Below the pieces are notes generated by a model, which made no database searches, was not told the origin of the DNA, and saw only the letters and a program-made list of their open reading frames with translations. A DNA stretch of 64,000 bases from a virus (Duplodnaviria > Caudoviricetes), in IMG/VR virus record IMGVR_UViG_3300021087_001082, positions 12,820 through 76,819 of that record. One strand, given 5' to 3'. The position numbers and the translations under genes are program-made. This document shows positions 1 through 64,000 of this stretch, one piece after another; within the stretch, counting starts at the first letter, position 1; every line of letters starts with the position of its first letter.

Positions 1-227
1 ATAAAGGTCATCGTATTATAATGTGGACAGGAAGAGGTTGTAGAACTTATTCTGATAATCCAGAATTTTGGAAACCACAGACTGCAGAACAATTAAAAAA
101 ATGGGGTGTTAAGTACCATGAATTAATTGTAGGTAAACCTTTTTTTGATGTATACATTTGTGACAAATCTCAAAACTCTGAAGCATGGTTTTCTATTAGT
201 GAGGCATTAGACGGCGATGCCCTTTGA
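1..227 (+). CDS. HAD-superfamily phosphatase, 5'-truncated by the window edge
   Basis: Frame open from the window start (KGHRIIMWTGRG...KKWGVKYHELIVGKPFFDVYICDK), matching the TGR and GKP..D.YIDD-type motifs of small HAD phosphatases. Confidence 0.6.
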   Translation, partial: KGHRIIMWTGRGCRTYSDNPEFWKPQTAEQLKKWGVKYHELIVGKPFFDVYICDKSQNSEAWFSISEALDGDAL

Positions 228-507
228 AGTTAAAACGAAGCAATATGAAACCCATATACAAGGTAAGGAATTTAAACCGATGAAAGCTATATTAGAATTT
301 GAATTGCCTGAAGACTATGAGAACTATCTTCAATCACAATACGGTATGAATTGGTCTTTAGCTATGTGGGATTTAGAACAGTATTGCAGAAATGAGATTA
401 AACACCGAGAAGAATATTATTCAGAGGGGGAACAGGAAGTTTTACAAACAGTCCGTGATAAGATAGTAGAGATCATGAACGAATATAATTTAAAATACCC
501 AACATAA
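217..507 (+). CDS. hypothetical protein
   Basis: 96 aa ORF overlapping the upstream stop; GAGG RBS. Confidence 0.6.
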   Translation: MPFEVKTKQYETHIQGKEFKPMKAILEFELPEDYENYLQSQYGMNWSLAMWDLEQYCRNEIKHREEYYSEGEQEVLQTVRDKIVEIMNEYNLKYPT

Positions 508-592
508 GGGGAGGCTGTGCAATGGTGAGCTCAACAGACTGTAAATCTGCCGTCTTTCGACTGTGATGGTTCGACTCCATCCCTCCCCACCA
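508..592 (+). tRNA. tRNA-Tyr(GTA)
   Basis: Acceptor GGGGAGG/CCTCCCC, anticodon loop CTGTAAA, long variable arm, T arm GATGG-TTCGACT-CCATC, A73 and encoded CCA. Confidence 0.93.
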
Positions 593-602
593 AAGGAATA
601 TT

Positions 603-920
603 ATGAGTATAACAGAAGGTGCTTTATATGATAGATTTGATCTAGAAGAATCTATAGTACAGTTAGGACAAATTTCAGATGATGTAAAATTACTATCTGA
701 GAATGTTATGGAGAATCTTGATATTAATACTGATACAATTGTTAATGCATTAACGGGATTAGAGACAATACATAATATGCGTTTTGATAAATGCATTGAA
801 GTATTAGAATATGTTATTGGTACAAAGATATTAGATAATAAAAATTATAATCATCCTAATTTAGTAAAAAAGGTCCCAAAAGACGAATGGGATGAGACAG
901 GAAGTTTTCAGGACTTCTAA
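603..920 (+). CDS. hypothetical protein
   Basis: 105 aa ORF with AAGGA RBS. Confidence 0.6.
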   Translation: MSITEGALYDRFDLEESIVQLGQISDDVKLLSENVMENLDINTDTIVNALTGLETIHNMRFDKCIEVLEYVIGTKILDNKNYNHPNLVKKVPKDEWDETGSFQDF

Positions 921-925
921 AATTA

Positions 926-933
926 TATAAATA
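926..933 (+). promoter_or_regulatory. T4-type late promoter TATAAATA
   Basis: Exact gp55 consensus, intergenic, upstream of a gp67-like gene. Confidence 0.8.
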
Positions 934-973
934 AAGTAAATAAGAAACTGACAATAAATTACGGAGTGTATCA

Positions 974-1684
974 ATGTCGGATAAGGAAATACAAGAAGAA
1001 GTAAATAATGACGATGCAACTGAGGTTATGGAGACTCCTTCGAATCCTGCGTCAGAACTGGTGGATTTAGTCCTATCCGGTGAGCTACACGCAGCCAATG
1101 AGAAGTTCCATGGAATCGTTGAATCTAAAGTGGTTACAGCAATTGAAGATGAAAAATTAAAAATCGCTCAAACTCTTTTTGCAGAAGAAGATGAAGAGCC
1201 CCTTGAAGAAGCACCTAAAGCAAAAGTAAAAGAAGATGATGATGATAGTGATGACGACGAGGACGACGATGAGGAAGAAGATAGCGGCGAAGATAAGCCA
1301 GCTCCGCCATCGGATAAGGAAGATGACGATGATGATTCAGATTCAGATGATGACGATGATTCTGGAGATAAGGCTAAACCGAAGAAGGGTAAAATACCCC
1401 CTCAATTCATGAAAAAAGAAGACGTAGAACCCGTTGATCAAAATGAAGGGATCACTGGTGATGATGATGCGAATCAAAGAGCGTTAGATAAAAACCGCGC
1501 TATGGCAAAGAAGTATGGCCAAGTTCGACAGGGTATTCCTCCTGAAAAAAAGAAAGAAGAAAAGAAAGAGGAAGTATCACCTGAACAATCTTTTGATCCA
1601 GGCGAAGAGAGTTCAAATGCTCCTATCCCTGAAGGTTCTTTCGTAGCACAAGTAGCAGATTACTTAGCTGGAAACCGTAAATAA
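974..1684 (+). CDS. acidic prohead core-like protein (gp67-like domain with extensions)
   Basis: ELVDLVLSGELHAANEKF...IEDEKLKIAQTLFAEE followed by an Asp/Glu tract resembles T4 gp67; late promoter upstream. Confidence 0.55.
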   Translation: MSDKEIQEEVNNDDATEVMETPSNPASELVDLVLSGELHAANEKFHGIVESKVVTAIEDEKLKIAQTLFAEEDEEPLEEAPKAKVKEDDDDSDDDEDDDEEEDSGEDKPAPPSDKEDDDDDSDSDDDDDSGDKAKPKKGKIPPQFMKKEDVEPVDQNEGITGDDDANQRALDKNRAMAKKYGQVRQGIPPEKKKEEKKEEVSPEQSFDPGEESSNAPIPEGSFVAQVADYLAGNRK

Positions 1685-1695
1685 GAACGCAACTT

Positions 1696-1736
1696 AGGAT
1701 TGGCTGCTGCCTTTGGTAAGCACAGCCTTTCCTTTT
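1696..1736 (+). terminator. probable rho-independent terminator
   Basis: GGCTG-TGC...GCA-CAGCC stem followed by a T-rich tail. Confidence 0.6.
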
Positions 1737-1761
1737 GCTTTCCTCAATTTAAAATAATCAA

Positions 1762-1968
1762 ATGAATATTTGGTTAGAGTATTTTAAATATAATGATAAG
1801 AGTAGTAATTATCATGCGCAGATGAAAGAGAATGTCAAGTGGAGCGCGCCTGATAAAAAAGATATCCAAAGAAGACCCTGCATAGATAGAGAAATGGCAC
1901 TAAAGATAGCTAAGTCTCTACAAGATCAAGGTTACCACGTAACTATAAAAACAGATGGGCCTATTTGA
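1762..1968 (+). CDS. hypothetical protein
   Basis: 68 aa ORF. Confidence 0.5.
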   Translation: MNIWLEYFKYNDKSSNYHAQMKENVKWSAPDKKDIQRRPCIDREMALKIAKSLQDQGYHVTIKTDGPI

Positions 1969-2011
1969 AATAGCCTACCAATAAAACAATTACAAATAGA
2001 AATGAAAAAAA

Positions 2012-2254
2012 ATGAATCTGGAAATCAGAGGGAATGTTGTAGTTAGACATCAGTCCGTTCCCGATTGTGAATGGTGCGATAAAGCAAAAGAATTATTAGA
2101 CCAAAAAGGAATGAAGTATACAGTTATTGATAGTGATAAGAAGTTGTTTTATAATCTTATGCAAGAAACAAACAGTAAGAAAGTACCACAAATTATATTA
2201 GATGGAAAATTTGTTGGTGACTATAACGATCTATTAGAACATTTTGATATATAA
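2012..2254 (+). CDS. glutaredoxin
   Basis: CEWC active site; VPQI..G..VG.Y motif. Confidence 0.85.
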   Translation: MNLEIRGNVVVRHQSVPDCEWCDKAKELLDQKGMKYTVIDSDKKLFYNLMQETNSKKVPQIILDGKFVGDYNDLLEHFDI

Positions 2255-2352
2255 TTAACGTCGCAACGTTCGGTCGAAGGAGGTGTTTTACTTACCGGAC
2301 ATAGACATGATTCGTCTAATATTTTTCTCCCTATATATTTAAAGGAGTTATT

Positions 2353-2556
2353 ATGAATAAAAGTATTAGACGAATAGAATTACAAGATTTGGAATATGAA
2401 GTGAAGGCAGCAAGAGTTAAAGACTCGGTTGAATATGAATTGCAAATATTGGATGAAGAATATGATGTTATTCAAGCGTTATCAAGAGATGGAGATTTAA
2501 CGCCCGTTGAATTTGGATTTCACCATGATGATATCGATTATATGCGCTCTCTTTAA
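2353..2556 (+). CDS. hypothetical protein
   Basis: 67 aa ORF, AAGGAG RBS. Confidence 0.6.
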   Translation: MNKSIRRIELQDLEYEVKAARVKDSVEYELQILDEEYDVIQALSRDGDLTPVEFGFHHDDIDYMRSL

Positions 2557-3247
2557 AGGAAAACGACTTGGTATACCACACTCTACAGAAATATATAACG
2601 CTGAATGGGCTGATAAATTATATCGCGGTTTAAAGAGAAACATTACAACAGATTTTGAGTTGGTTTGTTTAGTTGATGATGACTATACATTTAAAGAACC
2701 AATCCGCGCCATTCCTTTCCTAGACCCCAACTCTCCAGGTTGGTCACTCCTAGCAGAATTATTCCGTCCAGATATTACAACTAATCGTAGAATGATCATT
2801 GGCTTAGACACTGTTATAATGTCTAACATTGATGATATCCTTACATTCCCTTTGGATGTTGGACTATTAACAGATCCAATGTCTGGCATAGGTATCATTC
2901 CAGAGAATGAAGTATGTAATGCAATATGTATTGTTAGTGATAAGACATCTAATTATATTTGGGATGTTTGGACTAATAAACGAGATTGGGTTTTACAACA
3001 TTGTAGATTACAGCCGTGGAATACACCATCTGAATTATCAATGATGAGAAAGTTATTTAATGAAGATGGTAAAGTTCCAAGAATAGATATTGGATTCCCA
3101 GATCGTATCTTATCTTATAAAATGCATATATGTACAAATCCAAAACTATTAGAGACGGCTTCAATTGTTTACTTCCACGGTAAACCTAAATTACACCAAC
3201 TAAAGAATGTTCAATTTAACATAAAGGTATTGGAGAATTGGATATGA
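2507..3247 (+). CDS. GT-A-like glycosyltransferase (start probably 2525 or 2528)
   Basis: Y..E....LYRGLKRN, LDTVI...ID and YFHGKPK motifs typical of phage GT8-like proteins. Confidence 0.65.
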   Translation: MNLDFTMMISIICALFKGKRLGIPHSTEIYNAEWADKLYRGLKRNITTDFELVCLVDDDYTFKEPIRAIPFLDPNSPGWSLLAELFRPDITTNRRMIIGLDTVIMSNIDDILTFPLDVGLLTDPMSGIGIIPENEVCNAICIVSDKTSNYIWDVWTNKRDWVLQHCRLQPWNTPSELSMMRKLFNEDGKVPRIDIGFPDRILSYKMHICTNPKLLETASIVYFHGKPKLHQLKNVQFNIKVLENWI

Positions 3248-3993
3248 ATCCTGTACTAATGATAATGCAGCCGAGAATAATACCTCCGGCTATAACATCT
3301 ATAAGAGAGAATTGGAACAATCCTAGAGTATGGTTTAAAGCATTTACAGAACCTCAAGTAGTAAATGAAATGAATCGGTTTGTTAGAGAATCTGACTATA
3401 GTCATTATATTGTTATATCAGATGATGCTATATGTTATAAAAGAGCTTTTGATAATGTATTAGCTAATGCACCCAAGTACGATGTTTTCACCGGATGGTG
3501 TAATATGGAAATGTACGGAGATAAAATAAGTTCACATTCTAATGTTTCATTTCATGCATTACCATTAATAGATGAAAATGCATCTCTTGTTAGACCTTTA
3601 TATGATGACTATCCTCCTTGGGCTTCCGTTGATGAGGTATTAAGTAAAGAAGGAAATTTTCAAACCGCAATTGCAAGTTTTGCAACTAGTTGTTTTACTA
3701 GAGATATTTTATTAAAGTATCCTTTAGGAGTTTGGGAGAATGGTAAAGCTTCTGATCATCACATTTCATATAGACTTCAAAAAGATAGAATACCAATATG
3801 GACTAGTAGAGATGTTTTTGTAAGACACTTACGTCAAGGTAGAGAGTCATATTTAAAAAATACTAAAGCATGGCTAGTAGGTAATGTTCCATCACAAATA
3901 ATTTATGAGTTAGATAAAAAGCAATATCAATTTGATGGACAGAGACAATATGAATATGAACCTTTATTTGTAGGGACAAATGGCAGAATTTAA
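3238..3993 (+). CDS. putative glycosyltransferase (GT2-like)
   Basis: YSHYIVISDD acidic motif, late SD...S and HLR motifs. Confidence 0.5.
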   Translation: MDMNPVLMIMQPRIIPPAITSIRENWNNPRVWFKAFTEPQVVNEMNRFVRESDYSHYIVISDDAICYKRAFDNVLANAPKYDVFTGWCNMEMYGDKISSHSNVSFHALPLIDENASLVRPLYDDYPPWASVDEVLSKEGNFQTAIASFATSCFTRDILLKYPLGVWENGKASDHHISYRLQKDRIPIWTSRDVFVRHLRQGRESYLKNTKAWLVGNVPSQIIYELDKKQYQFDGQRQYEYEPLFVGTNGRI

Positions 3994-4585
3994 TGATTGG
4001 TATAATGTAGGTTCAAATAAAATACATAAGACAGCTCTTATTAATTGGGATGTTGTTGAGATAGGTGAAAATAATATTATAGGAGCTTATACTTGTATCG
4101 GTACAGATGCTCAAAGTGTTAGAGGTAAATCTACAGGTGTTATTTCTATTGGAGATAATAATACATTTAGAGAAGCTGTTTCTGTAAATATGCCAACTGA
4201 ATGGTCAAAGTTAACAGCTATAGAAGATAATTGCTATTTGATGATTAATGCTAACATAGCACATGATTGTTATGTTGAATCAAATTGTATTATTAGTAAT
4301 AATGCAGCTTTTGGTGGGCACGTATATGTTATGAAAAATACAAATATAGGTTATAGTGTATCAATACATCAGTTCCAAGTTATAGGTTCATATTGTATGC
4401 TAGGTATGGGTTCTATCGTACCTAAGGGGGCTGATCTTAAATGTGGGACATTGTGGTATGGATCCCCAGCAAAATTTAAAAAGTATAATGAAGTTGGATT
4501 GCAACGAAACGAGCTGGCAGTAGAAGATATGAAACTTGAAGATGAAAGACGACAAAAGATTATTGAAGAAAGATCTAAATACTAA
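3980..4585 (+). CDS. LpxA-like hexapeptide-repeat acyltransferase
   Basis: IGENNIIG and IGDNNTFRE repeats, IAHDC, IHQF..IG and GSPAK. Confidence 0.8.
   Translation: MAEFNDWYNVGSNKIHKTALINWDVVEIGENNIIGAYTCIGTDAQSVRGKSTGVISIGDNNTFREAVSVNMPTEWSKLTAIEDNCYLMINANIAHDCYVESNCIISNNAAFGGHVYVMKNTNIGYSVSIHQFQVIGSYCMLGMGSIVPKGADLKCGTLWYGSPAKFKKYNEVGLQRNELAVEDMKLEDERRQKIIEERSKY
4563..4585 (+). repeat. 23-bp direct repeat, copy 1
   Basis: TTGAAGAAAGATCTAAATACTAA, identical to 5183-5205. Confidence 0.9.
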
Positions 4586-4621
4586 GCTGGGAAGGCCCAC
4601 ATAATTTAAGGAACCTTTAAA

Positions 4622-5095
4622 ATGTTATACGATATATCAAGAATTAAAGAAGAGGTATTTGACCTAGTAGATATAAACTTTATGGGAATAGATTGGAATC
4701 AAATTTATCTTCAAGGAAAAGAAAAAGGTTGGGCTCAAGGTAAAAACCAAATGATGTGGCCGGAAATAGATCAAGAAGAAGAACAATGGGATGTGAATCT
4801 ATTTGAATTTCCGTATATCAATTCAATTATGGATGAACATAATCTATGTCGAACCAGAATCATTAAATCAAAACCAAAGTCATGTTTTCTATGGCACAAA
4901 GACCCACGAAAAAGGTTACATATTCCAGTAGTAACAAATGAACATTGTTTTTTATTGCTAGAAAAAGATGGTAGAATACATCTACCGGCCACAGGAGAAG
5001 CATACGTTGTTGATACCACACAACACCATACACAAATAAATGCATCAAGGGAAGAAAGAATACACATAGTAGGATCATTGAAATGGAAAAATTAA
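4622..5095 (+). CDS. aspartyl/asparaginyl beta-hydroxylase-like 2OG-Fe(II) oxygenase
   Basis: WHKD (HxD), RLHIPVVTN, HTQIN...RIHIV. Confidence 0.75.
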   Translation: MLYDISRIKEEVFDLVDINFMGIDWNQIYLQGKEKGWAQGKNQMMWPEIDQEEEQWDVNLFEFPYINSIMDEHNLCRTRIIKSKPKSCFLWHKDPRKRLHIPVVTNEHCFLLLEKDGRIHLPATGEAYVVDTTQHHTQINASREERIHIVGSLKWKN

Positions 5096-5205
5096 AAAGA
5101 GTTAAAACAAAAAAAGATCCCGATAACTATTCAGTTACCGAAAAACATATGTCCGTATTAGAAAAAGGACAAATTACTGATCTTGAAGAAAGATCTAAAT
5201 ACTAA
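5083..5205 (+). CDS. 40 aa hypothetical protein (not in ORF track)
   Basis: ATG overlapping the upstream gene with AGGA RBS; MEKLKRVK...DLEERSKY*. Confidence 0.5.
   Translation: MEKLKRVKTKKDPDNYSVTEKHMSVLEKGQITDLEERSKY
5183..5205 (+). repeat. 23-bp direct repeat, copy 2
   Basis: Identical to 4563-4585. Confidence 0.9.
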
Positions 5206-5206
5206 T

Positions 5207-5446
5207 ATGAACAAAGAAGCGTTTTTATCTATTGTAGACGACAAATTATGTGTGGATACAACTGTTTTTGAATTACATGAATTAAGAGAATGTAAAGAGT
5301 ATCTACAAAAAAATAATTATAAATCATCCCAATTCTTTTCCAAAGATAAAAGTGATGTAGATAAACTACATTCTATTATAGAAAAGATGGGGAAATTATC
5401 ACCAGAATGTGCTGGGAAAGATATTGATAGTTTTTATTTAAACTAA
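5207..5446 (+). CDS. hypothetical protein
   Basis: ATG at 5207 directly after the preceding stop (MNKEAF...). Confidence 0.5.
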   Translation: MNKEAFLSIVDDKLCVDTTVFELHELRECKEYLQKNNYKSSQFFSKDKSDVDKLHSIIEKMGKLSPECAGKDIDSFYLN

Positions 5447-5457
5447 TAGAGGAGAAT

Positions 5458-6669
5458 ATGTACACACAAGATGATGTTGATCGATTAAGTGGCTCGGTCC
5501 ATATTGAATACACACTTGCAAAGCTAGGAGCAGCAAAATTACGTAAAAAATTAACGAATCAAAAATACGTTAGTGCACTTGGGGCATTAACAGGCAACCA
5601 AGCAATGCAACAAGCAAAGGCTGGGTTAGATTCAGTTTACCTTTCGGGGTGGCAAGTAGCAGGCGATGCTAATGATAGTTTAGAGATGTATCCTGATCAA
5701 TCTCTTTATGCAGTTAGCAGTGTACCCACAGTAGTTAAAAGAATTAATAATACATTTATTAGAGCAGATCAAATTCAATGGATGGAGGGAAGAGGTGACC
5801 CAGGTTTTAATCATATTGATTATTTTTTGCCAATTATTGCTGATGCTGAGTCCGGTTTTGGCGGTGTTCTTAATACACATGAACTAGTGAAAGATTTAAT
5901 CGAAGCAGGAGCAGCAGGTATTCATTTAGAAGATCAATTATCGTCTGCAAAGAAATGTGGACATATGGGAGGGAAGGTTTTAGTTCCAACTCAAGAGATG
6001 GTATCTAAATTAAAGGCTTCTCGATTAGCAGCAGACATAATGGGTGTTGATACAATTATTATTGCCCGTACTGATTCATTAGCCGGAGCATTATTAGTTA
6101 CTGATGCTGACGCACATGATAATAGATTCATAACAGGTGATCGTACTGATGAAGGTTTCTTTAGAGTGGAAGCAGGAATGGATCAAGCAGTTGCAAGGGG
6201 TATTTCATATGCTCCCTATTGTGATTTAATTTGGATGGAAACTGGTAATCCCGACATTGGTGAAATAACAGAATTTACAAAAGAAGTTCGTAAAGAGTTT
6301 CCTAATAAACAGTTTGCATATAACTGTTCACCATCTTTTAATTGGAAGAAGAAGTTATCTGATAGTGAAATAAGTTCCTTTAAAGATGAGCTCGGCGAGC
6401 TAGGTGTTACATATCAATTTATAACACTAGCAGGATTTCACTCATTGAATTATAGCATGTTTGAATTATCTGAGAACTATAGAGACAACGGAATGTCTGG
6501 TTATGTTGAATTACAAGAAAAAGAATTCGCAGCTCAGAAGAGAGGTTTTACAGCAGTGAAACATCAACGTGAAGTTGGCGCTAGTTATTTTGATGAAATT
6601 AATCAAATGTGTACTAATAGTACAGAACTTAGTTCATTAGAAGGATCAACAGAAAAAGAACAGTTCTAA
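5458..6669 (+). CDS. aceA: isocitrate lyase
   Basis: Catalytic KKCGHM signature; YLSGWQVA, ADAESGFGG, ARTD, AYNCSPSFNW and HQREVGA motifs. Confidence 0.97.
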   Translation: MYTQDDVDRLSGSVHIEYTLAKLGAAKLRKKLTNQKYVSALGALTGNQAMQQAKAGLDSVYLSGWQVAGDANDSLEMYPDQSLYAVSSVPTVVKRINNTFIRADQIQWMEGRGDPGFNHIDYFLPIIADAESGFGGVLNTHELVKDLIEAGAAGIHLEDQLSSAKKCGHMGGKVLVPTQEMVSKLKASRLAADIMGVDTIIIARTDSLAGALLVTDADAHDNRFITGDRTDEGFFRVEAGMDQAVARGISYAPYCDLIWMETGNPDIGEITEFTKEVRKEFPNKQFAYNCSPSFNWKKKLSDSEISSFKDELGELGVTYQFITLAGFHSLNYSMFELSENYRDNGMSGYVELQEKEFAAQKRGFTAVKHQREVGASYFDEINQMCTNSTELSSLEGSTEKEQF

Positions 6670-7388
6670 TGGAAATTATATTAAATGGTCCAGGCGGTAC
6701 AGTATCAACTTGGAAATTGACCGAAGCGGCTTATGATTATTGGAAAGATAAGCCGAGAAAAATGCTATTTGATTTTTCTTGGAATCTACCTGATCTTAGA
6801 AGTGATAATATTTTTGATGAAGAACATCCTCCTAGAGATAAGCTTGGTGTGCCCGATGAAGCATGGTTTTTTAAACCGTTAGATGGAATATGGCGAAATG
6901 GAGACTGGTCACAACCGGCTACGCCAACTGGCTGGTGCATAGATATTTGTGAATATGATAAAGCAACAATTTGGATAGAAGATAATAACGAAATAACACA
7001 ATATCATCCAGATGAAATACCATCTATAAGATTTGATAAAACATATGCGCCCCCATCTGAATTATTCTATTCAGCAGTTTCTACAGAAATAGGCAATTGG
7101 CAACATAAGTGGTATTCAAGATCTATCCCTTTACATAAATTTAGATTACATACAATGCGTATTAATGATAAGAAATGGATCTTTAATCTCGATACAGCTC
7201 AAAGAGAAAATTGGAATATGTATAGAATGGTTAGAACTGATTGGGCTTATAGACTCCATGTTAGAAATAAACCATTTGTTGATAGTATGAGTTCATTTAC
7301 AGGTATTGATTTATCATATGATATGAATACTGGAAACCACGAACAAGATTGTTCTCACTTTAAAGTTCATGATCAATGGGGCCACTGA
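6669..7388 (+). CDS. hypothetical protein
   Basis: 239 aa Trp-rich ORF translationally coupled to aceA. Confidence 0.6.
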   Translation: MEIILNGPGGTVSTWKLTEAAYDYWKDKPRKMLFDFSWNLPDLRSDNIFDEEHPPRDKLGVPDEAWFFKPLDGIWRNGDWSQPATPTGWCIDICEYDKATIWIEDNNEITQYHPDEIPSIRFDKTYAPPSELFYSAVSTEIGNWQHKWYSRSIPLHKFRLHTMRINDKKWIFNLDTAQRENWNMYRMVRTDWAYRLHVRNKPFVDSMSSFTGIDLSYDMNTGNHEQDCSHFKVHDQWGH

Positions 7389-7391
7389 TCT

Positions 7392-8084
7392 GTGATACAT
7401 GTATTCGGTGATTCATATTGTGATCCTCTCAATGGAAAGGGTGGAGGAATATCATCAGAAAAAAGGTGGTTCAATCTTTTAGACGAGCCTTCATTTGTTT
7501 TTGGTTTAGCGGGTTCTAGTATTGATTGGTCTTTGAATGTTTTTCTTGAAGGGCATAGGCATAGAGAAGGCAAAGTAATTTTTATTGAATCTATTCCAAG
7601 AAGATTTCATTTTGAGTTCTTACAATATCCCGGCCATGCAGGTGCGGTTCTATTTGATGATATGAAAGAGTGGGAAAATGATAAATGGCTTTCATCACCA
7701 CAAATGATATACCTTAATCAACATAAAAAGTTTATAGAATATTTTCATATAAATTATAAGGACTATCATAAAGCAACAAAAACAAGATGTACGTTAAAAG
7801 CTTTATCCGATCAATATGAGAAGGTCATTTACTTTGCCACATCACATAATAGAAATTTATATGCCCCTGCGGAAATAGAAAATACAGAAAAATTTATTAT
7901 ACCTGACATAACATTAATGGATATATCTCGAGCAGAGATAAAGAACGATTATGATCCTTCATTTAAAGATTGGAGATCAAATCATTTTACAGAAGAGAAT
8001 CATATAAATTTATCATCTTATATAAAGAGATTGTTTAATAATGAACCTGTGAATGATATAATATTTAATAAGAATGTGATATGA
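7392..8084 (+). CDS. SGNH/GDSL-like protein
   Basis: N-terminal VFGDSY, G.AGSS and C-terminal D...NH motifs. Confidence 0.55.
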   Translation: MIHVFGDSYCDPLNGKGGGISSEKRWFNLLDEPSFVFGLAGSSIDWSLNVFLEGHRHREGKVIFIESIPRRFHFEFLQYPGHAGAVLFDDMKEWENDKWLSSPQMIYLNQHKKFIEYFHINYKDYHKATKTRCTLKALSDQYEKVIYFATSHNRNLYAPAEIENTEKFIIPDITLMDISRAEIKNDYDPSFKDWRSNHFTEENHINLSSYIKRLFNNEPVNDIIFNKNVI

Positions 8085-9529
8085 TATATTGGGGTATTAC
8101 TTGTGGATCACATGACGGTGCTTTAGCTGTTTATGATAGTGCGAAACAAGAGGTTCTATTTGCAACCGACGCTGAAAGATTCTCTAGAAAAAAGAACGAT
8201 CCTCAAATACCTTTAAGCTTGTTAGATTATGTGAGAGAAGAATATGATGTCCCGGATAAAATTTATTTTTATGAGGATCCTCGTATAAAGATTTCTCGAA
8301 GATGGTATGCTGGACAGAAGCCAGCTTGGAAACCACCTGTGTTACCACATCCTTATAATACTAAACATTATAAGATGAAGTATACCTCGCATCATAGGTC
8401 ACATGCGACATATGGTTATTATACATCTCCTTTTACTGAATGTATGATATTATGTATTGATGCTATAGGAGAATGGGAAACATTAACTACTTGGTACGTT
8501 AAAGATCATAAATTTAAAAAATTATGGAACTGGAAATATCCTAAGTCTTTAGGATTAATGTATTCAGCATTGACACAGTACTCAGGTTGGAAACCCAATG
8601 AAGAAGAATATATTATGATGGGGGCTGCTGCTAGACAATCATATCCATATGATGTAGTAGTAAATAGAATTAGAGATTGTTGGGAAACAAAAAATATAAC
8701 CTGGCATAAAGGATGTAATAATATTCCAGAGTGGAATGTGAAACCAGAAATACATCCTCAGGATGTACCTACTGCTGCACAACATGTTTATGAAGAAGAG
8801 TTTCGTAAAGTATTAGGCCTATTAAGTCAACATAAGTTAAATAATGGAAATATAGTATTCGTGGGAGGATGTGCTTTAAATGTTAGTGCCAATAGATTTT
8901 TATCTGATTATTTTTCTAATATCTATATACCAGCTAATCCAGGTGACTCTGGATCTGCTATTGGATGTATTCTTGCAAGAACAAGAAACCATATTAGTCC
9001 TACTCCTTATCTTGGTTATGATATACAAGGACCGTATCCGTCCAAAGAAATAATTGAACACTTGATGATCGATCGAGTGGTTGGAGTAGCAAACGGAAAA
9101 TGCGAATTCGGACCACGTGCTTTAGGTAATAGAACACTCTTCGGAGATCCTACTGATAAAAAAATAAAACAAAAAATAAATGAAACAAAGGGTAGAGAAC
9201 AGTTCAGACCTTTTGCTCCGATGATATTACCTGAAGACGTGGCACAGTATTTTAATGGTGGATTTCATTCACCTTATATGAGTTGCGCATTATCAGCAAC
9301 AGAAGAATTTAAACAGAAATATCCTGGTGTTGTTCATTTAGATGGAACATCAAGATTACAAGTTGTTGATTCAGAACCTCATATAACATTATTAAAAATT
9401 TGGAAGGAGATAACAGGATGTCCTGTATTATTAAACACTTCCTTAAATGTAAAGGGACAACCAATTGTCAACACAAGAGAAGAAGCCGAAGCTTTCACTA
9501 AGAGAACAGGTGTTACTGTTCTTTCTTAA
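8081..9529 (+). CDS. carbamoyltransferase (NodU/CmcH family)
   Basis: HD, ERFSRKK, HHRSHA, DAIGE, GGCALN, EFGPRALGNR, FRPFAP and LLNTSLN motifs. Confidence 0.93.
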   Translation: MIYWGITCGSHDGALAVYDSAKQEVLFATDAERFSRKKNDPQIPLSLLDYVREEYDVPDKIYFYEDPRIKISRRWYAGQKPAWKPPVLPHPYNTKHYKMKYTSHHRSHATYGYYTSPFTECMILCIDAIGEWETLTTWYVKDHKFKKLWNWKYPKSLGLMYSALTQYSGWKPNEEEYIMMGAAARQSYPYDVVVNRIRDCWETKNITWHKGCNNIPEWNVKPEIHPQDVPTAAQHVYEEEFRKVLGLLSQHKLNNGNIVFVGGCALNVSANRFLSDYFSNIYIPANPGDSGSAIGCILARTRNHISPTPYLGYDIQGPYPSKEIIEHLMIDRVVGVANGKCEFGPRALGNRTLFGDPTDKKIKQKINETKGREQFRPFAPMILPEDVAQYFNGGFHSPYMSCALSATEEFKQKYPGVVHLDGTSRLQVVDSEPHITLLKIWKEITGCPVLLNTSLNVKGQPIVNTREEAEAFTKRTGVTVLS

Positions 9530-9590
9530 AATTAAAGAAAAGATTTTTGGTAAAAAGAAACAAGATTTAGATCCATTTATATATGATTGA
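9465..9590 (+). CDS. 41 aa peptide ending DPFIYD (not in ORF track)
   Basis: TTG start with AAAGGGA RBS; overlaps the carbamoyltransferase end and the next start. Confidence 0.45.
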   Translation: MSTQEKKPKLSLREQVLLFFLKIKEKIFGKKKQDLDPFIYD

Positions 9591-10071
9591 AAAAGTATTA
9601 ATCGGACCTGCAGAACGATTAAGTTTTATGTTAAGACAGCATCATCTTGATGGTATGTATGATGATAAAGAGTTGGGGTTTGATTATCAAGAACATTTGA
9701 TTCGCAAATGTTTCGAAGAGAAGGGTTCTGATATTTCTGTATATTTGATATATCAGAATTTTCATAAGAGCATAGGGTTTGATGAAGATAAAATATATCC
9801 TAGAGATAGAGAACATGCTGAAGGTAAGAAGACATTATCTGAAGTAGAAGGATCTCAAGGTAGTAAAATATTAATGAGAAATAAAAACGTAAAAATTAAA
9901 AAGAGTCTTCATTGGAAACCTTTTTTGGAATATTATTGTAATCATGAATTTTGGGAAATTGAATATAATAAATTTTTAAAAACTTTACCTTACTATAAAA
10001 AAGTTTTTACTAATTTTAACTATGGACATATAAAGGATTATGAAAGTTGGAATAATTGGATGCTCTCATAG
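9583..10071 (+). CDS. hypothetical protein
   Basis: 162 aa ORF in operon. Confidence 0.55.
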   Translation: MIEKVLIGPAERLSFMLRQHHLDGMYDDKELGFDYQEHLIRKCFEEKGSDISVYLIYQNFHKSIGFDEDKIYPRDREHAEGKKTLSEVEGSQGSKILMRNKNVKIKKSLHWKPFLEYYCNHEFWEIEYNKFLKTLPYYKKVFTNFNYGHIKDYESWNNWMLS

Positions 10072-10945
10072 TGCTGGTGTAAGCCAAGCAGGTCTCCTTA
10101 ATAAAGCAGGTGGATTTAATGCCTGGAAAGGTTGGCCTCGTCAATTAGCAAAGAAATTTCCTCAACATGAGATTCATCTATTTGCATCGCCAGGAGGTGG
10201 ACAGAATAATATGGAAGCTGCTTTGAGGACTTGCCTTGTTGAAGATTATGAAATGGTGATCCTTCAATTTACAACACAACGTCAAATGTATCCTTTGACA
10301 ATAGAAAGAAAATCAAAGAAGTATGATGGGTCATTAGATTCATGGTTCTATGCAGGTAATAGAGAAAACTTCTTTCTACATCAACAAAGGATGAAATGTC
10401 TTTCTATAAAGAATTATGTATTAGAACGAAAATGTGTTAAGGTCGGCCCCCATTGGGATAACCGTATGGGATTAGATCTTGATGGTACAAAAGTAAATAC
10501 AAATGAATTACCCCAAGTTATATTAGATGCTCTTATAGATAATGAATACTTTAATGAGATGGCAGAGACATTTTATAATTGTCGAAATATGTATAAGAAA
10601 TTATTTAAATATTTTTTCTCTATGTTATGGGTGCCTACTTATAAGCACGGTCCAACTAATAGCGATCAAGCTTTAATCGAGGTAGAAGGAAAGGTCCCGG
10701 TTTTTGTGGAAGAGTTTTTAACTGGTAAAGAATTAACAGACCAGGTGGATTGGAAAATAACTATATATGATTGGTTAGTTAAACATTATTCAAAAACAAA
10801 AAATATATCTCATCAAGATGCTAATAGAATTATATTTCATGAGTATAGAAAACACAAAGGACATTTAGGGGAAAAGCAACAACATGAAGTTTTAAATCAA
10901 TATTTACTTGCTAATGGAGAATTTTACGGAGCTTTAGATGGATAA
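10040..10945 (+). CDS. SGNH-like protein
   Basis: N-terminal IIGCSHS, ASPGGG and a C-terminal His motif. Confidence 0.5.
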   Translation: MKVGIIGCSHSAGVSQAGLLNKAGGFNAWKGWPRQLAKKFPQHEIHLFASPGGGQNNMEAALRTCLVEDYEMVILQFTTQRQMYPLTIERKSKKYDGSLDSWFYAGNRENFFLHQQRMKCLSIKNYVLERKCVKVGPHWDNRMGLDLDGTKVNTNELPQVILDALIDNEYFNEMAETFYNCRNMYKKLFKYFFSMLWVPTYKHGPTNSDQALIEVEGKVPVFVEEFLTGKELTDQVDWKITIYDWLVKHYSKTKNISHQDANRIIFHEYRKHKGHLGEKQQHEVLNQYLLANGEFYGALDG

Positions 10946-12188
10946 ACATCTACAGTTCTTAAATCATAGTTCATTATTATTAACTACATCTAAAACTAAA
11001 ATCCTATGTGATCCTTGGTTTAAAGGGACAGCTTTTAGTGATGGGTGGTCATTATTATACGATGAGTCTCATAACATCAATGAGTTAGACTTTGACTATA
11101 TTTGGATGTCACATGAACACCCTGATCACTTTTCAATACCCACATTACGAGAACTGAACAAAAGTTGTACTTTTCTTTTTCAAGAAACAAAAGATAAGAA
11201 AGTAAAAAAGTATCTTGAAGAAAAAGGTCATTTAGTAATAGAGCTTAAGAATAAAGAAGAAACAAAAATTGGTGACTTAAAGATTACATCTATTGTATGT
11301 GATGGCTTTGATTCAAGCCTGTTAGTAAAATATCCTGATGATAAGGTTTTACTAAACATTAATGATGCAATGGTATTAGATGATATAGAAGTTGATAAAG
11401 TTGATTTACTTACATTTCAGTATAGCTATGCAAATTGGGCTGGTAATAAAGGTGATAAAAAAATACCTAAGTATCTTCAGAGTATAATAGATAGTAAGAA
11501 TGATAAGGCAATAGCAAAGTTTAAACCAACTGCTATTATGCCATTTGCGAGTTTTGTATATTTTTCTCATGAAGAAAATTTTTACTGGAATGACAATAAT
11601 TGGATAGATCATGTGTTTAACAAATATTTATTTAATGAATCTTTTCTAATATTCCCTAAACCAGATCAATCAATATCATTAAACAATCTTGAGAAAACAC
11701 ATTATGATCTGTCTGCTTGTGCATTTTGGAAAGACAAATATAAGAATCTAATTATAAAAGATAAAGTTAAGCCACTATCTTTAGATCAAATTGAAGATTG
11801 TTATTTGAAGTTCAATAAAAAACTAAATCAAGAAAATACTATTGATAGTGATCTCTCATTAAATATAAAAATTAATGACCTAGATAAGATTATTAAGGTT
11901 GGATTAGTAGAGACCTCATTTGAAGTAGTTGATGAAGAAGAGACGATTAGTGTCTCATCTGAAACCGCAGGCTTCTTATTTTCTCAATTATTTGCAAGAG
12001 GTACAGTATGTGTTAATTCAAGAGTGTCTTTTAATTATAAAACAGCACACAAATTCTTTTTGTTCTTTTTTATACCTTATGCAAACAATATTGGAAAATA
12101 TTTTAAACAGTTTCCAAAAGATGCATATACATCAATAATGAAAACATCAGTAATGAGTGCAATTAATGGAAGTGATAACCTCGTATGA
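10938..12188 (+). CDS. metallo-beta-lactamase-fold protein (UlaG/CMP-NeuAc hydroxylase-like)
   Basis: NHSS, CDPWF.G.AF, SHEHPDH and PFASF motifs. Confidence 0.8.
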   Translation: MDKHLQFLNHSSLLLTTSKTKILCDPWFKGTAFSDGWSLLYDESHNINELDFDYIWMSHEHPDHFSIPTLRELNKSCTFLFQETKDKKVKKYLEEKGHLVIELKNKEETKIGDLKITSIVCDGFDSSLLVKYPDDKVLLNINDAMVLDDIEVDKVDLLTFQYSYANWAGNKGDKKIPKYLQSIIDSKNDKAIAKFKPTAIMPFASFVYFSHEENFYWNDNNWIDHVFNKYLFNESFLIFPKPDQSISLNNLEKTHYDLSACAFWKDKYKNLIIKDKVKPLSLDQIEDCYLKFNKKLNQENTIDSDLSLNIKINDLDKIIKVGLVETSFEVVDEEETISVSSETAGFLFSQLFARGTVCVNSRVSFNYKTAHKFFLFFFIPYANNIGKYFKQFPKDAYTSIMKTSVMSAINGSDNLV

Positions 12189-12241
12189 AAAAAAAACATA
12201 GACAACTTTATGATTCATGGAAATATAAAAAAGGAGGCTTA

Positions 12242-12679
12242 ATGGAATTTAATAATCCCATTTTTCAGACCCTATTAGGGTTAGTGATTTTTTACATTGG
12301 TTTAAAAATGTTTTCGGGTGGAATGAAAAGCATGGGTAAGTTAGAACACCTTGAAGTCTTTCTTGGAAATCCTTACTATATGTTTATTGGTGGTATTGTG
12401 ATGACTCTTTTGTGGCAATCTTCATCACTCTCTACTACTGCAATTATCGGATTGGTCGCGAGTGGCGCACTTCCTCTCCCCGCAGCAATCGGTGCAGTTC
12501 TTGGAGCTAACATCGGAACGACAGGTACTATATGGTTAGCAGGGATAATGGTTTCTGATGGAATGCCTCAAGGAATAACAAAACAGGTAGCCATGGTCCA
12601 TACAGGAGTCAACCTGTTCATGGCAGTTCTCTTGTTACCATTTGCTCAACATATAGCTAGGTTTATATCAAGATTCTGA
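12242..12679 (+). CDS. half-size Na+/Pi cotransporter family protein
   Basis: QSSS and GANIGTT signatures, hydrophobic; AAGGAGG RBS favours ATG 12242. Confidence 0.85.
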   Translation: MEFNNPIFQTLLGLVIFYIGLKMFSGGMKSMGKLEHLEVFLGNPYYMFIGGIVMTLLWQSSSLSTTAIIGLVASGALPLPAAIGAVLGANIGTTGTIWLAGIMVSDGMPQGITKQVAMVHTGVNLFMAVLLLPFAQHIARFISRF

Positions 12680-12702
12680 TAAATAAATCTTTACATTGGA
12701 AT

Positions 12703-12795
12703 TGGCTCTGGGGGTTGGATTCGAACCAACACGCCCCTCTGCAAAAGGGACAATACGTAAACAACGCATCACGTCTACCGTTTCGTCACCCCAGA
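12703..12795 (-). tRNA. atypical tRNA-Asn(GTT) with long variable arm
   Basis: TCTGGGG/CCCCAGA acceptor, G73, CCA; D arm ACG-AAACGGTAGA-CGT; anticodon arm ATGCG-TTGTTTA-CGTAT; 22-nt variable region; T arm GTTGG-TTCGAAT-CCAAC. Confidence 0.85.
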
Positions 12796-13013
12796 GTCCG
12801 TTCTTTTATAAGATGTCCCATTTGATGCTCTGCAAGCGCATCAAGGTCTGTATATGTTTCGTCGCATTCGAAGCAACTAGCAAATCCATTTTTCTTATAA
12901 AAGTTTTCTTCATCTATCATTTCTCTTGCTTGCCTTTGTAGCTCATTTATCACGTCGTGTATTCCATGTCCACCTGGGTAGATCGGAAATACTTTATTGC
13001 TACTTTTAGGCAT
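12786..13013 (-). CDS. small C2H2 zinc-finger-like protein
   Basis: CFECDETYTDLDALAEHQMGH (CxxC-x12-HxxxH); start overlaps the upstream stop. Confidence 0.65.
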   Translation of the reverse strand: MPKSSNKVFPIYPGGHGIHDVINELQRQAREMIDEENFYKKNGFASCFECDETYTDLDALAEHQMGHLIKERTLG

Positions 13014-13885
13014 TACATAAGTCCTGCTCTTTTCATTCCACTAATAAGTCTCGTCATTCCTATTCCACCTCCAAACCTAGGTCTGAAGTCATGCCCCAGA
13101 AATTCATCAAGTTCTGCTTCTACTCTTTCTTCACCGAATAGATCATACAATAAACTGGCATACCCACCATCTGATATTGTATGGAATTGTTTCCTCATTT
13201 CATCAACATCGGTTGCACGTTCAGCACTACCGATTGTTTCCATGCCACCAATAATAACATCGCATTTATTAGCAAGGCTGGCAGTTTTTTTCACATCTTG
13301 TTGACCAAGTTTCATGTTCCAGAAAGGACTTGTTGATTCCGGAAAATGGGTTAAAAAGAATACATCTCCATATTCTTGATACATTTCTTCTTCATGGCCA
13401 GCATCTAATTCTTCACCAGTATATTTTGCTAATACACTTTGATACATGCCACCCGGAAAATCTAAATCTTTATATGGAGCTCTTCCATGATCACAATGAA
13501 ATCCTAAATGAATTAATAAATCATTTTCCAGTTTTAATAATTCTTCAAAGTCGCCAGGAGCTTCAAATTCAAACATTGGGAAGATTAGTTCATGTCTTCC
13601 TTCTATTGAATTTTGTTCTTGCCTGTAACTTGTGCTAACACAATAACAACCTGGCAGATCAGGTTTAGTTAACAATTCATATTCTAACCACATTTGCCCT
13701 GTTTGTGGTAATGGCCATATTTGACCATTATAATTATAGGTAGCAACTGTAGTGGGATCTTCGCATGCGGCGAGGATTGATAATCTGCTTTGGGTATGTA
13801 CTTCTTGAAAATTACGTGAGGAAAAAAAGGAACGGAGTTGTGAGACTACATTAGTGAAATCGGTTGGATCGATTAAACTAGTTAT
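13013..13885 (-). CDS. class IIb aaRS catalytic-core protein (AsnRS/AsnA-like), no anticodon-binding domain, ATA start
   Basis: Motif 1 (LRSFFSSRNFQEVHT), motif 2 (SYRQE...RH...FPMFEFE), motif 3 (GGGIGMTRL); frame open 64 codons upstream of the tracked ATG, to an ATA behind AAGGAGG. Confidence 0.85.
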   Translation of the reverse strand: MTSLIDPTDFTNVVSQLRSFFSSRNFQEVHTQSRLSILAACEDPTTVATYNYNGQIWPLPQTGQMWLEYELLTKPDLPGCYCVSTSYRQEQNSIEGRHELIFPMFEFEAPGDFEELLKLENDLLIHLGFHCDHGRAPYKDLDFPGGMYQSVLAKYTGEELDAGHEEEMYQEYGDVFFLTHFPESTSPFWNMKLGQQDVKKTASLANKCDVIIGGMETIGSAERATDVDEMRKQFHTISDGGYASLLYDLFGEERVEAELDEFLGHDFRPRFGGGIGMTRLISGMKRAGLM

Positions 13886-13940
13886 AATACCCTCCTTTGA
13901 TAATTAAAATGTTAACCTCCTTTTATTTCACAAATCTTAA

Positions 13941-13948
13941 TATTTATA
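13941..13948 (-). promoter_or_regulatory. T4-type late promoter TATAAATA
   Basis: TATTTATA on the + strand, upstream of the minus-strand aaRS-like operon. Confidence 0.7.
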
Positions 13949-13994
13949 GAATCTCTTTATTCAACAAAATTTCTAAATAATCATAGGAGGAAGT

Positions 13995-14600
13995 ATGGTA
14001 ACATATTCACATTTATCAATGATTGCTTTTGTGATATTAGGTTTATCTATGGTGAGATTAATGATTAACTATAGTTCATTAGTTGCTAAAAATTTTAATG
14101 ATAGTCCAGATGATGATGTTGTGTTTTATTGGCCACATACGGCAATGAGTTTTATAACTTTTTTTACTATTATATTATTTTGGTGGACTTCTTATCCACT
14201 GAGAGATGTGAATTATTTTCCAAACGAAGGATGGAATTTATTTACATTTTTATTATATCTTTCAGTACCATTCTTATTTTTTATGGTTACTGAAGTGATC
14301 GCTCCACAAATTGAAGAACATAGAACGAAGGAAGTTAATTTAAAAGATTATTATTATAATAATCATAAGGTCATATTAGGGTTGGCAGTAATGTTACAAT
14401 GCGTTCTGCTCGCAAATCTTTTTGTATTCTTTAAAGGAGAATTGCTATCATTGAAAGTGATAGGCAGAGTCATATTGATTTGTGTCATGACTCCAATGAT
14501 ATTCAGTATCAATAAAAGATTACATGAAATTGGTATGACAATATTTTTTCTAGGATTCATCTATACCATAATAAAGTATCATATCTATCCAGTGATATAA
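13995..14600 (+). CDS. multi-pass membrane protein
   Basis: About six hydrophobic segments; AGGAGG RBS. Confidence 0.7.
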   Translation: MVTYSHLSMIAFVILGLSMVRLMINYSSLVAKNFNDSPDDDVVFYWPHTAMSFITFFTIILFWWTSYPLRDVNYFPNEGWNLFTFLLYLSVPFLFFMVTEVIAPQIEEHRTKEVNLKDYYYNNHKVILGLAVMLQCVLLANLFVFFKGELLSLKVIGRVILICVMTPMIFSINKRLHEIGMTIFFLGFIYTIIKYHIYPVI

Positions 14601-14731
14601 TGAGATGCGAGGGGCCTGGGGTGTCGTCCCAGCGGCACGCTCCTCCATTCTCAAAAAAAAATCAAAAAAGATCATTAATGATATCAAAGCGATAGCGCCT
14701 AAGTCGTTGTAATCATTGATAATCATTTCTG

Positions 14732-14760
14732 TTGACATTTTGAGCTAGATGTGATATAAT
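14732..14760 (+). promoter_or_regulatory. sigma70-type early promoter
   Basis: TTGACA-N17-TATAAT with extended TG. Confidence 0.9.
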
Positions 14761-14797
14761 ATAAGTACAGAATAAGAAAAGCGAACGAGAGAGAAAC

Positions 14798-17350
14798 ATG
14801 AGCGAATTACGAGAACAAAAATCAATCCTAGCTAAGTTGATGGCTTCCGAGAATATCACGGTCCGTCACGCTAAAGTTCCTACCGCAGGATTTGATCCTA
14901 AATCAAGAACCTTGATTCTTCCAATCCTTAAAGAGATGGAAGGAGAAGTCTATGACTTGTTTGTTTGTCATGAGGTTGGACACGCCTTATATACACCAGC
15001 AGAAGGTTGGCATAAAGTGGTTTCCGAACAAGGACCAAACTACAAAAGTTTTTTAAATATTGTCGAAGATGCCCGAATTGAAAAATTGATCAAACGCAAA
15101 TATCATGGTGCAGCAAAAGCAATGCATGCAGGATATCAGGTTTTGATGCATGAACGCGATTTTATGGGACTCAAGAAATATAAGATAGATATCAATACAG
15201 CCCCTCTGATTGATAAACTCAATATACATTTCAAAGGTGGATTACGCGAAGCAGTACGATTTACTGAAGAGGAAATGTATTTCGTCCACGAGATGGAAAA
15301 TCTTGAAACATGGGATGATGTAGAACAATTAACAGGTGAGCTTTGGGATTGGTGTTCAGATCGAGAAGAACAGTTACAAGAGTTCGATGAATTTCAGATG
15401 CAAATGGATACTGAAGAGGATTCAGATTGTGAGGAAGATTGTGAATGGGATGACAATGACAATATGCAAAATATTGTACCTCCATCTGAAGATAAAGAAA
15501 ATCCAGAAAATGAAGAACAGGTAAGTAAAGAAGATTGTGATGCCCCAGTTGATAGCTGTCCTGAATCAACGGATGGAGACGGACCAGAAGAACAGTTGAA
15601 AGCAGATGAAGATGGAAACAAACCTGCAGATCAATCTAAAGATGAATCTCAAGAAGAAGCTAAACCGAATAATCAAGCTGGTAGATCAGAAGGTGGAGAT
15701 GATGCATGGTATGATGAAGATCCTTGGAAGTGGAATAAGCCTGAACCACAATCAATTACTGATCAAGAGTTTAGAGCCCATGAAGAAGAATTAGTTCATG
15801 AAGAAGCGATCGAAATTCGATATTTTAATTCACCGAAACTGCATATCAAAAACAATGGTTTGATTGTCACTTATAAAGAGTTGATGAAAGACCACAAGAT
15901 CAGAATCGAAAAGAAGGTGGCGGATTATGAAGTTGAATCACAACTTCCATTTGAATATGCACGCAAGTATTTGAAATTAGTTGATAAGGATAATAAACCA
16001 GTTGTTAATTATCTCGCAAAAGAATTTGAGATGAAGAAGAAAGCCGCGGAATATAAAAGATCACAGACTGCTAATTCCGGACTCATATCTTTATCAGATA
16101 TTCACAAATACAAATATTCAGATAATATTTTCAAGAAAGTCACGATCGTTCCAGAAGGAAAGAATCACGGATTATATATGTTGTGTGATTGGTCAGGATC
16201 GATGCACGATAAGATGATTCCAACATTTATTCAGTTGTTGCAATTAGTAGACTTTTGCAGAAAGTGCGCAATCAAACATGAAGTATATGCATTCGTAGAT
16301 TATGCTTATGATGAAGAAGGGAATGACGTATTAGTAAAGAAGGAACAAAGGCCTTTAGAAGATAAGATAGCTGGAAATATTTCATCTGCAGGTAATCACC
16401 GAGCAGTTCAATTAATAGAGATCTTTTCAGATAAAATGTCAGCAAAAGATTTTCGTGAGATGAGAGAACAATTGGTTGTGTCTTTACTTCGATGTGATAA
16501 TGAGTTTCACCAAGCCCCTTATCAGGAAAACAAAAGAAGAGAGGCTAAGATAAAAGCAGAAGTATATGATAGAAAGCTTAAAATAATTAAAGAGACCAAG
16601 CAAGAGATTGTTTGGAATATGATGAAAGAAGAAAATCCGGAATTATCTACATGGGATTGGAGCGCGCTCTGCTCTCGATATAATTTTCCATTATCACGAC
16701 TTTGTGGAACACCATTAAATTCTGCAATTATGTTTAGTATTCCAAATGCAAATAGATTCAGAAAAGATAATAGATTAGATATTGTTAATACAATTATTTT
16801 AACAGATGGCGAATCAAATTCAGCTCATAGTTATTGGAAAGAGGACGAAGGTGTCATGAGGGCTTATAACATTGAAAATCAACTGGGAGGTGATCCTGTT
16901 CGTAATAAGCTGGTAGATACTGAAACAAAAAAAGTATTTGATTGGAACCGTAGAAGTAATTGGAGTGAAACCCGTAATACACTTGAGTATTACAAATATA
17001 AAACTTTTTCGAATGTGGTTGGATTCTTCCTTTGTACTAGTGGAGATACGGCTGGTAGGATAGGATCAAGGGATATTCAATTGAAAACCGGATCAACGTT
17101 CAATCAAGAATCATATACAGTTGCAAAATCAGAATATAATAGGAACGGATTTTTTATAAGTAAGAACTTAGGATATTCAGAATTGTATGTGATCAAAGCA
17201 AATAAATCAGTTCAGACGGAAGATGAGATTGATCTTGATACTGATAAGGAATTGTCCACGGCACAGATAACACGTGCATTTAAAAAGTTTCAGAAAGGAA
17301 AACTTGAGAAGCGCGTTCTGCTTAATCGATTTGCCGAGATGGTTGCGTAA
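14798..17350 (+). CDS. HEXXH metallopeptidase-like / VWA domain protein (CobT-like partner of MoxR ATPase)
   Basis: HEVGH, NIVEDARIE, acidic linker, MIDAS DWSGS, GTPL and ILTDGES. Confidence 0.85.
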   Translation: MSELREQKSILAKLMASENITVRHAKVPTAGFDPKSRTLILPILKEMEGEVYDLFVCHEVGHALYTPAEGWHKVVSEQGPNYKSFLNIVEDARIEKLIKRKYHGAAKAMHAGYQVLMHERDFMGLKKYKIDINTAPLIDKLNIHFKGGLREAVRFTEEEMYFVHEMENLETWDDVEQLTGELWDWCSDREEQLQEFDEFQMQMDTEEDSDCEEDCEWDDNDNMQNIVPPSEDKENPENEEQVSKEDCDAPVDSCPESTDGDGPEEQLKADEDGNKPADQSKDESQEEAKPNNQAGRSEGGDDAWYDEDPWKWNKPEPQSITDQEFRAHEEELVHEEAIEIRYFNSPKLHIKNNGLIVTYKELMKDHKIRIEKKVADYEVESQLPFEYARKYLKLVDKDNKPVVNYLAKEFEMKKKAAEYKRSQTANSGLISLSDIHKYKYSDNIFKKVTIVPEGKNHGLYMLCDWSGSMHDKMIPTFIQLLQLVDFCRKCAIKHEVYAFVDYAYDEEGNDVLVKKEQRPLEDKIAGNISSAGNHRAVQLIEIFSDKMSAKDFREMREQLVVSLLRCDNEFHQAPYQENKRREAKIKAEVYDRKLKIIKETKQEIVWNMMKEENPELSTWDWSALCSRYNFPLSRLCGTPLNSAIMFSIPNANRFRKDNRLDIVNTIILTDGESNSAHSYWKEDEGVMRAYNIENQLGGDPVRNKLVDTETKKVFDWNRRSNWSETRNTLEYYKYKTFSNVVGFFLCTSGDTAGRIGSRDIQLKTGSTFNQESYTVAKSEYNRNGFFISKNLGYSELYVIKANKSVQTEDEIDLDTDKELSTAQITRAFKKFQKGKLEKRVLLNRFAEMVA

Positions 17351-17357
17351 ATAAACC

Positions 17358-17386
17358 TTGACATTTTGTCAAACTTATGGTATAAT
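17358..17386 (+). promoter_or_regulatory. sigma70-type promoter
   Basis: TTGACA-N17-TATAAT with extended TG. Confidence 0.9.
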
Positions 17387-17423
17387 ATATCATAATGAAA
17401 ATAATAACGAGAGAGAGTATATT

Positions 17424-18581
17424 ATGACACACCGAGACCAATTAGTTGAAGCCTGGAAGCAAGTACATGGAGATTCAAAAGTACTTGATAGATCTGAGGT
17501 AAATAGAATAGCCGTTGATGCGGGACTCAAAGAACCGAATCAAAATTTTCTGAGTAAAATCAGAGTAGGTCGAAATCAGTTTTCGATCGCAAATTATGGA
17601 CAAGTAGCAGTAATGCCACAAGCAAAATGGGGTGATCGTTATCGTAAGCCTAAAGCAATTGACGTACGTGAAGTACAACATGAGACAGCAATTAAAAAGG
17701 TTAGCGAAGAAGTTTCATTTGTGCCTGATCATGATCCCAATTATGTTAAAGCAGGTTATTTTACAGAACTTGTAAGAATCATAAATTCCGGAATGTTCAT
17801 TCCAACATTCATTACTGGTCTTTCTGGTATGGGGAAAACCAAAGAGGTTTTCGAAGCAGCAGCAAAAACTAAACGTGAATTAATTCGAGTCAATATTACA
17901 ATTGAAACTGATGAAGATGATTTACTTGGACACTATACTCTTAAAGATGGTGAAACTGTTTGGGAAGACGGTCCTGTTATCGTTGCAATGGAAAGAGGAG
18001 CAATTCTTCTTCTTGATGAGATTGACCTTGCATCAAATAAGATCATGTGTCTACAACCAGTACTTGAAGGTGGAGATATCTTCTTGAAGAAGATTAACAG
18101 ACTCGTTAAACCAGTACCTGGATTCAATATTATTGCGACAGCGAATACTAAAGGAAAAGGATCTGAAGATGGAAGATTCATTGGAACAAACATTCTTAAT
18201 GAAGCTTTCCTTGATCGTTTCCCATTGACATTCGAACAAGATTATCCAAATGCGTCAACAGAGAAAAAGATTATTACTAAGATCCTCGCAAATTATGAAG
18301 TCAAGGATGAAACATTTGTTGATCACTTAGTACAGTGGACCGATGTAATTCGTAGGACTTATGATGACGGTGGTATTGATGAGATCATCTCAACACGTCG
18401 TTTGGTAAACATTGTTAATTCGTATATGGTATTCAGAGACAAGATGAAAGCGATCGAATTTTCGATCAATCGTTTCGATGAAGATACTAAAAATGGTTTT
18501 ATGGATCTATGGAGCAAAGTGGACCCTGCAGCAACCCCCGAAACAGATGAAGAACCTGCCGAAGAAGCAAAAGAAGAATAA
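17424..18581 (+). CDS. MoxR/CobS-like AAA+ ATPase
   Basis: Walker A GLSGMGKT, Walker B LLLDEID, ATANTKG and NEAFLDRF; the tracked TTG start lies in the promoter, so ATG 17424 is preferred. Confidence 0.9.
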   Translation: MTHRDQLVEAWKQVHGDSKVLDRSEVNRIAVDAGLKEPNQNFLSKIRVGRNQFSIANYGQVAVMPQAKWGDRYRKPKAIDVREVQHETAIKKVSEEVSFVPDHDPNYVKAGYFTELVRIINSGMFIPTFITGLSGMGKTKEVFEAAAKTKRELIRVNITIETDEDDLLGHYTLKDGETVWEDGPVIVAMERGAILLLDEIDLASNKIMCLQPVLEGGDIFLKKINRLVKPVPGFNIIATANTKGKGSEDGRFIGTNILNEAFLDRFPLTFEQDYPNASTEKKIITKILANYEVKDETFVDHLVQWTDVIRRTYDDGGIDEIISTRRLVNIVNSYMVFRDKMKAIEFSINRFDEDTKNGFMDLWSKVDPAATPETDEEPAEEAKEE

Positions 18582-18595
18582 AAACAAAATAGTCC

Positions 18596-18638
18596 TTGAC
18601 ATTTTAAACGTTATCTTCTATAATATACAATATAAATA
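18596..18638 (+). promoter_or_regulatory. tandem sigma70 promoter and late promoter
   Basis: TTGACA(18596)-N17-TATAAT(18619), then TATAAATA (18631-18638). Confidence 0.85.
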
Positions 18639-18678
18639 GATGATAACGTTTTCTGTTTATTTAATATGAAAGGAGTGA

Positions 18679-19677
18679 ATGCAGATCGAAGTACCAATAG
18701 CTGAGTTAAGAAAGAAACGTATATTTGTTGCTACACCAATGTATGGTGGAATGTGTAGTGGAATGTATACTAAAGCTTGTTGCGACCTAGCAACTACAGC
18801 CACCAAATATCAAATCGATTTAAAATTCTTTTATCTATTCAATGAATCTTTAATTACAAGAGCACGAAATTATTGTGTTGATGAGTTCTTGAGATCTGAA
18901 TATACACATCTCATGTTCATTGATGCAGATATTTGTTTCGATCCGAATTACGTTCTTACATTAGCAGCACTATGTGATAGTACGAAACCAATCGTTGGTG
19001 GAATATATCCTAAGAAGTGTATTGCTTGGGAGAAGGTTCGTAATGCTGTTGATAAAGGATTAGCTGATGATGATCCGACGATGCTTGAAAGGTTTACAGG
19101 CGATTTTGTTTTCAATCCAGTAGGAGGTCAACAAACTATTTCATTATCAGAACCAGTAGAAGCTTTGGAAATTGGAACTGGATTTATGATGCTTCAACGT
19201 GAAGTGTTAGATAAGTTCGCAAAAGAATATCCTAAGTTTCGATATAAACCAGATCATAACCGTTCAGAACACTTTGACGGTTCCAGATACATTCATGCAT
19301 TCTTTGATACTATTATTGATAATGATCAATGGATGGGTGAAGGTAAATCGGAAAATTCCGATCGTTATCTATCAGAAGATTATATGTTCTGTCAATTAGC
19401 ACATAAGATAGATATCAAAACTTTTCTATGTCCTTGGATGAAATTATCACATGTTGGAACATATGTATTCTCCGGTAACTTACCAGATATGGGTGCATTG
19501 GAATATGCAGCGCATGGATATGATACTGAGAGTAGACCTTTCTTAGAAGACAGAAAAAAGAAAAAGTCTTCAGAAGGCATGAATAGAAAAGAACGTAGAA
19601 AACTCGCTGCGGCAAAACGCAAAGAGGATAAGAAGTCAGGGAAACCTGATTATTCAAAAAGTCCTAACCATTTATAG
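18679..19677 (+). CDS. GT-A-fold glycosyltransferase-like protein
   Basis: ATPMYGG, ESLITRARN, FIDADI, GTGFM and YLSEDY motifs. Confidence 0.7.
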   Translation: MQIEVPIAELRKKRIFVATPMYGGMCSGMYTKACCDLATTATKYQIDLKFFYLFNESLITRARNYCVDEFLRSEYTHLMFIDADICFDPNYVLTLAALCDSTKPIVGGIYPKKCIAWEKVRNAVDKGLADDDPTMLERFTGDFVFNPVGGQQTISLSEPVEALEIGTGFMMLQREVLDKFAKEYPKFRYKPDHNRSEHFDGSRYIHAFFDTIIDNDQWMGEGKSENSDRYLSEDYMFCQLAHKIDIKTFLCPWMKLSHVGTYVFSGNLPDMGALEYAAHGYDTESRPFLEDRKKKKSSEGMNRKERRKLAAAKRKEDKKSGKPDYSKSPNHL

Positions 19678-19683
19678 GAAAAC

Positions 19684-20370
19684 ATGATTATACATAATGA
19701 GACTGTTGAATATTTAAAAAACTTTGCTGAGATTAATCAAAGCCTGGTTATCGAAAAAGGTAAAGTCATTAAGACAGTTAGTGAACAGACAAATGTAATG
19801 GCAAAAGCAGAACTCGGACAAGAGTTCCCACAAGACTTTGCGATCTATGATCTCAATAAGTTTCTGGGTGTTCTTTCTTTATTCGTTGAGCCACGATTTG
19901 AATTTAGTGAAAAATCTGTAAAAGTTCAATCAAGTGTTGATGCAAATAATTATACAGCTGGAGATCAGATAGCCGAATATCAATTTGCCAACATGTCTTT
20001 GTTTGAAAACGAAAAAAAGATTCTTGCAAAAGATATTGAGTTGCCAGAACCGGAAGCTTCATTTAAACTTGAAGAGAAGTATTTCGTTTCTATTATGAGA
20101 GCAGCTTCAGTTATGAGTCTACCAGAAATTGCTGTTATAGCAAAAGATGGAAAGATTAAATTGCAAGCAATTGATTCCAAAACATCCGTCGATAGTTATG
20201 CAGTTGACTTGGGTAATTCTGATTCTAATTTTAAAATGATTTTCAAACTTGAAAATCTTAAATTAATGAAAGGGACTTATGATGTGAGAATATCAAATAA
20301 GGGTCTCGGACATTTTAAGAACACAGAGAAAAAACTTGAGTATTGGATTGCAACTGAACAGACAATATAA
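19684..20370 (+). CDS. gp45: sliding clamp
   Basis: LKNFAEINQS, FAIYDLNKFL and YWIA motifs; synteny with gp44/gp62. Confidence 0.92.
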   Translation: MIIHNETVEYLKNFAEINQSLVIEKGKVIKTVSEQTNVMAKAELGQEFPQDFAIYDLNKFLGVLSLFVEPRFEFSEKSVKVQSSVDANNYTAGDQIAEYQFANMSLFENEKKILAKDIELPEPEASFKLEEKYFVSIMRAASVMSLPEIAVIAKDGKIKLQAIDSKTSVDSYAVDLGNSDSNFKMIFKLENLKLMKGTYDVRISNKGLGHFKNTEKKLEYWIATEQTI

Positions 20371-20375
20371 GGATT

Positions 20376-21314
20376 ATGACAGATAATATATTATGGGTTG
20401 AGGCGTATAGACCTCAAAAGGTAGCAGACTGTATTCTTTCTGATCATCTAAAGAATCCATTCCAATCATTTGTAGAAAAAGGAAATATTCCTAATCTATT
20501 ATTGACTGGAGGACCTGGTGTTGGTAAAACAACAATTGCGAAAGCAATGTGTAAGGAGATTGGATCTGATTATCTTGTTGTGAATGGTTCTCAAGAATCT
20601 GGTATTGATTTATTGAGAGTCAAACTAGAAAATTATTGTAGTAGTGTTTCATTACTGGGTGGTAGAAAAGTTGTTATAATTGATGAGGCAGATTATTTAA
20701 ACCCACAATCTACACAACCAGCTTTAAGAGGATTTATTGAACAGTTCTCTGAAAACTGTAGTTTTATTTTTACTTGTAATTATTTACATAGGATTATTGA
20801 ACCAATTCATTCCAGATGTTCTGTAATTGAATTTAAGATAGATAAAAAGGATGCGCCTGTGATTGCTCAATCTATGTTAGATAGAGCAAAGCAAATCCTT
20901 GACGAGAATAATGTTAATTATAATGAAAAGGTTCTCGTTGAATTAATAATGAGATATTATCCAGATTTTAGAAGGACATTAAATGAATTACAACGTTATA
21001 GTGCTACAGGTGATATTGATAGTGGGGTTCTCGGTCAATTGGGCGATGCTAACTTTCTCGCTCTTATTAATGCATTAAAAGAAAAGAACTTTACAAAGGT
21101 TCGTAAATGGGTAAATGATTCAAGTCATACAGATCCAAGAAACATATATAGACAATTATATGATAACTTACATGAACATTTAACACCTAACACATTACCA
21201 CCAATTATTTTATTATTGGCTGATTATCAATATAAATCTGCATTCGCAGCAGATCAACAAATCAATCTAACCGCATGCTTGATCGAAGTAATGGTTGAAG
21301 GGCAATGGCAATGA
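20376..21314 (+). CDS. gp44: clamp loader large subunit
   Basis: LWVEAYRP, GPGVGKTT, IIDEAD and SRC motifs. Confidence 0.95.
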   Translation: MTDNILWVEAYRPQKVADCILSDHLKNPFQSFVEKGNIPNLLLTGGPGVGKTTIAKAMCKEIGSDYLVVNGSQESGIDLLRVKLENYCSSVSLLGGRKVVIIDEADYLNPQSTQPALRGFIEQFSENCSFIFTCNYLHRIIEPIHSRCSVIEFKIDKKDAPVIAQSMLDRAKQILDENNVNYNEKVLVELIMRYYPDFRRTLNELQRYSATGDIDSGVLGQLGDANFLALINALKEKNFTKVRKWVNDSSHTDPRNIYRQLYDNLHEHLTPNTLPPIILLLADYQYKSAFAADQQINLTACLIEVMVEGQWQ

Positions 21315-21730
21315 ATCCATTCGATTTTGTAAAAGATATAAACTATAAGAAAAAAGATTTGTTACAAGATGATCCCGATGGTCATATAGAACGGGATTAT
21401 AAACCCTTTTTAATTAATAGAACATTAAGTTTTACCTCTGATACGGCGCTTCATGCTAACGAAATGAACGTAAGACCGTTTCTAGATAACAAGCTTCAAT
21501 ACCACTATTTGCTAAATATCATTAGACCCAAGAACAGATTTGGTCGATGGTTAAAAGCCGAGAAGTACGAAGCCATAGATCTTATCGTTGAATATTATGG
21601 TTACTCCTTGCAAAAAGCTAGGGAAGTCGTTGATATATTCACGGATGAGGACTTACGTACTCTCAAGCAAAAATTATTTACAGGTGGATTGAAGGAGTTA
21701 AATGAGTATAGAGGTCGAAGCGCTCGTTGA
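21305..21730 (+). CDS. gp62: clamp loader small subunit
   Basis: Y.PFLINR.LS, ANEMN and EYYGYS..KA motifs; synteny. Confidence 0.9.
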   Translation: MAMNPFDFVKDINYKKKDLLQDDPDGHIERDYKPFLINRTLSFTSDTALHANEMNVRPFLDNKLQYHYLLNIIRPKNRFGRWLKAEKYEAIDLIVEYYGYSLQKAREVVDIFTDEDLRTLKQKLFTGGLKELNEYRGRSAR

Positions 21731-22127
21731 AATCAAGCTGAAACAACCTGATGATTTTTTAAAAGTAAAAGAGACTTTAACAAGAATTGGTGTGGCATCC
21801 AAGAAAGATAAGACTCTATATCAGAGTTGTCACATTCTTCATAAACAAAGTCGGTATTACATAGTACATTTTAAAGAGTTGTTCATGCTAGATGGGAAAC
21901 CATCTAATTTTTCAGATAATGATGCAGCACGGCGTAATACAATAGTTAATCTATTAGCAGAATGGGATTTAGTACAAATTGTGGATAACGATAAAGTTAA
22001 TGACAATATTGTTCCCATTAATCAACTAAAGATTATATCGTTCAAAGAAAAGGACGAATGGAATTTAGTGGCAAAATATAATATTGGAAATAAGAAAAGT
22101 GACGACACTAAAATTGAAAGTACATAA
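21702..22127 (+). CDS. regA: translational repressor RegA
   Basis: DDFLKVKETLTRIG and LYQSCHILHK...YYIVHFKELF motifs. Confidence 0.96.
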   Translation: MSIEVEALVEIKLKQPDDFLKVKETLTRIGVASKKDKTLYQSCHILHKQSRYYIVHFKELFMLDGKPSNFSDNDAARRNTIVNLLAEWDLVQIVDNDKVNDNIVPINQLKIISFKEKDEWNLVAKYNIGNKKSDDTKIEST

Positions 22128-22608
22128 ATTATTTGATGATGTTCAAATTCCCCAATTTTCCACAAAAGGTTCAGCATGCTTTGATATACATGCATACTAT
22201 AGACCTGAAGCTGGATATAAGGTTTGGAATGAAGATAAAAAAACATTTATAGAAAGAAAAGATTCTTCTATAACAATTCATCCATTTCAAAGGGCATTGA
22301 TTCCAACAGGATTGATTTTAGATATCCCAAATGGATATTCAGTAAGAATACACCCTAGATCTGGAACAGCAATTAAACAGGGCATGAGCTTAATTAATTG
22401 CGAAGGCGTAATCGATTATGATTACGTAGAACCATTGTTTATTGCTTGTGTGAACCTTTCAGAAGTTCAAACAATCATTATAAATAATGGCGACAGAGTC
22501 GCTCAGGGCGAACTTGTCGAAATGACTCATTACGAAATTGAGGAGTCGTCTACTAAGCCTACTCAAAAGACTGACCGCGACGGTGGTTTTGGAAGTACTG
22601 GCAAATGA
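22099..22608 (+). CDS. dut: trimeric dUTPase
   Basis: ACFD, PRSG, GVIDYDY, GDRVAQ and RDGGFGSTG motifs. Confidence 0.93.
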   Translation: MTTLKLKVHKLFDDVQIPQFSTKGSACFDIHAYYRPEAGYKVWNEDKKTFIERKDSSITIHPFQRALIPTGLILDIPNGYSVRIHPRSGTAIKQGMSLINCEGVIDYDYVEPLFIACVNLSEVQTIIINNGDRVAQGELVEMTHYEIEESSTKPTQKTDRDGGFGSTGK

Positions 22609-22799
22609 GTAGATTTAAAGTTTTAGGGCACAGTTACGACTTAGAAATATACGAAGAAGTTTTAACTGATCCTGAAAAAGGTACTATTGAATTCGACGAG
22701 GTCGGAGTGTATAGTGCCAAATCCATACTAGAGTTAGTATGGATTGTTCTTAAACATCGGTTTGAACATCTGCTCGCTGGTGAGGGATGGAGAGACTGA
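22605..22799 (+). CDS. hypothetical protein
   Basis: 64 aa coupled ORF. Confidence 0.55.
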   Translation: MSRFKVLGHSYDLEIYEEVLTDPEKGTIEFDEVGVYSAKSILELVWIVLKHRFEHLLAGEGWRD

Positions 22800-22825
22800 T
22801 AATCTTGCTTTTATAAGGAGATAAT

Positions 22826-23293
22826 ATGTTATATACAAACGCCGCATCACTGTTTACAAATCCCAAACATTTACAACACTTGACTCAGTCCGCAATTGGA
22901 TTAGATAATCTGTTTGAAAGAGTGTTTGGAGAATTGTCTAATTTTAATCAAAATCAAACTTCAAGTTACCCACCTTATAACTTGAAAAAAGATGGAGATG
23001 ATTATATAATAGAGTTAGCAGTTGCAGGACTCAATGAAGAAGACATTACAGTGAATGTTGAAAACGGTGTATTAACCGTCGAATCAACAACAGATAAATC
23101 AGATGAAGATTTTCTTTATCAAGGGATTGCAAAGCGTTCTTTTAAACGTTGTTGGACTCTCTCTGATGATATAATTGTTAAAGAAGCAGCATTAGACGCT
23201 GGGATGTTAACAATTACAATGGAGAAGATTATTCCTGAGGAAAAGAAGGCAAAGCAGATTAAGATTGTAACAAATCAAAAGAAGCTTTCCTAA
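22826..23293 (+). CDS. small heat-shock protein (Hsp20/IbpA family)
   Basis: YPPYN, IELAVAG, GIAKRSF, GMLTI and IPEEKK motifs. Confidence 0.93.
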   Translation: MLYTNAASLFTNPKHLQHLTQSAIGLDNLFERVFGELSNFNQNQTSSYPPYNLKKDGDDYIIELAVAGLNEEDITVNVENGVLTVESTTDKSDEDFLYQGIAKRSFKRCWTLSDDIIVKEAALDAGMLTITMEKIIPEEKKAKQIKIVTNQKKLS

Positions 23294-23355
23294 TTTCGAC
23301 GGGGTCGTTGAAGATAAATACTTTCTAACCAGCGACCCCATAATAGGAGTGAAAA

Positions 23356-23841
23356 GTGAATGAAGCTGAAGATATTAGGGTAGCACCGAACTTTACCCTA
23401 CCTGAATTACTAAAAAGTTCAACAGCAGATAGAATGGGCTTAGATAATACACCTGCCACAGATCAAGTTTTAGTTAATCTTACCAATGTAGCAAATCATA
23501 TTTTACAACCAGTTCGAGAAAAATTTGGACCAGTTCGTGTAAATAGTGGTTACAGAGGACCTGCTTTAAATAAGGCAGTTGGAGGATCTAAGACAAGTCA
23601 ACATTGCCATGGAGAAGCAGCAGACTTTGAATGTTCAAGAGTTGGTAACGATGAGTTGGCAGAATGGGTCAGAGACAATTTAGAATTTGATCAGTTAATC
23701 TTAGAGTTCTATCAACAAGGAAAACCATCAAGTGGATGGGTTCATTGTAGTTTTAAAACAAATGGTAAAAATCGTGGAAAGATTACGACTGCTTTGAGAG
23801 TTAATGGTAAAACTCAATATAAAGAAGGACTAATCAAATGA
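23356..23841 (+). CDS. peptidase M15A (probable endolysin)
   Basis: NFTL.EL, SGYR...LN..VGG...SQHCHGEAAD and WVHCS motifs. Confidence 0.88.
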   Translation: MNEAEDIRVAPNFTLPELLKSSTADRMGLDNTPATDQVLVNLTNVANHILQPVREKFGPVRVNSGYRGPALNKAVGGSKTSQHCHGEAADFECSRVGNDELAEWVRDNLEFDQLILEFYQQGKPSSGWVHCSFKTNGKNRGKITTALRVNGKTQYKEGLIK

Positions 23842-23856
23842 GAGGGAGAATGGAAG

Positions 23857-24021
23857 ATGAAACTTCTTATTTTAATTTACCTACAGTTCCTTTATACAAT
23901 AGGAGCATTTACAGGTAGGTGTTGGATAGACCAACAGATATTATGGTGTTATAAAACACTAGAATCAAAGGGACATAAAGTAGAACATTATTATAGCATT
24001 CCTGAAAAACAAAATAAATGA
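23857..24021 (+). CDS. 54 aa hypothetical protein with hydrophobic N-terminus (not in ORF track)
   Basis: MKLLILIYLQFLYTIGAF...; fills the gap between the M15 peptidase and gp43, ATGA overlap with gp43. Confidence 0.5.
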   Translation: MKLLILIYLQFLYTIGAFTGRCWIDQQILWCYKTLESKGHKVEHYYSIPEKQNK

Positions 24022-26522
24022 AATTTTACACTAATGTTCATCAAATTGGTGATCATATATTAGTAAGAGGATATGAGAATGGTCAGAAGTTCGATGACCG
24101 TGTTGAATATCGGCCTACCATTTTTATACCTTCTAGAGAGAAGTCAAGTCATACAACTATTGAGGGGAAATATCTATCCCCTGTTAAACCTGGAACAATA
24201 AAAGAAACAAGAGATTTTATTCGTAGATATGAAGGTGTTGATAACTTTCAAATTTATGGAATGAATACTTATAGGTATAGTTGGATCTATGATAACTTTC
24301 CAAAAGACAAAGGTATAGAATATGATTTTGGTTTATTGTCAATCGCGTCTATTGATATTGAGGTTGGTTCAGAACATGGCTTTCCTGATCCTATATCTGC
24401 AATTGAAGAAATACAAGCAATCACCGTTGGTAATAATGGGAAGTATTATGTTTTCGGTTGTGGGGATTATAAAGCCCATGAAGATAACATAGAATATTTT
24501 CAATGTTCTGATGAGAATCATTTACTTCAAGAGTTTCTTGGCTTCTGGGAAAAGCTAGCTCCAGATATTATTACAGGTTGGAATATTCAAGGCTTTGATA
24601 TTCCTTATTTGTATAATCGCATAGTCAGGTTATATGAAGTTAAAGAAGCCCGCAGGCTATCTCCGTGGAGGTTAATACATGAGCGAGTTACTCAGTTTCG
24701 TGGAAAAGATGTTACTTTTCATGATATTATTGGCATTTCTGTTATTGACTATATTGACGTTTACAGACGTAATAGTCCCCCTGCTGAATCTTATCGGCTC
24801 GATTACATCGCATCAATAGAACTAGGAGAAAGAAAATTATCATTTGAAGAGTATGGTAATCTCTATACATTATATAAAGAAAACTTCCAACTGTTCATTG
24901 AATATAATATTAAAGACGTACAATTAGTTGAGCGATTAGAAGAAAAGAAAAAGTTAATCGAAATGGTAGTCGCTCTTGCATATGAAGCAAAAGTAAATTA
25001 TCAAGATACATTTGGAATGGTTATGATGTGGGAAGTGATTCTCGCAAACGATTTAATGAATAGAAATATTGTTGTCCCACCAAAGAAAGATAATACAAAG
25101 AATAAAGCTTATGTAGGTGCGTATGTAAAGGAAGTACAAACAGGTATGCATAATTGGGTTGTTAGCTTCGATTTAAACAGCCTATATCCTCATTTAATTA
25201 TGCAATACAATGTTAGTCCTGAAACTATTTTAACAGGTATTACACAGCAATGTGGCATTGATAACCTATTAAATAAGAAGATCGATTTAGATAAGTTCTA
25301 TGAAAAAGATATTACTATTGCAGCAAGTGGTCAAGCATTCAGAAAAGACACACAAGGATTCTTGCCTAGATTAATGCAAGAGAAGTATAATAATCGTGTC
25401 ATCTTTAAAAAGAAGATGATTGAAGCAAAGAAGAAGTTAGAAAAAGAAACAGATCCAAAGAAGATTGATAAACTGCAGAAGGAAGCAGATTCGTTTGGTA
25501 ATAAGCAGACCGCCATGAAGTTAATGCTTAATAGTGTTTATGGCGCTTTCGGTAATCCATATTTTAGATTTTATGATTTAAGAATTTCTGAGGCAATTAC
25601 ATTAGGAGGGCAGCTCAGTATCAGATGGGCGGAAACCACTGTCAATAATTATCTCAATCAAATATTGGAAACAAAGGAGGTTGATTATGTATTGGCATCG
25701 GATACTGACTCCCTCTATATTACTTTGGATGCTTTAGTTAAAAAGGTATTCCCAGAGGATGTGGAGACAACAAAGGTTATTGATTTTCTAGATAAGGTTT
25801 GTGAAGAGAAGATAACAAAGATAATTGATACAGGATATGCTGATTTAGCAAAGTATATGAATGCTTATGATCAGAAGATGTTTATGAAAAGAGAATGTCT
25901 TGCTGATAAAGGAATATGGACTGGTAAGAAACATTATATTTTAAATGTTCATGATAATGAAGGTGTTCGATATACAAATCCTCGAATTAAAGTTATGGGA
26001 ATTGAATCTGTTAAATCTTCAACACCAACATCTTGTAGAGATAAATTAAAAAAGTCTTTTGATATTATCATTAATAAAGATGAATTAGCCATACAACAAT
26101 TTATTGCGGATTTTAGAACACAGTTTGAAAAAGAACCTATCGAGAATATTGCATTTCCTAGATCTGTAAAAGGAATTGAAAAGTATAATGGTGGACATAC
26201 TTTATATGCTAAAGGAACACCGATACATGTGAAAGCAACACGTTTATATAATCATTTTTTAAAAGAGAAAAAGTTACAAAATAAACATCCTTTAATTCAA
26301 GAGGGTGAGAAGATTAAGTTCGTTTATTTAAAACAACCTAACCCTATTAGGGATAGTGTGATAGCCATGATGGAGGGGCTACCTGAAGAGTTTGGTCTCC
26401 ATGATTACATTGATTATGAGAAGCAATTTGAGAAATCATTTAGGGGACCATTGAATGAAATACTGAAAGTAATTGGTTGGTCACCAGAGAAGGTAAGTTC
26501 TTTGGAAGCGTTTTTTGTTTGA
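24018..26522 (+). CDS. gp43: family B DNA polymerase
   Basis: Exonuclease DIE and GWN..GFD; polymerase SFDLNSLYP, K...NS.YG and DTDS motifs. Confidence 0.98.
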   Translation: MKFYTNVHQIGDHILVRGYENGQKFDDRVEYRPTIFIPSREKSSHTTIEGKYLSPVKPGTIKETRDFIRRYEGVDNFQIYGMNTYRYSWIYDNFPKDKGIEYDFGLLSIASIDIEVGSEHGFPDPISAIEEIQAITVGNNGKYYVFGCGDYKAHEDNIEYFQCSDENHLLQEFLGFWEKLAPDIITGWNIQGFDIPYLYNRIVRLYEVKEARRLSPWRLIHERVTQFRGKDVTFHDIIGISVIDYIDVYRRNSPPAESYRLDYIASIELGERKLSFEEYGNLYTLYKENFQLFIEYNIKDVQLVERLEEKKKLIEMVVALAYEAKVNYQDTFGMVMMWEVILANDLMNRNIVVPPKKDNTKNKAYVGAYVKEVQTGMHNWVVSFDLNSLYPHLIMQYNVSPETILTGITQQCGIDNLLNKKIDLDKFYEKDITIAASGQAFRKDTQGFLPRLMQEKYNNRVIFKKKMIEAKKKLEKETDPKKIDKLQKEADSFGNKQTAMKLMLNSVYGAFGNPYFRFYDLRISEAITLGGQLSIRWAETTVNNYLNQILETKEVDYVLASDTDSLYITLDALVKKVFPEDVETTKVIDFLDKVCEEKITKIIDTGYADLAKYMNAYDQKMFMKRECLADKGIWTGKKHYILNVHDNEGVRYTNPRIKVMGIESVKSSTPTSCRDKLKKSFDIIINKDELAIQQFIADFRTQFEKEPIENIAFPRSVKGIEKYNGGHTLYAKGTPIHVKATRLYNHFLKEKKLQNKHPLIQEGEKIKFVYLKQPNPIRDSVIAMMEGLPEEFGLHDYIDYEKQFEKSFRGPLNEILKVIGWSPEKVSSLEAFFV

Positions 26523-26548
26523 TAAATACTTAATAGTGGAGATTTGTT

Positions 26549-27046
26549 ATGAATAAATTATGGTACACTTGGCAGGAAATGTGTCTTGATGTTAATCAAC
26601 TCTGTAGAGAGATTACATTAGATAACTTTACGCCGGACGTGATCGTGGGTTTAAGTAGGGGAGGTCTAACGCCTGGCGTTATGATGTCTCATTGGTTAAA
26701 AAAACCTTTTAAGCCCGTGAAGAGCTCTCTTAGAGATTTTCCAGAATGGGAAGATTATCTTCCTAGAAAATCAGATGAGAGGGTTTTAATAGTAGATGAC
26801 ATATGCGATAGTGGTGAAACGTTTGAACGTATATCATCTTTTATTAAGGGCCCAAGAAAGGATCAGCCCTTAGAAATCAGTTGTGATGTAAAATTTGCAT
26901 CCCTCTGGTGGAATAATGAAGTTAAATTCGAACCTCATTATTACGTAAGGGAGGTAGCAAAAGATACCGAGAATCTCTGGATTCATTTTCCATGGGAATC
27001 ATGGTGGTCTGCGCCTCTTACTTTTCAAAACAATTTAAAAGGATAA
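26549..27046 (+). CDS. purine phosphoribosyltransferase (Gpt/Hpt-like)
   Basis: GLSRGG, PRPP motif VLIVDDICDSGET, WIHFPWE. Confidence 0.88.
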   Translation: MNKLWYTWQEMCLDVNQLCREITLDNFTPDVIVGLSRGGLTPGVMMSHWLKKPFKPVKSSLRDFPEWEDYLPRKSDERVLIVDDICDSGETFERISSFIKGPRKDQPLEISCDVKFASLWWNNEVKFEPHYYVREVAKDTENLWIHFPWESWWSAPLTFQNNLKG

Positions 27047-27049
27047 TTT

Positions 27050-27271
27050 ATGTTAGATAACGTGCTCGGTTGGATTAGAGGTATAACCGAATTAGGTCTT
27101 GCAATAATTGCTCTTGGCGTTGTTCTTCAAGTAATTTTTGGTGCAGCTGTACCATTTCTCGGAATGGATATCGTGGGTTCAGTAGTGTCACTCGTAAAAC
27201 AATTAGGTGCAGAAGGATTAATCGGCCTAGTTTCAATATGGGTACTTTGGGGAATCTACTCTAAGAGGTAA
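27050..27271 (+). CDS. small two-helix membrane protein
   Basis: 73 aa, strongly hydrophobic. Confidence 0.7.
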   Translation: MLDNVLGWIRGITELGLAIIALGVVLQVIFGAAVPFLGMDIVGSVVSLVKQLGAEGLIGLVSIWVLWGIYSKR

Positions 27272-27285
27272 GATAACTAAAAAAT

Positions 27286-27310
27286 AAAAGGCCTCTTCGG
27301 GGGCCTTTTT
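27286..27310 (+). terminator. rho-independent terminator
   Basis: AAAAGGCCTC-TTCG-GGGGCCTTTTT. Confidence 0.9.
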
Positions 27311-27394
27311 ATACGCGAGAGCGGTGAAGGGGTTGGAAGACCCGTTAATGATGAGCGAGAGAGATTAACACACACTTTTCTTGGAAGGAGAAAA

Positions 27395-28486
27395 ATGAAA
27401 AAATTAATTTCAATTTTTATAATTTTGGTTGCAGGTGCAACCTTATTTGGTATTACGGCAGTTAGTAAAAAATTGCCTTCAGTTGGTTATGTTCTAGTGG
27501 GACCAAAAAACGATGGCGGATGGTCAATGAGACATTATCATGGATTCATGTCATTAAAAAAACATGGTTATAACGTAGCTGGTGTCGAAATGGTACCAGA
27601 ATCAGAATCAACAAAAGTATTTCGTAAACTTGCCAGAAAACATGATATTGTCTTTGCAACTTCATTCGGTTATATGGATGGAATGGTAAAAGCTGCAACG
27701 AAAGACCCAGATACAATTTTCATGCATGCCACAGGTTACAAGGGTAATGATACAAATATGGACAACTACGTTTGTCACTCATTTCAAGCACGATACCTAA
27801 CAGGGATTGCGGCTGGAATGTTGACAAAGACAAATAAGATTGGTGTAGTTGGCTCACACCCTATTCCTGAAATTATTCGTAATATTAATGCACTTACACT
27901 TGGTGCACAAACAGTAAATCCTGATATTGAAGTTTCTATAGTATGGATAAATTCTTGGTTTGATCCACCTAAAGATATGGATGCGGCCAAGGCTCTTCTT
28001 GATGCAGGAAATGATATACTCTATACAACAACCGATTCACCTAGTGTAGTTGCTCTTGCTCAACAAGCATGGAAAACTAATGGTAAAGAAGTTTGGAGTA
28101 TGGGTAATGATGCACCTATGGGAAGTAACGGCCCAGACCGATACATCACAGGAATGATGTTCAACTGGAATGTTCTTTACAAACATATCGTTGACCAACT
28201 TGCAGCTGGAAAACTCAAAATGAACCAGAGATGGAATTGGGGCTTACAAGAAAATTGTGTAGGTCTATCTCCATGGGGTAAGAATGTTCCGGGTGAAGTT
28301 GTTAATAAAGTTGAAACCGTCAAGATGCAATGGATTCAAGATGATCTGGATACATTCTTTCCTTTTGATCAAGGAATCACAAAAGCTGATGGAAGCACAG
28401 TTGGTAAAGGTGAAATTGCTAGACCTCAAATAGAAACTATGCAATATTTTGTTAAAGGGGTTGTTTCCCGATTTCCCTCAAAATAA
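27395..28486 (+). CDS. BMP-family (PnrA-like) purine/nucleoside-binding protein
   Basis: Signal peptide; VGPKNDGGWS, FATSFGYMD, RYLTG.AAG, RNINA..LG and SWFDPPK motifs. Confidence 0.9.
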   Translation: MKKLISIFIILVAGATLFGITAVSKKLPSVGYVLVGPKNDGGWSMRHYHGFMSLKKHGYNVAGVEMVPESESTKVFRKLARKHDIVFATSFGYMDGMVKAATKDPDTIFMHATGYKGNDTNMDNYVCHSFQARYLTGIAAGMLTKTNKIGVVGSHPIPEIIRNINALTLGAQTVNPDIEVSIVWINSWFDPPKDMDAAKALLDAGNDILYTTTDSPSVVALAQQAWKTNGKEVWSMGNDAPMGSNGPDRYITGMMFNWNVLYKHIVDQLAAGKLKMNQRWNWGLQENCVGLSPWGKNVPGEVVNKVETVKMQWIQDDLDTFFPFDQGITKADGSTVGKGEIARPQIETMQYFVKGVVSRFPSK

Positions 28487-28503
28487 TATAATGAAAGGTA
28501 TAT

Positions 28504-29637
28504 ATGGAAGGCTTATTTGAAAGCATTCTGACCGCAGTAGCGGTTGTTATTAATGGTATCCCTCAGGGAATTTTGGCGTTAAGCTTTGGCTTCGCAGCTT
28601 TTCCTACGGCAATAGCATTTGTAATTGGTATCATTGGTTCGGCATTCTTTATGTCTGTCGCAACTATATCCTTTCAAGCAGAAACAATCACGTTAGCTGG
28701 TACTCTAGGTAATAATATAAAAGAAAGACTTTCTCTTATATTTTGGGGTGCCACCCTACTGTTGATTCCCTCTTTGCTTGGAATGAATGAAGCGTTAGTT
28801 AATTTTATTGGTCCCCTAGTTGTCACATCAATGATGGCTGGAGTGGGTATTATGTTAGCGAATGTTTCTGTAGATTTGTTTAAGTCAGAAAAATGGACAG
28901 GAGGAGTATCTTTAATTAGTGCTTTACTTGCTTGGTTTTGGACTAAAGACTTAGCACAAACAATTATATGGTCCGTGAGTTTATCTACACTTTTTTATGT
29001 TGCATTAAAGTTTTATGCTCCATTACGCGAAAAGTTAGGTGTCGTACTAGAAGAAATTGTAGTAGACAGCTCACGCGAAAAGTTTACAACGGGCAACATT
29101 GAGTGGAAGTTTTGGACTAATAGAAACATCGTTATTGGTGCTTTATCATTAGCATGTTTAAACATTGGGGCCAATATTTCATTTGGTAAAATTACTGGAA
29201 GTATTGCAGGGACTAATACAAATATAGATCATCTTGCAATTTATTCTAGTCTTGCAGATATGGGCTCAGCATTCTTTGGTGGTGGTCCAGTTGAAGCGAT
29301 AATTTCTGGAACTGCGGCCGCACCTATGCCAATAGTTGCATCTTGTATTATGATGGGAATTATGGCAGTTATTCTATTAAGCAAAGCATTGCCTTTGATC
29401 GGGCAGTATGTACATAGAGCATCTATTGCAGGTTTTCTTTTTGTATTAGGTGTATTCGTTACCTTTGCTACAAATATTGCTGGTGCTATTAGCATTGGTG
29501 GAACCTTTGCTGGACCATATGGATTTGGAGCAGCAGGAATGGTAATTGGCGCTGCAGCATTTGTAACTGCAAAATTTAATCCTTTTTATGGTTTGCTTGC
29601 AGGATTTGCTACAAGCCTAATCATGATGGGGGCTTAA
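28504..29637 (+). CDS. NCS2/AzgA-like nucleobase permease
   Basis: Polytopic membrane protein; ISFQAET and GGGPVEAIISGT motifs; purine gene context. Confidence 0.7.
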   Translation: MEGLFESILTAVAVVINGIPQGILALSFGFAAFPTAIAFVIGIIGSAFFMSVATISFQAETITLAGTLGNNIKERLSLIFWGATLLLIPSLLGMNEALVNFIGPLVVTSMMAGVGIMLANVSVDLFKSEKWTGGVSLISALLAWFWTKDLAQTIIWSVSLSTLFYVALKFYAPLREKLGVVLEEIVVDSSREKFTTGNIEWKFWTNRNIVIGALSLACLNIGANISFGKITGSIAGTNTNIDHLAIYSSLADMGSAFFGGGPVEAIISGTAAAPMPIVASCIMMGIMAVILLSKALPLIGQYVHRASIAGFLFVLGVFVTFATNIAGAISIGGTFAGPYGFGAAGMVIGAAAFVTAKFNPFYGLLAGFATSLIMMGA

Positions 29638-29638
29638 T

Positions 29639-30229
29639 ATGGCTTGGGGAGAACCTTTTACAGATGAGTTCTACGAATTAAAAGTCGCAGGACTTACACG
29701 TAAGTTACCCAAAGTCAAAATCAATGACGAGCTCGCTATTGCGAGCTTTGTCATATTGGGTGATACAGAATTAATAGAAGAATGTGCTGAAGCAATGATT
29801 CTTCTGAATAATTTTCCAAAGAAAGATGAAATTGATATTTTTTGTACACCAGAAGCAAAGGGAATACCGTTGGTACATACCATTGCAAGAAGGTTAGAAA
29901 AAGATTATGTCATTGCAAGAAAATCTATCAAAGGATATATGAATGATCCTATGATAGAAAAAGTTCAATCTATCACTACAATCGGCGCACAAACACTTGT
30001 CCTTGATAGGAGTGATGTTAAGAAATTAGAAGGAAAGAGAGTAGGTATTATTGATGATGTAGTATCTACAGGGGGCTCTTTGATAGGACTTCAGACAATG
30101 TTAGAAAAAATTGATTGTTCTATTGTATGTAAAGCAGCTGTTTTATTGGAAGAGGCTGGATATGCCAAAGGTGATATACTTTATTTAGAAAAACTCCCAA
30201 TTTTTAAACCAGATGATTCCGATAATTGA
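29639..30229 (+). CDS. adenine-type phosphoribosyltransferase
   Basis: PEAKGIP, ARKS, SITT and PRPP motif IIDDVVSTGGS. Confidence 0.85.
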   Translation: MAWGEPFTDEFYELKVAGLTRKLPKVKINDELAIASFVILGDTELIEECAEAMILLNNFPKKDEIDIFCTPEAKGIPLVHTIARRLEKDYVIARKSIKGYMNDPMIEKVQSITTIGAQTLVLDRSDVKKLEGKRVGIIDDVVSTGGSLIGLQTMLEKIDCSIVCKAAVLLEEAGYAKGDILYLEKLPIFKPDDSDN

Positions 30230-31109
30230 TTTGAAAAGTGATACTTGCGAAGCGCAGATGTATGACGCTTATACAACTGTGGGATTCGCAGTATTCACTA
30301 ATGTTTATGATGAGTGGCTATCAGAATTTCAAGACTGGAAGCAACTCATGGACGAGTTCTTCCAACTACCATTAGATGTGAAAAAGAAATATGTATATAA
30401 TGGAGTAAAGGGTTCCTCAACATGTCGTGCCGGCTGGGGCGAGATGGGTTATATTCAGAGTCGAGATGGTGATTCGAAAGAATCATATAATTGGATTGAA
30501 CCAGCAAGAATGCAAGAACAATATTGGCCTACAGAAATTCCAGAGTTTAAACCATTAGCTCAATCTATCCTTCAGATCTCTCAACGTCTTTCTTATCAAT
30601 TTTTCAATAAGTTTGAAAGTATGTTCAAACATAAAAAAGGATATTTAATAGATAAGCATACGAATGGTTATGTTAATATGAGAATGCTTCATTATCCAGC
30701 GCACAAGAAGCAAGAGGATCACGAGTTCGGAGGAGAACATACTGATTATGGTTCTATCACTTTACTCTTTCGTTTCGATGATGTTGGAGGTTTACAAGTA
30801 CAGGATAGAAAAACAGATGAATGGATTGATGCTCCTGTAGTGAAAAATTCAATAGTATTAAACATTGGAGATATGTTTCAAAGATGGTCTAATGATACGT
30901 TAAAATCAACTAATCATAGAGTTGTTAATACAGTTCATACAAACTCTAGATATTCAATGCCGTATTTTGTAGATCCCGGTAGAGATGTATTAATTAAGAA
31001 TTTCACAGATGAACCAGATAAACATTTACCAATTTCTACCGATGAATATTTTAAACAGACACTAGCTCTACACAATGTTGAACAGAGTTGGGAACAACAG
31101 ATTAATTAA
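30213..31109 (+). CDS. isopenicillin N synthase-family 2OG-Fe(II) oxygenase
   Basis: IPIIDL, LHYP, HTDYGSITLL, GGLQV, NIGD, HRV and RYS motifs. Confidence 0.9.
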   Translation: MIPIIDLKSDTCEAQMYDAYTTVGFAVFTNVYDEWLSEFQDWKQLMDEFFQLPLDVKKKYVYNGVKGSSTCRAGWGEMGYIQSRDGDSKESYNWIEPARMQEQYWPTEIPEFKPLAQSILQISQRLSYQFFNKFESMFKHKKGYLIDKHTNGYVNMRMLHYPAHKKQEDHEFGGEHTDYGSITLLFRFDDVGGLQVQDRKTDEWIDAPVVKNSIVLNIGDMFQRWSNDTLKSTNHRVVNTVHTNSRYSMPYFVDPGRDVLIKNFTDEPDKHLPISTDEYFKQTLALHNVEQSWEQQIN

Positions 31110-31119
31110 AAAGGAAAAT

Positions 31120-31425
31120 ATGTTACCAGTATTATTATTTAATGTGATTTCAGGACTTGTTATGGACAAAGCTCAAGACCTTGCGAAAGAACACGTGGAA
31201 GCAATGATTGATAGTATCATTCCAGATGATGCAAAAGAAGAGTTAGATGATCTCGTTAAATCAGATCCTACTCACATGTTTGAAACAGCAAAAGATGCTT
31301 TAGTAGGTGCAGTCGAAGGAAAGCTTCCTATACCATTAAAAGATGGAACTATTAAACCTATAGAACTTATTATTAAAGTGAAATTCGATCCTACCACTAT
31401 GGATTTAGATATCGAAAAAGCTTGA
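31120..31425 (+). CDS. hypothetical protein
   Basis: AAGGA RBS before ATG 31120. Confidence 0.6.
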   Translation: MLPVLLFNVISGLVMDKAQDLAKEHVEAMIDSIIPDDAKEELDDLVKSDPTHMFETAKDALVGAVEGKLPIPLKDGTIKPIELIIKVKFDPTTMDLDIEKA

Positions 31426-31450
31426 CATTTGTTTTAACCTGTGGTATAAT
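31422..31450 (+). promoter_or_regulatory. sigma70-type promoter
   Basis: TTGACA-N17-TATAAT with extended TG. Confidence 0.9.
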
Positions 31451-31477
31451 ATATAATGATTAAAGTGAAAGGATTAA

Positions 31478-32542
31478 ATGAGTTATTTTGATGAAATGTT
31501 GAAAGTAGCGAACAACACTTATGGTTCAAAAGTGAGTGATGGTGTTGAAGCTGGAGATGTCGAAAGTTATATCGACACAGGATCATACATATTAAATGGA
31601 TTATTATCTGGGAGTATCTATGGAGGATTACCTTCTAATAAAATCACTGCGTTCGCTGGTGAAAGTTCTACAGGAAAAACTTTCTTTGTCTTGGGTTGTG
31701 TCAGACAGTTTCTTGCAGATAATCCTAGCGGCGGTGTTATTTACTTTGAGTCTGAATCCGCTTTAACAAAACAGATGATAGAATCAAGAGGAATTGATTC
31801 TAACCGAATGATTATCCTGCCCGTTGCAACAGTTCAAGAATTTAGAACACAAGCAACAAAAATTTTAGAAAAACATTTAGAAGAATCTGAAAAAGATCGA
31901 CCACCAATGATGTTATGTTTAGATTCATTAGGTAATCTTTCTACCTCTAAAGAGATGGAAGATGTTAGCGATGGTAAAGAGACCAGAGATATGACCAGAG
32001 CTCAAATGGTTAAAGGAACATTTAGAGTTCTTACTTTGTTAGGAGGTAAAGCAAAGGTTCCTCTTGTTGTTACTAATCACACATATGATCAAATAGGGAC
32101 ACTGTTTCCTCAAAAGATTATGGGTGGTGGAACCGGTCTCCATTATGCCGCATCTAGCATAGTATTCCTGTCTAAGAAGAAAGAAAAGGATGGGACTGAG
32201 GTAATTGGTAATATAGTCCATTGTAGAAATTTTAAATCTCGGCTCACTAAAGAGAATAAGATGATTGATGTTCTTCTTACTTATAAAGAAGGATTAAATC
32301 GTTATTATGGTTTAGCAGAATTAGCTGAGAAGTATGGAATCTTTAAAAAGGTTTCTACTAGATTAGAAATGCCAGATGGTGAAAAAGTTTTCTTGAAATC
32401 AATTCTAAAAAATCCTACTAAGTATTTTACCAAAGAGATTTTAGATAAAATAGATGCAGTAGCCCATAAAGAATTTCTTTATGGTGAAGTCGGTCTTGAA
32501 GAAGAAGCAGCAGAGGAAGAGGATGTCGAACGAACTGACTAA
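31478..32542 (+). CDS. uvsX: RecA-like recombinase
   Basis: [23 protein letters not shown] and MGGG.G motifs. Confidence 0.95.
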
Positions 32543-32942
32543 AGAAGATTATGTTAGGATTAATACTTATTATAGATTAGTCCCTCATCCAGAATATCCT
32601 GATGATATTGCTAATCAATGCATAGAGATGACAACCGGACCTTTTAAAGGTGTCATTTATAAGTATGGTAAATTTCAAGTAGCCCCGCCAGATGCAGAAG
32701 ATGAAAGTACTGCAAAGTATGAATATGATGTAATACTAGTTCCACCTGAATTAGAAGGAGTTGAACACTCTGATGAAGAAGGTGAAGAATTTGAATTTAT
32801 GATTGGTGAAATATTAGTGAAATTATTATGGGACAGATATTTAGAACAAGACAACGCAGAAATGACAAACCCAATAACCTTTGTGGAGGACGATGAATCA
32901 ACGGATAGAGCACCTAATACTATCTCATTTGATACACAATGA
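32523..32942 (+). CDS. conserved hypothetical protein in the uvsX-gp41 position
   Basis: [11 protein letters not shown]; RBS before ATG 32523. Confidence 0.6.
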
Positions 32943-34302
32943 ACCTTTTTCCCGAAAGGTTTCCCCTTATATAAGGCAAGAATATTTTGATGATAATTCA
33001 GAAAAACTTATCTTCAAACAAGTACAAGACTATATTGTTAAACATAATAGTCTACCTACAAAGCAAAGTCTTCTAATTGATTTAGATCAACAAGAAGGTT
33101 TGCATGAGAATGAATATCAAAAAGCTACAGAAATAATTAATACCTTAGATAAACCTGAGGATAAAGATGTAACTGCTTGGCTTATTGAACAATCAGAAAC
33201 CTTCTGCCAAGATAAGGCAATTTATAATGCGGTTGTTGATGCAATTGCTATTTTAGAAGGTAACGAAAATAAATCAAATTTACAAAAAGGTGCTATTCCA
33301 TCTTTATTGTCAGATGCGTTAGCAGTATCATTTGATCCCCATGTAGGTCATGATTTTATTGAAGATGCAAATGAAAGATTTGATTTTTATCATAGAATCG
33401 AAGAGAAGATTGAATTCGATCTTGAAATGTTTAATAAGATCACTAAAGGAGGGTTACCTAACAAAACCCTTAATATATGTCTTGCTGGAACTGGTGTCGG
33501 TAAGTCTCTTTTTATGTGCCATCATGCTGCTAGTTGTTTATCCATAAACAAGAATGTTCTTTATATTACTTTGGAAATGGCTGAAGAAAGGATCGCTGAA
33601 AGAATAGATGCAAATCTTTTAGATATACCTATTAGTCAATTAGAAGAACTTTCAAGGGATATGTATCAAAAGAAAATTGATAAGATAAATGCAAAGACTA
33701 AGGGTAAAATTATTATTAAGGAATACCCCACTGCTGCAGCAAGTGCAATGCATTTTAAAAATCTTTTATCAGAATTAAAGTTGAAACGTAATTTTACTCC
33801 TGATATAATATTCATAGATTATTTGAATATATGTTCAAGTGCAAGAATCAGAACAGGAGCAAACGTAAATTCGTATACTTATATTAAATCAATTGCTGAA
33901 GAGTTAAGAGGATTAGCGGTAGAATTTAATGTTCCCATTGTATCCGCGACGCAGACCACAAGATCAGGTTTTACAAGTACAGATATTGGATTAGAAGATA
34001 CTTCTGAAAGTTTTGGTTTACCAGCAACTGCTGATTTTATGTTTGCTATAATATCCTCTGATGAAATGGAAGAATTAAATCAATTACTTGTAAAACAATT
34101 AAAGAATAGATATAATGATCCCACATCTTATAAGAAGTTTATTATAGGTATAGACAGATCTAAGATGAGATTATATGACGTAGAACAAAAGGCCCAAGAT
34201 GATATTGCAGATAGTGGGCAAGATGATGAACCATTATTTGATCAATCCACCGGCAATAGAATGCGCAATAAAGTAGACTTTGGTACTTTTCAATATGAAT
34301 GA
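32893..34302 (+). CDS. gp41: replicative helicase
   Basis: AGTGVGKS, TLEMAE, IDYLNI, SATQT and SESFGLPATAD motifs. Confidence 0.96.
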   Translation: MNQRIEHLILSHLIHNEPFSRKVSPYIRQEYFDDNSEKLIFKQVQDYIVKHNSLPTKQSLLIDLDQQEGLHENEYQKATEIINTLDKPEDKDVTAWLIEQSETFCQDKAIYNAVVDAIAILEGNENKSNLQKGAIPSLLSDALAVSFDPHVGHDFIEDANERFDFYHRIEEKIEFDLEMFNKITKGGLPNKTLNICLAGTGVGKSLFMCHHAASCLSINKNVLYITLEMAEERIAERIDANLLDIPISQLEELSRDMYQKKIDKINAKTKGKIIIKEYPTAAASAMHFKNLLSELKLKRNFTPDIIFIDYLNICSSARIRTGANVNSYTYIKSIAEELRGLAVEFNVPIVSATQTTRSGFTSTDIGLEDTSESFGLPATADFMFAIISSDEMEELNQLLVKQLKNRYNDPTSYKKFIIGIDRSKMRLYDVEQKAQDDIADSGQDDEPLFDQSTGNRMRNKVDFGTFQYE

Positions 34303-34912
34303 TTTAGATTTTGTTAAAAATTCATTAGGATGTATAAACGAAGCCTTTAAAGAATTTAAGAGTTCTTATAATACATTGGAATTCGGCTTCCGGAAACCTA
34401 TTTCTCATTGGCATGTCTGCGCCAACAGAATGGAAGAAATATTAGAAGAAGAATTAGATTTTTCTTGTTATGTTACTATACGAAAAGATAGAAGCCATGC
34501 TTTATATGAAATGACCTTTGATGGAGCCGCTAATGTTCCCGAAGAACATATTTCAGAATCTGAATTAGAAATAACAATTAACTTATCACCAGAATTTTAT
34601 ACGCAACAACTATCTATTCCGGACGATACTTGGGAAAACTATAAACAACAACTTACCCTCACTTTCATTCATGAATTAACACATTCTTTACAATTAGATG
34701 ACGGCAAAAAGAAAAAAGATAATGATTATTTTTCAAGCCCATTTGAAATAGATGCGTATAGTTCTGAACTCGCCTTTGATATGTTTCTTTATAATAAAGA
34801 AGAAAAAACTTGCGATTCGTATGCAAGGTATGCTACAATAGATTCTAAGGTTTCTAATAAAATGAAAACCTTGGCAAAAGAGAAATATCAGTATCTTAAA
34901 AATACTAAATAG
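34295..34912 (+). CDS. HEXXH putative metalloprotease
   Basis: HELTH..Q and Y...P.EIDAY motifs. Confidence 0.6.
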   Translation: MNDLDFVKNSLGCINEAFKEFKSSYNTLEFGFRKPISHWHVCANRMEEILEEELDFSCYVTIRKDRSHALYEMTFDGAANVPEEHISESELEITINLSPEFYTQQLSIPDDTWENYKQQLTLTFIHELTHSLQLDDGKKKKDNDYFSSPFEIDAYSSELAFDMFLYNKEEKTCDSYARYATIDSKVSNKMKTLAKEKYQYLKNTK

Positions 34913-34961
34913 AGTATAATTCTAATAATTGGAGAAGAATGGATTATACGGTAGAGAAAAA

Positions 34962-36467
34962 ATGAAAACATATACAACTTTCATGGCTCCAATTGAAACT
35001 AAATCGGAAATTAGAACCCTTTTAGAGAGAGTAACACCAGAACTTAAAAAACAAGTGCTTGATCAAATCGAAATGATTGACAAGGACGAGGTGTTAAAAA
35101 ATGTATTAGAGGCCATTCAAAAAGATGTGATGGGCAACATGCTAAGAGTGAAAGCAGCTGACGCCAAAATCACTATGAATGTAGATCTGTTTATTGATTC
35201 TATAATATCTATAATTAATAAAACAGGTGATAGTGCAGAAGACCAAGTTACTTTTCTTAAAGACCTACTTGATGGCAAAGTAATAGATTGTATCAAAATG
35301 GTCAAAGATAGTTTGAATAAAGTAGTTAAAATGGATTCATATGTTAAGACAAAGAGTCCATTATGGTCCAAGGTTAAAGATAAATTAATCGCTTTAGATA
35401 TAAAAATTGATAATCAAAATATAGGTCCTGGTGAAATTCTTTATATAATATCAACACCAGGAGGCAAAAAAGGCGATGAAGAGAATAAAGGTGATTGTTG
35501 GTTAGCACAAGGTGTTAATGTTGAATTAAAGAAAGATGGAGGAACCTTTTCAAAACCAACTAAATTTGCTGATGCCAGATTAGCATGGATTAATGCATTT
35601 AAAGACTTAGGAAGAGATTTAAGTGGTGCAGATGCAGATACAATGGGCCTTGGTGGAACAAGTATATACGGCGAATCAAATAAAGGTGGTGGTATAGCTA
35701 ATGCATTATCCATAGGAAGTAAAGACTATACAACATTGTATATGGATAACAAAGGCGTTACTCAAAGACTAGCAGACAAAGCCTGTGAATCATTATATGC
35801 TAAAGTTTGTGCTATAGCTTGTCCTAATAACGGCGCGCTTCCATATACATTTAATAAAACAGTAAAAAATGGATTAACTGACCCTAATGAATTTGTAAGA
35901 CAATGGAATGCTAATGCCTTACATGATTATAAAGTACATGGTTGGGATTACTTAACATTATTTAATGCTGATTCAGGTGATACAATTTCATTTATGAGTG
36001 CACAGGATTTATATAAGTCTAAACAATGGAATGTGGGTTCTGAATGGATGTTAAGATGGACTGGAGGCGGAGGTTTCGGAGGTACTGGGTCTTCAACAAG
36101 AGTTTATGCTGGCACATTTAAAAATATAGCTACATATGATCCTGGTGATACCGATTTTGAGAAAAAGGTAGCAGAAAAAAATAATATAAGAAAAGCTTTA
36201 GAGCACGCTTTCGGACAATTAAGCAACAAGAAAAATTCAGGAAAAATAAAAGCGGCATTTAGTAAAGCTAATGATTTAAAAGGTCCTATGAACGATCTTT
36301 CAAAGAATAACGAACCTAAAGATTTTAAACCTCTTGTAGGTCAAATAGGACAAAAAATAAGTGACTATTTTCAGGCTAAGAATGAACTTAATTTTGGGAG
36401 AGATAAATCAGATAGAGATCTAGGAAAAAGCTTCGCGGATATGAAACGGAAATTGGGAGTAAGGTGA
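34962..36467 (+). CDS. putative internal head protein with possible PD-(D/E)XK-like domain
   Basis: N-terminus MKTYTTF; GPGE...GD...VELK; CTAAATA upstream. Confidence 0.5.
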   Translation: MKTYTTFMAPIETKSEIRTLLERVTPELKKQVLDQIEMIDKDEVLKNVLEAIQKDVMGNMLRVKAADAKITMNVDLFIDSIISIINKTGDSAEDQVTFLKDLLDGKVIDCIKMVKDSLNKVVKMDSYVKTKSPLWSKVKDKLIALDIKIDNQNIGPGEILYIISTPGGKKGDEENKGDCWLAQGVNVELKKDGGTFSKPTKFADARLAWINAFKDLGRDLSGADADTMGLGGTSIYGESNKGGGIANALSIGSKDYTTLYMDNKGVTQRLADKACESLYAKVCAIACPNNGALPYTFNKTVKNGLTDPNEFVRQWNANALHDYKVHGWDYLTLFNADSGDTISFMSAQDLYKSKQWNVGSEWMLRWTGGGGFGGTGSSTRVYAGTFKNIATYDPGDTDFEKKVAEKNNIRKALEHAFGQLSNKKNSGKIKAAFSKANDLKGPMNDLSKNNEPKDFKPLVGQIGQKISDYFQAKNELNFGRDKSDRDLGKSFADMKRKLGVR

Positions 36468-37690
36468 AACAATATAAACAATTTCTTACTGAAGCTTCTG
36501 GAAAAAATCTTCATATGGAACATCTCGAAGATGAGGTGTTAAATGGTGGGGTTAATGGTACTAGAGGTGCTATTGATTTTTTAAGATCTTTAAGAAACAT
36601 GTTAGCCGGTCATAATAAAGAAGCAGTTAATGTTACTGTTAAATGGGATGGTGCTCCTGCTATATGCGCCGGTATTCATCCTAATGGAAAATTCTTTGTT
36701 GATTATAAGTCAATGAGACGTCCATGTTTTATTCAAGCCGATGTTGATGAACATTTCAGTGGTGGCCCCCTTCATTCTAAAATGAGTGCTTTATTAGAAC
36801 ATTTACCTAAGTTAAAGATTCCAGGTAATATTTTTCAAGGTGATGTTCTTTGGACAGAGGATAAAGATAAGAAGATACAGACAATTGATAAGGAAAGACA
36901 GATTACGTTTACACCTAATACGATAACTTATGCCGTTCCTTTAAATACAGAATTAGCAAATGCCATAATTAGAGCAAAGATTGGAATTGTTTTTCATACA
37001 ACATACAGAACAGCGGGACAAGAAGACTTAGCAGATTTGAAAGCCGAGTTTGGTGCAGATGTAAATCAATGGACATCACATAAGGATGTTTGGGCTGTTA
37101 ATGCGGACTTTACAGATGTAAGTGGAACAGCAACATTTACAAAGGCAGATGAAAAGAAAGTAACAGATATGTTATCTCAGTTAGGAAAAGATTTTAATAA
37201 AGTCAATGGTCGTTTTCTTGATGGTATCAAAGATGATAATATATTAAAAGTTCATATTAAGACCTATATAAATTCTAAAGTCAGAGAAGGTGAATTTATA
37301 GAAGAAAGGTTAGCAAGAGATTGTGTAAAATTTATTAAAGCTAAGTTAGATAAGGATGTTGCAAAGTTAAAATCAGAAAAAGGTCGTACACGAAAACAAA
37401 TGACTGTTGATGAATACTTAAAGAAATTAAATGGTAATATAGATCAGATAGGTACTGTTTTTCGTATAATGGCTTTAATAAATAATATTAAGCTATATAT
37501 TGTAGAGAAATTAGAAGAGGTAAAAGGTTTAACTTCTACCTTTATTAAAACCTCAACAGGTTATAAAGTAACAAAACCAGAAGGGTTTGTTGCTATTGAC
37601 TCATTTGATTCTGGTAAGGGATTAAAATTAGTTAACAGAATGGAATTTAGTAGAATAAATTTTACCGCAGAAAAGGATTGGGACCAATGA
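36464..37690 (+). CDS. conserved T4-like protein with ligase-like KWDG motif
   Basis: KN.HMEHLED, TVKWDGAPA, QGD, FTPNTITY, PEGFV and KLVNRMEFS motifs. Confidence 0.7.
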   Translation: MKQYKQFLTEASGKNLHMEHLEDEVLNGGVNGTRGAIDFLRSLRNMLAGHNKEAVNVTVKWDGAPAICAGIHPNGKFFVDYKSMRRPCFIQADVDEHFSGGPLHSKMSALLEHLPKLKIPGNIFQGDVLWTEDKDKKIQTIDKERQITFTPNTITYAVPLNTELANAIIRAKIGIVFHTTYRTAGQEDLADLKAEFGADVNQWTSHKDVWAVNADFTDVSGTATFTKADEKKVTDMLSQLGKDFNKVNGRFLDGIKDDNILKVHIKTYINSKVREGEFIEERLARDCVKFIKAKLDKDVAKLKSEKGRTRKQMTVDEYLKKLNGNIDQIGTVFRIMALINNIKLYIVEKLEEVKGLTSTFIKTSTGYKVTKPEGFVAIDSFDSGKGLKLVNRMEFSRINFTAEKDWDQ

Positions 37691-37953
37691 AAAATTACAA
37701 AGAATTCTCAAAGCGCGACCTGAAAGAATCTAAGTATTCTGATCAGTTGATTGATGCATTACGTGATTGCATTGATTCCGCGCCTGATAGAACTAAAAAT
37801 AAACTAGCACAAGTATATGAGGACTATGTTCATAAGTTTATGAGACGTCCACAAAAATTACCATATATGTTACAAGGGTTCTTAGATGCTATCGAAGAAG
37901 GTACCGATGCAAGAATAGAATGGAAGGGTGGCGGAGATAGGAGCGACTGGTGA
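37687..37953 (+). CDS. hypothetical protein (possible internal head protein)
   Basis: MKNYKEF N-terminus. Confidence 0.55.
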   Translation: MKNYKEFSKRDLKESKYSDQLIDALRDCIDSAPDRTKNKLAQVYEDYVHKFMRRPQKLPYMLQGFLDAIEEGTDARIEWKGGGDRSDW

Positions 37954-38699
37954 AAACATATAAAGAATATACAGAATCTCCAGTTAATGAAGTTGATTCA
38001 TCCGGCATAGATATGTATGATAATAAAAGAAAAGAATCAGAGAGGAAGAAGAAGGCTCGGGAAACTCCTTCTTCTCCAGAAACTCAAGCTAAGCTTAAAA
38101 AGGTAAGAGCAGGGGAAACTGTTGATGAATATGTGGGATCAGTAGAGTATAAGAAAAGAATGAAGAAAAAGGGTTATCCCGAACATAAGAAAGACAGGTC
38201 TTCTGGTTATGTTGAAGATATTAAGAAGACTTTCGCTGAAATTACAACTGGTCTTTTAAACCGCGCCGCAGGTGCAGCAAAGAAGGATGCCGCAACACAA
38301 AGAGACGCGCAAGATTGGGCGACGAGAGTGAAAGGTAAAGGACATGCTTTTGGTGCTGCAGAAGCCGGCAAAAAAGCAGCAAAGAGAGAGAAACAAGCTG
38401 GAAAATTCAGTGCTGCCGCCGATGTCAAACAACGGAATACAGCCTTTAAAAAGGAAGGTGTCATGACTGGATATGTTGATGAACTTTCAAAAGGCTTATT
38501 ACAACGCGCGCAACAATCAGCTAAAGCGAAAGCTGGACAACAAAGAGCCGTATCGGCTAAAGCCGCTTCAAGAGTTGGTGACACTAGTCAACCACCAGGA
38601 CAAAATCTTAAATCGAAACGTGCAGATTTCAAAGCAGCAAAAAAAGATTATCAAGCATTTAAATTTAAGAAAGCAGCAGACAAGAAAGAAGAGGAATAA
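37950..38699 (+). CDS. Lys/Ala-rich possible internal head protein with internal repeat
   Basis: MKTYKEY N-terminus; two E(I/L)xxGLLxRA...AAK...KF..AAD units. Confidence 0.6.
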   Translation: MKTYKEYTESPVNEVDSSGIDMYDNKRKESERKKKARETPSSPETQAKLKKVRAGETVDEYVGSVEYKKRMKKKGYPEHKKDRSSGYVEDIKKTFAEITTGLLNRAAGAAKKDAATQRDAQDWATRVKGKGHAFGAAEAGKKAAKREKQAGKFSAAADVKQRNTAFKKEGVMTGYVDELSKGLLQRAQQSAKAKAGQQRAVSAKAASRVGDTSQPPGQNLKSKRADFKAAKKDYQAFKFKKAADKKEEE

Positions 38700-38908
38700 T
38701 GTCTAAAGATAAACATGATTATTTTGGTGAAGGCCCATTTTCAGGACCACAAAGCGATCTAGTCGCTTCGGTTATGAGAATAGCAGAAAAAGCAGAAAAA
38801 GAAAAGCCTGAAGAAGAAGAAGTAAAAGGTTTTGAAAAAATGTCTAACGACAAATTAAATCAGTCTGTTAAAGACGCATATCTCGATAAGGTTCGAGGGG
38901 GAATGTGA
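38699..38908 (+). CDS. hypothetical protein
   Basis: 69 aa coupled ORF. Confidence 0.55.
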   Translation: MSKDKHDYFGEGPFSGPQSDLVASVMRIAEKAEKEKPEEEEVKGFEKMSNDKLNQSVKDAYLDKVRGGM

Positions 38909-40350
38909 TTTCATTTACTCAATTACGGGAAGGGTCGTTAAAAACAGCAGTATTTGCTTTTGGTCGGTTTAATCCTCCCACAATTGGACACGAGATTCTA
39001 GTTAATAAAGTAACTACAGTTGCTAAACGCAATCGTGGTGATGCTTTTATATTTCCTAGTTCCACACAAGATTCTAAAAAGAATCCATTAGATTATAAAG
39101 AAAAGATTAAATGGATGAAAAAAATGTTTAAACCGAAAGGCGAAGACATTTTTAAGTATTCCGAAGATCAACCTAAAGAAGTACTGAAATCTCTTTCATT
39201 ATTACATGATGAAGGATATGAAGAAGTTATTATGGTTGTAGGAAGTGATAGAGTAAATCAATTTAAAAAACTATTGCCTCAATATAATGGTGTTGATGGT
39301 AAAACACATGGTTTTTATGATTTCAAAAAAATAGAAATAGAAAGCGCTGGTGAAAGAGATCCAGATGCAGATGATGCTACAGGAATGTCAGCATCTAAAT
39401 TAAGATCACTTGCTGTTGATGGTGATTTTGATAAGTTTAAAGAAGGGTTACCAGATATCTTATCTGATAAAGATAAACGTTCATTATATCAATCATTACG
39501 AAAAGGTATGAGACTATCCGTTATTGAATCCCAAATGAAAGAAAAATTGGGTCCTGGTGCACCAATTGGAAAAATGAAAAATAGTGTATCGGATCCTAAA
39601 AAGGCAATGGGAAAATTTGTATCTAAAACTGCTCCACCAAGAGCAAACGATGATGCAGGAATAGATGATATAATGCAAAAAGCAGATTCAGGAGTTAAAC
39701 CATCGAGCCCATCTACTAAAATAAAAAATAAGCAGACGCAGTTAAAGCCACCATCGTCTTCATCAGTAGATAAAGAATCATTATGTATGGATAAACTATA
39801 TTATGAAGATGATGTTTATCATTTAGAAACTGAAACGAAAGAATTATTTAAGTATTTGGAACAATTCGCTACAACTAAACCCAAACAAGAATATTATAAA
39901 CGTGCTTTAAAAGAAACAGAAGAATTTTGGAGTAAATATGAAATGGCATTCGGTGGATCTGTTAAAGTGGCACTATGGGAAATATCCCGATTAAGAGAAC
40001 ATACAAAGAAAGCTGCTGATTTTATTACATTGTTAGGTGAAGATGTTGATTATAACGTAGCAAACCTTTCTTATATGAATGAACGAATAGATGAATTGCC
40101 TACAAATAACATAGATATTAATAAACCAGTAAGTTCTAAATTACAAGAAATACTTGGTTTAAAGGAATGGCACAAGGATAGAGCCAAAGAAGGTCAACAG
40201 TTAGAAATCGGAACCGATAAATATAGACAGTACCTTGTAGATTTGACTCCGGGAGAGGAGTTTAAATCAGAACAAAATAAAAAACGCGAACAACAAGCGG
40301 AAAGAGTCAGTAAGATGATTTCCAAAATTATTGCCAACAGGAGCAAATAA
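38905..40350 (+). CDS. cytidylyltransferase-like (HIGH superfamily) protein with C-terminal extension
   Basis: FGRFNPPTIGH, KNPL, VVGSDR and GMSASKLR motifs. Confidence 0.85.
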   Translation: MISFTQLREGSLKTAVFAFGRFNPPTIGHEILVNKVTTVAKRNRGDAFIFPSSTQDSKKNPLDYKEKIKWMKKMFKPKGEDIFKYSEDQPKEVLKSLSLLHDEGYEEVIMVVGSDRVNQFKKLLPQYNGVDGKTHGFYDFKKIEIESAGERDPDADDATGMSASKLRSLAVDGDFDKFKEGLPDILSDKDKRSLYQSLRKGMRLSVIESQMKEKLGPGAPIGKMKNSVSDPKKAMGKFVSKTAPPRANDDAGIDDIMQKADSGVKPSSPSTKIKNKQTQLKPPSSSSVDKESLCMDKLYYEDDVYHLETETKELFKYLEQFATTKPKQEYYKRALKETEEFWSKYEMAFGGSVKVALWEISRLREHTKKAADFITLLGEDVDYNVANLSYMNERIDELPTNNIDINKPVSSKLQEILGLKEWHKDRAKEGQQLEIGTDKYRQYLVDLTPGEEFKSEQNKKREQQAERVSKMISKIIANRSK

Positions 40351-42233
40351 TGGATTGGTCAAAATATTATCCCGCGAATTACTCGGCGATAACAGAAGCA
40401 GACATTGAGATGATAAGGGAGAAACGAAAGTTAGAAACTCCTGTTGAAGACAATACTAATGATGAGCCAGATGACGGCGAAGGAATGGATAAAGTCCAAC
40501 CTAAAGCGCTAAAGAAAAAGTTTGATAAACGTAAAGATAAAGATATCGACAATGATGGCGATACAGATGATTCTGATGAAGTTATTCACGCTAAAAGAAA
40601 AGCTATTGGTAAAAATATTGCTAAGCAAGATGAATCTAAAGGCGAAATGTGTCCGGAAGAGTGTTGTGGTGTACCAGTTAGTGAATGTACATGTCCACCA
40701 GATTGTCCACATTGTGATTGTAATGCTATTAATGAAATGTCTAAGGATGAATATAAAGATGATAATATGAAAAGACAACAGGCGAAGAAGAAAAAGAAAG
40801 ATGAGCCTGAAGAAACAGAATTTTCCAAACAACAGGATACAGTTACAGATATGGAATCAGTCTCTCATGGAAAACCAGGAGTAATTGATATCTATAAAGA
40901 AACATTAGCATTAGCAAAAGTAACAAGAGGTAGAGATAAGTTGTCTCTTGAAGGCGCAGCCAAGTTAATAAAGCAACGTTCTTATGATAAGTTAGCACCT
41001 TACTTAGATAGTATGGAAGAAGAGCCACGACAATCTGTTTTAATGATCTTAATGAATGATCAAAAGATTGCAGATAAAGTCATGAGGAAGATGAAGACAG
41101 AAAAGTATCATGGTTGGTTGATGTCTGAAATGCATCAGAAGTATGATGGCCTTACATGGGCAGAGATTGGGGAACGTTTAATTAGAACACCAGAACGTAG
41201 ATTAGTTTCTCTTGCATATGCTACTAAGATGGGAACAATTGATGCACCTTCACCTGAAGTCCAAAAATTAGCAGATGATTGTTCGTTGGAAGATTTAGAA
41301 AAAGCAGCCGGGGAAATTATCGGTGAAGATGATGAACTAGAAGAGGCAAAATCAGATGCGGAAAAGATTGCTGATAAACAAGCTAGCAATAATAAGATAA
41401 AACAAAAGTCATCTAATCAGGACAATCAGGCAGACGCAAAAAAAGCAGATAAAGCTCGTGAAACACAAGCTAATACAAATGATAAAGAACAGGAAAAACG
41501 ACAGGCTCAATCAGATAAAGAAAGAGCAGCAAAGAAAAAACAACAAGCTGCTGCCCGTGCTAGAGAAACTGATGATCCTACAGTCAAGAGAGACGGCGGT
41601 CCAACTACAATGCGTTCAAAAATTGCAAATATAGCATTTTCTGCAATGGAAGACGCCGAAGATGTTCCTGAAACTATTGATGCAAGACGTAGAGTATTTA
41701 AAGAAAAAATTAGAAAGCTTGCTTATGAGAAGGCCAAAGAATTAATTGCAAAGCAACAATCAGTGCCTGATCCAACTTATGATGAAGCTAAAAAAGAAGA
41801 AGAAGAGGATTCTGAAGAAATCGGATCCAAAGTTAAAGAGACTGGTAAGGTCGATAACAAAATAAAGATGGAGCCAACAGTGAAAGAAAGTACAGGTGTT
41901 TCCTTTGTGCGGAAGTATAAGAATAAAATGTCAGCGGAACAGCGAGATGCAACTCTCGAAAATAATATACTTGAATATCTAGCAGGTGGTAGTTCTTTTG
42001 GTCGTGTAAAAAGGGCAGTACCTGTTGGTGCCGAATTTGCTTCTGATGATTCGCCAGCTTCAGCTACTTCAATTGCTCGTGCATTGAAGTGTAGTCCAAT
42101 GCAAGTACAAAAGTTATTGGATGATATGTTAGAAGCAGGACAGATATCACGTGTAGGCGATGCATATTCATATGCTTCCCCTAGACCAGCTGATCCACAG
42201 GGTGAAAAAGAAGAGTCCGGACTAGAAGTATAA
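40350..42233 (+). CDS. large charged mosaic protein (probably virion-internal)
   Basis: DxDxDG motif, Cys-rich block, coiled regions and a C-terminal HTH-like segment. Confidence 0.55.
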   Translation: MDWSKYYPANYSAITEADIEMIREKRKLETPVEDNTNDEPDDGEGMDKVQPKALKKKFDKRKDKDIDNDGDTDDSDEVIHAKRKAIGKNIAKQDESKGEMCPEECCGVPVSECTCPPDCPHCDCNAINEMSKDEYKDDNMKRQQAKKKKKDEPEETEFSKQQDTVTDMESVSHGKPGVIDIYKETLALAKVTRGRDKLSLEGAAKLIKQRSYDKLAPYLDSMEEEPRQSVLMILMNDQKIADKVMRKMKTEKYHGWLMSEMHQKYDGLTWAEIGERLIRTPERRLVSLAYATKMGTIDAPSPEVQKLADDCSLEDLEKAAGEIIGEDDELEEAKSDAEKIADKQASNNKIKQKSSNQDNQADAKKADKARETQANTNDKEQEKRQAQSDKERAAKKKQQAAARARETDDPTVKRDGGPTTMRSKIANIAFSAMEDAEDVPETIDARRRVFKEKIRKLAYEKAKELIAKQQSVPDPTYDEAKKEEEEDSEEIGSKVKETGKVDNKIKMEPTVKESTGVSFVRKYKNKMSAEQRDATLENNILEYLAGGSSFGRVKRAVPVGAEFASDDSPASATSIARALKCSPMQVQKLLDDMLEAGQISRVGDAYSYASPRPADPQGEKEESGLEV

Positions 42234-42242
42234 ACAAACAAT

Positions 42243-42986
42243 ATGAATGTAGTGATTGGAAACGGTGAAAGTCGTAAGGCTTTTAATCTTAATTTATTAT
42301 TGGATCATACAACATATGGATGTAATGCGATGTATAGGGATTGGAACCCTACACATCTTATATGTATAGACAATAAGATGCTGCATGAAATAGTAACATC
42401 ACAGTATCCAAAGTTACATCATTGTTGGTTTAGAAATTTTCAGTTACTGGATCCTGATATGTATCCAGTTTTCAGGTCAACAGTTACGCCTGATATTGAA
42501 GTAATAGAGAATAAGAATACAGGATATAAATTCGCCTATTACGGACAAGAAATAAGTAGAGTTTATCATGATGATACTCATACAATGGATCTGCTAGATA
42601 AACCGGTTCATTATTTTACATGGGTATCAGAACAAGATAAAATAGATGTGGTGGACGATTTAAAACATATACCAATGTTAGATTCAGGACCACTCGCAAC
42701 TTGGATATGTTGTGAACAAGAAAAACCGGAAACGGTTTATTTAATGGGTTTTGATTTTAACATAAATGATGGAAAAGTAAACAATATATATAAAGACACA
42801 GATTGTTATGCTCCTAATTATGCATTGCCAGTGAAAGCGGCAGGGTGGATTCAGAATTTTGAAGTTATGTTTACTGAACATTTTCCTGAAGTCAATTTTG
42901 TACATATTCAGGAAGAAGAGTGCTTTAATAAAGAAATTCCAAACATAGATACAATATCTATGGATGAGTTTAAAGAGTTGTTATAA
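42243..42986 (+). CDS. conserved phage protein with Rossmann-like VIGNGESR motif
   Basis: VIGNGESR, YGCNA.YRD, DSG, YLMGFD and NNIYKDT motifs. Confidence 0.6.
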   Translation: MNVVIGNGESRKAFNLNLLLDHTTYGCNAMYRDWNPTHLICIDNKMLHEIVTSQYPKLHHCWFRNFQLLDPDMYPVFRSTVTPDIEVIENKNTGYKFAYYGQEISRVYHDDTHTMDLLDKPVHYFTWVSEQDKIDVVDDLKHIPMLDSGPLATWICCEQEKPETVYLMGFDFNINDGKVNNIYKDTDCYAPNYALPVKAAGWIQNFEVMFTEHFPEVNFVHIQEEECFNKEIPNIDTISMDEFKELL

Positions 42987-42989
42987 ATA
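42982..42989 (+). promoter_or_regulatory. T4-type late promoter TATAAATA
   Basis: Exact consensus upstream of structural-like genes. Confidence 0.8.
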
Positions 42990-43013
42990 TTTAAAAATTA
43001 ATAGGAGAAATTC

Positions 43014-43583
43014 ATGCCTCTATGGGGAAAAGCCGCTGCTGGTACTCAGGCACAAAAACCAAAATGGGTTGGTACCACAGAAGGTGCACAATACAATAAA
43101 CAAGATATCTATGGCGCTAACAATGGCTGGGTTATTAATACTAAAGCCAGTAAAAATGCTTCAGCTGCCCCAGAGATTCTAGTTGCAATGGGCGAACTTG
43201 GTACCGCTCTTGCCGCACCAACTGTTACATCAATGAGATTTACTGCATCAGCAATCACAGGTGGATCAAGAACAATTGCTGTTCAGGTCACTTGGGATGA
43301 AAGAGTTACAGTTACTGGAACACCACAAGTTGCTATTGCAAACGGTAACCAAGGAACTGGATCTGGTCGAGGACCACATACAGCTTCATACGCTTCAGGT
43401 TCTGGAACAAACAGACTCACTTTCAGCGTAGCAAGTCAAACAGTTGCAACAGATGACGTTCTTACATTGGGTGGATCTAATGTGGCACTAAATAGTGGTA
43501 CAATTAAAGATACAACTGATGGATCAACTGTAGCATTGTTAGTTCTTTCAGGATTAACTGCGGTAACATTGACAGTAACTTAA
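43014..43583 (+). CDS. putative virion structural protein with Ig-like domain
   Basis: MPLWG N-terminus, EILVA, Thr/Gly-rich beta domain (YASGSGTNRLTF); late promoter upstream. Confidence 0.65.
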   Translation: MPLWGKAAAGTQAQKPKWVGTTEGAQYNKQDIYGANNGWVINTKASKNASAAPEILVAMGELGTALAAPTVTSMRFTASAITGGSRTIAVQVTWDERVTVTGTPQVAIANGNQGTGSGRGPHTASYASGSGTNRLTFSVASQTVATDDVLTLGGSNVALNSGTIKDTTDGSTVALLVLSGLTAVTLTVT

Positions 43584-43598
43584 TAGTTAACTGATATT

Positions 43599-43823
43599 AT
43601 GGAATATGTGGAAAATATAAATGTTGCTATAGTATTACAGCAACTACAGTCATACAAAGCTGAGAAAGAAAAACTTACCCAAAAACTTTCTCAGCTTAAT
43701 GACGAAGCAGAAAAAAGTAAACGTGGTATACATAGTTATGACGGCGCTATACAAGCCCTTGATGCATTACTACAAACAGCTGAATCTAAAGAGATTGATG
43801 TTCCTGAATTGGAAGAAAATTAA
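43599..43823 (+). CDS. small coiled-coil protein
   Basis: Heptad pattern, GAIQ motif. Confidence 0.6.
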   Translation: MEYVENINVAIVLQQLQSYKAEKEKLTQKLSQLNDEAEKSKRGIHSYDGAIQALDALLQTAESKEIDVPELEEN

Positions 43824-44665
43824 TGGCAGATAAAACGATACCCGCTTTAAATACACATGATAGTCCTACAGCGGAAGACTTATTAATTATAGTTGATGAT
43901 CCTTCGGGTAATCCTGTAAATAAGAAAATACGTGTAGACACATTACTATCAGCACTTTCTACAGATACAACAACTAGAAGTGTAGCAAATAAGGTTCAAT
44001 CTAGAGCTGATACTAATATTGCAAGAGATTTAAATTTACGAAATTCTAAAACTGTTTTACAGCCAGAAGTATTGAAAGGTGAACAGGATGATATGACTGT
44101 CATTTTGGGGACCTTAGATATGGCAGAAAATTCTGTATGGCATGTAGAGATTGATGGAACATCTTCTTCAGCAAATGATACATTTAAATGGTGGAGAGAT
44201 GGAAATACTCAGACCGGTGCAGCAACTGTCACTATTGACGGAACTACGCAAGCATTAGCAAATGGTGTAAGTATTAAATTTGATGGTGTTACAGGACACA
44301 AAGTTACAGATAAATGGCAAATTGTCGGTTTAATAGAATCCAGAATTGATTTTCAGGGAAGTATTTTAGTTGAAGATAGTGTTCCGGAAAATGGTTCTTT
44401 TACCAGTACCTTTTCAGAAACTGGTAATTTGCAATTAGAATCTGGAATAGATATGGCGTTTGAAGATGGTACAGAAAAAGATATGTACATATCTGCAAAT
44501 ACCACAGTAATAAGATTTGTGGGTGGTCTACAATTAGGTGAATCCGCGGATCCAGTTGGATTTTTTGGTACTACACCAGTATCAGCCAATGCAACATTTG
44601 TCGCAGGTGCTAGCACCGCGGCACATATTATAGCCGAATTAGAAAGATTAGGTTTAGTATCATAA
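43823..44665 (+). CDS. putative virion fibre/decoration protein
   Basis: MADK.I.AL...EDLL.I.DDPSG.PVNKK N-terminal domain; beta-rich body. Confidence 0.55.
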   Translation: MADKTIPALNTHDSPTAEDLLIIVDDPSGNPVNKKIRVDTLLSALSTDTTTRSVANKVQSRADTNIARDLNLRNSKTVLQPEVLKGEQDDMTVILGTLDMAENSVWHVEIDGTSSSANDTFKWWRDGNTQTGAATVTIDGTTQALANGVSIKFDGVTGHKVTDKWQIVGLIESRIDFQGSILVEDSVPENGSFTSTFSETGNLQLESGIDMAFEDGTEKDMYISANTTVIRFVGGLQLGESADPVGFFGTTPVSANATFVAGASTAAHIIAELERLGLVS

Positions 44666-44768
44666 ATAGTTTTTGGATGTCTGAGGAAGACCCTTCGCAA
44701 GAGTGAGCGATTCTCAGCATGATTTTAACTGGTGATGAGTCCCATCACGACGCCAGCAAGGAGATAAG

Positions 44769-45494
44769 ATGGCTGATAAGAAAATAACGGCTTTAACTGC
44801 TGCATCAGAAGCAGCAAGTGAAGACCTTTTACATATAATTGATGATCCTTCAGGATCTCCAGTTAACAAAAAGTTAACTGTTAAATCATTTGTAGGTAAT
44901 GTAACACATACAATTACCGGAACCGCACAAGCAACAACAGAGGTAATTCATAAAACTCTACACACCGCTAATTTAGCCCCATCGACTGCAAATGTTTTTG
45001 ATAGTATTGTAACATCAGATGTTACAGTTGATGTTAAAGCAACAGGCTTAAATCAAGGTAATGTTGCTGTATTAACAGCTTCTTCAGGAACAGCAAAAAT
45101 CCATGATGGAAACGTTGCTTTTACTTCAGAAGTGTCAGCTGTTAAAGGTGTTCTAGATCTTAATACATTTGACAGTACAGATTCGTCTGCAGGTAAGTCA
45201 TATTGTATTATCGCATCACACGCAAATAGTGCCGCCGCGCCTAGTGCTTCACCAACTGCTTTTCTTAAGTTTGATGTTGCAAGTTCATTGACGGGTGCTT
45301 CACAAAATGTATCATATGCTATTGACGCTACACCAACAGGTGGATATGGTGCCGCAGCCGGTGCAAACGTTGGGCCATTTTTGACAACCGGAGCAAATAC
45401 TTCTGGATCATATACGGGACCTGCTAACGGTGCAATTAAATGTAATGTATCTGGTATTACAAAATATGTCCTTCTTTGGGATGGAATTGCTTAA
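44769..45494 (+). CDS. putative virion fibre/decoration protein, paralogous N-terminus
   Basis: Same N-terminal domain as 43823; Ala/Thr/Ser/Gly-rich. Confidence 0.55.
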
Positions 45495-45514
45495 TATATA
45501 ATTAATGGATTATT

Positions 45515-45775
45515 ATGATTAAACGTGAAGATATTGAAAAGCAAATTGAGTTTTTACAAAAAGATGTTGTAAATGTAAGGACTAGGTTAGACGCAGTGAG
45601 GGGAGAAGAAGAACAACTTGTCTCCACACTGTCTTCCCTTCAAGGTGCCATACAGGTTAGTCAACATTATTTGAGTATATGTGATAAATCAGAGGATTCT
45701 GATGATGCTCCAGGAGATGAACCATCTGAAGAGCCCGTGAAAGAAGAAGAAAAGATCGAGCCGAATGAATTTTGA
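45515..45775 (+). CDS. small coiled-coil protein
   Basis: Heptad pattern, GAIQ motif, acidic tail. Confidence 0.6.
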   Translation: MIKREDIEKQIEFLQKDVVNVRTRLDAVRGEEEQLVSTLSSLQGAIQVSQHYLSICDKSEDSDDAPGDEPSEEPVKEEEKIEPNEF

Positions 45776-46157
45776 TGATATTACTGAAAATAATATCGAA
45801 CTTTTCTGCATGCACAAATACAATAATCCTCAATGTATAAGTACAGAGGATTATAGTGATGATATGAAAAGATTTAAGTATTTAAAAAGACACTTAAATC
45901 ATTATCTTGCATCAGGTGAATTGAAAGAAAGGTTGATTCTTAACCATTTGATTATGATATATAATCTATTTGATAATGAATCCGGTACGCGAATATTATT
46001 TTATAAAATTGAAGACAACAGTTGGGCAGTATTAAAACCCTTTTTAATTTATTTAAGAAGAATGCCCAAAATAGTTCGTGGCGTAAAAGGTATGGATATC
46101 CGAGACGGTGATATTCAATTAGATCAACATGTAGTAAAGCAGCTAAGATGCCTATAG
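45765..46157 (+). CDS. conserved T4-like hypothetical protein
   Basis: YNNPQC...D.KRFKYLKR...LKERLILNH. Confidence 0.7.
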   Translation: MNFDDITENNIELFCMHKYNNPQCISTEDYSDDMKRFKYLKRHLNHYLASGELKERLILNHLIMIYNLFDNESGTRILFYKIEDNSWAVLKPFLIYLRRMPKIVRGVKGMDIRDGDIQLDQHVVKQLRCL

Positions 46158-46936
46158 GATTAAGATCAGCATTAACACAGGGTTCAGATTTATTCTTCCT
46201 ATTTTCCTTTTTAAAGCGCCTGGTAACTCCCTTCGAAAAAACTAAAGCATATGCATTAGGCATTGTTGATAAGAATGGTAAAAATCTTATTAAGAAAAGA
46301 AATTTTACCACTCAAGATCAACGCGATGCTTATACAATGATGGATACGCTTATTTTCAATTTGAAAAGACTTTTAGGAAAAGTGCCTGGTGGTAAGTCAA
46401 GAATTGCGACTTATGCTGCGGCCTTGTTATTGCTTAGAGAAGAGAAGCAACTAAAGTTATTACAAGATGAAAAGTTTTTAGAAGAAGAATTTTCCATTAT
46501 TTACGAAGATATGTGTTGTGAATGGCAATTAGATATGAATGATCCTGATCAAACGTTTTTGAAAGAAGAAGCGGTTGATGAGAACCTTGTGACTAAATTC
46601 AAAGATGTTCATAGAAATATGAATAGTAAAAAAGCACAGCATGCAATAGCAACTGCACAGGCAATGGGATTAGATCCTCTTAAAATTCAAATGTATTTGG
46701 CGGCAATTTTACCTGTAATGACAACTTTAGGATCAAATTATGAACCTGAAGATGAAGTTATAGAAGATGCGCCTACAATGTCAATGGGCGCAGGTGGAAT
46801 TGCAGGTAGTGCTGAAGCAGGTGATGATCCACCTATTAGAAAGAAAAAGAAAAAAGGTGATGCTATGCCAATCCTAGCTAGGAAAGGGATTAAAGAGCAT
46901 CTAAGAATTTTCCCATCACAAAATGTAACAATTTAG
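46148..46936 (+). CDS. conserved T4-like hypothetical protein
   Basis: LVTPFEKTKAY.LGIVD..G, FNLKRLL and YAAAL.LL motifs. Confidence 0.7.
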   Translation: MPIGLRSALTQGSDLFFLFSFLKRLVTPFEKTKAYALGIVDKNGKNLIKKRNFTTQDQRDAYTMMDTLIFNLKRLLGKVPGGKSRIATYAAALLLLREEKQLKLLQDEKFLEEEFSIIYEDMCCEWQLDMNDPDQTFLKEEAVDENLVTKFKDVHRNMNSKKAQHAIATAQAMGLDPLKIQMYLAAILPVMTTLGSNYEPEDEVIEDAPTMSMGAGGIAGSAEAGDDPPIRKKKKKGDAMPILARKGIKEHLRIFPSQNVTI

Positions 46937-46946
46937 AAAGGTAATT

Positions 46947-47276
46947 ATGGCAGGAATACAAGAGACAAAAGACGTTTTAGCTTTTGTGTTTTCACTTGGA
47001 AAAGCAACGGCTTCGGCATTGGAAGACGGCGATATTGGTTGGTCAGATGCAATGGACTTTATTGAACCTTTAAAAAAGTTGGGGCCAGCTATCGACAATA
47101 TTGAAGACGTTTTAGTTGAACTACAAGACCTAGACGATGCTGAATTCGCAGAATTGGTACAATATGCCAAGGATGAATTTGGATTAGCTGACTTAGCTGA
47201 AGATACCGAAGTAATGGTAGAAGAGGCGATCAATGCAGGGGTTGAAATCGTTAAGATTGTAAGAATGTTTAGCTGA
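46947..47276 (+). CDS. hypothetical acidic protein
   Basis: 109 aa, AAGG RBS, followed by a terminator. Confidence 0.6.
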   Translation: MAGIQETKDVLAFVFSLGKATASALEDGDIGWSDAMDFIEPLKKLGPAIDNIEDVLVELQDLDDAEFAELVQYAKDEFGLADLAEDTEVMVEEAINAGVEIVKIVRMFS

Positions 47277-47290
47277 AGTACATCCTCGGC

Positions 47291-47321
47291 AAAAAAGGGA
47301 ATCAATTGATTCCCTTTTTTT
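47291..47321 (+). terminator. bidirectional rho-independent terminator
   Basis: AAAAAAGGGAATCAATTGATTCCCTTTTTTT palindrome. Confidence 0.88.
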
Positions 47322-47325
47322 ATCC

Positions 47326-47354
47326 TTGAAATTTATTATTTATTATGTTATAAT
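47326..47354 (+). promoter_or_regulatory. sigma70-type promoter
   Basis: TTGAAA-N17-TATAAT with extended TG. Confidence 0.75.
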
Positions 47355-47389
47355 ATAATTATTATATTAAACCCCCATAATTGAGAGAT

Positions 47390-48397
47390 ATGAGTCTTTA
47401 CATAGATCATAAGTATACAAATTTATTATCATCCCGCCTACAACGTTTTACAAGAAAATCTAGAGAGCTTTACAATTTCAGATGTCCATTATGTGGAGAT
47501 TCATCTAAGAATCAATTTAAAGCTAGAGGCTATCTTTTCAATAAAAAACAACAATTAATTTTTAAATGTCATAATTGTGGTTCTGGTGGACCTTTAAAAG
47601 TATTATTAGATAAAATTGATCCAACATTATCTAAGCAATATTCTTTTGAAAAATATAGAGAAGAAGCCGGTGACGATACTCATCCAGAGAGAGAAGAAAA
47701 AGTACCAGTTTTTAGAAAACCTCAATTTAAAAAAGTGGGATGTCCTTCACTAAATGAACTAGGCGCAAATCATCCAGCTGTAAAGTTTTGTGATGTAAGA
47801 AGGATACCTAAAGTTCGTTATCATGATATGTATTTTGCAGATTGCTTTAAGAGTTGGGTTAGCAAATATGATATAGAACTCGCCGCACGATTAAGACCAG
47901 ATGATCCCAGAATTATTATCCCATTTTTTGATAAAGATAGAAAGTTAATAGCCGCACAAGGAAGAAGTTTAGAAGATTCAACTTTAAGATATTTCACCGT
48001 TAAGATTGATAAAACAGCTGGCAAACTTTTTGGATTAGATAGAAATGATCCGAAACAATTAACCTATATTGTTGAAGGCCCTATTGATAGTATGTTTCTT
48101 CCTAATGCTTTAGCTATGGCAGGAAGTGACATGGAAGATATGGGTCAATTTTATGCTCGAGACGTTACCTTTGTGTATGATAATGAACGACGAAATAAAG
48201 AAATTGTAGACAAAATGCATAAAACAGTGAAGAAAGGTTTCGCAGTTTGCATCTGGCCTGACACAATTAAAGTTAAAGATATTAATGATATGGTGCTAGA
48301 TGGAATGGACATATTAGACATAGTTGATACCATAAATAAAAATACATTTCGTGGCTTACCTGCAAGGGTAAAATTGAATCAATGGAAAAGAATATGA
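47390..48397 (+). CDS. gp61: DNA primase
   Basis: Zinc finger CPLCGDS...CHNC, QGR, TOPRIM VEGPIDS and KDINDM motifs. Confidence 0.95.
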   Translation: MSLYIDHKYTNLLSSRLQRFTRKSRELYNFRCPLCGDSSKNQFKARGYLFNKKQQLIFKCHNCGSGGPLKVLLDKIDPTLSKQYSFEKYREEAGDDTHPEREEKVPVFRKPQFKKVGCPSLNELGANHPAVKFCDVRRIPKVRYHDMYFADCFKSWVSKYDIELAARLRPDDPRIIIPFFDKDRKLIAAQGRSLEDSTLRYFTVKIDKTAGKLFGLDRNDPKQLTYIVEGPIDSMFLPNALAMAGSDMEDMGQFYARDVTFVYDNERRNKEIVDKMHKTVKKGFAVCIWPDTIKVKDINDMVLDGMDILDIVDTINKNTFRGLPARVKLNQWKRI

Positions 48398-49200
48398 GTG
48401 AAGAAGTGAAAGTCCATGAGCATGGATTTGTTAAATTATTAGATATAATGGGTGATGATGAAGAAGTAGAAGATGCGGCTCGAATAAGTTATGGACAGGG
48501 AACACGAAAGACTAGTCAGACAAGAAATCTTATTCGGTATCTGATGAGGCATGGTCATACATCACCTTTTGAGATGTGTGAAGTTAAGTTTCATATGAAG
48601 TTACCAATTTTTGTAATGAGACAAATAGTTCGGCATAGGACGGCGAACTTAAATGAGTATTCAGGACGATACTCGATTATGAGTAATGATTTTTACGTAC
48701 CTCATGATAATGATATTCAAAAGCAATCAAAACAGAATAACCAAGGTAGGGGGGAAGAAATTGAAAGTAAAGGTTTGGTTAAATATGAATTTAACAGAAT
48801 CTATGACAATGCTTCCTGGGCCTACAAAAATTTATTAGATCTTGATTTAGCTCGTGAGTTATCACGTTCAGTACTGCCTGTTGGCAATTATACAGAGGCT
48901 ATCTGGAAAATAGATTTACATAACTTTTTTAAGTTTTGTAAATTGAGAATGGATGGACACGCACAAAAAGAAGTTAGAGATTATGCAGTTGCCATGTACG
49001 GCATGGTAAAACCAAAATTTCCCCTTTGTTGTGAGGCATTTGAAGATTATGTTCAAAATGCGGTTTCATTTTCTCAAAGAGAATTAAATATTATTAGAGA
49101 CAATTTAAATGGTAGTTGGGTAATGTCAAAGTACGGATTATCAGAGCGAGAATCAACGGAATTTTTAGAAAAGCTGAAAACGATAGAAGGGGAAGAATAG
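48394..49200 (+). CDS. thyX: flavin-dependent thymidylate synthase
   Basis: AARISY, HTSPFE and RHRTANLNEYSGRY motifs. Confidence 0.96.
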   Translation: MSEEVKVHEHGFVKLLDIMGDDEEVEDAARISYGQGTRKTSQTRNLIRYLMRHGHTSPFEMCEVKFHMKLPIFVMRQIVRHRTANLNEYSGRYSIMSNDFYVPHDNDIQKQSKQNNQGRGEEIESKGLVKYEFNRIYDNASWAYKNLLDLDLARELSRSVLPVGNYTEAIWKIDLHNFFKFCKLRMDGHAQKEVRDYAVAMYGMVKPKFPLCCEAFEDYVQNAVSFSQRELNIIRDNLNGSWVMSKYGLSERESTEFLEKLKTIEGEE

Positions 49201-49202
49201 AA

Positions 49203-51164
49203 ATGAATTTGCCTACAGAATACCAGTCCTTTATTCATCTTTCAAGATATGCAAGATGGAGATATGATGAAGAAAGGCGAGAAACATGGCCAGAAACAGT
49301 TGGCCGATATTTTGATTTTTTTAAAGAAGATTTAAAAGAAAAATGTAATTTTAAATTAAGTGAAGCAGAACGAGAACAGTTAGAAGAAGCAGTATTAAAG
49401 ATGGAAATTATGCCGTCTATGCGATGTATGATGACAGCTGGTGTTCCGTTAAGAAAAGAAAATGTTGCGGGGTATAATTGTTCATATATTAAATGTGATC
49501 AGCCTAGAACATTTGATGAAATTATGTATGTTTTAATGAATGGAACAGGAGTTGGTTTTTCTGTTGAAGAAGAGCATACAAAACAGATGCCAATAATTGC
49601 AGAAGAATTTTATCCTACAGATACTATCATTGTAGTTGCTGATAGTAAATTGGGATGGTGTAAAGCATATAAAGAATTAGTTGCTTTATTATATCAAGGT
49701 CTAATACCTAAATGGGATATTAGTAAAGTTCGACCAGCTGGGATGCCTTTAAAAACTTTCGGAGGTAGAGCAAGTGGCCCACAACCTTTAGTTGATTTAT
49801 TTAACTTTGTTACGGGGATATTTAAACTTGCCGCAGGAAGAAAACTCAAACCAGTTGAATGTCATGATATCATTTGTAAAACGGCGGAAGTTGTTGTTGT
49901 GGGTGGGGTCAGGCGTAGCGCTCTTATCAGTTTATCTGATCTCAATGATCGTGAAATGCGATTCGCTAAAGCAGGTGAATGGTGGAAAAACGATGTCCAA
50001 CGTGCCCTCGCGAATAATTCGGTTAACTATAAGGAAAGACCAGACATTGGTACTTTCATGCGGGAGTGGTTATCTCTCTACGATAGTAAATCCGGAGAAC
50101 GAGGAATCTATAACAGTATGTCTGCCAAAAATCAAGTAGAAAAATTAAATGAAAGAGAAAAAGATGGAAGTGGAAATTACATTCGAAGACGAGTACCCAG
50201 AGATGACTTCGGCACAAATCCGTGCAGTGAGATCATTTTACGATCCCGAGAATTCTGCAACTTATCTGAAGTCGTTGTCAGGGGGACAGACACTAGAGAG
50301 CATCTCAAAGACAAAGTTCGCAGTGCGACCATTCTTGGAACATTTCAATCCACACTCACCGACTTCAAATATCTTACAAGAGAGTGGAACAGAAACTGCG
50401 CAGAGGAACGATTACTGGGAGTCTCACTTACTGGAATCATGGATAATGGATTAACAAATGGTAAAGTGGGTAAAAAGAAAACTGGTGAACTATTGGAAGA
50501 ACTCCGTGATATTGCCATTAAAACAAATACAGAATGGGCTGATAAACTTGGTATCCCTAGATCGGCCGCCATTACGTGTGTTAAACCTTCGGGCACTGTT
50601 TCTCAGTTGGTTGATTCTGCTAGTGGTATTCATGCCCGTCATAATCCTTATTACATCAGAACAGTGCGAGCAGATAATAAAGATCCTTTGTGTAAATTTA
50701 TGATGCAAGCAGGATTCCCTAATGAACCTGATGTAACAAAACCAGAACATACAACAGTATTTTCATTTCCACAGAAGAGTCCAAAAGGTGCTATTTGTAG
50801 AAATGATATGAATGCTTTAGAACAATTGGAACTTTGGAAATTATATCAAGATCATTGGTGTGAACATAAACCATCTGTTACAGTTTCTGTTAAAGAACAT
50901 GAATGGTTGGGTGTAGGCAATTGGGTATGGGACAATTTTGATAATATCAGTGGTATTTCATTTTTACCATTTAGTGAACATACTTATAAGCAAGCACCAT
51001 ATCAAGATTGCGATAAAAAAGAACATGATGAGCTATCAGCGAAAATGCCTAAAGAAGTAGATTGGACGGCATTAGGAGATTATGAGAAAGAAGATCACAC
51101 TGCTGGAGCTCAATCTGCAGCATGTGCAGCTCCTGGTGGCTGCGAAGTGGTTGATTTAATATAG
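49203..51164 (+). CDS. nrdJ: class II (adenosylcobalamin-dependent) ribonucleotide reductase
   Basis: PSMR, YNC, GTGVGFS, GGVRRSA, NPCSEI, TCVKPSGTVS and a C-terminal Cys pair; no small subunit adjacent. Confidence 0.88.
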   Translation: MNLPTEYQSFIHLSRYARWRYDEERRETWPETVGRYFDFFKEDLKEKCNFKLSEAEREQLEEAVLKMEIMPSMRCMMTAGVPLRKENVAGYNCSYIKCDQPRTFDEIMYVLMNGTGVGFSVEEEHTKQMPIIAEEFYPTDTIIVVADSKLGWCKAYKELVALLYQGLIPKWDISKVRPAGMPLKTFGGRASGPQPLVDLFNFVTGIFKLAAGRKLKPVECHDIICKTAEVVVVGGVRRSALISLSDLNDREMRFAKAGEWWKNDVQRALANNSVNYKERPDIGTFMREWLSLYDSKSGERGIYNSMSAKNQVEKLNEREKDGSGNYIRRRVPRDDFGTNPCSEIILRSREFCNLSEVVVRGTDTREHLKDKVRSATILGTFQSTLTDFKYLTREWNRNCAEERLLGVSLTGIMDNGLTNGKVGKKKTGELLEELRDIAIKTNTEWADKLGIPRSAAITCVKPSGTVSQLVDSASGIHARHNPYYIRTVRADNKDPLCKFMMQAGFPNEPDVTKPEHTTVFSFPQKSPKGAICRNDMNALEQLELWKLYQDHWCEHKPSVTVSVKEHEWLGVGNWVWDNFDNISGISFLPFSEHTYKQAPYQDCDKKEHDELSAKMPKEVDWTALGDYEKEDHTAGAQSAACAAPGGCEVVDLI

Positions 51165-51175
51165 AAATTTTTTAC

Positions 51176-51204
51176 TTGATTTTTAAATAACTTTGCCGTA
51201 TAAT
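51176..51204 (+). promoter_or_regulatory. sigma70-type promoter
   Basis: TTGATT-N17-TATAAT. Confidence 0.65.
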
Positions 51205-51214
51205 AAAGGGTAAT

Positions 51215-51418
51215 ATGAAAACAGACTTCGAAAAATATGTTGAGGATTGTATGAGCGTTATAAAGGTTTATACTGATTCTTTAGATGAACGTACACTTTC
51301 GCAGATCTGGAAATCAATCGAGAATTCACCTGCTAAATCTGGAAAGATTTGGTTGGAGGATGGTCTCGATAAATCGTATAGGGAAAGAAACCCGGATACA
51401 AATTTTATTTATGATTGA
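51215..51418 (+). CDS. hypothetical protein
   Basis: 67 aa ORF with RBS. Confidence 0.55.
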   Translation: MKTDFEKYVEDCMSVIKVYTDSLDERTLSQIWKSIENSPAKSGKIWLEDGLDKSYRERNPDTNFIYD

Positions 51419-51885
51419 AGATGATAGTTTTTATAGATATGGATGGTGTTCTAGCAAATTTTGATGGCGCCATTATTAAAAAATTTGAAAGTAAAAAATT
51501 ATGGGATAATAGATGGGATGAAGTCGATCCTGAATTATTCCTCAATTTAGAAAAAATGCCTGATGCGGATCAATTAGTTGAATATATTCGTGGAATGTTT
51601 GATATTCACTTACTGACAGCTATTCCTAAAAAAGGCAGATTTGAAAAATCAAGGGTCCAAAAATATCAATGGGCCTTCAACCATTATAAAATATACCCCT
51701 CAAAAATACATGCTTGTTACAGAGAAGAAAAACAGTATTTTGCTGTTGAGGAGAACCTTTCTCCTAATCTATTAATAGATGATCATGAAGGCAATGTAAT
51801 CGAATGGAGGGCTAAAGGTGGAATTGCAATTCATCACACTTCAACAAAAAATAGTATAAAAGAATTGCAACAGTTAGGATTTTAA
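51415..51885 (+). CDS. HAD 5'(3')-deoxyribonucleotidase-like protein
   Basis: DMDGVLANF, LTA, LIDD and W...GG motifs. Confidence 0.85.
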   Translation: MKMIVFIDMDGVLANFDGAIIKKFESKKLWDNRWDEVDPELFLNLEKMPDADQLVEYIRGMFDIHLLTAIPKKGRFEKSRVQKYQWAFNHYKIYPSKIHACYREEKQYFAVEENLSPNLLIDDHEGNVIEWRAKGGIAIHHTSTKNSIKELQQLGF

Positions 51886-52422
51886 TTGATATGTGCAGGT
51901 ATAGATTATTCAATGAATAGTCCCGCAGTGTGCATTTATAAAAATGGAATACTTAATCCCAGTAATTGTTCTTATCATTTTTTTGGTTTGGATAAGTGGC
52001 GGCCTCGGTGGTCCGCCCTTCAAAATGTGAATTGTTATAAATTCCCAAAAGAGTTGAAAGATCTAGATAAGTATATGTTTTTGGCAGACTGGACCATAGA
52101 GGTAATCCGTCAGTACAATTTTAGAGTGTCCAAAGTTGTTTTGGAAGATTATTCATTTGGATCTACAGGCAGAGTTTTTCATATTGCGGAAAATGTTGGA
52201 ATATTAAAATATACATTAAAAAAGAACGGTTTCCGCTATGAAATCGTTCCTCCAACAGTTATTAAGAAGTATGCCACAGGGAAGGGAAATTCTAATAAAG
52301 ATGCAATGTTAGAAGCATGGAAAACAGAGCCAGGCACTTTTGATTTAGTTCAAGAGTCAGGTAACCCGGCTAATGATATTGTTGATTCCTACTTCCTTTG
52401 TAAATATGGAGTTAATCAGTGA
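51886..52422 (+). CDS. RuvC-like nuclease/resolvase
   Basis: GIDYS, LEDYS, P..IKKYATGKGN..K and DIVDS motifs. Confidence 0.8.
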   Translation: MICAGIDYSMNSPAVCIYKNGILNPSNCSYHFFGLDKWRPRWSALQNVNCYKFPKELKDLDKYMFLADWTIEVIRQYNFRVSKVVLEDYSFGSTGRVFHIAENVGILKYTLKKNGFRYEIVPPTVIKKYATGKGNSNKDAMLEAWKTEPGTFDLVQESGNPANDIVDSYFLCKYGVNQ

Positions 52423-52798
52423 ATATATTTACGTCTCGAGTATGCTCAGTAATCTTCTCGATTTGCTTTTCTAGTATCTCTCGCCTATTTGGCCAATATA
52501 TGTATTCGTTGGTTGAAGACTTTGCCAAATTGTTCAACAGAGGAACAATCATATCTTCAACTGTTTTCATTTTTATTTCATACTCTTTGTTTAATTTGTC
52601 TTTATGTTTATCAATATCTTCATAATGATAATCCAACAAACTCCATATTTTATTCACTGTACCTTCAACTTCTTTTATTTGTCCAGCTTTAGCTTCTTTA
52701 ACAGCGGCTTCAACCACTTTTGTTTCTGGTTCTTTAGCCGTGGCAGTAAAATCCGATTCACTTACCGTACTAAAACCAAAATCATTTAATTCGTCCAT
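52412..52798 (-). CDS. conserved T4-like hypothetical protein
   Basis: DFGFS and PLLNNL...EYIYWPNR motifs; GAGG RBS and minus-strand CTAAATA at 52830-52836. Confidence 0.7.
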   Translation of the reverse strand: MDELNDFGFSTVSESDFTATAKEPETKVVEAAVKEAKAGQIKEVEGTVNKIWSLLDYHYEDIDKHKDKLNKEYEIKMKTVEDMIVPLLNNLAKSSTNEYIYWPNRREILEKQIEKITEHTRDVNIFTD

Positions 52799-53677
52799 AT
52801 GTACCCTCAAGATTTGCAATTTACTAATATATTTAGGACAGACGAGACTAACATAGGTGACTGGTATAGTTCCCCTGCTATGTACTTTGATCTACCAGGT
52901 AATACAAAAGATATCTGGAAATTAGATCATGCATATGAACCGGAACATGAAAATATCATTTATGGTGGAGGTGGACTCATAGGACAAATGAGACCTATGG
53001 CGCATACTATAACAAATCAGAAAAATGGTAATTATAAAGTATTTGGATGGGGAATAGGAGAACATATTTATGTTAGTATGGATGAACAAACACAATCTAT
53101 TCCTCCAATAGATATATCATATCCCTTTTATATTAGAAAATTTGATTTATTAGGTATTAGAGATTGGTATCCTGGAATATATACTGCGGTACCTTCAGCT
53201 AGATGGGTTCCATGCGCGAGTTGCATGCATGAAGCCTTTGATAAAGAATATGAAGTAAAAAATGATATTGTTTTCTTTACACATCAATCACTACCAATGT
53301 TTATTATTCATATGATGCCTAAACAAACATGGGACTATCCTCATATGGCAAATGATAACAAACAAACATTTGAAGAAGTAATAGAATTTCTTGGAAGTTC
53401 AGATGTAGTTGTCACAAATTCATATCATGGGGCTTATTGGGCGACTCTTTTAGGAAAAGCTGTTGTTGCCTTTCCATGGGCTTCTAAATTTCATGGATTA
53501 AAACATAAACCAATTCTTTGTCCTGCACCTGATTGGTGGAAGGAATTAAATGATAGGGAACAACATCAGTATAAACATGCGCTTGAAGAATGTAGGCAAG
53601 CAAATAAAGATTTTCATTTAGAAATGATAAATTATATTTTAAATGTACCTCAAACATTAAAATTCGAGACAACATGA
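52799..53677 (+). CDS. polysaccharide pyruvyl-transferase-like protein
   Basis: NIGD, GGGGL, WGIG, GIRD, VPCASC and TNSYHG motifs. Confidence 0.7.
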   Translation: MYPQDLQFTNIFRTDETNIGDWYSSPAMYFDLPGNTKDIWKLDHAYEPEHENIIYGGGGLIGQMRPMAHTITNQKNGNYKVFGWGIGEHIYVSMDEQTQSIPPIDISYPFYIRKFDLLGIRDWYPGIYTAVPSARWVPCASCMHEAFDKEYEVKNDIVFFTHQSLPMFIIHMMPKQTWDYPHMANDNKQTFEEVIEFLGSSDVVVTNSYHGAYWATLLGKAVVAFPWASKFHGLKHKPILCPAPDWWKELNDREQHQYKHALEECRQANKDFHLEMINYILNVPQTLKFETT

Positions 53678-54711
53678 ATTTAGATATTTACAAATCAACA
53701 GATATTCCACAAAGACGTGAAGGTAATATTGCGAAAAGGTCTTTTGGCGGAACAGAATTGACAACATTAGAATTGTGGTCCCATTTACCACAAAAATATA
53801 AGACAGACTATCAATGGGTGATATCAAGATTATATGATGATGATATGCAAACCGTTTTACCTAAAATATGGTGGTTCCATGATTTAGCAGGCGATCCATG
53901 TCATAAGCTCCTTGAACATAATTCCGGCCATGAGAATTTTGAAAAATTTATTTTTTCTAGTCATTGGCAAATGATGACCTTTATATCAAAATATAGTTTA
54001 CCCACCACTAAATGTGAGGTAATGAAAACAGCGATTTTTCCTCACGATCAATATGAAAAACCAAAAGAGGATAAACTAAATTTAATATATTGTTCTACTC
54101 CTCAAAGAGGATTGCATATTTTATGTAATGCTTTACATGAACTTGAAAGGGATGATTGGCATTTACACGTTTATTCGTCTTATAGTGTTTATGGATGGAA
54201 AGAAAATGATCAACCTTATAAAGAGTTATTTGATCATATAGAAGCGAATCCTAATATGACCTTACATCCTTCTGTTATTGGAAGGCCCTTAAGAGAAGAA
54301 TGGAAAGATATGCATATTTGGGCTTATCCTTGTATTTGGGAGGAGACATCTTGTCGAACAGCTATGGAAGCCATGTCCGCAAGAGTTGTTATGTTAACAA
54401 ATAATTTAGGAGCCTTACCTGAAACATGTTCTGATCATGCAATTATGTATCCTTATGTTAAAGATGAAATTGAACATTGTTATAGGTTTGCAGATGAGTT
54501 AGATAAGTTGATGGATAATTATTGGGACTCTGAAACTCTAGATATAATTAATAGAGCAAAGAAACATGCCGACAAGTATTATAGCTGGGAGTATAGAGCT
54601 CCTAAGTGGATTGAAATGTTAGATTTAATGGAGATTGAAGATGAACTCACCGAAGGAAAGAATGGATCAGATAACGCAGTTGATGGTGATAACGATGGAG
54701 GAGTACGTTAA
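53674..54711 (+). CDS. GT-B glycosyltransferase
   Basis: GGTE, HD, STPQRGL and ETSC..AMEAM...GALPET motifs. Confidence 0.85.
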   Translation: MNLDIYKSTDIPQRREGNIAKRSFGGTELTTLELWSHLPQKYKTDYQWVISRLYDDDMQTVLPKIWWFHDLAGDPCHKLLEHNSGHENFEKFIFSSHWQMMTFISKYSLPTTKCEVMKTAIFPHDQYEKPKEDKLNLIYCSTPQRGLHILCNALHELERDDWHLHVYSSYSVYGWKENDQPYKELFDHIEANPNMTLHPSVIGRPLREEWKDMHIWAYPCIWEETSCRTAMEAMSARVVMLTNNLGALPETCSDHAIMYPYVKDEIEHCYRFADELDKLMDNYWDSETLDIINRAKKHADKYYSWEYRAPKWIEMLDLMEIEDELTEGKNGSDNAVDGDNDGGVR

Positions 54712-55134
54712 TTGATTAGAGGAATAGCATTTTCGTGTTTTGATTTATTACACGCCGGACATATTACAATGTTAGCAGAAGCGAAACAACATTGTGATTA
54801 TCTTATTGTTGGATTGCATACATCACCCGGACATAAAAAGAATGTAGTACAATCATGCTTTGAGCGATGGGTACAATTAAAAGGATGTAAGTATGTGGAT
54901 GAGATTATCCCATATGAATCAGAAAAAGATCTTAAGAATATACTCAAGACAATAACACCTCTTCATATGAGATTTTTAGGTGAAGAATATTTACGTGACA
55001 ATTTGTTTATAACAGGGTATAATATATGTTTAAATAGAAATATTGAAATTCATTATTGTCGAAGATATCATGATTATAGTTCAACTGAGTTAAAGGAGAG
55101 AATTGCTAGTTTGCCAAACACCTCTAAGAGTTAG
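54712..55134 (+). CDS. TagD/RfaE-type nucleotidyltransferase
   Basis: FDLLHAGH, YVDEI and YSSTELK motifs. Confidence 0.88.
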   Translation: MIRGIAFSCFDLLHAGHITMLAEAKQHCDYLIVGLHTSPGHKKNVVQSCFERWVQLKGCKYVDEIIPYESEKDLKNILKTITPLHMRFLGEEYLRDNLFITGYNICLNRNIEIHYCRRYHDYSSTELKERIASLPNTSKS

Positions 55135-56065
55135 TTTTATTGGCGGCGGAACAGATCTGCCAGAATATTATAAAAACGCTGGTAAACCAGGAAAAGTGAT
55201 CAGCGCTGCGATAGACAAATATACATATGTTGTAGTAAATAAGCTTTACAGGAAACAATGGGTTTGTAATTATTCTAAGAAAGAAATTTGCAATTCTATT
55301 GAGGAAATTCAGCATGAATACATCCGTGAAGTACTTAAACATTTTAAGATAGATTTTGGTTTAGAGATTACAACGTTAGCAGATATACCTTCTGAAGGTT
55401 CAGGGCTTGCATCATCATCAAGTATCTTAGTAGGACTAATACATGCAATTGGAACACTAGTTAAAGCAGATTTAAACCATGCCGATATAGCTCATCTAGC
55501 ATGCCGTATTGAGATAGAAATATTAAAGAAGCCAATTGGCAAACAAGACCAGTTTGCTGTCAGTTACGGCGGTTTTAATACCATTTCCTTTAGGAAACCT
55601 GACAGGGTTACTGTTAATGAATTAGATATTGATGAAAACTTTGAGGATATGTTCGTTTTAGTTAATACGGGTATTCATAGACAATCATCAGATATTTTGA
55701 CAGATCAAAGAAAAAATACCCAGAGAAAAGTTCAGAAATATGATCGAATGGCAGAATATGTTGAAGAGGGTTTGAAACAACTTAATAAAAAAGAATATCT
55801 TGAATTTGGATTCACAATGCTTAATTCAATGAGAATAAAACAAGAATTGGCAAAAGGTATTATAACTGATAAAATAAATCTGTTGATAAACAGAGCATTG
55901 CAAGATATAATAGGTTATAAAATTTGTGGAGCTGGAGGAGGAGGATATTTACTCTTTATGACAGAAAATCCTCAGGGTATACAATCAAAATTTGAAGATT
56001 TAGATACTTTCAGAATAAAGTTTGATAACCAAGGATCAAGGATAATATTAAATAATGAAAAGTAA
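55103..56065 (+). CDS. hddA: GHMP sugar kinase (heptose-7-phosphate kinase-like)
   Basis: PLRVSFIGGGTD, GSGLASSS, GKQDQ and GAGGGG motifs. Confidence 0.85.
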   Translation: MLVCQTPLRVSFIGGGTDLPEYYKNAGKPGKVISAAIDKYTYVVVNKLYRKQWVCNYSKKEICNSIEEIQHEYIREVLKHFKIDFGLEITTLADIPSEGSGLASSSSILVGLIHAIGTLVKADLNHADIAHLACRIEIEILKKPIGKQDQFAVSYGGFNTISFRKPDRVTVNELDIDENFEDMFVLVNTGIHRQSSDILTDQRKNTQRKVQKYDRMAEYVEEGLKQLNKKEYLEFGFTMLNSMRIKQELAKGIITDKINLLINRALQDIIGYKICGAGGGGYLLFMTENPQGIQSKFEDLDTFRIKFDNQGSRIILNNEK

Positions 56066-56657
56066 AACTTGGAAACATTTTGCGGATGATGTGGATGGTA
56101 TATGTCAAGCTGTACGACAAGATCATATAAATCATCTTATAGAAGGTATTTGGGAGGCATACAAGTCTCATAAACAATTTTTTATTTGTGGTAATGGTGG
56201 GAGTGCGTTAAATGCAAGTCACTTTGCACAAGACTTATCAAAAGGGGTTATTGAAAATGGAAGTTCAAAACCTAGGATTAGGGCTATTTCTCTTAGTAAC
56301 GATATCGGTTTCATCACTGCTACATCTAACGATGATAGCTATGCTAATATATTTGTAAATCAGCTTATAACGCTCGCTAATGAAGGTGATTCATTATTTG
56401 TTATAAGTGGCAGTGGGAACTCAGAAAATGTCGTTAGAGCCGTTGATTACGCTGAATTAAACGGGATTAAGACGTATGGTATCTTAGGATATGATGGTGG
56501 TGTATGTAAGTCTAAAGTTCAGAAATTTATACATATTAACTATAATCATATGGAAATATGCGAAAGCGTAATGTCTATCATATTACATTACGTAATGTGT
56601 GAATTAAAAACAAGACATGAAAATTATAGACTTGCAAGAATTCAAGAAGAGTCGTAA
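56055..56657 (+). CDS. gmhA: phosphoheptose isomerase (SIS domain)
   Basis: CGNGGSA..ASHFA, SND, ISGSGNSENV and GYDGG motifs. Confidence 0.88.
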   Translation: MKSKTWKHFADDVDGICQAVRQDHINHLIEGIWEAYKSHKQFFICGNGGSALNASHFAQDLSKGVIENGSSKPRIRAISLSNDIGFITATSNDDSYANIFVNQLITLANEGDSLFVISGSGNSENVVRAVDYAELNGIKTYGILGYDGGVCKSKVQKFIHINYNHMEICESVMSIILHYVMCELKTRHENYRLARIQEES

Positions 56658-56931
56658 TCTTAAAAAGGCCACAGCAGAAACTGATGTACCTTTAAAAGTG
56701 GATAGTTTTTACAAACATAAGGATATGCCATTATGGATTCATGTTATGGGACAAAGTATTCCTAGTTTATTTGGTGGAGGCCAAATGATAATAGCACAAG
56801 CACATGATGGTAAGGTGTTATGTTTTGAATACGGAGAAGAATTGAATTGGGAGCCTGTTTCATTTAATGTTTTTGATAGGATAGTAATGGAAACACAAAA
56901 TAATCAACCTGAGCCTCCAGAGGCGAGTTAA
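56617..56931 (+). CDS. hypothetical protein
   Basis: 104 aa ORF. Confidence 0.55.
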   Translation: MKIIDLQEFKKSRNLKKATAETDVPLKVDSFYKHKDMPLWIHVMGQSIPSLFGGGQMIIAQAHDGKVLCFEYGEELNWEPVSFNVFDRIVMETQNNQPEPPEAS

Positions 56932-56932
56932 T

Positions 56933-57721
56933 ATGGCATTTCAGAAAAGGTCACTTGAAGCGAAGCATATGGGTGAGGAGCCTGATCCAAGGGATTGGAT
57001 GGAAATGGATGAAGAGGCTCTAACAGATCGAATGCATGACTCATTTAGATGGTATTATAAATTTTATGATTTTAAAGAAACAATGGTTTTTGTTTCTGAA
57101 TATTATAAAAAGAATAAAGTTAAGACAACATCACCTAAAAAGATTAAACCAATAGATTTACAAGAAGTAGGAATGCATGTTGGTTATATTGCGCGATTAA
57201 AAACACGAGGGCTTGATCGATGTCCGGAGAAACTTGAAACTCTTTTTATTGAGAAGCTTAAAAAGATTGAAGATATTGCTAATAGAAGAAAAAATCAACA
57301 GGAAGAAATACAGGAAAATAAAGTAAAACCAGATATTCAGCAAAGAATGCGTGCTCTGGCAAAGAAATTGGCATTTGATGTAGAAGAAGTTGTAGAACAA
57401 CAAATTGATAGTGGTTTTAAAGATAAATTTAATTTCAAGAACTTTGTTAAACAAAATAAGATTACTAAGCCTGTTGCAAAACATTTGAAAGAAGAAATAA
57501 ATTTAATGGCAGAGGAGATACGATTAGCAAAAGATGGCGACCCGGATCTTAAAGAAGCATATAGCCATTTAAATGGAATTATTAAAAATAGATTAATCAA
57601 ATTTTATGATAATTTGATTGAGGAATGCGATAACATTCAAACGGTGAAAAAGGAAAATATTAAACCTGTTAAGTTAAATTGGTATAGAAGGAATAAAAAC
57701 AAAAAGAAAAAGAAAAAATGA
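56933..57721 (+). CDS. conserved T4-like hypothetical protein
   Basis: G.EP, WY..FY, IQQRM and D.DLKEAYSH motifs; upstream of rnh. Confidence 0.65.
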   Translation: MAFQKRSLEAKHMGEEPDPRDWMEMDEEALTDRMHDSFRWYYKFYDFKETMVFVSEYYKKNKVKTTSPKKIKPIDLQEVGMHVGYIARLKTRGLDRCPEKLETLFIEKLKKIEDIANRRKNQQEEIQENKVKPDIQQRMRALAKKLAFDVEEVVEQQIDSGFKDKFNFKNFVKQNKITKPVAKHLKEEINLMAEEIRLAKDGDPDLKEAYSHLNGIIKNRLIKFYDNLIEECDNIQTVKKENIKPVKLNWYRRNKNKKKKKK

Positions 57722-58569
57722 TACTCGTTGATTATAATCAGATGATAATTGCTAATTTTATGATATTTCAAAAGCAATTTGAACCTGGAAAAGAAAATGA
57801 TATGGTTCGCCATATGGTTATGAATAACATTAAGATGATTCGTAATCGTTTTTGCGACAAATATGGAAGTGACATGGTTTTTTGTTGCGATAATAAAAAT
57901 AATTGGAGAAAAGATTATTTTCCATTATATAAGGCAAATCGTAAGAAAGCCAGAGAAGAAAATAAACAGAATATAGATTGGAAAGCTTTATTTGGAGTTA
58001 TTGATGATATTCGTTCTGAATTAGAAGAATACATGCCTTATAAGGTTGTTACTATGGATGGATGTGAAGCAGATGATATTATAGGCGTTATATGTAAGAA
58101 TTATAATACAGATCCTATTTTAATTGTTTCATCAGATAAAGATTTTATCCAATTACAAAAATATAATAACATTTCACAATGGTCTCCTTTAACAAAGAAA
58201 TTTTTAAATGACCCTAAACCTGAAGAACAGCTAAGGGCTTTAATTGTAAAAGGTGATCGTAGTGACGGAGTACCAAATATATTGTCAAATGATAATTGTT
58301 TGGTAGAAGGGTTACGTCAAAAGCCACTTTCAAAGAAGAAAATTGAAAAATGGATAAGCGGAAACCCAGAAGAATTGTTTGAAGGAGAGCTTTTACGCAA
58401 TTATAAGAGGAATGAAACTCTTATAGATTTAGAGTGTATACCGGATTCAATTCAGATAAATATACAAACACGGTATGAAAGAAAACAGTACACCGGCCGT
58501 GATAAAATGCTTAGTTATTTTATTAAGCATAGACTTAAAGAATTGACTGAATCCATTCAGGAGTTTTAG
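57718..58569 (+). CDS. rnh: T4-type RNase H (5'-3' exonuclease)
   Basis: ILVD, WRK..FP.YK..R, EADDII, SSDKDF.QL and GDRSDGVPN motifs. Confidence 0.93.
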   Translation: MILVDYNQMIIANFMIFQKQFEPGKENDMVRHMVMNNIKMIRNRFCDKYGSDMVFCCDNKNNWRKDYFPLYKANRKKAREENKQNIDWKALFGVIDDIRSELEEYMPYKVVTMDGCEADDIIGVICKNYNTDPILIVSSDKDFIQLQKYNNISQWSPLTKKFLNDPKPEEQLRALIVKGDRSDGVPNILSNDNCLVEGLRQKPLSKKKIEKWISGNPEELFEGELLRNYKRNETLIDLECIPDSIQINIQTRYERKQYTGRDKMLSYFIKHRLKELTESIQEF

Positions 58570-58572
58570 ATT

Positions 58573-59028
58573 ATGACACTTATAGAATTATTTAACGCGA
58601 TTGACAAAGCTAAAAGTCAGAAAGAGAGAGGAGAATTACTAACACAAAATAAAAGTCACCATTTGGAGAACCTACTGTGGTACGTGTTTCATCCAGATGT
58701 AAAATTTTTATTGCCTGAAGGTAATCCACCGTACCAAGCTCAAGCAGAAGATCCACAATCAACATTGTTATACGGACAGATCCGTAAATTGAGATATTTT
58801 GCAGAAGGCCCCGGCGGTACTGACTTTTGTGCTGGTAATAACATTAATCCTATAAAAAGAGAAACAATGTTCATCACTATGTTAGAAAGTGTGACACCAA
58901 CTGAAGCTGAGTTACTTATTAAATTGAGTAAGAAAGATCTCGGCGTTCGTGGGTTGACTTATAAGTTAGTGGCGGAAGTGTTTCCTCATCTCATTCCGCC
59001 AATGCCGGAAACTAAAAAAAGCAAGTAG
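58573..59028 (+). CDS. conserved T4-like hypothetical protein
   Basis: LPEG.PPY and KRETMFI.MLE...P.EAELL motifs. Confidence 0.7.
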   Translation: MTLIELFNAIDKAKSQKERGELLTQNKSHHLENLLWYVFHPDVKFLLPEGNPPYQAQAEDPQSTLLYGQIRKLRYFAEGPGGTDFCAGNNINPIKRETMFITMLESVTPTEAELLIKLSKKDLGVRGLTYKLVAEVFPHLIPPMPETKKSK

Positions 59029-59078
59029 TACCATTTTTTACATACATGGGAATGTGAATTAACATTTCGGAGCAATTT

Positions 59079-59711
59079 ATGTTTAAGATAATAGCTACTA
59101 TTGCTATCTTATTAGCAGTAGTATCCTATCCCGTAAAAATCGTGCATCAGAAAGCAGACGCTGCTAAAGTTGAGTCCACCCCCAACAAAAGCGTTACTCT
59201 AAAGCAACATTTGGAAACCCCACGTGTAAGCTTCACGAAGCCGATTAGCAAATGGACAGGAACAAATAATAATTATGTAAATCAACAGGAAGAAATAGCC
59301 TGTTTGTCAAAGAATATCTATTTCGAAGCCGCAATTGAAAGTACTGCTGGGAAACTAGCAGTGGCACATGTTACACTTAATAGAGTTCTAGATAAAAATT
59401 TCCCGAACTCCTATTGTAAGGTAGTTCATGATGCCCAGCTTCACGCAAATGGTCATCCTAAACGAGACTTGTGTCAATTTTCTTGGTATTGCGATGGTAA
59501 ACATGACGTACCATATCCAGGAAAAAATTGGGAAAAGATACAAAAACTATCAGCATGGTTTTATAACAGTAGCAAATATAAAAAGGGTAGTTTTTTAAAA
59601 GATATAACAGATGGTGCAACACATTACCATGCTGATTATATTGATGATCCACGCTGGTCTAAATACAAAAAAAGAACAGTAAAAATTGATACTCATATTT
59701 TTTATAGGTAA
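59079..59711 (+). CDS. SleB-like cell wall hydrolase
   Basis: CL..NIYFEA, V.LNRV, CQFSWYCDG, GATHYHA and HIFY; N-terminal signal/anchor. Confidence 0.9.
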   Translation: MFKIIATIAILLAVVSYPVKIVHQKADAAKVESTPNKSVTLKQHLETPRVSFTKPISKWTGTNNNYVNQQEEIACLSKNIYFEAAIESTAGKLAVAHVTLNRVLDKNFPNSYCKVVHDAQLHANGHPKRDLCQFSWYCDGKHDVPYPGKNWEKIQKLSAWFYNSSKYKKGSFLKDITDGATHYHADYIDDPRWSKYKKRTVKIDTHIFYR

Positions 59712-59714
59712 ATT

Positions 59715-59978
59715 ATGCCATTTTATGATTATAAGTGTGAATGCGGTCATGAGTTTGAAGAATTTTTTAAAATAGCAGATCGCGATAAACCAACTAAAGA
59801 GCCGTGTCCTTCTTGTAACGAGGACACGGTAACAATGAAAGTTCACTGTCCCGGATTTGTATATGATAATATTTCAGGCACAACAGCAAAAGGTCACAAA
59901 AAGAAACCAGACGAAGCTTTTACTGATCACCTGAAACAAATGAAGCGGAATTATCCGGGGAGCAATATGAATGTTTAA
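59715..59978 (+). CDS. FmdB-family zinc ribbon protein
   Basis: MPFYDYKCECGHEFE...CPSC. Confidence 0.8.
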   Translation: MPFYDYKCECGHEFEEFFKIADRDKPTKEPCPSCNEDTVTMKVHCPGFVYDNISGTTAKGHKKKPDEAFTDHLKQMKRNYPGSNMNV

Positions 59979-60615
59979 TCATGTAGAACTTGAATTTGAA
60001 GAATTACAAACCACTAATATAGATGGCCAGAGGGTGTACAAAACGCCCGACGGCTCCTTTCCCTCCATTACAACCGTTCTAGGTAGAAAAAAAGCCCAAT
60101 TTTTTAAAGAATGGAGGGAAAGAATTGGTGAAGAAGAAGCAAATAAAATAACTACAAAAGCTACACGTCGTGGAACAAACGTGCATACAGTTGTAGAAAA
60201 TTATCTTGCTAACAACTCAGATTATTTTGGTAAAAGTCAACCAAATGTTCGAGAGCTGTTTAATACCATCAAACCCTTTATAGATTCTCATCTTGATAAT
60301 ATTGCCGGTATTGAAATACCTCTTTGGTCTAAAAAATTAGGTGTCGCTGGTCGTTGCGATTGTGTAGCAGACTGGAAAGGTGAGAAAGCAATATTAGATT
60401 GGAAGACATCCAATAAGATAAAAAGGAAAGAATGGTGTGAAGATTATTTCTTGCAGGCAACAGCTTATTCAATAATGTTTGAAGAACGCACAGGAATCCC
60501 AATAAATAGTATTGTTATAGTTATGGCAGTTGAGAATGAGGAGCCGCAGATCTTTGAGGAAAAAACACCAGATTACTGGAAACTCTTAGAGACCACATTG
60601 AAGGAATGGAAATGA
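59971..60615 (+). CDS. PD-(D/E)XK exonuclease
   Basis: PSITTVL, RGT.VH, AGRCD, DWKTS and Q..AY motifs. Confidence 0.85.
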   Translation: MFNHVELEFEELQTTNIDGQRVYKTPDGSFPSITTVLGRKKAQFFKEWRERIGEEEANKITTKATRRGTNVHTVVENYLANNSDYFGKSQPNVRELFNTIKPFIDSHLDNIAGIEIPLWSKKLGVAGRCDCVADWKGEKAILDWKTSNKIKRKEWCEDYFLQATAYSIMFEERTGIPINSIVIVMAVENEEPQIFEEKTPDYWKLLETTLKEWK

Positions 60616-61373
60616 CTCAAGTCTTAATTACGGGCGTTAAAGGGTTCATCGGGCATCATCTATACAATTCATTAATGGATGAGGGATATGACGTCCAAGG
60701 GATTGATGATCGCTCCGGTTTAGGCTGGGAAGACAGGGTAGTCCCTTATTCTCATTGTGATATCACTAATGACCCTTTACCTTATAATAATGTGGAATAC
60801 GTTATTCACTTAGCCGCAAAAGCAGGTGTTCGTAAAAGTTGGGACCCAAAATATTTAAAAGATTATTGTGATACGAATATAAAAGGTACTGCCCGCATTT
60901 TTAATCATTATAAAAATTCTAAAATATTATATGCATCAAGTTCTTCCGTTAAAGATATGAAAAGTCCTTATGCAATGACAAAAGCTGCCGGTGAAGCCAT
61001 GGCTCCTAATAATGCTATAGGAATGAGATTCTTTACAGTATGGGGCGAGCGCTCACGTCCTGATATGTTTTACAGACAACTCCAACAAAAAGAAATAGGA
61101 TATCTAACAACCCATACTAGAGATTGGTGTCATGTAGATGATGTTTGTAATGCTATTAAATTATTAATGGAAAATTTTAAAGTTTGGAAAAAGAAACTAC
61201 CAGTTTATGAAATTGGATATGGGAGTCCAATGTCTGTATATGATTTTGCAACAACACATGCTCCTGAAGGATTTGACGTGGAAGCATTACCATTTAAAAA
61301 TGTAACCGGTGAGTCCGAAGAAACATGTGCTGATTCTTCTCCTTTAAAGGCGCTTGGCTGGAATGTTATGTAG
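60606..61373 (+). CDS. NAD-dependent epimerase/dehydratase
   Basis: TGVKGFIG, HLAA.AGVR, ASSSS and YAMTK motifs. Confidence 0.9.
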   Translation: MEMTQVLITGVKGFIGHHLYNSLMDEGYDVQGIDDRSGLGWEDRVVPYSHCDITNDPLPYNNVEYVIHLAAKAGVRKSWDPKYLKDYCDTNIKGTARIFNHYKNSKILYASSSSVKDMKSPYAMTKAAGEAMAPNNAIGMRFFTVWGERSRPDMFYRQLQQKEIGYLTTHTRDWCHVDDVCNAIKLLMENFKVWKKKLPVYEIGYGSPMSVYDFATTHAPEGFDVEALPFKNVTGESEETCADSSPLKALGWNVM

Positions 61374-62511
61374 TTACCCTTACAAGCAAATCGCCTTAAA
61401 AGATTGGGACGGCGATAAATTAAAGTGGTCTCATCCTTGCTGTAATATGTCTCGCCCGGAATGGGAAGATCCAATGGGAATGCAGGACATAGATAAATTA
61501 ACCCCCCCTGAAATATTTGAATCAGAACAATTTAAGTTGTTGCGAGATGATTTTGATAATAATCGCAAGAATGATTTTTGTAAAACTTGTTGGAATATGG
61601 AAGAAAGGAATATTGAACCTTTTTATATTCATAATGATGATATAATTCCTAAAGGACAATTAGATTCAATTGATTTTACCTTATCTAATAAATGTAATTT
61701 AGCTTGTAGAATGTGTGATCCACAAACAAGTCATAGGTTAATGTTAGATTGGAAGTTTTTCAAAGACAATGGGTTAATTAAAGATATTGAAAATATAACA
61801 GCTGGTAAATTTAGAGAAGAATTAAATATACCAAATGTAAAAAATTCGATTCAATATAAATGGCTTTTAAATAATCCAGTAAAGGAATTAAGATTTAGTG
61901 GTGGTGAACCATTTTTTGATTCATTAATAATAGATTTATTGGATAAATATATTAAAGAAGGTTGGGCAAAAGATACTATCTTAGCGTATCATACTAATGG
62001 AACCTTATTTAACAATGAACTTATTGATAAGTTAAATCAATTCAAAAAGCAGTACCCTAAAATTAGTATAGATTCAATAGAAGAAGGATATGACTATATA
62101 CGTCATCCTGCCAGTTTTGATGATTTAGATAAAACCGTTCGTTTATTTTTAAATAATTCTACTAATTTGGGTAGAATTAATATTGCTGTTGTTATTTCTG
62201 CTTTAAATATCTTAGACCTTCATAATCATTGGTCATGGTGTTGTACCTTACCTAAAAAAGTTTTTGTTTCATATTGTGAAGTATATCCTGATAATAGGGG
62301 CATCAGCCCTAAGAATTTGAGTAGAGCTTTATTAAATGAGTTGCCTTACATAGATTCTAGAAAACATCAGCAAATAATTCAATCTTATAAAATACGAAAC
62401 GTTGAAAGGAAAGAATCGGTTAAAAAAGAAATAGAATTATTCGATATGTCTAGATCCCAAAGTTATAAAAATTATTTACATCCTCATTTAGTATCATGGT
62501 TAGATTCGTAG
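61363..62511 (+). CDS. radical SAM protein with N-terminal SPASM/twitch-like domain
   Basis: CNLACRMC, GGEP and TNGT; N-terminal C..P, PCC and C..CW. Confidence 0.88.
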   Translation: MLCSYPYKQIALKDWDGDKLKWSHPCCNMSRPEWEDPMGMQDIDKLTPPEIFESEQFKLLRDDFDNNRKNDFCKTCWNMEERNIEPFYIHNDDIIPKGQLDSIDFTLSNKCNLACRMCDPQTSHRLMLDWKFFKDNGLIKDIENITAGKFREELNIPNVKNSIQYKWLLNNPVKELRFSGGEPFFDSLIIDLLDKYIKEGWAKDTILAYHTNGTLFNNELIDKLNQFKKQYPKISIDSIEEGYDYIRHPASFDDLDKTVRLFLNNSTNLGRINIAVVISALNILDLHNHWSWCCTLPKKVFVSYCEVYPDNRGISPKNLSRALLNELPYIDSRKHQQIIQSYKIRNVERKESVKKEIELFDMSRSQSYKNYLHPHLVSWLDS

Positions 62512-63755
62512 TAGTTGGTGGAGGCGCCGCAGGATGGATTACATCTCATTATCTAAAAAGAAATTTAGATTGTGAATTAACAGTTGTCCATAAAAAAGAA
62601 AATGAAATTATAGGTGTAGGAGAATCAACAACACCTACTATTTTAAAAGTTATAGAAGATGTTAAGTCGTGGCAAGAAGATAGCAAAGCTCTTATTAAGT
62701 ATGGAATAAAATTTAACAATTGGCTAAGACCGAATAGTGAATGGTATCATTTATTTGAGGATGCTTTTATAAAAGATGGTGTTGATTCTATTGAATTTTT
62801 GAGAAATGAACATCCTAAAATTGATACTACTACATTTAATTATTATCACGGCGATTTTTTAGTTAGATGTAAAAATAATATAATAGATACAGAAAATAAT
62901 TCAATTCCAGGATATGGATTTCAAGTACAGGCAGATAAATTGGGGCTTGCTTGTAAAAATGAATTGGAAGGTAAATATAGGTTAATTGAAGAAGATGTTA
63001 CCACTGTTCTTTCAGATAAAAATGGAATACGTTCTATCGGAACAGAAAACCATATACTACACGCAGACTATTTTATAGATTGTTCCGGATTTGAAAGAAT
63101 ATTGATTAATAGGTTATCATCTTTTGAACCTTATGAAGATATGATAGCCAATTCGTATATTGTTGGTAGATTAGATAAACATAAAAAAAGACCTTATACA
63201 GTAACAACTGCATTAAAAAATGGTTGGCGATGGGAGATAGATACTCAAGATAGAACGAACGCCGGTTATGTTTATTGTGATCATTTAACAAGTCATGAAA
63301 AGGCAATGGAGGAATCAGGTATAGAAGGAGAAAAGAAAAGTTTTGTATCTGGTAAAATGAAGGATATTGCAATTAAAAATTGTATTAGTAATGGCTTAGC
63401 ACAGAGCTTTATTGAACCGTTGGAAGCAACATCATTAATGATGACTTGTTATACAGTTGAAAAATTCGTTGAAATTATTAAGAGAGGTAAAAGAATAGAA
63501 ACTCTTAATAAAATTATGGATAAATTTTTAAAGCACACCAAAGAATTTGTAAAATATCATTATATATTAAGTGAAAGAAAAGATTCAGAATGGTGGGAAT
63601 ATTGGACAGAACAGAAAAATGATATACAAGATTTTTTCGAACGCTCATTAAAGAATAAACGATATTGTAAGAAAAATGATACATTATTAAATCATTATAA
63701 TATAGCTTCAATGATGGTAGGCTATGAATGCTTAACAGAAAGAAAAAGAATATGA
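62496..63755 (+). CDS. tryptophan halogenase-family flavoprotein
   Basis: GGGAAGW, GVGEST, IDCSGF, W.WEI and FIEPLEAT motifs. Confidence 0.88.
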   Translation: MVRFVVVGGGAAGWITSHYLKRNLDCELTVVHKKENEIIGVGESTTPTILKVIEDVKSWQEDSKALIKYGIKFNNWLRPNSEWYHLFEDAFIKDGVDSIEFLRNEHPKIDTTTFNYYHGDFLVRCKNNIIDTENNSIPGYGFQVQADKLGLACKNELEGKYRLIEEDVTTVLSDKNGIRSIGTENHILHADYFIDCSGFERILINRLSSFEPYEDMIANSYIVGRLDKHKKRPYTVTTALKNGWRWEIDTQDRTNAGYVYCDHLTSHEKAMEESGIEGEKKSFVSGKMKDIAIKNCISNGLAQSFIEPLEATSLMMTCYTVEKFVEIIKRGKRIETLNKIMDKFLKHTKEFVKYHYILSERKDSEWWEYWTEQKNDIQDFFERSLKNKRYCKKNDTLLNHYNIASMMVGYECLTERKRI

Positions 63756-63922
63756 TAATAAACAAGATAGTCAACTATTGGAAAGAAAACTTTGGGAAAG
63801 AAGATTTAAAATTCCCTTGCACTTATAAACCGGGCAGAAATAGCAAAGAATTTGAAGATTCTATAGATGCGATATTACGAGAAAAGTATCCTGAAAATTG
63901 GAAGAAGCACGGCGGAAAGTAA
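63752..63922 (+). CDS. hypothetical protein
   Basis: Short coupled ORF. Confidence 0.5.
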   Translation: MIINKIVNYWKENFGKEDLKFPCTYKPGRNSKEFEDSIDAILREKYPENWKKHGGK

Positions 63923-64000
63923 TGAAAAAATCCATGGAAGAATTTGCTATTACATTACAGACATGGACATGTAGTATGCATAATAATCCTGATAGAGATG
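63922..64000 (+). CDS. hypothetical protein, 3'-truncated
   Basis: ATG overlapping the previous stop; open to the window end. Confidence 0.4.
   Translation, partial: MKKSMEEFAITLQTWTCSMHNNPDRD

What the first reader, a model, noticed from the sequence alone, without database searches (positions are those of the whole stretch)
12703..13948. Candidate orthogonal aminoacylation module: anticodon-domain-less AsnRS-like enzyme + zinc finger + atypical GUU tRNA
Seen: against the prevailing gene direction there is one tight unit. A TATAAATA promoter precedes a 290 aa class IIb synthetase core (motifs 1-3 present, no N-terminal OB-fold). A 75 aa C2H2 protein follows with a 1-nt overlap, then a GUU tRNA whose 5' end overlaps that ORF's last 10 nt. 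Known: canonical AsnRS reads the anticodon through its OB domain. Core-only paralogs (archaeal AsnA-type asparagine synthetase, EpmA) normally do not charge tRNA, and SerRS instead reads a long variable arm. Inference: the truncated enzyme may charge this remodelled tRNA through its acceptor stem and variable arm, perhaps with the zinc finger as a trans tRNA-binding subunit. That would give the phage Asn-tRNA independent of host AsnRS or GatCAB, or a non-ribosomal aminoacyl donor.
Basis: partly seen in the sequence, partly recalled or inferred. Interest (0 to 1): 0.9.

Follow-up and report, generated by a model that had tools for sequence, protein, structure and literature searches.

The report
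Phage synthetase-core enzyme with dedicated tRNA
A marine T4-like phage carries a cut-down asparagine/aspartate-type tRNA-synthetase core welded to its own odd tRNA-Asn look-alike, a pairing kept in all related phages, while the same enzyme in giant viruses and bacteria sits with pyrimidine-making enzymes instead.

Summary
On the minus strand a TATAAATA motif and a Shine-Dalgarno site precede a 290-codon class IIb synthetase core with no anticodon domain. It has an ATA, not ATG, start. A 75-aa small ORF overlaps it by 1 nt, and a 93-nt tRNA(GUU) overlaps that ORF by 10 nt.

The enzyme-tRNA linkage is real. A covariance model finds the same tRNA family directly downstream in 67 of 85 related viral loci. 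Three of the other 18 end at a contig edge, 13 are giant-virus-type loci and 2 are huge phages.

The tRNA keeps G34-U35-U36, U1-A72 and G73, but position 37 is U in 39 of 52 and U33 is lost in 10 of 52. Its variable arm ranges from about 5 to 39 nt. The same genome also holds a canonical tRNA-Asn. This RNA is not built for decoding.

The zinc finger is optional (13 of 67 loci).

The enzyme family also occurs without the tRNA. In giant viruses it is fused or adjacent to dihydroorotate dehydrogenase or OMP decarboxylase. It is also found in Patescibacteria and Saprospiraceae. In one bacterial order, all 3 genomes with it lack aspartate carbamoyltransferase.

Best reading: an enzyme-RNA pair with a metabolic rather than translational output. 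The chemistry is unproven.

The parts
13941..13948 (-). TATAAATA motif. It matches the T4-type late-promoter consensus, as recalled. It lies 53 nt upstream of the proposed start.
   Evidence: Sequence read and located. The same octamer lies within 150 nt upstream of the enzyme in 17 of 52 distinct tRNA-linked loci. Promoter activity was not tested.
13891..13898 (-). Shine-Dalgarno-like AAAGGAGG, 5 nt before ATA 13885
   Evidence: Sequence read.
13013..13885 (-). Enzyme 'X': a 290-codon class IIb aminoacyl-tRNA-synthetase catalytic core without an anticodon-binding domain. Non-canonical ATA start, TAA stop.
   Evidence: Pfam PF00152, E 2.6e-18. phrog_29758, 'unknown function', E 8.5e-103. AF2 model pLDDT 87.6; Foldseek top hits are AspRS and AsnRS cores with TMq about 0.7. 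The N-terminus is placed by homologues.
12786..13013 (-). 75-aa accessory ORF: an N-terminal peptide (IPIY-x-GG/NG-x-GIH...ELQRQA) plus a C2H2-type zinc finger
   Evidence: The two halves occur together, singly or not at all in related loci. The complex prediction with X gave weak support only (score 0.54, best control 0.01).
12703..12795 (-). Dedicated tRNA-Asn-like RNA: 93 nt, anticodon GUU, loop UUGUUUA (U37), U1-A72, G73, encoded CCA, variable region of about 21 nt
   Evidence: In the family alignment, 17 of 20 predicted pairs show compensatory changes.

Best explanation
The unit is a self-contained mobile phage cassette, probably driven by a late promoter. It has three parts:

- X, an Asn/Asp-type adenylate-forming ligase. 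It is a class IIb synthetase core that has lost the anticodon-binding domain.
- An optional small protein.
- A dedicated tRNA-Asn-derived RNA.

The RNA keeps the features that proteins read: GUU, G73, U1-A72, CCA and the elbow. It has given up what the ribosome needs: U33 and a purine at position 37.

I take X and this RNA to be an enzyme-substrate pair working at the RNA's acceptor end. There are two possible routes:

- X itself esterifies Asn or Asp to the RNA.
- A host AsnRS or non-discriminating AspRS loads the RNA through GUU and G73, which would explain why an anticodon is conserved beside an enzyme that cannot read it. X then transforms the bound residue.

I take the output to be metabolic rather than decoding. 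The rest of the X family is wired to pyrimidine-ring synthesis: PyrD and PyrF fusions, and presence where PyrB is missing.

Shown: the anatomy, the linkage, the tRNA's conservation pattern and the family's other contexts. Inferred: that the RNA is X's substrate, which amino acid is used, and the product.
For: **Linkage**
- The R1 covariance model finds the tRNA family (65.8 bits or more, same strand, directly downstream) in 67 of 85 viral loci.
- It also finds it in 5 of 80 'genome' loci, which are marine MAG contigs that fall inside the phage clade.
- The gap between the stop codon and the tRNA is 18 nt or less, or an overlap, in 32 of 67 loci.
- In the tree, the phage clade has 61 rows. 56 carry the tRNA, 2 end at a contig edge and 3 MAG contigs lack it.
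- The cassette sits in different neighbourhoods in P-SSM7, P-SSM2 and the window.

**The tRNA is real but not a decoder**
- 17 of 20 predicted pairs covary.
- G34 is kept in 52 of 52, U35 in 52 of 52 and U36 in 51 of 52.
- Position 37 is U in 39, G in 9 and A in 4. Position 33 is U in 42, C in 7, A in 2 and G in 1.
- U1-A72 is invariant in 35 of 35.
- A canonical 75-nt tRNA-Asn with loop CUGUUAA lies in the same viral record.

**X is a complete class IIb active site**
- The motif blocks are invariant across 47 sequences.
- 'QMWLE' aligns with AsnRS 'QLYLE', not with AspRS 'QLYKQ'.
- The fold matches AsnRS and AspRS cores.

**Metabolic wiring of the family**
- 9 of 11 long relatives are class-1A dihydroorotate dehydrogenase + X fusions, and one representative is X + PyrF.
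- In Aureispira the arrangement is a divergently transcribed OPRT/OMPdc gene next to PyrD-X on the opposite strand.
- In one bacterial order, X occurs in 3 of 61 genomes, and none of the 3 has pyrB over the cut-off. 53 of the 58 X-less genomes do. My Fisher arithmetic gives p = 0.0016, not corrected for phylogeny.
- Four further X-bearing genomes also lack pyrB over the cut-off, and 3 of 5 lack carB.

**RNA-library contigs**
- Contigs from RNA libraries bridge the tRNA and the small ORF (12704-12881 and 12730-12884) and cover X. This is compatible with one transcript but does not prove it.
Against: - No assay or model shows that X touches the RNA.
- X is acidic (median pI 4.81 in the tRNA-linked clade) and has no added RNA-binding domain.
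- Core-only class IIb relatives that have been studied (archaeal AS-AR, AsnA, EpmA; recalled) do not charge tRNA.
- Homologues with the same invariant residues work without this tRNA in giant viruses, Patescibacteria and Bacteroidota. The chemistry may therefore be tRNA-independent everywhere.
- The pyrimidine link comes from other clades of the family. No pyr gene is linked to X in the phage loci. The window's only PRTase ORF is not PyrE-like (36 bits, xanthine-PRT-like).
- Three MAG contigs inside the phage clade lack the tRNA.
- The pyrB anticorrelation rests on 3 + 4 genomes that are partly related and are MAGs.
Confidence: 0.45

Rival explanations
1. One reading: X is a minimal AsnRS that charges this tRNA through its acceptor stem. 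The resulting Asn-tRNA is used by the ribosome to read AAY codons, independently of the host AsnRS or GatCAB.
For: - Complete class IIb motifs and an AsnRS-type pocket motif.
- Strict GUU, G73 and U1-A72, as in bacterial tRNA-Asn (the tRNA-Asn identity set is recalled).
- Tight linkage between enzyme and tRNA.
- The phage genome has 34% GC, so AAY codons should be frequent.
- 4 of 52 tRNAs have A37 and 9 of 52 have G37.
Against: - U37 in 39 of 52 and non-U33 in 10 of 52.
- A canonical tRNA-Asn is already present in the same genome.
- An enzyme without an anticodon domain gives no reason for the anticodon to stay invariant unless it is used for decoding, yet the loop context is not that of a decoder.
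- Family members in other lineages have no such tRNA and sit with PyrD or PyrF.
Confidence: 0.2
2. X is a tRNA-independent metabolic ligase in all lineages. It would be an AsnA-like amide synthetase or an enzyme that feeds dihydroorotate or carbamoyl-aspartate. The adjacent tRNA is not its substrate. It would be a co-selected helper: extra acceptor for host tRNA-dependent Asn synthesis, a decoy for a host synthetase, or an RNA-processing or stability element at the mRNA's 3' end.
For: - tRNA-less homologues 55-60% identical, with the same invariant blocks.
- PyrD and PyrF fusions, and PyrB absence in X-bearing genomes.
- Archaeal AS-AR shows that a core of about 290 aa can be an asparagine synthetase (PDB 3p8t appears as a distant hit, E 3e-4; its function is recalled).
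Against: - Phage tRNA genes otherwise sit in arrays, but this one stays 5-10 nt behind X through the whole clade.
- It keeps an intact acceptor end, elbow and anticodon under clear purifying selection with compensatory changes. A mere processing signal would not need that.
Confidence: 0.2
3. GluQRS-like model: X activates an amino acid and transfers it to a nucleoside in the anticodon loop of this tRNA (for example position 34 or 37), not to A76. GluQRS, a truncated class I GluRS, does this on tRNA-Asp.
For: - X has lost the anticodon-binding domain, yet GUU plus a mostly U37 context is conserved. That fits if the loop itself enters the active site.
- In 4 of 11 Patescibacteria loci examined, a tRNA dihydrouridine synthase gene lies directly upstream of X.
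Against: - Queuosine insertion needs U33-G34-U35 (recalled), and U33 is absent in 10 of 52.
- The PyrD/PyrF fusions and the tRNA-less lineages are not explained.
- The Dus linkage may be plain conserved gene order.
Confidence: 0.07

Closest known systems
Asparaginyl-tRNA synthetase (class IIb; e.g. PDB 2xgt, 1x54, 9sh8)
   Same: Same catalytic fold and motif blocks. These are the best sequence and fold matches: profile E 5.6e-11 and Foldseek E about 1e-17 with TMq 0.71. The pocket motif reads Q-x-x-L-E as in AsnRS.
   Different: There is no N-terminal OB anticodon-binding domain. X scores 30 bits against NCBIfam asnS-type cut-offs of 342-414. It has its own strongly conserved N-terminal block, HTQNRLSILAACEDP.
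Archaeal AsnRS-related asparagine synthetase (AS-AR, PDB 3p8t) and bacterial AsnA
   Same: A core-only class II enzyme of about 290 aa. It makes an Asp/Asn-type adenylate and then an amide (function recalled). This is a model for a tRNA-independent X.
   Different: Only a distant relative: profile E 3.3e-4, and NCBIfam 'asparagine synthetase A' 14 bits against a cut-off of 389. No dedicated tRNA and no PyrD fusion are known for it.
GluQRS (YadB) and EpmA (GenX/PoxA)
   Same: Both are synthetase paralogues that lost the anticodon domain and aminoacylate something other than A76 of a decoding tRNA (recalled). EpmA is also class IIb. X hits TIGR00462 genX weakly, at 17.7 bits.
   Different: GluQRS is class I. 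EpmA's target is EF-P, and 17.7 bits is far below its cut-off of 286.9. Neither is encoded with its own RNA.
Dedicated synthetase/tRNA pairs and tRNA-dependent amino-acid transformation (PylRS-tRNAPyl, SepRS-tRNACys, GatCAB on Asp-tRNAAsn; all recalled)
   Same: A special tRNA is co-inherited with the enzyme that acts on its acceptor end. The residue may be transformed while esterified to the tRNA.
   Different: Those tRNAs are decoders with regular anticodon loops. Here the loop is non-canonical, and the enzyme family is otherwise tied to pyrimidine enzymes.

Membership tests
Class II (D/K/N) aaRS catalytic domain, PF00152 | Profile match over the cut-off and the class II fold with motifs 1-3 | tested here: met
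   66.6 bits against a cut-off of 25, E 2.6e-18. AF2 model pTM 0.89; top Foldseek hits are AspRS and AsnRS cores. The YRQE..GRH and GGGIG.TR blocks are invariant.
Canonical AsnRS (TIGR00457 / NF003037) | N-terminal OB-fold anticodon-binding domain and a full-length equivalog score | tested here: not met
   The protein is 290 aa and the Pfam core match spans residues 18-288 of the read-through. NF003037 scores 30.1 bits against a cut-off of 414.
Asparagine synthetase A, archaeal AS-AR type (PRK06462 models) | Equivalog-level sequence match | tested here: not met
   14.2 bits against a cut-off of 389. PDB 3p8t gives only E 3.3e-4 with the family profile. Likeness of function was not testable here.
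EpmA / GenX | Equivalog-level sequence match | tested here: not met
   TIGR00462 scores 17.7 bits against a cut-off of 286.9.
tRNA (Rfam RF00005) | Cloverleaf match over the gathering score, supported by covariation | tested here: met
   41.6 bits against 29. 17 of 20 pairs show compensatory changes in 35 relatives.
Elongator (decoding) tRNA-Asn | GUU anticodon within a U33 ... purine-37 loop | tested here: not met
   GUU is present, but the window's loop is UUGUUUA with U37. Across the family, position 37 is U in 39 of 52 and position 33 is not U in 10 of 52. The rule that decoders have U33 and a purine at 37 is recalled.
C2H2 zinc finger (PF00096) | Profile match over the cut-off and the C-X2-4-C-X12-H-X3-5-H pattern | tested here: inconclusive
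   19 bits against a cut-off of 25.2 for the window's ORF. A relative scores 23.9 bits. The Cys and His pattern is present and conserved in the finger-bearing rows of the alignment.
phrog_29758 | Profile match | tested here: met
   E 8.5e-103 over 1-265 of 267 profile positions. The family is listed as 'unknown function'.

The most novel reading that the evidence does not exclude
The X family is a so-far undescribed entry into the pyrimidine ring that does not use carbamoyl phosphate or aspartate carbamoyltransferase.

Proposed chemistry: an AsnRS-derived adenylate-forming enzyme builds the N3-C4 amide and ring of dihydroorotate from Asp or Asn.

In phages the reaction would be tRNA-dependent. 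The residue is held as an ester on a dedicated, non-decoding tRNA(GUU) that a host AsnRS or AspRS loads. The tRNA would act as handle and protecting group, as in Asp-tRNAAsn amidation.

Viruses would use this route to make orotate precursors outside the host's feedback-controlled first steps. Giant viruses would add a cytosolic class-1A PyrD by fusion.
Probability: 0.13. Interest if true: 0.95.

Novelty: new variant of a known kind. Interest (0 to 1): 0.8.

Why it matters
The cassette is abundant. At least 596 viral stretches encode the enzyme. The protein search hit its ceiling of 8000 related clusters. At least 14 marine DNA runs hold 89% or more of this locus's sampled words. Databases still call the enzyme 'tRNA ligase' or 'unknown function'.

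If X acts on its RNA, this is a natural synthetase-core/tRNA pair that works without anticodon reading. It would be a new case of a tRNA recruited away from decoding, and a ready-made orthogonal pair for engineering.

If the family-wide link to PyrD and PyrF, and the absence of PyrB, reflects its chemistry, it points to an unrecognised route into pyrimidine synthesis. That route would be used by phages, giant viruses, predatory Bacteroidota and CPR bacteria. It would change how viral auxiliary metabolism and 'missing' pyr genes in genomes are read.

Tried and rejected
- **Variable arm as identity element: rejected.** Family tRNAs run from 77 to 111 nt. Sister enzymes L044 and L045 carry 79-nt and 92-nt tRNAs.
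- **Zinc finger as obligatory subunit: rejected.** It is present in 13 of 67 loci.
- **Complex prediction of X with the small protein: weak support only.** Score 0.54; the three runs gave 0.54, 0.41 and 0.54. Best control 0.01. Runs agree in at least 85% of contacts, and the partner's pLDDT is at least 71. At 0.60 or under, 18 of 157 solved complexes and both passing mismatches fall in this range.
- **Shared MBL-fold partner: rejected.** The window's MBL ORF (10938-12185) and the MBL ORF between PyrD and X in Aureispira L211 share only the metal motif (BLASTP E 1.9).
- **Window PRTase ORF 26549-27043 as PyrE: not supported.** 36 bits, xanthine-PRT-like.
- **ATP-dependent dihydroorotase analogue (carbamoyl-Asp to DHO): made less likely.** X-bearing genomes lack PyrB but keep PyrC-like genes at 186-262 bits.
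- **X as the only route to Asn-tRNA in CPR: not supported.** gatB is over the cut-off in 5 of 5 genomes, while asnS is over the cut-off in 0 of 5.
- **Huge phages LR756501 and LR756508:** no family tRNA near X or elsewhere. The best R1 hits are tRNA-Leu and others at 61 bits or less.
- **tRNA-Gln near X in CPR:** seen in 12 of 23 loci scanned. Not followed up; it may be plain synteny.
- **RNA-library contigs:** no cover below 12694 or above 13821 in the three RNA runs. This is not evidence of transcript ends.
- **Literature:** searches found no functional study. Sullivan et al. 2010 (PMC3037559; passages only) lists 'tRNA ligase' T4-GC 194 in a table. The EMBO J 1998 AsnRS structure paper is not held, so residue roles are recalled.
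- **ESM Atlas:** returned only the family's own clusters.
Full report
**1. What is in the window**

The window is part of a 76.8-kb IMG/VR viral record estimated at 44% complete. It is a T4-like myophage with 34% GC. It encodes gp43 polymerase, the clamp and clamp loader, RegA, UvsX, gp41 and gp61 homologues, NrdA and thymidylate synthase. Of its ORFs of 120 aa or more, 63 of 66 are on the + strand.

The unit under study lies on the minus strand, in this order:

- TATAAATA at 13941-13948.
- AAAGGAGG at 13891-13898.
- An open frame from 13903 down to the TAA at 13015-13013.
- A 75-aa ORF at 13013-12786, whose ATG shares one base with that TAA.
- A 93-nt tRNA(GTT) at 12795-12703, whose first 10 nt are the last 10 nt of the small ORF.

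The enzyme frame has no ATG, GTG or TTG before 13693, so gene callers give a truncated 226-aa product that lacks motif 1 (P0030). Homologues start MTQLIDP or MTTQLIDP where the window reads ATT-ATA-ACT-AGT-TTA-ATC-GAT-CCA. The 290-aa protein therefore needs an ATA (or ATT) start. A DNA contig from another sequencing run is identical over 13403-14000, so the ATA is genuine.

**2. The enzyme (X)**

X matches Pfam tRNA-synt_2 (D/K/N) at E 2.6e-18 over almost its whole length. It matches phrog_29758, listed as 'unknown function', at E 8.5e-103.

It is far below every NCBIfam cut-off:

| Family | Score (bits) | Cut-off (bits) |
|---|---|---|
| AsnRS | 30 | 414 |
| ND-AspRS | 32 | 353 |
| EpmA | 18 | 287 |
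| Archaeal asparagine synthetase A | 14 | 389 |

The AlphaFold model built from a 47-sequence alignment has pLDDT 87.6 and pTM 0.89. Its best Foldseek matches are AspRS and AsnRS catalytic domains, with E about 1e-17 and TMq about 0.7. A family profile hits AsnRS 2xgt best (E 5.6e-11). It hits AspRS entries at 1e-9 to 1e-6 and the archaeal AsnRS-like asparagine synthetase 3p8t only at 3.3e-4.

In those alignments the family's invariant P-Q-T-G-Q-M-W-L-E aligns with AsnRS T-Q-S-S-Q-L-Y-L-E. AspRS has Q-S-P-Q-L-Y-K-Q at that place. From memory, the AspRS Lys binds the substrate's side-chain carboxylate, and its replacement by Leu is typical of AsnRS. I could not read the primary paper.

All motif blocks are invariant across phage and giant-virus members.

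**3. The tRNA**

ARAGORN and a covariance model (R1, built from 35 relatives) define a family of 77-111 nt. RNAalifold finds the cloverleaf, and 17 of 20 pairs show compensatory changes. U1-A72 is invariant in 35 of 35.

In 52 aligned members:

| Position | Bases |
|---|---|
| 34 | G in 52 |
| 35 | U in 52 |
| 36 | U in 51 (L052 has C, giving GUC) |
| 37 | U in 39, G in 9, A in 4 |
| 33 | U in 42, C in 7, A in 2, G in 1 |

G73 is invariant, and CCA is encoded in all but the three P-SSM phages. The variable region runs from about 5 to about 39 nt and changes between closely related enzymes (L044 and L045). The D-arm resembles type II tRNAs: phage tRNA-Leu genes score 61-63 bits with R1.

The same viral record also has a canonical 75-nt tRNA-Asn with loop CUGUUAA, outside the window.

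So selection keeps what proteins read (anticodon bases, discriminator, first pair, elbow) but not what decoding needs. That decoders need U33 and a purine at 37 is recalled.

**4. Linkage**

The search for related loci confirmed 596 of 598 matched viral stretches and kept 80 of them. INPHARED gave 9 records, which are P-SSM2, P-SSM5, P-SSM7 and three huge-phage assemblies. I fetched five of those loci.

R1 finds the tRNA family directly downstream on the same strand in 67 of these 85 loci. The 18 without it break down as follows:

- 3 end within 210 nt of the gene (L033, L042, L046).
- 2 are huge phages (L004, L005). R1 found no family tRNA in the whole genomes with default filters, or in the two loci with filters off.
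- 13 group with giant viruses. Hallmark genes (NCLDV capsid, capping enzyme, topoisomerase II) were seen in several of them.

The gap from stop codon to tRNA is 18 nt or less, or an overlap, in 32 of 67 loci. It is 43-226 nt in the rest, mostly (21 loci, including the window's type) where a small ORF intervenes.

A tree of 145 X sequences (quick IQ-TREE, SH-aLRT support only) shows three groups:

| Group | Rows | Support | Composition |
|---|---|---|---|
| Phage clade | 61 | 86 | 56 with the tRNA, 2 cut by contig ends, 3 MAG contigs without it |
| Patescibacteria clade | 47 | 97 | all cellular |
| Mixed clade | 35 | 91 | giant viruses, Bacteroidota, Proteobacteria and a few CPR |

The tRNA partnership is therefore a trait of the phage clade.

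The cassette lies in different neighbourhoods in different phages: between gp23 and gp3 in P-SSM7, next to a lipase in P-SSM2, and between a Na/Pi-cotransporter fragment and a membrane ORF here. It therefore moves as a unit.

TATAAATA recurs upstream of X in 17 of 52 distinct loci. That it is the T4 late-promoter consensus is recalled.

**5. The small ORF**

It is modular. An N-terminal peptide and a C2H2-type finger occur in these combinations among the 67 tRNA-linked loci:

| Content | Loci |
|---|---|
| Peptide and finger together | 8, plus the window |
| Finger alone | 5 |
| Peptide alone | 10 as ORFs, 3 more as tblastn hits |
| Neither | 41 |

A complex prediction of X with the small protein gave weak support only (0.54 against a best control of 0.01). 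It may be an accessory partner. It is not a defining part.

**6. The family outside phages**

At 50% clustering the family has 167 representatives at E of 1e-30 or less.

*Fusions.* Two long representatives are fusions: a class-1A dihydroorotate dehydrogenase + X (P0127; 297.8 bits to the 'dihydroorotate oxidase' equivalog against a cut-off of 301) and X + OMP decarboxylase (P0136). A search for longer relatives found 11, of which 9 carry DHO_dh + X. In a giant-virus contig the two are adjacent ORFs (L103).

*Cellular genomes.* A scan of 185,579 species genomes confirmed 414 of 491 stretches. The best 80 are mostly Patescibacteria, Saprospiraceae/Chitinophagales and some Proteobacteria MAGs, at 52-61% identity. 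Only 5 of the 80 have the family tRNA, and these fall inside the phage clade.

*Neighbours.*
- In Aureispira, X follows PyrD. A bifunctional OPRT/OMPdc gene lies divergently next to them (L183).
- In 4 of 11 Patescibacteria loci examined, a DusB-like gene lies directly upstream.

*Patescibacteria genomes.* Five genomes with X have gatB (5 of 5) but no asnS over the cut-off (0 of 5). Three of the five lack any DHO_dh.

*Phyletic pattern.*
- Five X-bearing Saprospiraceae-type or proteobacterial genomes have no pyrB over the cut-off. Four have no match at all, while the controls are 14 of 14. They keep PyrC-like genes at 186-262 bits in 4 of 5.
- carB is over the cut-off in 2 of 5 genomes of an overlapping set.
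- In a sample of 61 genomes of that order, X occurs in 3, and none of the 3 has pyrB over the cut-off. 53 of the 58 X-less genomes do. My arithmetic gives a one-sided Fisher p of 56/35990 = 0.0016, without phylogenetic correction.

**7. Reading**

Three facts must be reconciled:

- (a) X has a complete Asn/Asp-type adenylate-forming site but cannot read an anticodon.
- (b) In phages it is welded to a tRNA-Asn derivative whose anticodon, discriminator and first pair are frozen while its decoding features decay.
- (c) Elsewhere the same enzyme sits with PyrD and PyrF and replaces PyrB in phyletic pattern.

I therefore favour an enzyme-RNA substrate pair whose output is metabolic (confidence 0.45). 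The RNA would be loaded either by X or by a host class IIb synthetase that reads GUU and G73. X would then make or transform the esterified Asn or Asp.

The rivals are:

- A tRNA-independent X with the RNA as a co-selected helper: 0.2.
- A GluQRS-like modification of the anticodon loop: 0.07.

The boldest reading not excluded is a tRNA-assisted route to dihydroorotate that is independent of carbamoyl phosphate and ATCase (0.13).

**8. Limits**

- No step of the chemistry is shown.
- The pyrimidine evidence comes from other clades, and from MAGs.
- The host's AsnRS status is only recalled.
- Contigs from RNA libraries that bridge the tRNA and the small ORF do not prove transcription.
- I found no functional study in eight literature searches. 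Sullivan et al. 2010 (passages read) only tabulates the gene as 'tRNA ligase'. Its supplements were not consulted.

Noticed in passing
G000 contig C1:1306-1380 (outside the window; locus L098:1306-1380): A canonical 75-nt tRNA-Asn(GUU) with loop CUGUUAA lies in the same viral record. tRNA-Asp, Val, Gly, Cys and Tyr genes lie upstream of or at the window's start (tRNA-Tyr at window 508-592).
   Followed up: partly
L052:3868-3966: One cassette tRNA has anticodon GUC (Asp) instead of GUU. Its closest relatives, L055 and L071, keep GUU, and the partner enzyme is almost unchanged.
   Followed up: no
P0127, P0274-P0280, P0283 (proteins); L103:2853-4744: Recurrent fusion or adjacency of a class-1A dihydroorotate dehydrogenase with the synthetase-core enzyme in giant-virus-type contigs. 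One X + OMP decarboxylase fusion (P0136).
   Followed up: partly
Genomes G006-G010, G031, G041 (Saprospiraceae-type and other MAGs): Genomes with the enzyme lack aspartate carbamoyltransferase. Of five tested (G006-G008, G010, G031), three also lack carbamoyl-phosphate synthetase. Four of five tested (G006-G010) keep PyrC-like genes, and PyrD lies beside the enzyme in three of the four loci examined (L183, L205, L211; not L215), with an OPRT/OMPdc gene beside it in L183.
   Followed up: partly
L243:1803-2825, L197:1170-2177, L228:1839-2816, L184:1866-2825; tRNA-Gln in 12 of 23 CPR loci: In Patescibacteria a DusB-like tRNA dihydrouridine synthase gene lies directly upstream of the enzyme. A tRNA-Gln often lies 0.1-2.7 kb away, downstream on the same strand in 11 of the 12 loci and upstream on the opposite strand in L210.
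   Followed up: no
L198:634-2931: In one Patescibacteria genome the enzyme follows a PRK06886-type amidohydrolase and an argininosuccinate lyase (322 bits, over the cut-off).
   Followed up: no
L004:3440-4999: In the 735-kb huge phage LR756501 a RimK-like ATP-grasp ligase gene lies directly downstream of the enzyme, and no tRNA is adjacent.
   Followed up: no
window 12185-12679 and 10938-12188: Next to the cassette lie a 164-aa fragment-like Na+/Pi-cotransporter ORF (PF02690, E 3.9e-17) and a 416-aa MBL-fold ORF. Both are on the + strand.
   Followed up: partly
window 8081-9526; 61354-62508; 62496-63752: Auxiliary genes: a NodU/Nol-like carbamoyltransferase (phrog_1601, E 4.5e-82), a radical-SAM protein and a tryptophan-halogenase-like protein.
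   Followed up: no
window 13879-13925 (-): A second Shine-Dalgarno-like AAAGGAGG lies upstream of the first. A very short out-of-frame ORF ends at a TAG inside the enzyme's first codons. Its meaning for translation from the ATA start is unknown.
   Followed up: no

Follow-up and report, generated by a model that had tools for sequence, protein, structure and literature searches.

An Asn-type tRNA on a Leu-like body, tied to an AsnRS-like enzyme gene in T4-like marine phages, as a possible carrier tRNA

The window analysed in our study is a 64,000-nt stretch of DNA that forms part of a 76.8-kb viral contig with a G+C content of 34%. The presence on this viral contig of genes for a T4-type DNA polymerase, a ribonucleotide reductase, a CobT-like peptidase and a tryptophan halogenase points to a T4-like marine cyanophage-type genome. 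Nearly all genes of the window are on the plus strand; the minus strand carries an odd tRNA gene together with the gene of an AsnRS-like enzyme directly upstream of it, and the locus consists of the following features:

12703..12795, minus strand: tRNA-Asn(gtt), 93 nt (ARAGORN, Rfam tRNA model, family covariance model, covariation)
12786..13013, minus strand: small ORF, 75 aa from ATG, with a weak C2H2-like tail (translation, Pfam)
13013..13888, minus strand: AsnRS-type class IIb aminoacyl-tRNA-synthetase catalytic core, about 290 aa (Pfam, phrog_29758, AlphaFold model)
13891..13895, minus strand: GGAGG ribosome-binding-site-like motif, read from the sequence, just upstream of the presumed non-ATG start of the enzyme gene

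A tRNA of 93 nt at 12703-12795 had been proposed by a sequence-only reading of this DNA, and it is confirmed here by ARAGORN and by the Rfam model RF00005 (41.6 bits for a gathering score of 29, E 9.7e-8, in a search of positions 12600-12900), with the minus strand, which had not been stated before. An Rfam gathering run on the whole window missed this tRNA through a filter miss and not through a low score, since locally it stands 12 bits above gathering. The acceptor stem has 7 bp, beginning with the pair U1:A72, and is followed by G73 and an encoded CCA; the D stem has 3 bp (ACG/CGU), the anticodon stem 5 bp including one G-U, and the T stem 5 bp with the loop UUCGAAU. The anticodon loop reads UUGUUUA, i.e. 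U33, the anticodon G34 U35 U36, U37 and A38, and the 22-nt variable region forms a 7-bp stem with two G-U pairs. The GTT anticodon, U1:A72, G73 and encoded CCA that the earlier reading had named are thus all legible both in the sequence and in the ARAGORN drawing, and the 3-bp Leu-style D stem, the 22-nt variable stem-loop and the loop with U37 are likewise present. The minimum-free-energy fold is a cloverleaf (-36.1 kcal/mol, z -2.93), in which U32 and A38 are also paired, leaving a 5-nt loop.

The body of this tRNA is supported as tRNA-Leu-like by sequence comparison. On a covariance model built from 37 distinct relatives (hereafter the family), the window tRNA scores 95.1 bits, and outside the family tRNA-Leu genes come closest, reaching 62-64 bits in phage loci and 53-63.5 bits in the record of a 735-kb phage; the best tRNA that belongs neither to the family nor to tRNA-Leu reaches 51 bits. 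A tRNA-Asn of the 735-kb phage that reaches 45 bits on the same model is an ordinary tRNA-Asn. In class II tRNA-Leu genes of related phages the D arm is nearly the same and the variable arm is also long, but they have G1, A73, which is a Leu determinant, and a Leu anticodon where the window tRNA has U1:A72, G73 and GUU, so that its D arm and long arm alone are Leu-like. Six further tRNA genes were found on the viral contig by ARAGORN, among them tRNA-Asn, tRNA-Asp and tRNA-Tyr genes. This second tRNA-Asn (contig positions 1306-1380) is an ordinary bacterial-type one, which shares GUU, U1:A72, G73, an encoded CCA and a canonical T loop with the odd tRNA, but it is 75 nt long, its D stem has 4 bp, its variable loop is short and its anticodon loop CUGUUAA contains A37, in contrast to the 3-bp Leu-like D arm, 22-nt arm and U37 of the odd tRNA. 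The window tRNA therefore has the anticodon and acceptor end of a bacterial tRNA-Asn without its class I body or its A37, the base that can bear t6A, and as the contig also encodes the ordinary form, the odd tRNA is not simply a spare. ARAGORN additionally reports a tRNA-Val with the anticodon AAC at contig positions 3578-3653, outside the window, which begins at contig position 12820; an A34 anticodon is unusual among bacterial and phage tRNA-Val.

The AsnRS-like gene directly upstream, on the same strand and without an anticodon-binding domain, is context that was absent from the earlier reading. Its product matches Pfam tRNA-synt_2 (E 2.4e-18) and phrog_29758 (E 8e-103) and begins at motif 1, the N-terminal OB-fold that serves as anticodon-binding domain being absent. 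Relatives of the enzyme are 288-297 aa long and start, with an ATG, with the residues MT(S/Q)LI at the matching place, from which the window gene probably starts at an ATA or ATT at 13883-13888, after the GGAGG motif; this non-ATG start is the reason why the list of open reading frames held only a 226-aa ATG form. The AlphaFold model of the enzyme (pLDDT 88.2) finds its best PDB fold matches in AsnRS, 1x54 (E 9.6e-19) followed by 9sh8, 2xgt and 8h53, with archaeal and eukaryotic AspRS ranking after them, and the best sequence matches are AsnRS as well. Class II motifs 1-3 are invariant across 31 relatives. In profile alignments, QMWLE and MFEFE, both invariant among the enzyme relatives, stand opposite QLYLE and HVEAE of AsnRS chains, whereas an AspRS chain has QLYKQ and GLDVE at the same two spots; the enzyme agrees with AsnRS and not with AspRS at both of these discriminating places (QLYLE and the E in HVEAE). 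It thus combines class II motifs 1-3 with an AsnRS-type amino-acid pocket signature. The NCBIfam AsnRS model gives 30 bits for a cut-off of 414, and those for EpmA and asparagine synthetase A give 17.8 and 14.2 bits, both far under their cut-offs.

The small ORF separates the enzyme gene from the tRNA and runs into the 5' end of the latter, with an overlap of 10 nt that takes in its stop codon. Its match to Pfam zf-C2H2 (E 0.0019) is below the cut-off. In 19 of 84 loci, a relative of this ORF occupies the same place; the N-terminal half is conserved, and the Cys/His tail is present in some only. On the plus strand, a Na/Pi-cotransporter-like fragment of 164 aa (12185-12679) converges on the tRNA and ends 24 nt away from it; relatives of this fragment lie near the enzyme/tRNA module in 20 loci. 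A promoter and terminator scan of the locus gave nothing above shuffles save the variable arm itself, and no promoter-like site was found between the enzyme gene and the tRNA, which are probably co-transcribed. Parts of the enzyme gene are present in contigs from four marine RNA libraries of four studies, in which contaminating DNA is possible; the same reservation applies to a contig of run X5 covering 12704-12881, from the tRNA into the small ORF, and to one of run X2 covering 12730-12884. The RNA-library contigs leave parts of 12600-14000 uncovered, which carries no meaning, and such contigs are no measure of transcription, RNA ends or charging.

The enzyme/tRNA module is common among viral sequences. 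Of 598 stretches in IMG/VR that fitted the search pattern, 596 code for an enzyme relative; the best 80 were retained. Among 50,697 phage records, relatives occur only in P-SSM7, P-SSM2, P-SSM5 and three huge uncultured phages. Family tRNAs were located by ARAGORN and then by the 37-sequence covariance model. Such a tRNA closely follows the enzyme gene on the same strand in 63 of 84 sources (the window and 83 loci), at a distance of -8 to 230 nt in the loci where ARAGORN detected it. Within the phage part of the enzyme tree, which comprises two clades, 63 of the 65 sources with enough downstream sequence have it. The Prochlorococcus phages P-SSM2 and P-SSM7 both carry the pair, and in the whole P-SSM2 record the tRNA of the pair is the sole match to the family model at E <= 0.001. 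The tRNA is tied to the AsnRS-like enzyme only in T4-like marine phages. No third gene universally kept beside the pair was found in the 84 sources.

The 21 sources in which no family tRNA was found fall into four categories. Four have less than 210 nt of sequence downstream of the enzyme. Fourteen are virus loci that group as a single clade in the enzyme tree; five of them were annotated, and two of these five, L046 and L048, bear giant-virus capsid genes, L046 additionally encoding a capping enzyme. One is the 735-kb phage, whose tRNA-Asn genes are ordinary. The last two, L079 and L082, are inside the phage clades and have no family tRNA despite 3 kb of downstream sequence; a whole-record search of L079 with the family model also gave no match.

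For P-SSM2 (L002), the record NC_006883.2 annotates a tRNA-Asn at 164094-164179, within a CDS; ARAGORN and the family model place it at 162083-162171, directly after a gene named 'tRNA ligase', and the annotated coordinates look stale. A description of the enzyme/tRNA pair was not found in the literature searched, nor was an account of whether Prochlorococcus hosts use AsnRS or the AspRS/GatCAB route. The relevant passages of Sullivan 2010 (PMC3037559) merely list a 'tRNA ligase' gene cluster, in 2 of 16 cyanophage genomes.

The homolog search and covariation analysis that the earlier reading had suggested yielded 47 distinct copies of the tRNA, and covariation backs all five helices. In the 37-sequence alignment, 98.1% of cells pair and both-sided changes occur in 22 of 25 pairs; slid-partner controls pair in 41-55% of cells, and none of 500 shuffles reaches the observed values. 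Together with the 95.1-bit model score, these figures uphold the earlier argument against decay and support, at the level of sequence, an intact tRNA gene that is under selection. U1:A72 is constant in the alignment while every other acceptor pair varies, and the Asn-like acceptor end (U1:A72 and G73) is better conserved than any other part of the tRNA. Since U1:A72 and G73 both belonged to the rule for family membership, their presence in 47 of 47 distinct copies is circular; the independent figure is 37 of 37, from the copies that ARAGORN detected behind the enzyme gene, where no selection rule applied. The anticodon is GUU in 46 of the 47 distinct copies and GUC in one, with G34 and U35 invariant and U36 changed once, and CCA is encoded in 44 of 47. 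The copy with the GUC (Asp) anticodon, L050:3868-3966, retains U1:A72 and G73. The T arm, the elbow bases and the CCA of the family are fully canonical.

A different picture is given by the parts of the tRNA that vary. Positions 32, 33, 37 and 38 of the loop change around a fixed anticodon in the 47 distinct copies: position 33 shows 38 U, 5 C, 3 A and 1 G, and position 37 shows 34 U, 9 G and 4 A, a purine thus being found there in 13 of 47. By comparison, all 21 distinct ordinary tRNAs from the same loci have U33 and A37 (Fisher p 1e-8 for the purine at 37 and 0.048 for U33). The variable region spans 3 to 37 nt, which explains the overall length of 77 to 111 nt; nine of the 47 copies are 77-79 nt long with a variable region of 3-5 nt, and short and long forms adjoin closely related enzymes (L012 and L016 versus L013; L042 versus L044 and L036). 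The unusual U37 singled out by the earlier reading is therefore common in the family, but neither U37 nor the variable arm is fixed.

G73 and the anticodon G34-U35-U36 are determinants for AsnRS and for non-discriminating AspRS. GatCAB, for its part, is described as recognising U1-A72 and not the anticodon (PMC2330236). The conserved set in the family is thus what class IIb synthetases and GatCAB read, and the relaxed set is what the ribosome needs, a pattern that favours a tRNA in which loading as tRNA-Asn is required and good decoding is not. As the anticodon loop departs from the decoder pattern, the earlier suggestion that this RNA acts outside the ribosome stays a live reading, and the sequence data are compatible with a role other than normal decoding. 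With its canonical T arm, elbow and CCA, and with U33 in 38 of 47 copies, the family tRNA may still be used on the ribosome.

Relatives of the enzyme extend well beyond phages. In a genome collection, 414 were found among 491 pattern matches, and the best 80, which were analysed, show 54-61% identity to the window enzyme, except L092 at 81%. These 80 loci belong mostly to Patescibacteria (including complete chromosomes), with the addition of Aureispira, Chitinophagales, Saprospiraceae and some Proteobacteria. The family tRNA is present in five of them, all marine MAG contigs that are probably phage DNA and one of which is L092, and is absent from the other 75. A protein collection holds at least 8000 clusters of enzyme relatives, a number that counts the enzyme and not the pair, because most of the best 80 genome loci are cellular and lack the tRNA; a protein atlas returned only viral clusters of its own. 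The names given to enzyme relatives at NCBI are 'amino acid--tRNA ligase-related protein', 'transposase' and 'hypothetical'.

In bacteria, in giant viruses and in apparently eukaryotic sequences, enzyme relatives are found beside or fused to pyrimidine-synthesis genes, without the family tRNA. The enzyme gene adjoins pyrD in seven loci of Bacteroidota and Proteobacteria and pyrF or a pyrE-pyrF fusion in seven, and 9 of 11 longer relatives consist of a dihydroorotate dehydrogenase fused to the enzyme core, as confirmed by Pfam in 3 of 3 that were rescanned. These fusions (P0244-P0250, P0252 and P0254) have low-complexity, eukaryote-looking sequence. In Patescibacteria, the neighbours of the enzyme gene are a dihydrouridine-synthase gene on one side (19 loci) and dnaX on the other (18 loci). 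Six of the 28 Patescibacteria loci scanned (L114, L118, L132, L133, L146 and L150) have a tRNA-Gln(ttg) downstream of these enzyme and dnaX genes; tRNA-Gln is the other bacterial tRNA with U1:A72. Aspartate carbamoyltransferase is over the cut-off in 2 of 25 enzyme-bearing cellular genomes, compared to 14 of 14 control genomes, and in one Bacteroidota order, of which 81 genomes were sampled, 71 have PyrB, whereas not one of the three that bear the enzyme does (Fisher p 0.0014). PyrD is present in 14 of the 25 genomes; the 11 in which no PyrD was shown are mostly small Patescibacteria and incomplete MAGs, so that its absence from them is not established. On the idea that the enzyme takes the place of dihydroorotase, PyrC exceeds its cut-off in 3 of 25, with many sub-threshold PyrC-like matches in the larger genomes; on the idea that it makes up for an absent AsnRS, AsnRS exceeds its cut-off in 7 of 25, with no match at E <= 1e-40 in 12 of 25. 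GatB is present in 5 of 5 tested. P-SSM2, P-SSM5 and P-SSM7, the cultured phages with the enzyme, also stand alone among the complete isolate genomes of the phage collection in having an orotate phosphoribosyltransferase gene.

Our preferred reading, held tentatively and at a little under an even chance, is that this is an Asn-type carrier tRNA coupled to the AsnRS-like enzyme and not a normal decoder of AAY codons. The structure of the RNA, its pattern of conservation and its linkage to the enzyme are demonstrated here, as are the AsnRS-type fold and the active-site signature that the enzyme displays, whereas the charging of the tRNA, the amino acid and the charging enzyme concerned, and the use to which the AsnRS-like enzyme puts it are inferences. 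Phages would have built a functional Asn-type tRNA on a tRNA-Leu-like body and fixed it as the downstream partner of the enzyme. Its G34-U35-U36 and G73 would be read by AsnRS or by a non-discriminating AspRS, and its U1:A72 by GatCAB, U1:A72 and G73 being also usable by an enzyme that sees the acceptor end alone. The requirements of a decoder (U33, a purine at 37 and an open 7-nt loop) are not maintained, and the variable arm is free to grow or vanish; the tRNA, loaded with asparagine, would serve the adjacent enzyme as a dedicated carrier. Against this stands the occurrence of the enzyme without the tRNA in 75 of the best 80 genome loci, in the 14-locus virus clade and in the 735-kb phage, as well as in the phage loci L079 and L082 with their 3 kb of downstream sequence.

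A more specific form of the carrier reading, which we consider unlikely as it stands, is that of a captive asparagine carrier feeding nucleotide (pyrimidine) synthesis. Dihydroorotate is asparagine with both nitrogens bridged by one carbonyl. Host enzymes reading GUU, G73 and U1:A72 would build asparagine on the tRNA, the altered loop would keep the tRNA off the ribosome, and the AsnRS-like enzyme would take its asparagine and convert it to a dihydroorotate-type ring, after which host PyrD and phage PyrE would complete the route. This scheme draws on the cellular relatives that appear to replace aspartate carbamoyltransferase-dependent synthesis and on the dihydroorotate dehydrogenase fusions; the 11 of 25 genomes with no PyrD shown, and the lack of a clean pattern for PyrC and AsnRS, count against a simple pyrimidine story.

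The pair could also be a private synthetase and its substrate, in which the core enzyme charges the tRNA with Asn through U1:A72 and G73 and the product decodes AAC and AAU for an AT-rich phage, an explanation we regard as improbable but worth keeping in mind. An AsnRS-type fold and signature without an anticodon-binding domain, the invariance of U1:A72 and G73 and near-invariance of GUU, the canonical T arm and CCA, and the tight adjacency of the two genes all fit this idea, and with 12 of 25 enzyme-bearing cellular genomes devoid of an AsnRS-like match at E <= 1e-40 and GatB in all 5 that were tested, some cells would have a deficit that a minimal AsnRS could make good. It is harder to reconcile with the loss of purine 37 in 34 of 47 copies and of U33 in 9 of 47, when 21 of 21 ordinary tRNAs keep both, with the ties of enzyme relatives to pyrimidine genes by fusion, neighbourhood and a distribution complementary to that of PyrB, and with the enzyme's presence in genomes that already have AsnRS (7 of 25). 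Eukaryotic tRNA-Asn is not known to have U1:A72, and the giant-virus relatives would accordingly meet no U1:A72 tRNA-Asn in eukaryotic hosts. That the altered loop evades an anticodon nuclease, as the earlier reading had also offered, is possible, and variation of positions 32, 33, 37 and 38 around a fixed anticodon is what has been proposed for nuclease-resistant phage tRNAs (PMC10264068). The full form of this explanation would make the tRNA a hardened, host-charged spare tRNA-Asn and the enzyme a free-standing metabolic neighbour, linked to it by shared history only, in keeping with an enzyme that works without the tRNA in cells. Three of the four targets of colicin E5 are tRNA-Asn, tRNA-Asp and tRNA-Tyr, and the contig encodes all three. 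Yet its ordinary tRNA-Asn keeps the unaltered loop CUGUUAA, there is no known nuclease for these hosts, the tRNA of the pair is the sole model match in the P-SSM2 record, and chance fails to explain an Asn identity beside an AsnRS-type enzyme in 63 of 65 phage sources, which together leave this explanation a poor candidate.

The remaining alternatives fare worse against the same observations. A tRNA-shaped processing or stabilising element that only marks the 3' end of the enzyme mRNA would account for a position directly downstream of the enzyme gene, with an 8-nt overlap in L033, L034 and L039, for the lack of a promoter-like site between the two genes and for the one RNA-library contig that stops one base before the 3' end of the tRNA, but such an element needs no invariant GUU, U1:A72, G73 and encoded CCA across stems that differ almost everywhere, and we think it very unlikely. 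The earlier proposal of a SerRS substrate, with serine put at Asn codons, took its cue from the long arm and G73, and the window copy, with its class II body, does have G73 and a variable arm of 7 bp. Nine of 47 relatives with a 3-5-nt variable region nevertheless keep the acceptor end, the anticodon and the partner enzyme, arm length differs between close relatives, and the enzyme is AsnRS-like and not SerRS-like; as the long arm is dispensable in the family, SerRS mischarging is unsupported and seems to us highly improbable. A decaying or chance tRNA-like sequence, for which the odd loop alone would speak, is refuted by covariation (22 of 25 pairs have compensatory changes), by the existence of 47 distinct copies and by model scores of 95 bits, and has virtually no chance of being correct.

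Parts of what we propose for the carrier tRNA have precedents. In tRNA-dependent asparagine formation by a non-discriminating AspRS and GatCAB, recognition by GatCAB matches the family-invariant U1:A72 (PMC2330236), but that pathway uses a housekeeping, decoding tRNA-Asn, whereas in the present case an additional AsnRS-like enzyme is linked with a second tRNA, one whose loop is altered. The phage enzyme itself resembles several others. Synthetase paralogues without an anticodon-binding domain include the archaeal AsnRS-like asparagine synthetase, AsnA, EpmA/PoxA and GluQRS, and they share its core-only form. We know of no dedicated tRNA gene for any of these four. The phage enzyme family, by contrast, has its dedicated tRNA and its ties to pyrimidine genes, and at about 290 aa is closest to AsnRS. 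The cell-wall tRNA-Gly of Staphylococcus is a tRNA reserved for non-ribosomal use, and by analogy with such aminoacyl-tRNA donors the family tRNA may act in a similar way, with its decoder features relaxed. Mom of phage Mu is reported to modify DNA with Gly-tRNA (PMC13219725); it draws on the ordinary tRNA-Gly of the host, whereas the family tRNA has a dedicated gene and is without a known acceptor reaction.

The pair offers a way into an uncharacterised enzyme family that apparently stands in for early steps of pyrimidine synthesis in Patescibacteria, Bacteroidota, Proteobacteria, giant viruses and protists. The module is kept in many ocean phages, and the cultured phages P-SSM2 or P-SSM7 on Prochlorococcus NATL1A offer a directly testable system for it. 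If the pyrimidine reading were true, abundant ocean phages would possess a tRNA-linked shortcut into pyrimidine synthesis. If the carrier reading is correct, the tRNA would be a natural case of rebuilding from one identity (a Leu body) to another (Asn ends), and abundant ocean phages would carry a tRNA whose main job is not decoding and which is tied to a synthetase-like enzyme.

Follow-up and report, generated by a model that had tools for sequence, protein, structure and literature searches.

An uncultured marine T4-like phage carries six co-oriented genes between gp43 and uvsX that probably cause the infected cell to take up free purine bases and to retain them as nucleotides, and this cassette is a composite of two parts of different origin. 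The core, which is widespread in ocean phages, consists of a phosphoribosyltransferase (PRT1), sometimes a 73-aa protein, an orphan BMP-family binding protein (BMP) and often an IPNS-type oxygenase; the add-on is a separate two-gene module gained here, i.e. a carrier and a PRK07322-type phosphoribosyltransferase (PRT2). A reading made from the sequence only had taken the cassette for a single insertion, a view that has to be abandoned, as the closest relatives of the phage do not possess the carrier-PRT2 module. No published description of the cassette was found.

The analysis covered a window, i.e. the whole stretch of DNA, of 64,000 nucleotides from a 76.8-kb record (Table 1). All six cassette ORFs, which the sequence-only reading had placed between gp43 and uvsX, were verified on the + strand. 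The gp43 protein is at most 50% identical to that of any cultured phage, the best matches being cyanomyoviruses, and on the right side the gp41 helicase follows UvsX. The 116-aa ORF in front of uvsX matches no Pfam, NCBIfam or PHROG model, and in relatives without the carrier module it accompanies the oxygenase gene and uvsX. The predicted σ70-type promoter matches 12 of 12 consensus positions plus the TG extension and may mark the right end of the transcription context of the cassette. The terminator-like hairpin was placed on the - strand by the scan, with its T run visible when read on the + strand.

Table 1. Features of the cassette, its flanks and the phage ribonucleotide reductase (positions in the window).
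Feature	Position	Strand	Basis
gp43 family-B DNA polymerase, left flank, outside cassette	24018..26522	+	PF00136 + PF03104
PRT1, small type I purine phosphoribosyltransferase, phage family	26549..27046	+	PF00156, phrog_8995
73-aa hydrophobic protein, probably two membrane helices	27050..27271	+	sequence; no family match
Terminator-like GC hairpin then T run, between 73-aa gene and BMP	27286..27310	+	consensus match only
BMP/PnrA-family substrate-binding protein, purine-base subgroup, orphan	27395..28486	+	PF02608
Carrier, 14 helices, UraA/SLC26/AzgA (7+7 inverted-repeat) fold	28504..29637	+	AF2 model, homologue names
PRT2, PRK07322-subfamily purine phosphoribosyltransferase, partner of the carrier	29639..30229	+	NF005592
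IPNS/ACC-oxidase-type 2OG-Fe(II) oxygenase	30213..31109	+	PF03171 + PF14226
116-aa ORF of phage backbone, outside cassette	31075..31425	+	company of oxygenase + uvsX in relatives
σ70-type promoter match just 5' of uvsX	31422..31450	+	consensus match only
UvsX recombinase (RecA-like), right flank	31478..32542	+	PF00154, E 1.1e-12
Class II ribonucleotide reductase of the phage	49116-51164		

PRT1 matches PF00156 with 51.8 bits and is assigned to phrog_8995, the PRPP-loop motif is visible in its sequence, and its solved relatives are a purine phosphoribosyltransferase (1vdm, 1.6e-12), GpT-1 (4trb) and GpT-2 (4z1o). The earlier label 'Gpt-like' holds loosely, as the family match stands whereas the XGPRT equivalog NF006613 is reached with 36 bits only (cut-off 138). 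The 73-aa protein, the gene of which is found in 24 of 55 phage contigs, matches neither a Pfam, NCBIfam or PHROG model nor any cultured phage; the Atlas clusters closest to it, with 548 and 238 members, are 84-95% viral. Homologues of PRT1 in cultured phages are limited to 10 records from three phage groups (28-31% identity), and in both groups inspected the gene lies within a 7-deazaguanine cluster, i.e. in the order QueE-PRT-orf-QueD-FolE in Synechococcus phage BUCT-ZZ01 and together with QueD, QueE, FolE, DpdA and QueF in Flavobacterium phage immuto. Moreover, a complete 167-kb relative (gp43 98% identical) encodes FolE and QueC, and unassigned ORFs (283 and 220 aa) lie between these two genes and after them. 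The core, i.e. PRT1 and perhaps BMP, might thus contribute to 7-deazaguanine modification of DNA instead of supplying nucleotides in bulk. In that case PRT1 would recycle the guanine that is freed when a 7-deazaguanine base is exchanged into DNA, or would convert such a base to its nucleotide, and BMP could import guanine-like 7-deazapurines. We consider this unlikely, yet an alternative to be taken seriously. In the marine phage contigs PRT1 adjoins BMP rather than que genes, lying 5' of it in 44 of the 55 contigs with enough upstream DNA, and in the 167-kb relative the que genes are located some 75 kb from the cassette. A second complete relative lacks FolE and has but a weak QueC-like stretch, and none of five related records (two of them complete) shows a TGT/DpdA-family match, although a divergent DpdA could escape the model. 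Finally, recycling of guanine would still be purine salvage, so that this alternative overlaps with purine capture as the main function.

The family assignments made earlier for BMP and the oxygenase were both borne out, BMP matching PF02608 with E 1.2e-45. Its nearest solved relatives, Brucella 3s99 (3.8e-57) and Pseudomonas AtzT (6pi5, 1.3e-56), are similar over the full length (E 1e-57) and bind free guanine or adenine: the AtzT study gives Kd values of 0.11 µM for guanine, 2.5 µM for adenine and above 8 mM for GTP, and states that adenine is modelled in 3s99 (PMC6834077). In the alignment the AtzT pocket residues Tyr45, Ser97, Phe98, Glu165, Asn169, Trp194, Asn218 and Asn220 correspond to W43, S90, F91, E159, N163, W188, T212 and D214 of BMP, i.e. 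BMP retains the aromatic sandwich together with the Ser/Phe/Glu/Asn contacts, whereas Thr and Asp replace Asn218 and Asn220 (His and Asp in 3s99). This predicted pocket is unchanged in 12 of 13 rows of the phage family. Unlike both relatives, BMP lacks the lipobox cysteine, having a hydrophobic export or anchor segment at its N-terminus, and no ABC genes are adjacent. The phage BMP family forms its own 50% cluster, and the next representatives are ~40% identical (29-49% over matched stretches), so that no recent host donor is visible.

The carrier matches no model in Pfam, NCBIfam or PHROGs. Its designation as NCS2-like, proposed by the sequence-only reading, is based on the names of its homologues in the source databases (NCS2/AGZA permease), on the 6 out of 30 homologues that reach PF00860, and on the fold. 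Its AF2 model (pLDDT 87.5) has the whole-length 14-helix 7+7 inverted-repeat architecture of NCS2/AzgA carriers (UraA, AZG1/AZG2, PbuG-type) and could be aligned over all 377 residues with Z scores of 28.3 (UraA), 28.2 (SLC26A3) and 27.2 (AZG1), i.e. the fold fits SLC26/SulP anion carriers equally well. The phage carrier differs from established NCS2/AzgA carriers in this tie, in being shorter and in lacking a direct Pfam match. Taking model and homologues together, it is a predicted purine-base permease.

PRT2 belongs to the PRK07322 subfamily (NF005592, 222.8 bits, cut-off 143), with an APRT (5zgo, 2.8e-39) and an adenine/guanine phosphoribosyltransferase (6fsp) as solved relatives. In 79 of the 80 best bacterial loci the orthologues of carrier and PRT2 are adjacent with order and strand kept, and in the remaining one the contig stops at the carrier; BMP, PRT1 and the oxygenase occur in none of the 80. 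The expectation that all these families cluster in bacterial loci is hence valid for the carrier-PRT2 pair, but not for the other three. Phylogeny and neighbourhood analysis, proposed earlier as a check, revealed synteny both in phage contigs and in these 80 loci as well as trees of carrier and PRT2 that agree, the marine phage sequences forming one clade beside Spirochaetota (support 100 and 93 in one run, 88 and 98 in another).

The xpt-pbuX operon of Bacillus subtilis encodes xanthine phosphoribosyltransferase and a xanthine permease and is controlled by a guanine riboswitch. The phage pair likewise joins a predicted permease for purine bases to its own type I phosphoribosyltransferase in a two-gene unit, and 30 of the 80 best bacterial loci of its orthologues contain a purine riboswitch, 29 of these being located 9-286 nt upstream of the carrier homologue and 29 having the C at the specificity position that defines the guanine type; Rfam RF00167 scored 57-90 bits in 9 of 15 distinct bacterial loci scanned. 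The riboswitches are confined to distant orthologues (45-52% identical; 30 of 41 loci from Bacillota and Thermodesulfobacteriota) and were found in none of the 39 loci of the nearest relatives (Synergistota, Spirochaetota, Fermentibacterota) and none of 30 viral sources. In contrast to xpt-pbuX, the phage pair not only lacks the riboswitch but has the permease first, the permease represents a short family (367-377 aa) barely seen by the Pfam NCS2 model, and the enzyme is of the PRK07322 subfamily rather than Xpt. A permease and a phosphoribosyltransferase also make up the SAR11 pair of 'purine MFS permease' and 'purine phosphoribosyltransferase', which resembles the phage pair in its make-up and is described as a near-universal surface-ocean uptake route for intact purines, showing that purines are available where the phage lives (bioRxiv 10.1101/2024.02.09.579562). 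The word 'phage' is absent from that paper, and no Pelagibacterales sequences are among the 80 best bacterial loci.

The oxygenase (PF03171, E 5.4e-25, plus PF14226) displays the HxD...H and RxS motifs, is present in 37 of the 52 BMP-bearing phage contigs and has, beyond one weak match, no homologues in cultured phages. It may act on modified purines, as the sequence-only reading proposed. It also hints at an additional chemical step, and the cassette might target compounds other than the common purine bases, e.g. vitamin B6-type compounds, triazines, cytokinin-like N6-substituted adenines or uric acid. In NCBIfam, BMP reaches nothing but a B6-binding equivalog, trans-zeatin is bound in the AZG2 structures among the fold matches of the carrier, and AtzT shows that such a pocket can drift to triazines (PMC6834077). 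The B6 model, however, is reached with 59 bits against a cut-off of 400, the transport genes are flanked by two purine-type phosphoribosyltransferases, the riboswitches on the distant orthologues are of the guanine type, and BMP shares its aromatic sandwich and acid/amide pocket with the structures that contain adenine and guanine, which makes a different substrate rather improbable.

No ABC ATPase or permease was detected among the 80 ORFs scanned in the window or in the whole 76.8-kb record, in agreement with the sequence-only reading, which had offered either the secondary transporter or a host ABC system as the partner of BMP. BMP and carrier, perhaps with the 73-aa protein, might constitute one binding-protein-dependent secondary transporter, similar to TRAP/TTT but with the 7+7 fold: besides the lack of an encoded ABC partner, the two genes lie side by side on one strand in this phage and on 19 of the 52 BMP-bearing phage contigs, and BMP-carrier-PRT2 was transferred as one block from one phage lineage to another (dS 0.09-0.11 versus 0.84-0.95 for gp43 and UvsX in the same phage pair). 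This is quite improbable, however, given that 33 of the 52 contigs have BMP without the carrier, that at least six contigs with enough upstream DNA have the carrier without BMP, that BMP is not found near the carrier orthologues in any of the 80 best bacterial loci, and that the 73-aa gene is missing from more than half of the phage contigs. Since BMP so often occurs without the carrier, and since the BMP-type permease family PF02653 was not found in five phage records, including two complete relatives, BMP most likely uses a host importer, the better fitting of the two routes. An analogy is provided by cyanophage PstS, an orphan phosphate-binding protein that probably cooperates with the Pst permease of its host: BMP, too, is a predicted exported binding protein that is widespread among ocean phages and for which the ABC membrane and ATPase parts are not encoded. 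Unlike PstS, its predicted ligand is a purine base, it is only distantly related to sequences outside its own cluster (see above), and it travels with a salvage enzyme.

We propose that exported BMP binds adenine or guanine on the outer side of the cytoplasmic membrane and would most likely pass the base to a BMP-type ABC permease of the host, as PstS may do with the Pst system, and that PRT1 would turn the base into the nucleoside monophosphate using PRPP. The add-on is probably an operon acquired from bacteria, in which the NCS2/AzgA-like carrier would import a purine base on its own and PRT2, dedicated to the carrier, would trap it. The products may then feed the class II ribonucleotide reductase and the replication genes of the phage, i.e. 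infection probably turns the cell into a scavenger of purines for phage DNA. Of the initial proposal, the view of a cassette built for purine base capture and salvage is supported indirectly. Defence effectors that deplete nucleotides are known, and one related phage contig bears the Pycsar-type effector domain PF18967, so that the phosphoribosyltransferases might instead rebuild AMP and GMP from bases freed by immune cleavage of ATP or dNTPs, with the transport genes recapturing leakage. Such a counter-defence role is very improbable, as none of the Pfam, NCBIfam or PHROG matches of the cassette concerns defence or anti-defence, and as a carrier together with an exported binding protein is easier to reconcile with import into the cell than with repair inside it.

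A chimeric assembly of phage and host sequences, for which the slightly raised GC content (0.38 at 27-30 kb versus 0.33-0.35 in the flanks) might speak, is refuted as far as public data show, since five junctions are spanned by exactly matching contigs of two independent DNA runs (gp43|PRT1, 73-aa gene|BMP, BMP|carrier, carrier|PRT2, and PRT2|oxygenase through to uvsX, i.e. all but PRT1|73-aa gene), identical junctions recur on many independent viral contigs from different samples, and dN/dS among phage copies is well below 1. The cassette is phage-borne, not a chimeric host insert. The stretch is covered at ≥86% of sampled words in 14 DNA runs from nine studies (three of these possible sources), and contigs were also found in RNA libraries, where their presence does not prove transcription. 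Parts of the cassette are carried by 76 distinct viral contigs, and the same arrangement is seen again on many independent ones. All cassette genes are under purifying selection, with dN/dS between phage copies of 0.04-0.33 (0.04-0.20 for PRT1, 0.08-0.33 for the 73-aa gene), and these low values together with the recurring arrangement argue that the ORFs are not chance.

We infer, step by functional step, that the gene cassette between the DNA polymerase gene gp43 and uvsX probably serves the capture and salvage of purine bases. It is embedded in a T4-like myovirus gene set, i.e. the window encodes a sliding clamp, clamp loader, RegA, dUTPase, gp43, UvsX, gp41, RNase H and a class II ribonucleotide reductase, and the IMG/VR record to which it belongs has a length of 76.8 kb and is rated 44% complete. 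As gp43 shares no more than 50% identity with its counterpart in any cultured phage, cyanomyoviruses coming closest, the lineage is uncultured, and at the DNA level the region resembles cultured phages only at the polymerase end. Seven co-oriented ORFs lie between the two flanking genes: two phosphoribosyltransferases (PRT1 and PRT2), a small hydrophobic protein, a PF02608 binding protein (BMP), a membrane protein (the carrier), an oxygenase and ORF116. ORF calls and family model searches bear out the coordinates and most family labels of the sequence-only reading. The T4 late-promoter consensus is found five times in the window vs 11 occurrences expected by chance, and not once in the cassette.

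Features of the gp43-uvsX interval (window coordinates)
Feature	Position	Strand	Remark
gp43	24018-26522	+	left flank
PRT1	26549-27046	+	ORF
73-aa hydrophobic protein	27050-27271	+	ORF
GC hairpin and T run	27286-27310	+	between 73-aa gene and BMP; consensus match
BMP	27395-28486	+	ORF
carrier, 377-aa membrane protein	28504-29637	+	ORF
PRT2	29639-30229	+	ORF
2OG-Fe(II) oxygenase	30213-31109	+	ORF
ORF116, 116-aa backbone ORF	31075-31425	+	ORF
sigma-70 promoter match, 12/12 with TG extension	31422-31450	+	directly 5' of uvsX; consensus match
uvsX	31478-32542	+	right flank

Viral loci were retrieved with the carrier (29) or BMP (66) as query, together 76 distinct contigs. The full order gp43-PRT1-73-aa gene-BMP-carrier-PRT2-oxygenase-ORF116-UvsX-gp41 recurs on several contigs from different samples, and the 5.6-kb stretch is found in runs of 14 studies, with at least 86% of the sampled words in 14 DNA runs of nine studies (three possible sources) and 36-66% in six metatranscriptome runs of six studies. 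In two independent DNA runs exact contigs span the junctions gp43/PRT1, 73-aa gene/BMP, BMP/carrier, carrier/PRT2 and PRT2/oxygenase through to uvsX. With its junctions bridged in independent runs and its order repeated, the chimeric host insert that the sequence-only reading had considered is practically inconceivable. When the window is compared with other phage copies, the cassette genes each have dN/dS values of 0.04-0.33; those of gp43 and UvsX are 0.03-0.08 among relatives, and gp43 reaches 0.25 against the very distant contig L009. RNA-library contigs of two studies both cover 26545/6-27267/8, i.e. PRT1 and the 73-aa gene. They document the presence of the sequence in these libraries and point to a transcript only weakly at best, since variant sites also create contig ends in such assemblies.

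BMP matches PF02608 with 156.2 bits (cut-off 24.1), and its nearest solved proteins, 3s99 and AtzT, both contain a free purine base. As described in PMC6834077, AtzT has affinities of 0.11 uM for guanine and 2.5 uM for adenine and none for GTP, and adenine was modelled in 3s99. Six of the eight guanine-contact positions of AtzT are identical or conservatively aromatic in the phage protein (W for Y45; S, F, E, N, W), the two others being changed from Asn218 to Thr and from Asn220 to Asp, the latter as in 3s99. The phage protein keeps the aromatic residues for stacking and most of those for hydrogen bonds, and 12 of 13 phage-family rows have an identical pocket. Judged by these residues the phage BMP would belong to the purine-base binding subgroup, and purine bases are its predicted ligand class. 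None of the 13 phage-family rows has a lipobox cysteine within the N-terminal 30 residues, several cellular rows have one, and the hydrophobic N-terminus without this cysteine points to export of BMP, be it anchored or not. The phage-type sequences form a single cluster at 50% identity, the next representatives being about 40% identical. Among 8,000 candidates scored, 5,767 BMP homologues were found at E 0.001, and the nearest named cellular ones derive from alphaproteobacterial MAGs (36-39% identity); none of the 14 control genomes is that of a marine oligotroph.

The window ORFs contain no ABC ATPase or permease for BMP, just as had been noted from the sequence. Moreover, the BMP-type ABC permease PF02653 was found in none of five related phage records, two of which are rated complete, and PF00005 searches returned only an unrelated NitT/TauT-type system on one other contig and one weak P-loop match. 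By gene content BMP is thus an orphan at the whole-genome level.

Both phosphoribosyltransferases match PF00156 (PRT1, 51.8 bits; PRT2, 47.6 bits; cut-off 26.3). The PRPP-binding loop of such enzymes consists of a hydrophobic run, two acidic residues and a small Ser/Thr-Gly stretch, and this motif is readable at about residues 79-91 of PRT1 and 124-137 of PRT2. The earlier label 'Gpt-like' for PRT1 holds at the level of the PF00156 family, but not at that of the xanthine-guanine phosphoribosyltransferase (Gpt) equivalog NF006613 (36.2 bits vs a cut-off of 138), and its best solved relatives are small archaeal 'purine PRTases' (1vdm, 4trb, 4z1o). PRT2 passes the PRK07322 'adenine phosphoribosyltransferase' model NF005592 (222.8 bits vs 143) over positions 2-178 of 180 and matches solved adenine and adenine/guanine phosphoribosyltransferases with E 1e-37 to 1e-39. 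Adenine is its candidate substrate. The solved relatives bear the names adenine and adenine/guanine PRTase, and 29 of 30 riboswitches in orthologue operons are of the guanine type.

The oxygenase matches PF03171 (88.1 bits, cut-off 23) and PF14226 (34.0 bits, cut-off 27.3). In enzymes of the IPNS/ACC-oxidase type HxD...H provides the iron ligands and RxS binds 2-oxoglutarate; both motifs are intact in the translation. The solved relatives are chemically diverse, thymine dioxygenase among them. Cultured phages yielded a single weak match to the oxygenase and none to the carrier or the 73-aa protein. An 88%-identical oxygenase is labelled as belonging to an Acidimicrobiaceae MAG, and this contig may be a mis-binned phage. 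'Phage' matches of BMP and PRT2 to short unannotated human-faecal contigs and to one 3.8-kb Enterococcus phage record were not counted as phage evidence.

Homologues of the carrier at E 0.001 or better number 1,369 and are named NCS2 or AGZA permeases in their sources. The window protein itself matches no Pfam, NCBIfam or PHROG model, and PF00860 gave nothing at E up to 10; among 30 homologues, six match PF00860 (best E 3.6e-7) and six MFS_MOT1. Searches against solved structures by sequence gave two chance-level matches (E 0.13), and a profile of the 30 sequences found none among solved chains. The AlphaFold (AF2) model, with a pLDDT of 87.5, comprises two repeats of seven helices each, 14 in all, has short strands (residues 54-55 and 260-265) that precede helices 3 and 10, and aligns over its whole length with UraA (Z 28.3, 346 residues), SLC26A3 (28.2) and AZG1 (27.2). 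The modelled fold is with certainty the 7+7 inverted-repeat UraA type. As SLC26/SulP carriers have the same fold with an equal Z, fold alone does not confer NCS2 membership; of the former designation 'NCS2-like' the model supports the 14-helix UraA-type architecture. The predicted purine substrate instead rests on the fixed phosphoribosyltransferase partner and on riboswitches.

This partnership is evident from the best 80 of 292 confirmed bacterial relatives of the carrier. PRT2 directly follows the carrier on the same strand in 79 of these loci, and the 80th contig ends at the carrier; homologues of BMP, PRT1, the 73-aa protein and the oxygenase are found in none of the 80 (E 1e-5). An Rfam purine riboswitch (57-90 bits) is located just 5' of the carrier in nine of 15 distinct loci scanned, and a covariance model made from these nine aptamers detected aptamers at 30 of these 80 loci, 29 of them 9-286 nt upstream of the carrier (median 124 nt). 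All 30 belong to the 41 loci from Bacillota and Thermodesulfobacteriota, where the carrier shares 45-52% identity with the phage protein, vs none in the 39 loci from Synergistota, Spirochaetota and Fermentibacterota (63-72% identity). In purine riboswitches C at the specificity position denotes the guanine/hypoxanthine type and U the adenine type; U is present in a single aptamer, that of a Clostridiaceae operon (L107:5875-5955), and the near twin of this operon, L096, has C. The two may represent a guanine-to-adenine switch on the same operon. These data show that carrier and PRT2 constitute a fixed bacterial operon, which carries guanine riboswitches in Bacillota and Thermodesulfobacteriota. 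The Rfam scan of the window, which covered the purine riboswitch RF00167, gave only a tRNA, and our covariance model, run up to E 1, found no aptamer in the window or in any of the 29 viral loci.

Trees were built for the carrier (93 rows) and PRT2 (92 rows); they comprise all 80 bacterial loci (for PRT2, 79) and 12 representatives chosen from the 29 viral loci. In both, 11 marine phage sequences form one clade beside Spirochaetota, within a Synergistota-Spirochaetota group. Since this clade is the same single one in either tree, carrier and PRT2 were most likely acquired once, as a pair, from a donor that can be named only among the sampled genomes.

The cassette is a composite of a core, PRT1 and BMP, often with the oxygenase, and an add-on module, the carrier and PRT2. 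The five closest phage contigs (L114-L118; gp43 98%, UvsX 99% identical) have PRT1, the 73-aa gene, BMP, oxygenase, ORF116 and UvsX, and lack carrier and PRT2. Where a contig extends 2 kb or more downstream of BMP, the carrier is present in 19 and absent in 33 of 52 cases, and the oxygenase is found in 37 of 52; where it extends 800 nt or more upstream, PRT1 is found in 44 and the 73-aa gene in 24 of 55 cases. Conversely, six contigs with enough upstream DNA (L014, L024, L025, L027-L029) have the carrier without BMP. All these proportions are conditional on retrieval with carrier or BMP as query. Relative to L003, dS is 0.09-0.11 for BMP, carrier and PRT2 vs 0.84-0.95 for gp43 and UvsX; relative to L114, the nearest backbone, it is 0.92 for BMP vs 0.22 for gp43. 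As synonymous divergence differs in this way between cassette and backbone genes, the comparison shows that phage lineages swap modules. In two independent metagenome runs the summed contig depth over BMP (window 27309-28430) is 24-412 vs about 8-18 in the flanks, i.e. roughly 2 to 50 times higher, with many variant contigs. This excess fits a BMP whose spread over phage lineages is much wider than that of the carrier module.

How could such a cassette work? BMP probably docks on a BMP-type ABC permease of the host, which is the simplest reading because most BMP contigs lack the carrier. The carrier and PRT2 would add a second, ATP-independent import route with its own trapping enzyme. PRT1 and PRT2 would use PRPP to convert purine bases into nucleoside monophosphates, which would then be available to the ribonucleotide reductase and the replication genes of the phage.

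The strongest rival, in itself unlikely, is that PRT1 recycles guanine displaced from DNA or acts on 7-deazapurines. PRT1 may serve 7-deazaguanine chemistry because its homologues in cultured phages occur only within 7-deazaguanine clusters and because a complete 167-kb relative has FolE and QueC; on the other hand, no TGT/DpdA-family gene was detected in five related records, and guanine recycling by PRT1 would still be purine salvage. In that relative (L177; G001:C1:95500-105500) the order is SNase, orf284, FolE, orf283, QueC, orf220, dCTP deaminase, gp33, gp59 and gp32, probably a cluster for 7-deazaguanine synthesis without recognisable TGT/DpdA, and the matching part of the window phage lies outside its record. 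Two of the three ORFs match PHROGs of 'unknown function' and the third is unmatched. That the cassette handles substrates other than purines is less likely, and we give only slightly less credit to a binding-protein-dependent secondary transporter, in which, in phages that have both genes, BMP hands its ligand to the NCS2/AzgA-like carrier and the 73-aa protein is possibly a third subunit. BMP and carrier are distributed independently, which argues against such a machine. We know of no binding-protein-dependent secondary transporter on a 7+7 inverted-repeat fold, and if it existed it would allow high-affinity purine import that needs neither ATP nor host transport parts. A role of the cassette in counter-defence is very improbable.

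For the favoured capture and salvage of purine bases, known units offer models. The xpt-pbuX unit of B. subtilis is the reference for the predicted action of the add-on module, which may work like it, and the core may work like phage PstS, which is thought to cooperate with the host Pst system. Phosphate capture by PstS and purine synthesis are textbook cases of phage auxiliary genes. In the literature searched, no paper describes a purine uptake cassette in phages, and a pelagimyophage survey (PMC7029224) contains none of the terms 'purine', 'phosphoribosyl', 'permease', 'Bmp' and 'isocitrate'. A near-universal permease-plus-phosphoribosyltransferase pair has been described for SAR11 in a preprint on ocean purine cross-feeding, where the word 'phage' does not occur; such cross-feeding has so far been reported in cells only (bioRxiv 10.1101/2024.02.09.579562). 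Uptake of seawater purine bases by phages and their trapping as nucleotides, if true, would add a nutrient strategy for nitrogen-rich DNA building blocks, and a working cassette, whose core pair is abundant, would have consequences for surface-ocean purine cross-feeding. For two bacterial families of which little is known, the short carriers of 367-377 aa and the PRK07322 phosphoribosyltransferases, the cassette moreover provides a function that can be tested.

Further genes were observed on this and related phages. L009, a 42-kb contig (CheckV 2% complete) whose polymerase is 28% identical to the window gp43, has PRT1-BMP-carrier-PRT2 followed by a complete NitT/TauT-type ABC importer (NMT1-like binding protein, ATPase, permease; L009:9729-15502) and then two 2OG oxygenases and an arylsulfotransferase. 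Near BMP, other contigs encode a Pycsar-effector-like membrane domain (PF18967, L125:2894-3580), a MotA/ExbB-like protein (L121:5667-6179), a Zeta-toxin/AAA kinase whose C-terminal part has a weak 5'-nucleotidase-like match under the Pfam cut-off (L158:1746-3065) and ribosomal protein S21 (L158:4568-4816). The window contains an isocitrate lyase gene (5458-6669; PF00463, E 2.4e-97), which adjoins BMP or the carrier module on L125, L123 and L014, a carbamoyltransferase gene (8081-9529), a Na+/Pi cotransporter domain fragment of 164 aa (12185-12679) that recurs on the related contigs L123 and L009, and, on the opposite strand, an AsnA-like gene of the class II synthetase fold (13013-13693, -). 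In the record 5' of the window (L174; G000:C1:4286-10145) there are two radical SAM proteins, one with a B12-binding domain, and a SET-domain protein. The stretches 52799-57721 and 60606-63755 encode a sugar/heptose-type set (pyruvyl transferase, glycosyltransferase, cytidylyltransferase, GHMP kinase and SIS isomerase) and, after this set, an NAD epimerase, a radical SAM protein and a protein of the tryptophan-halogenase family.
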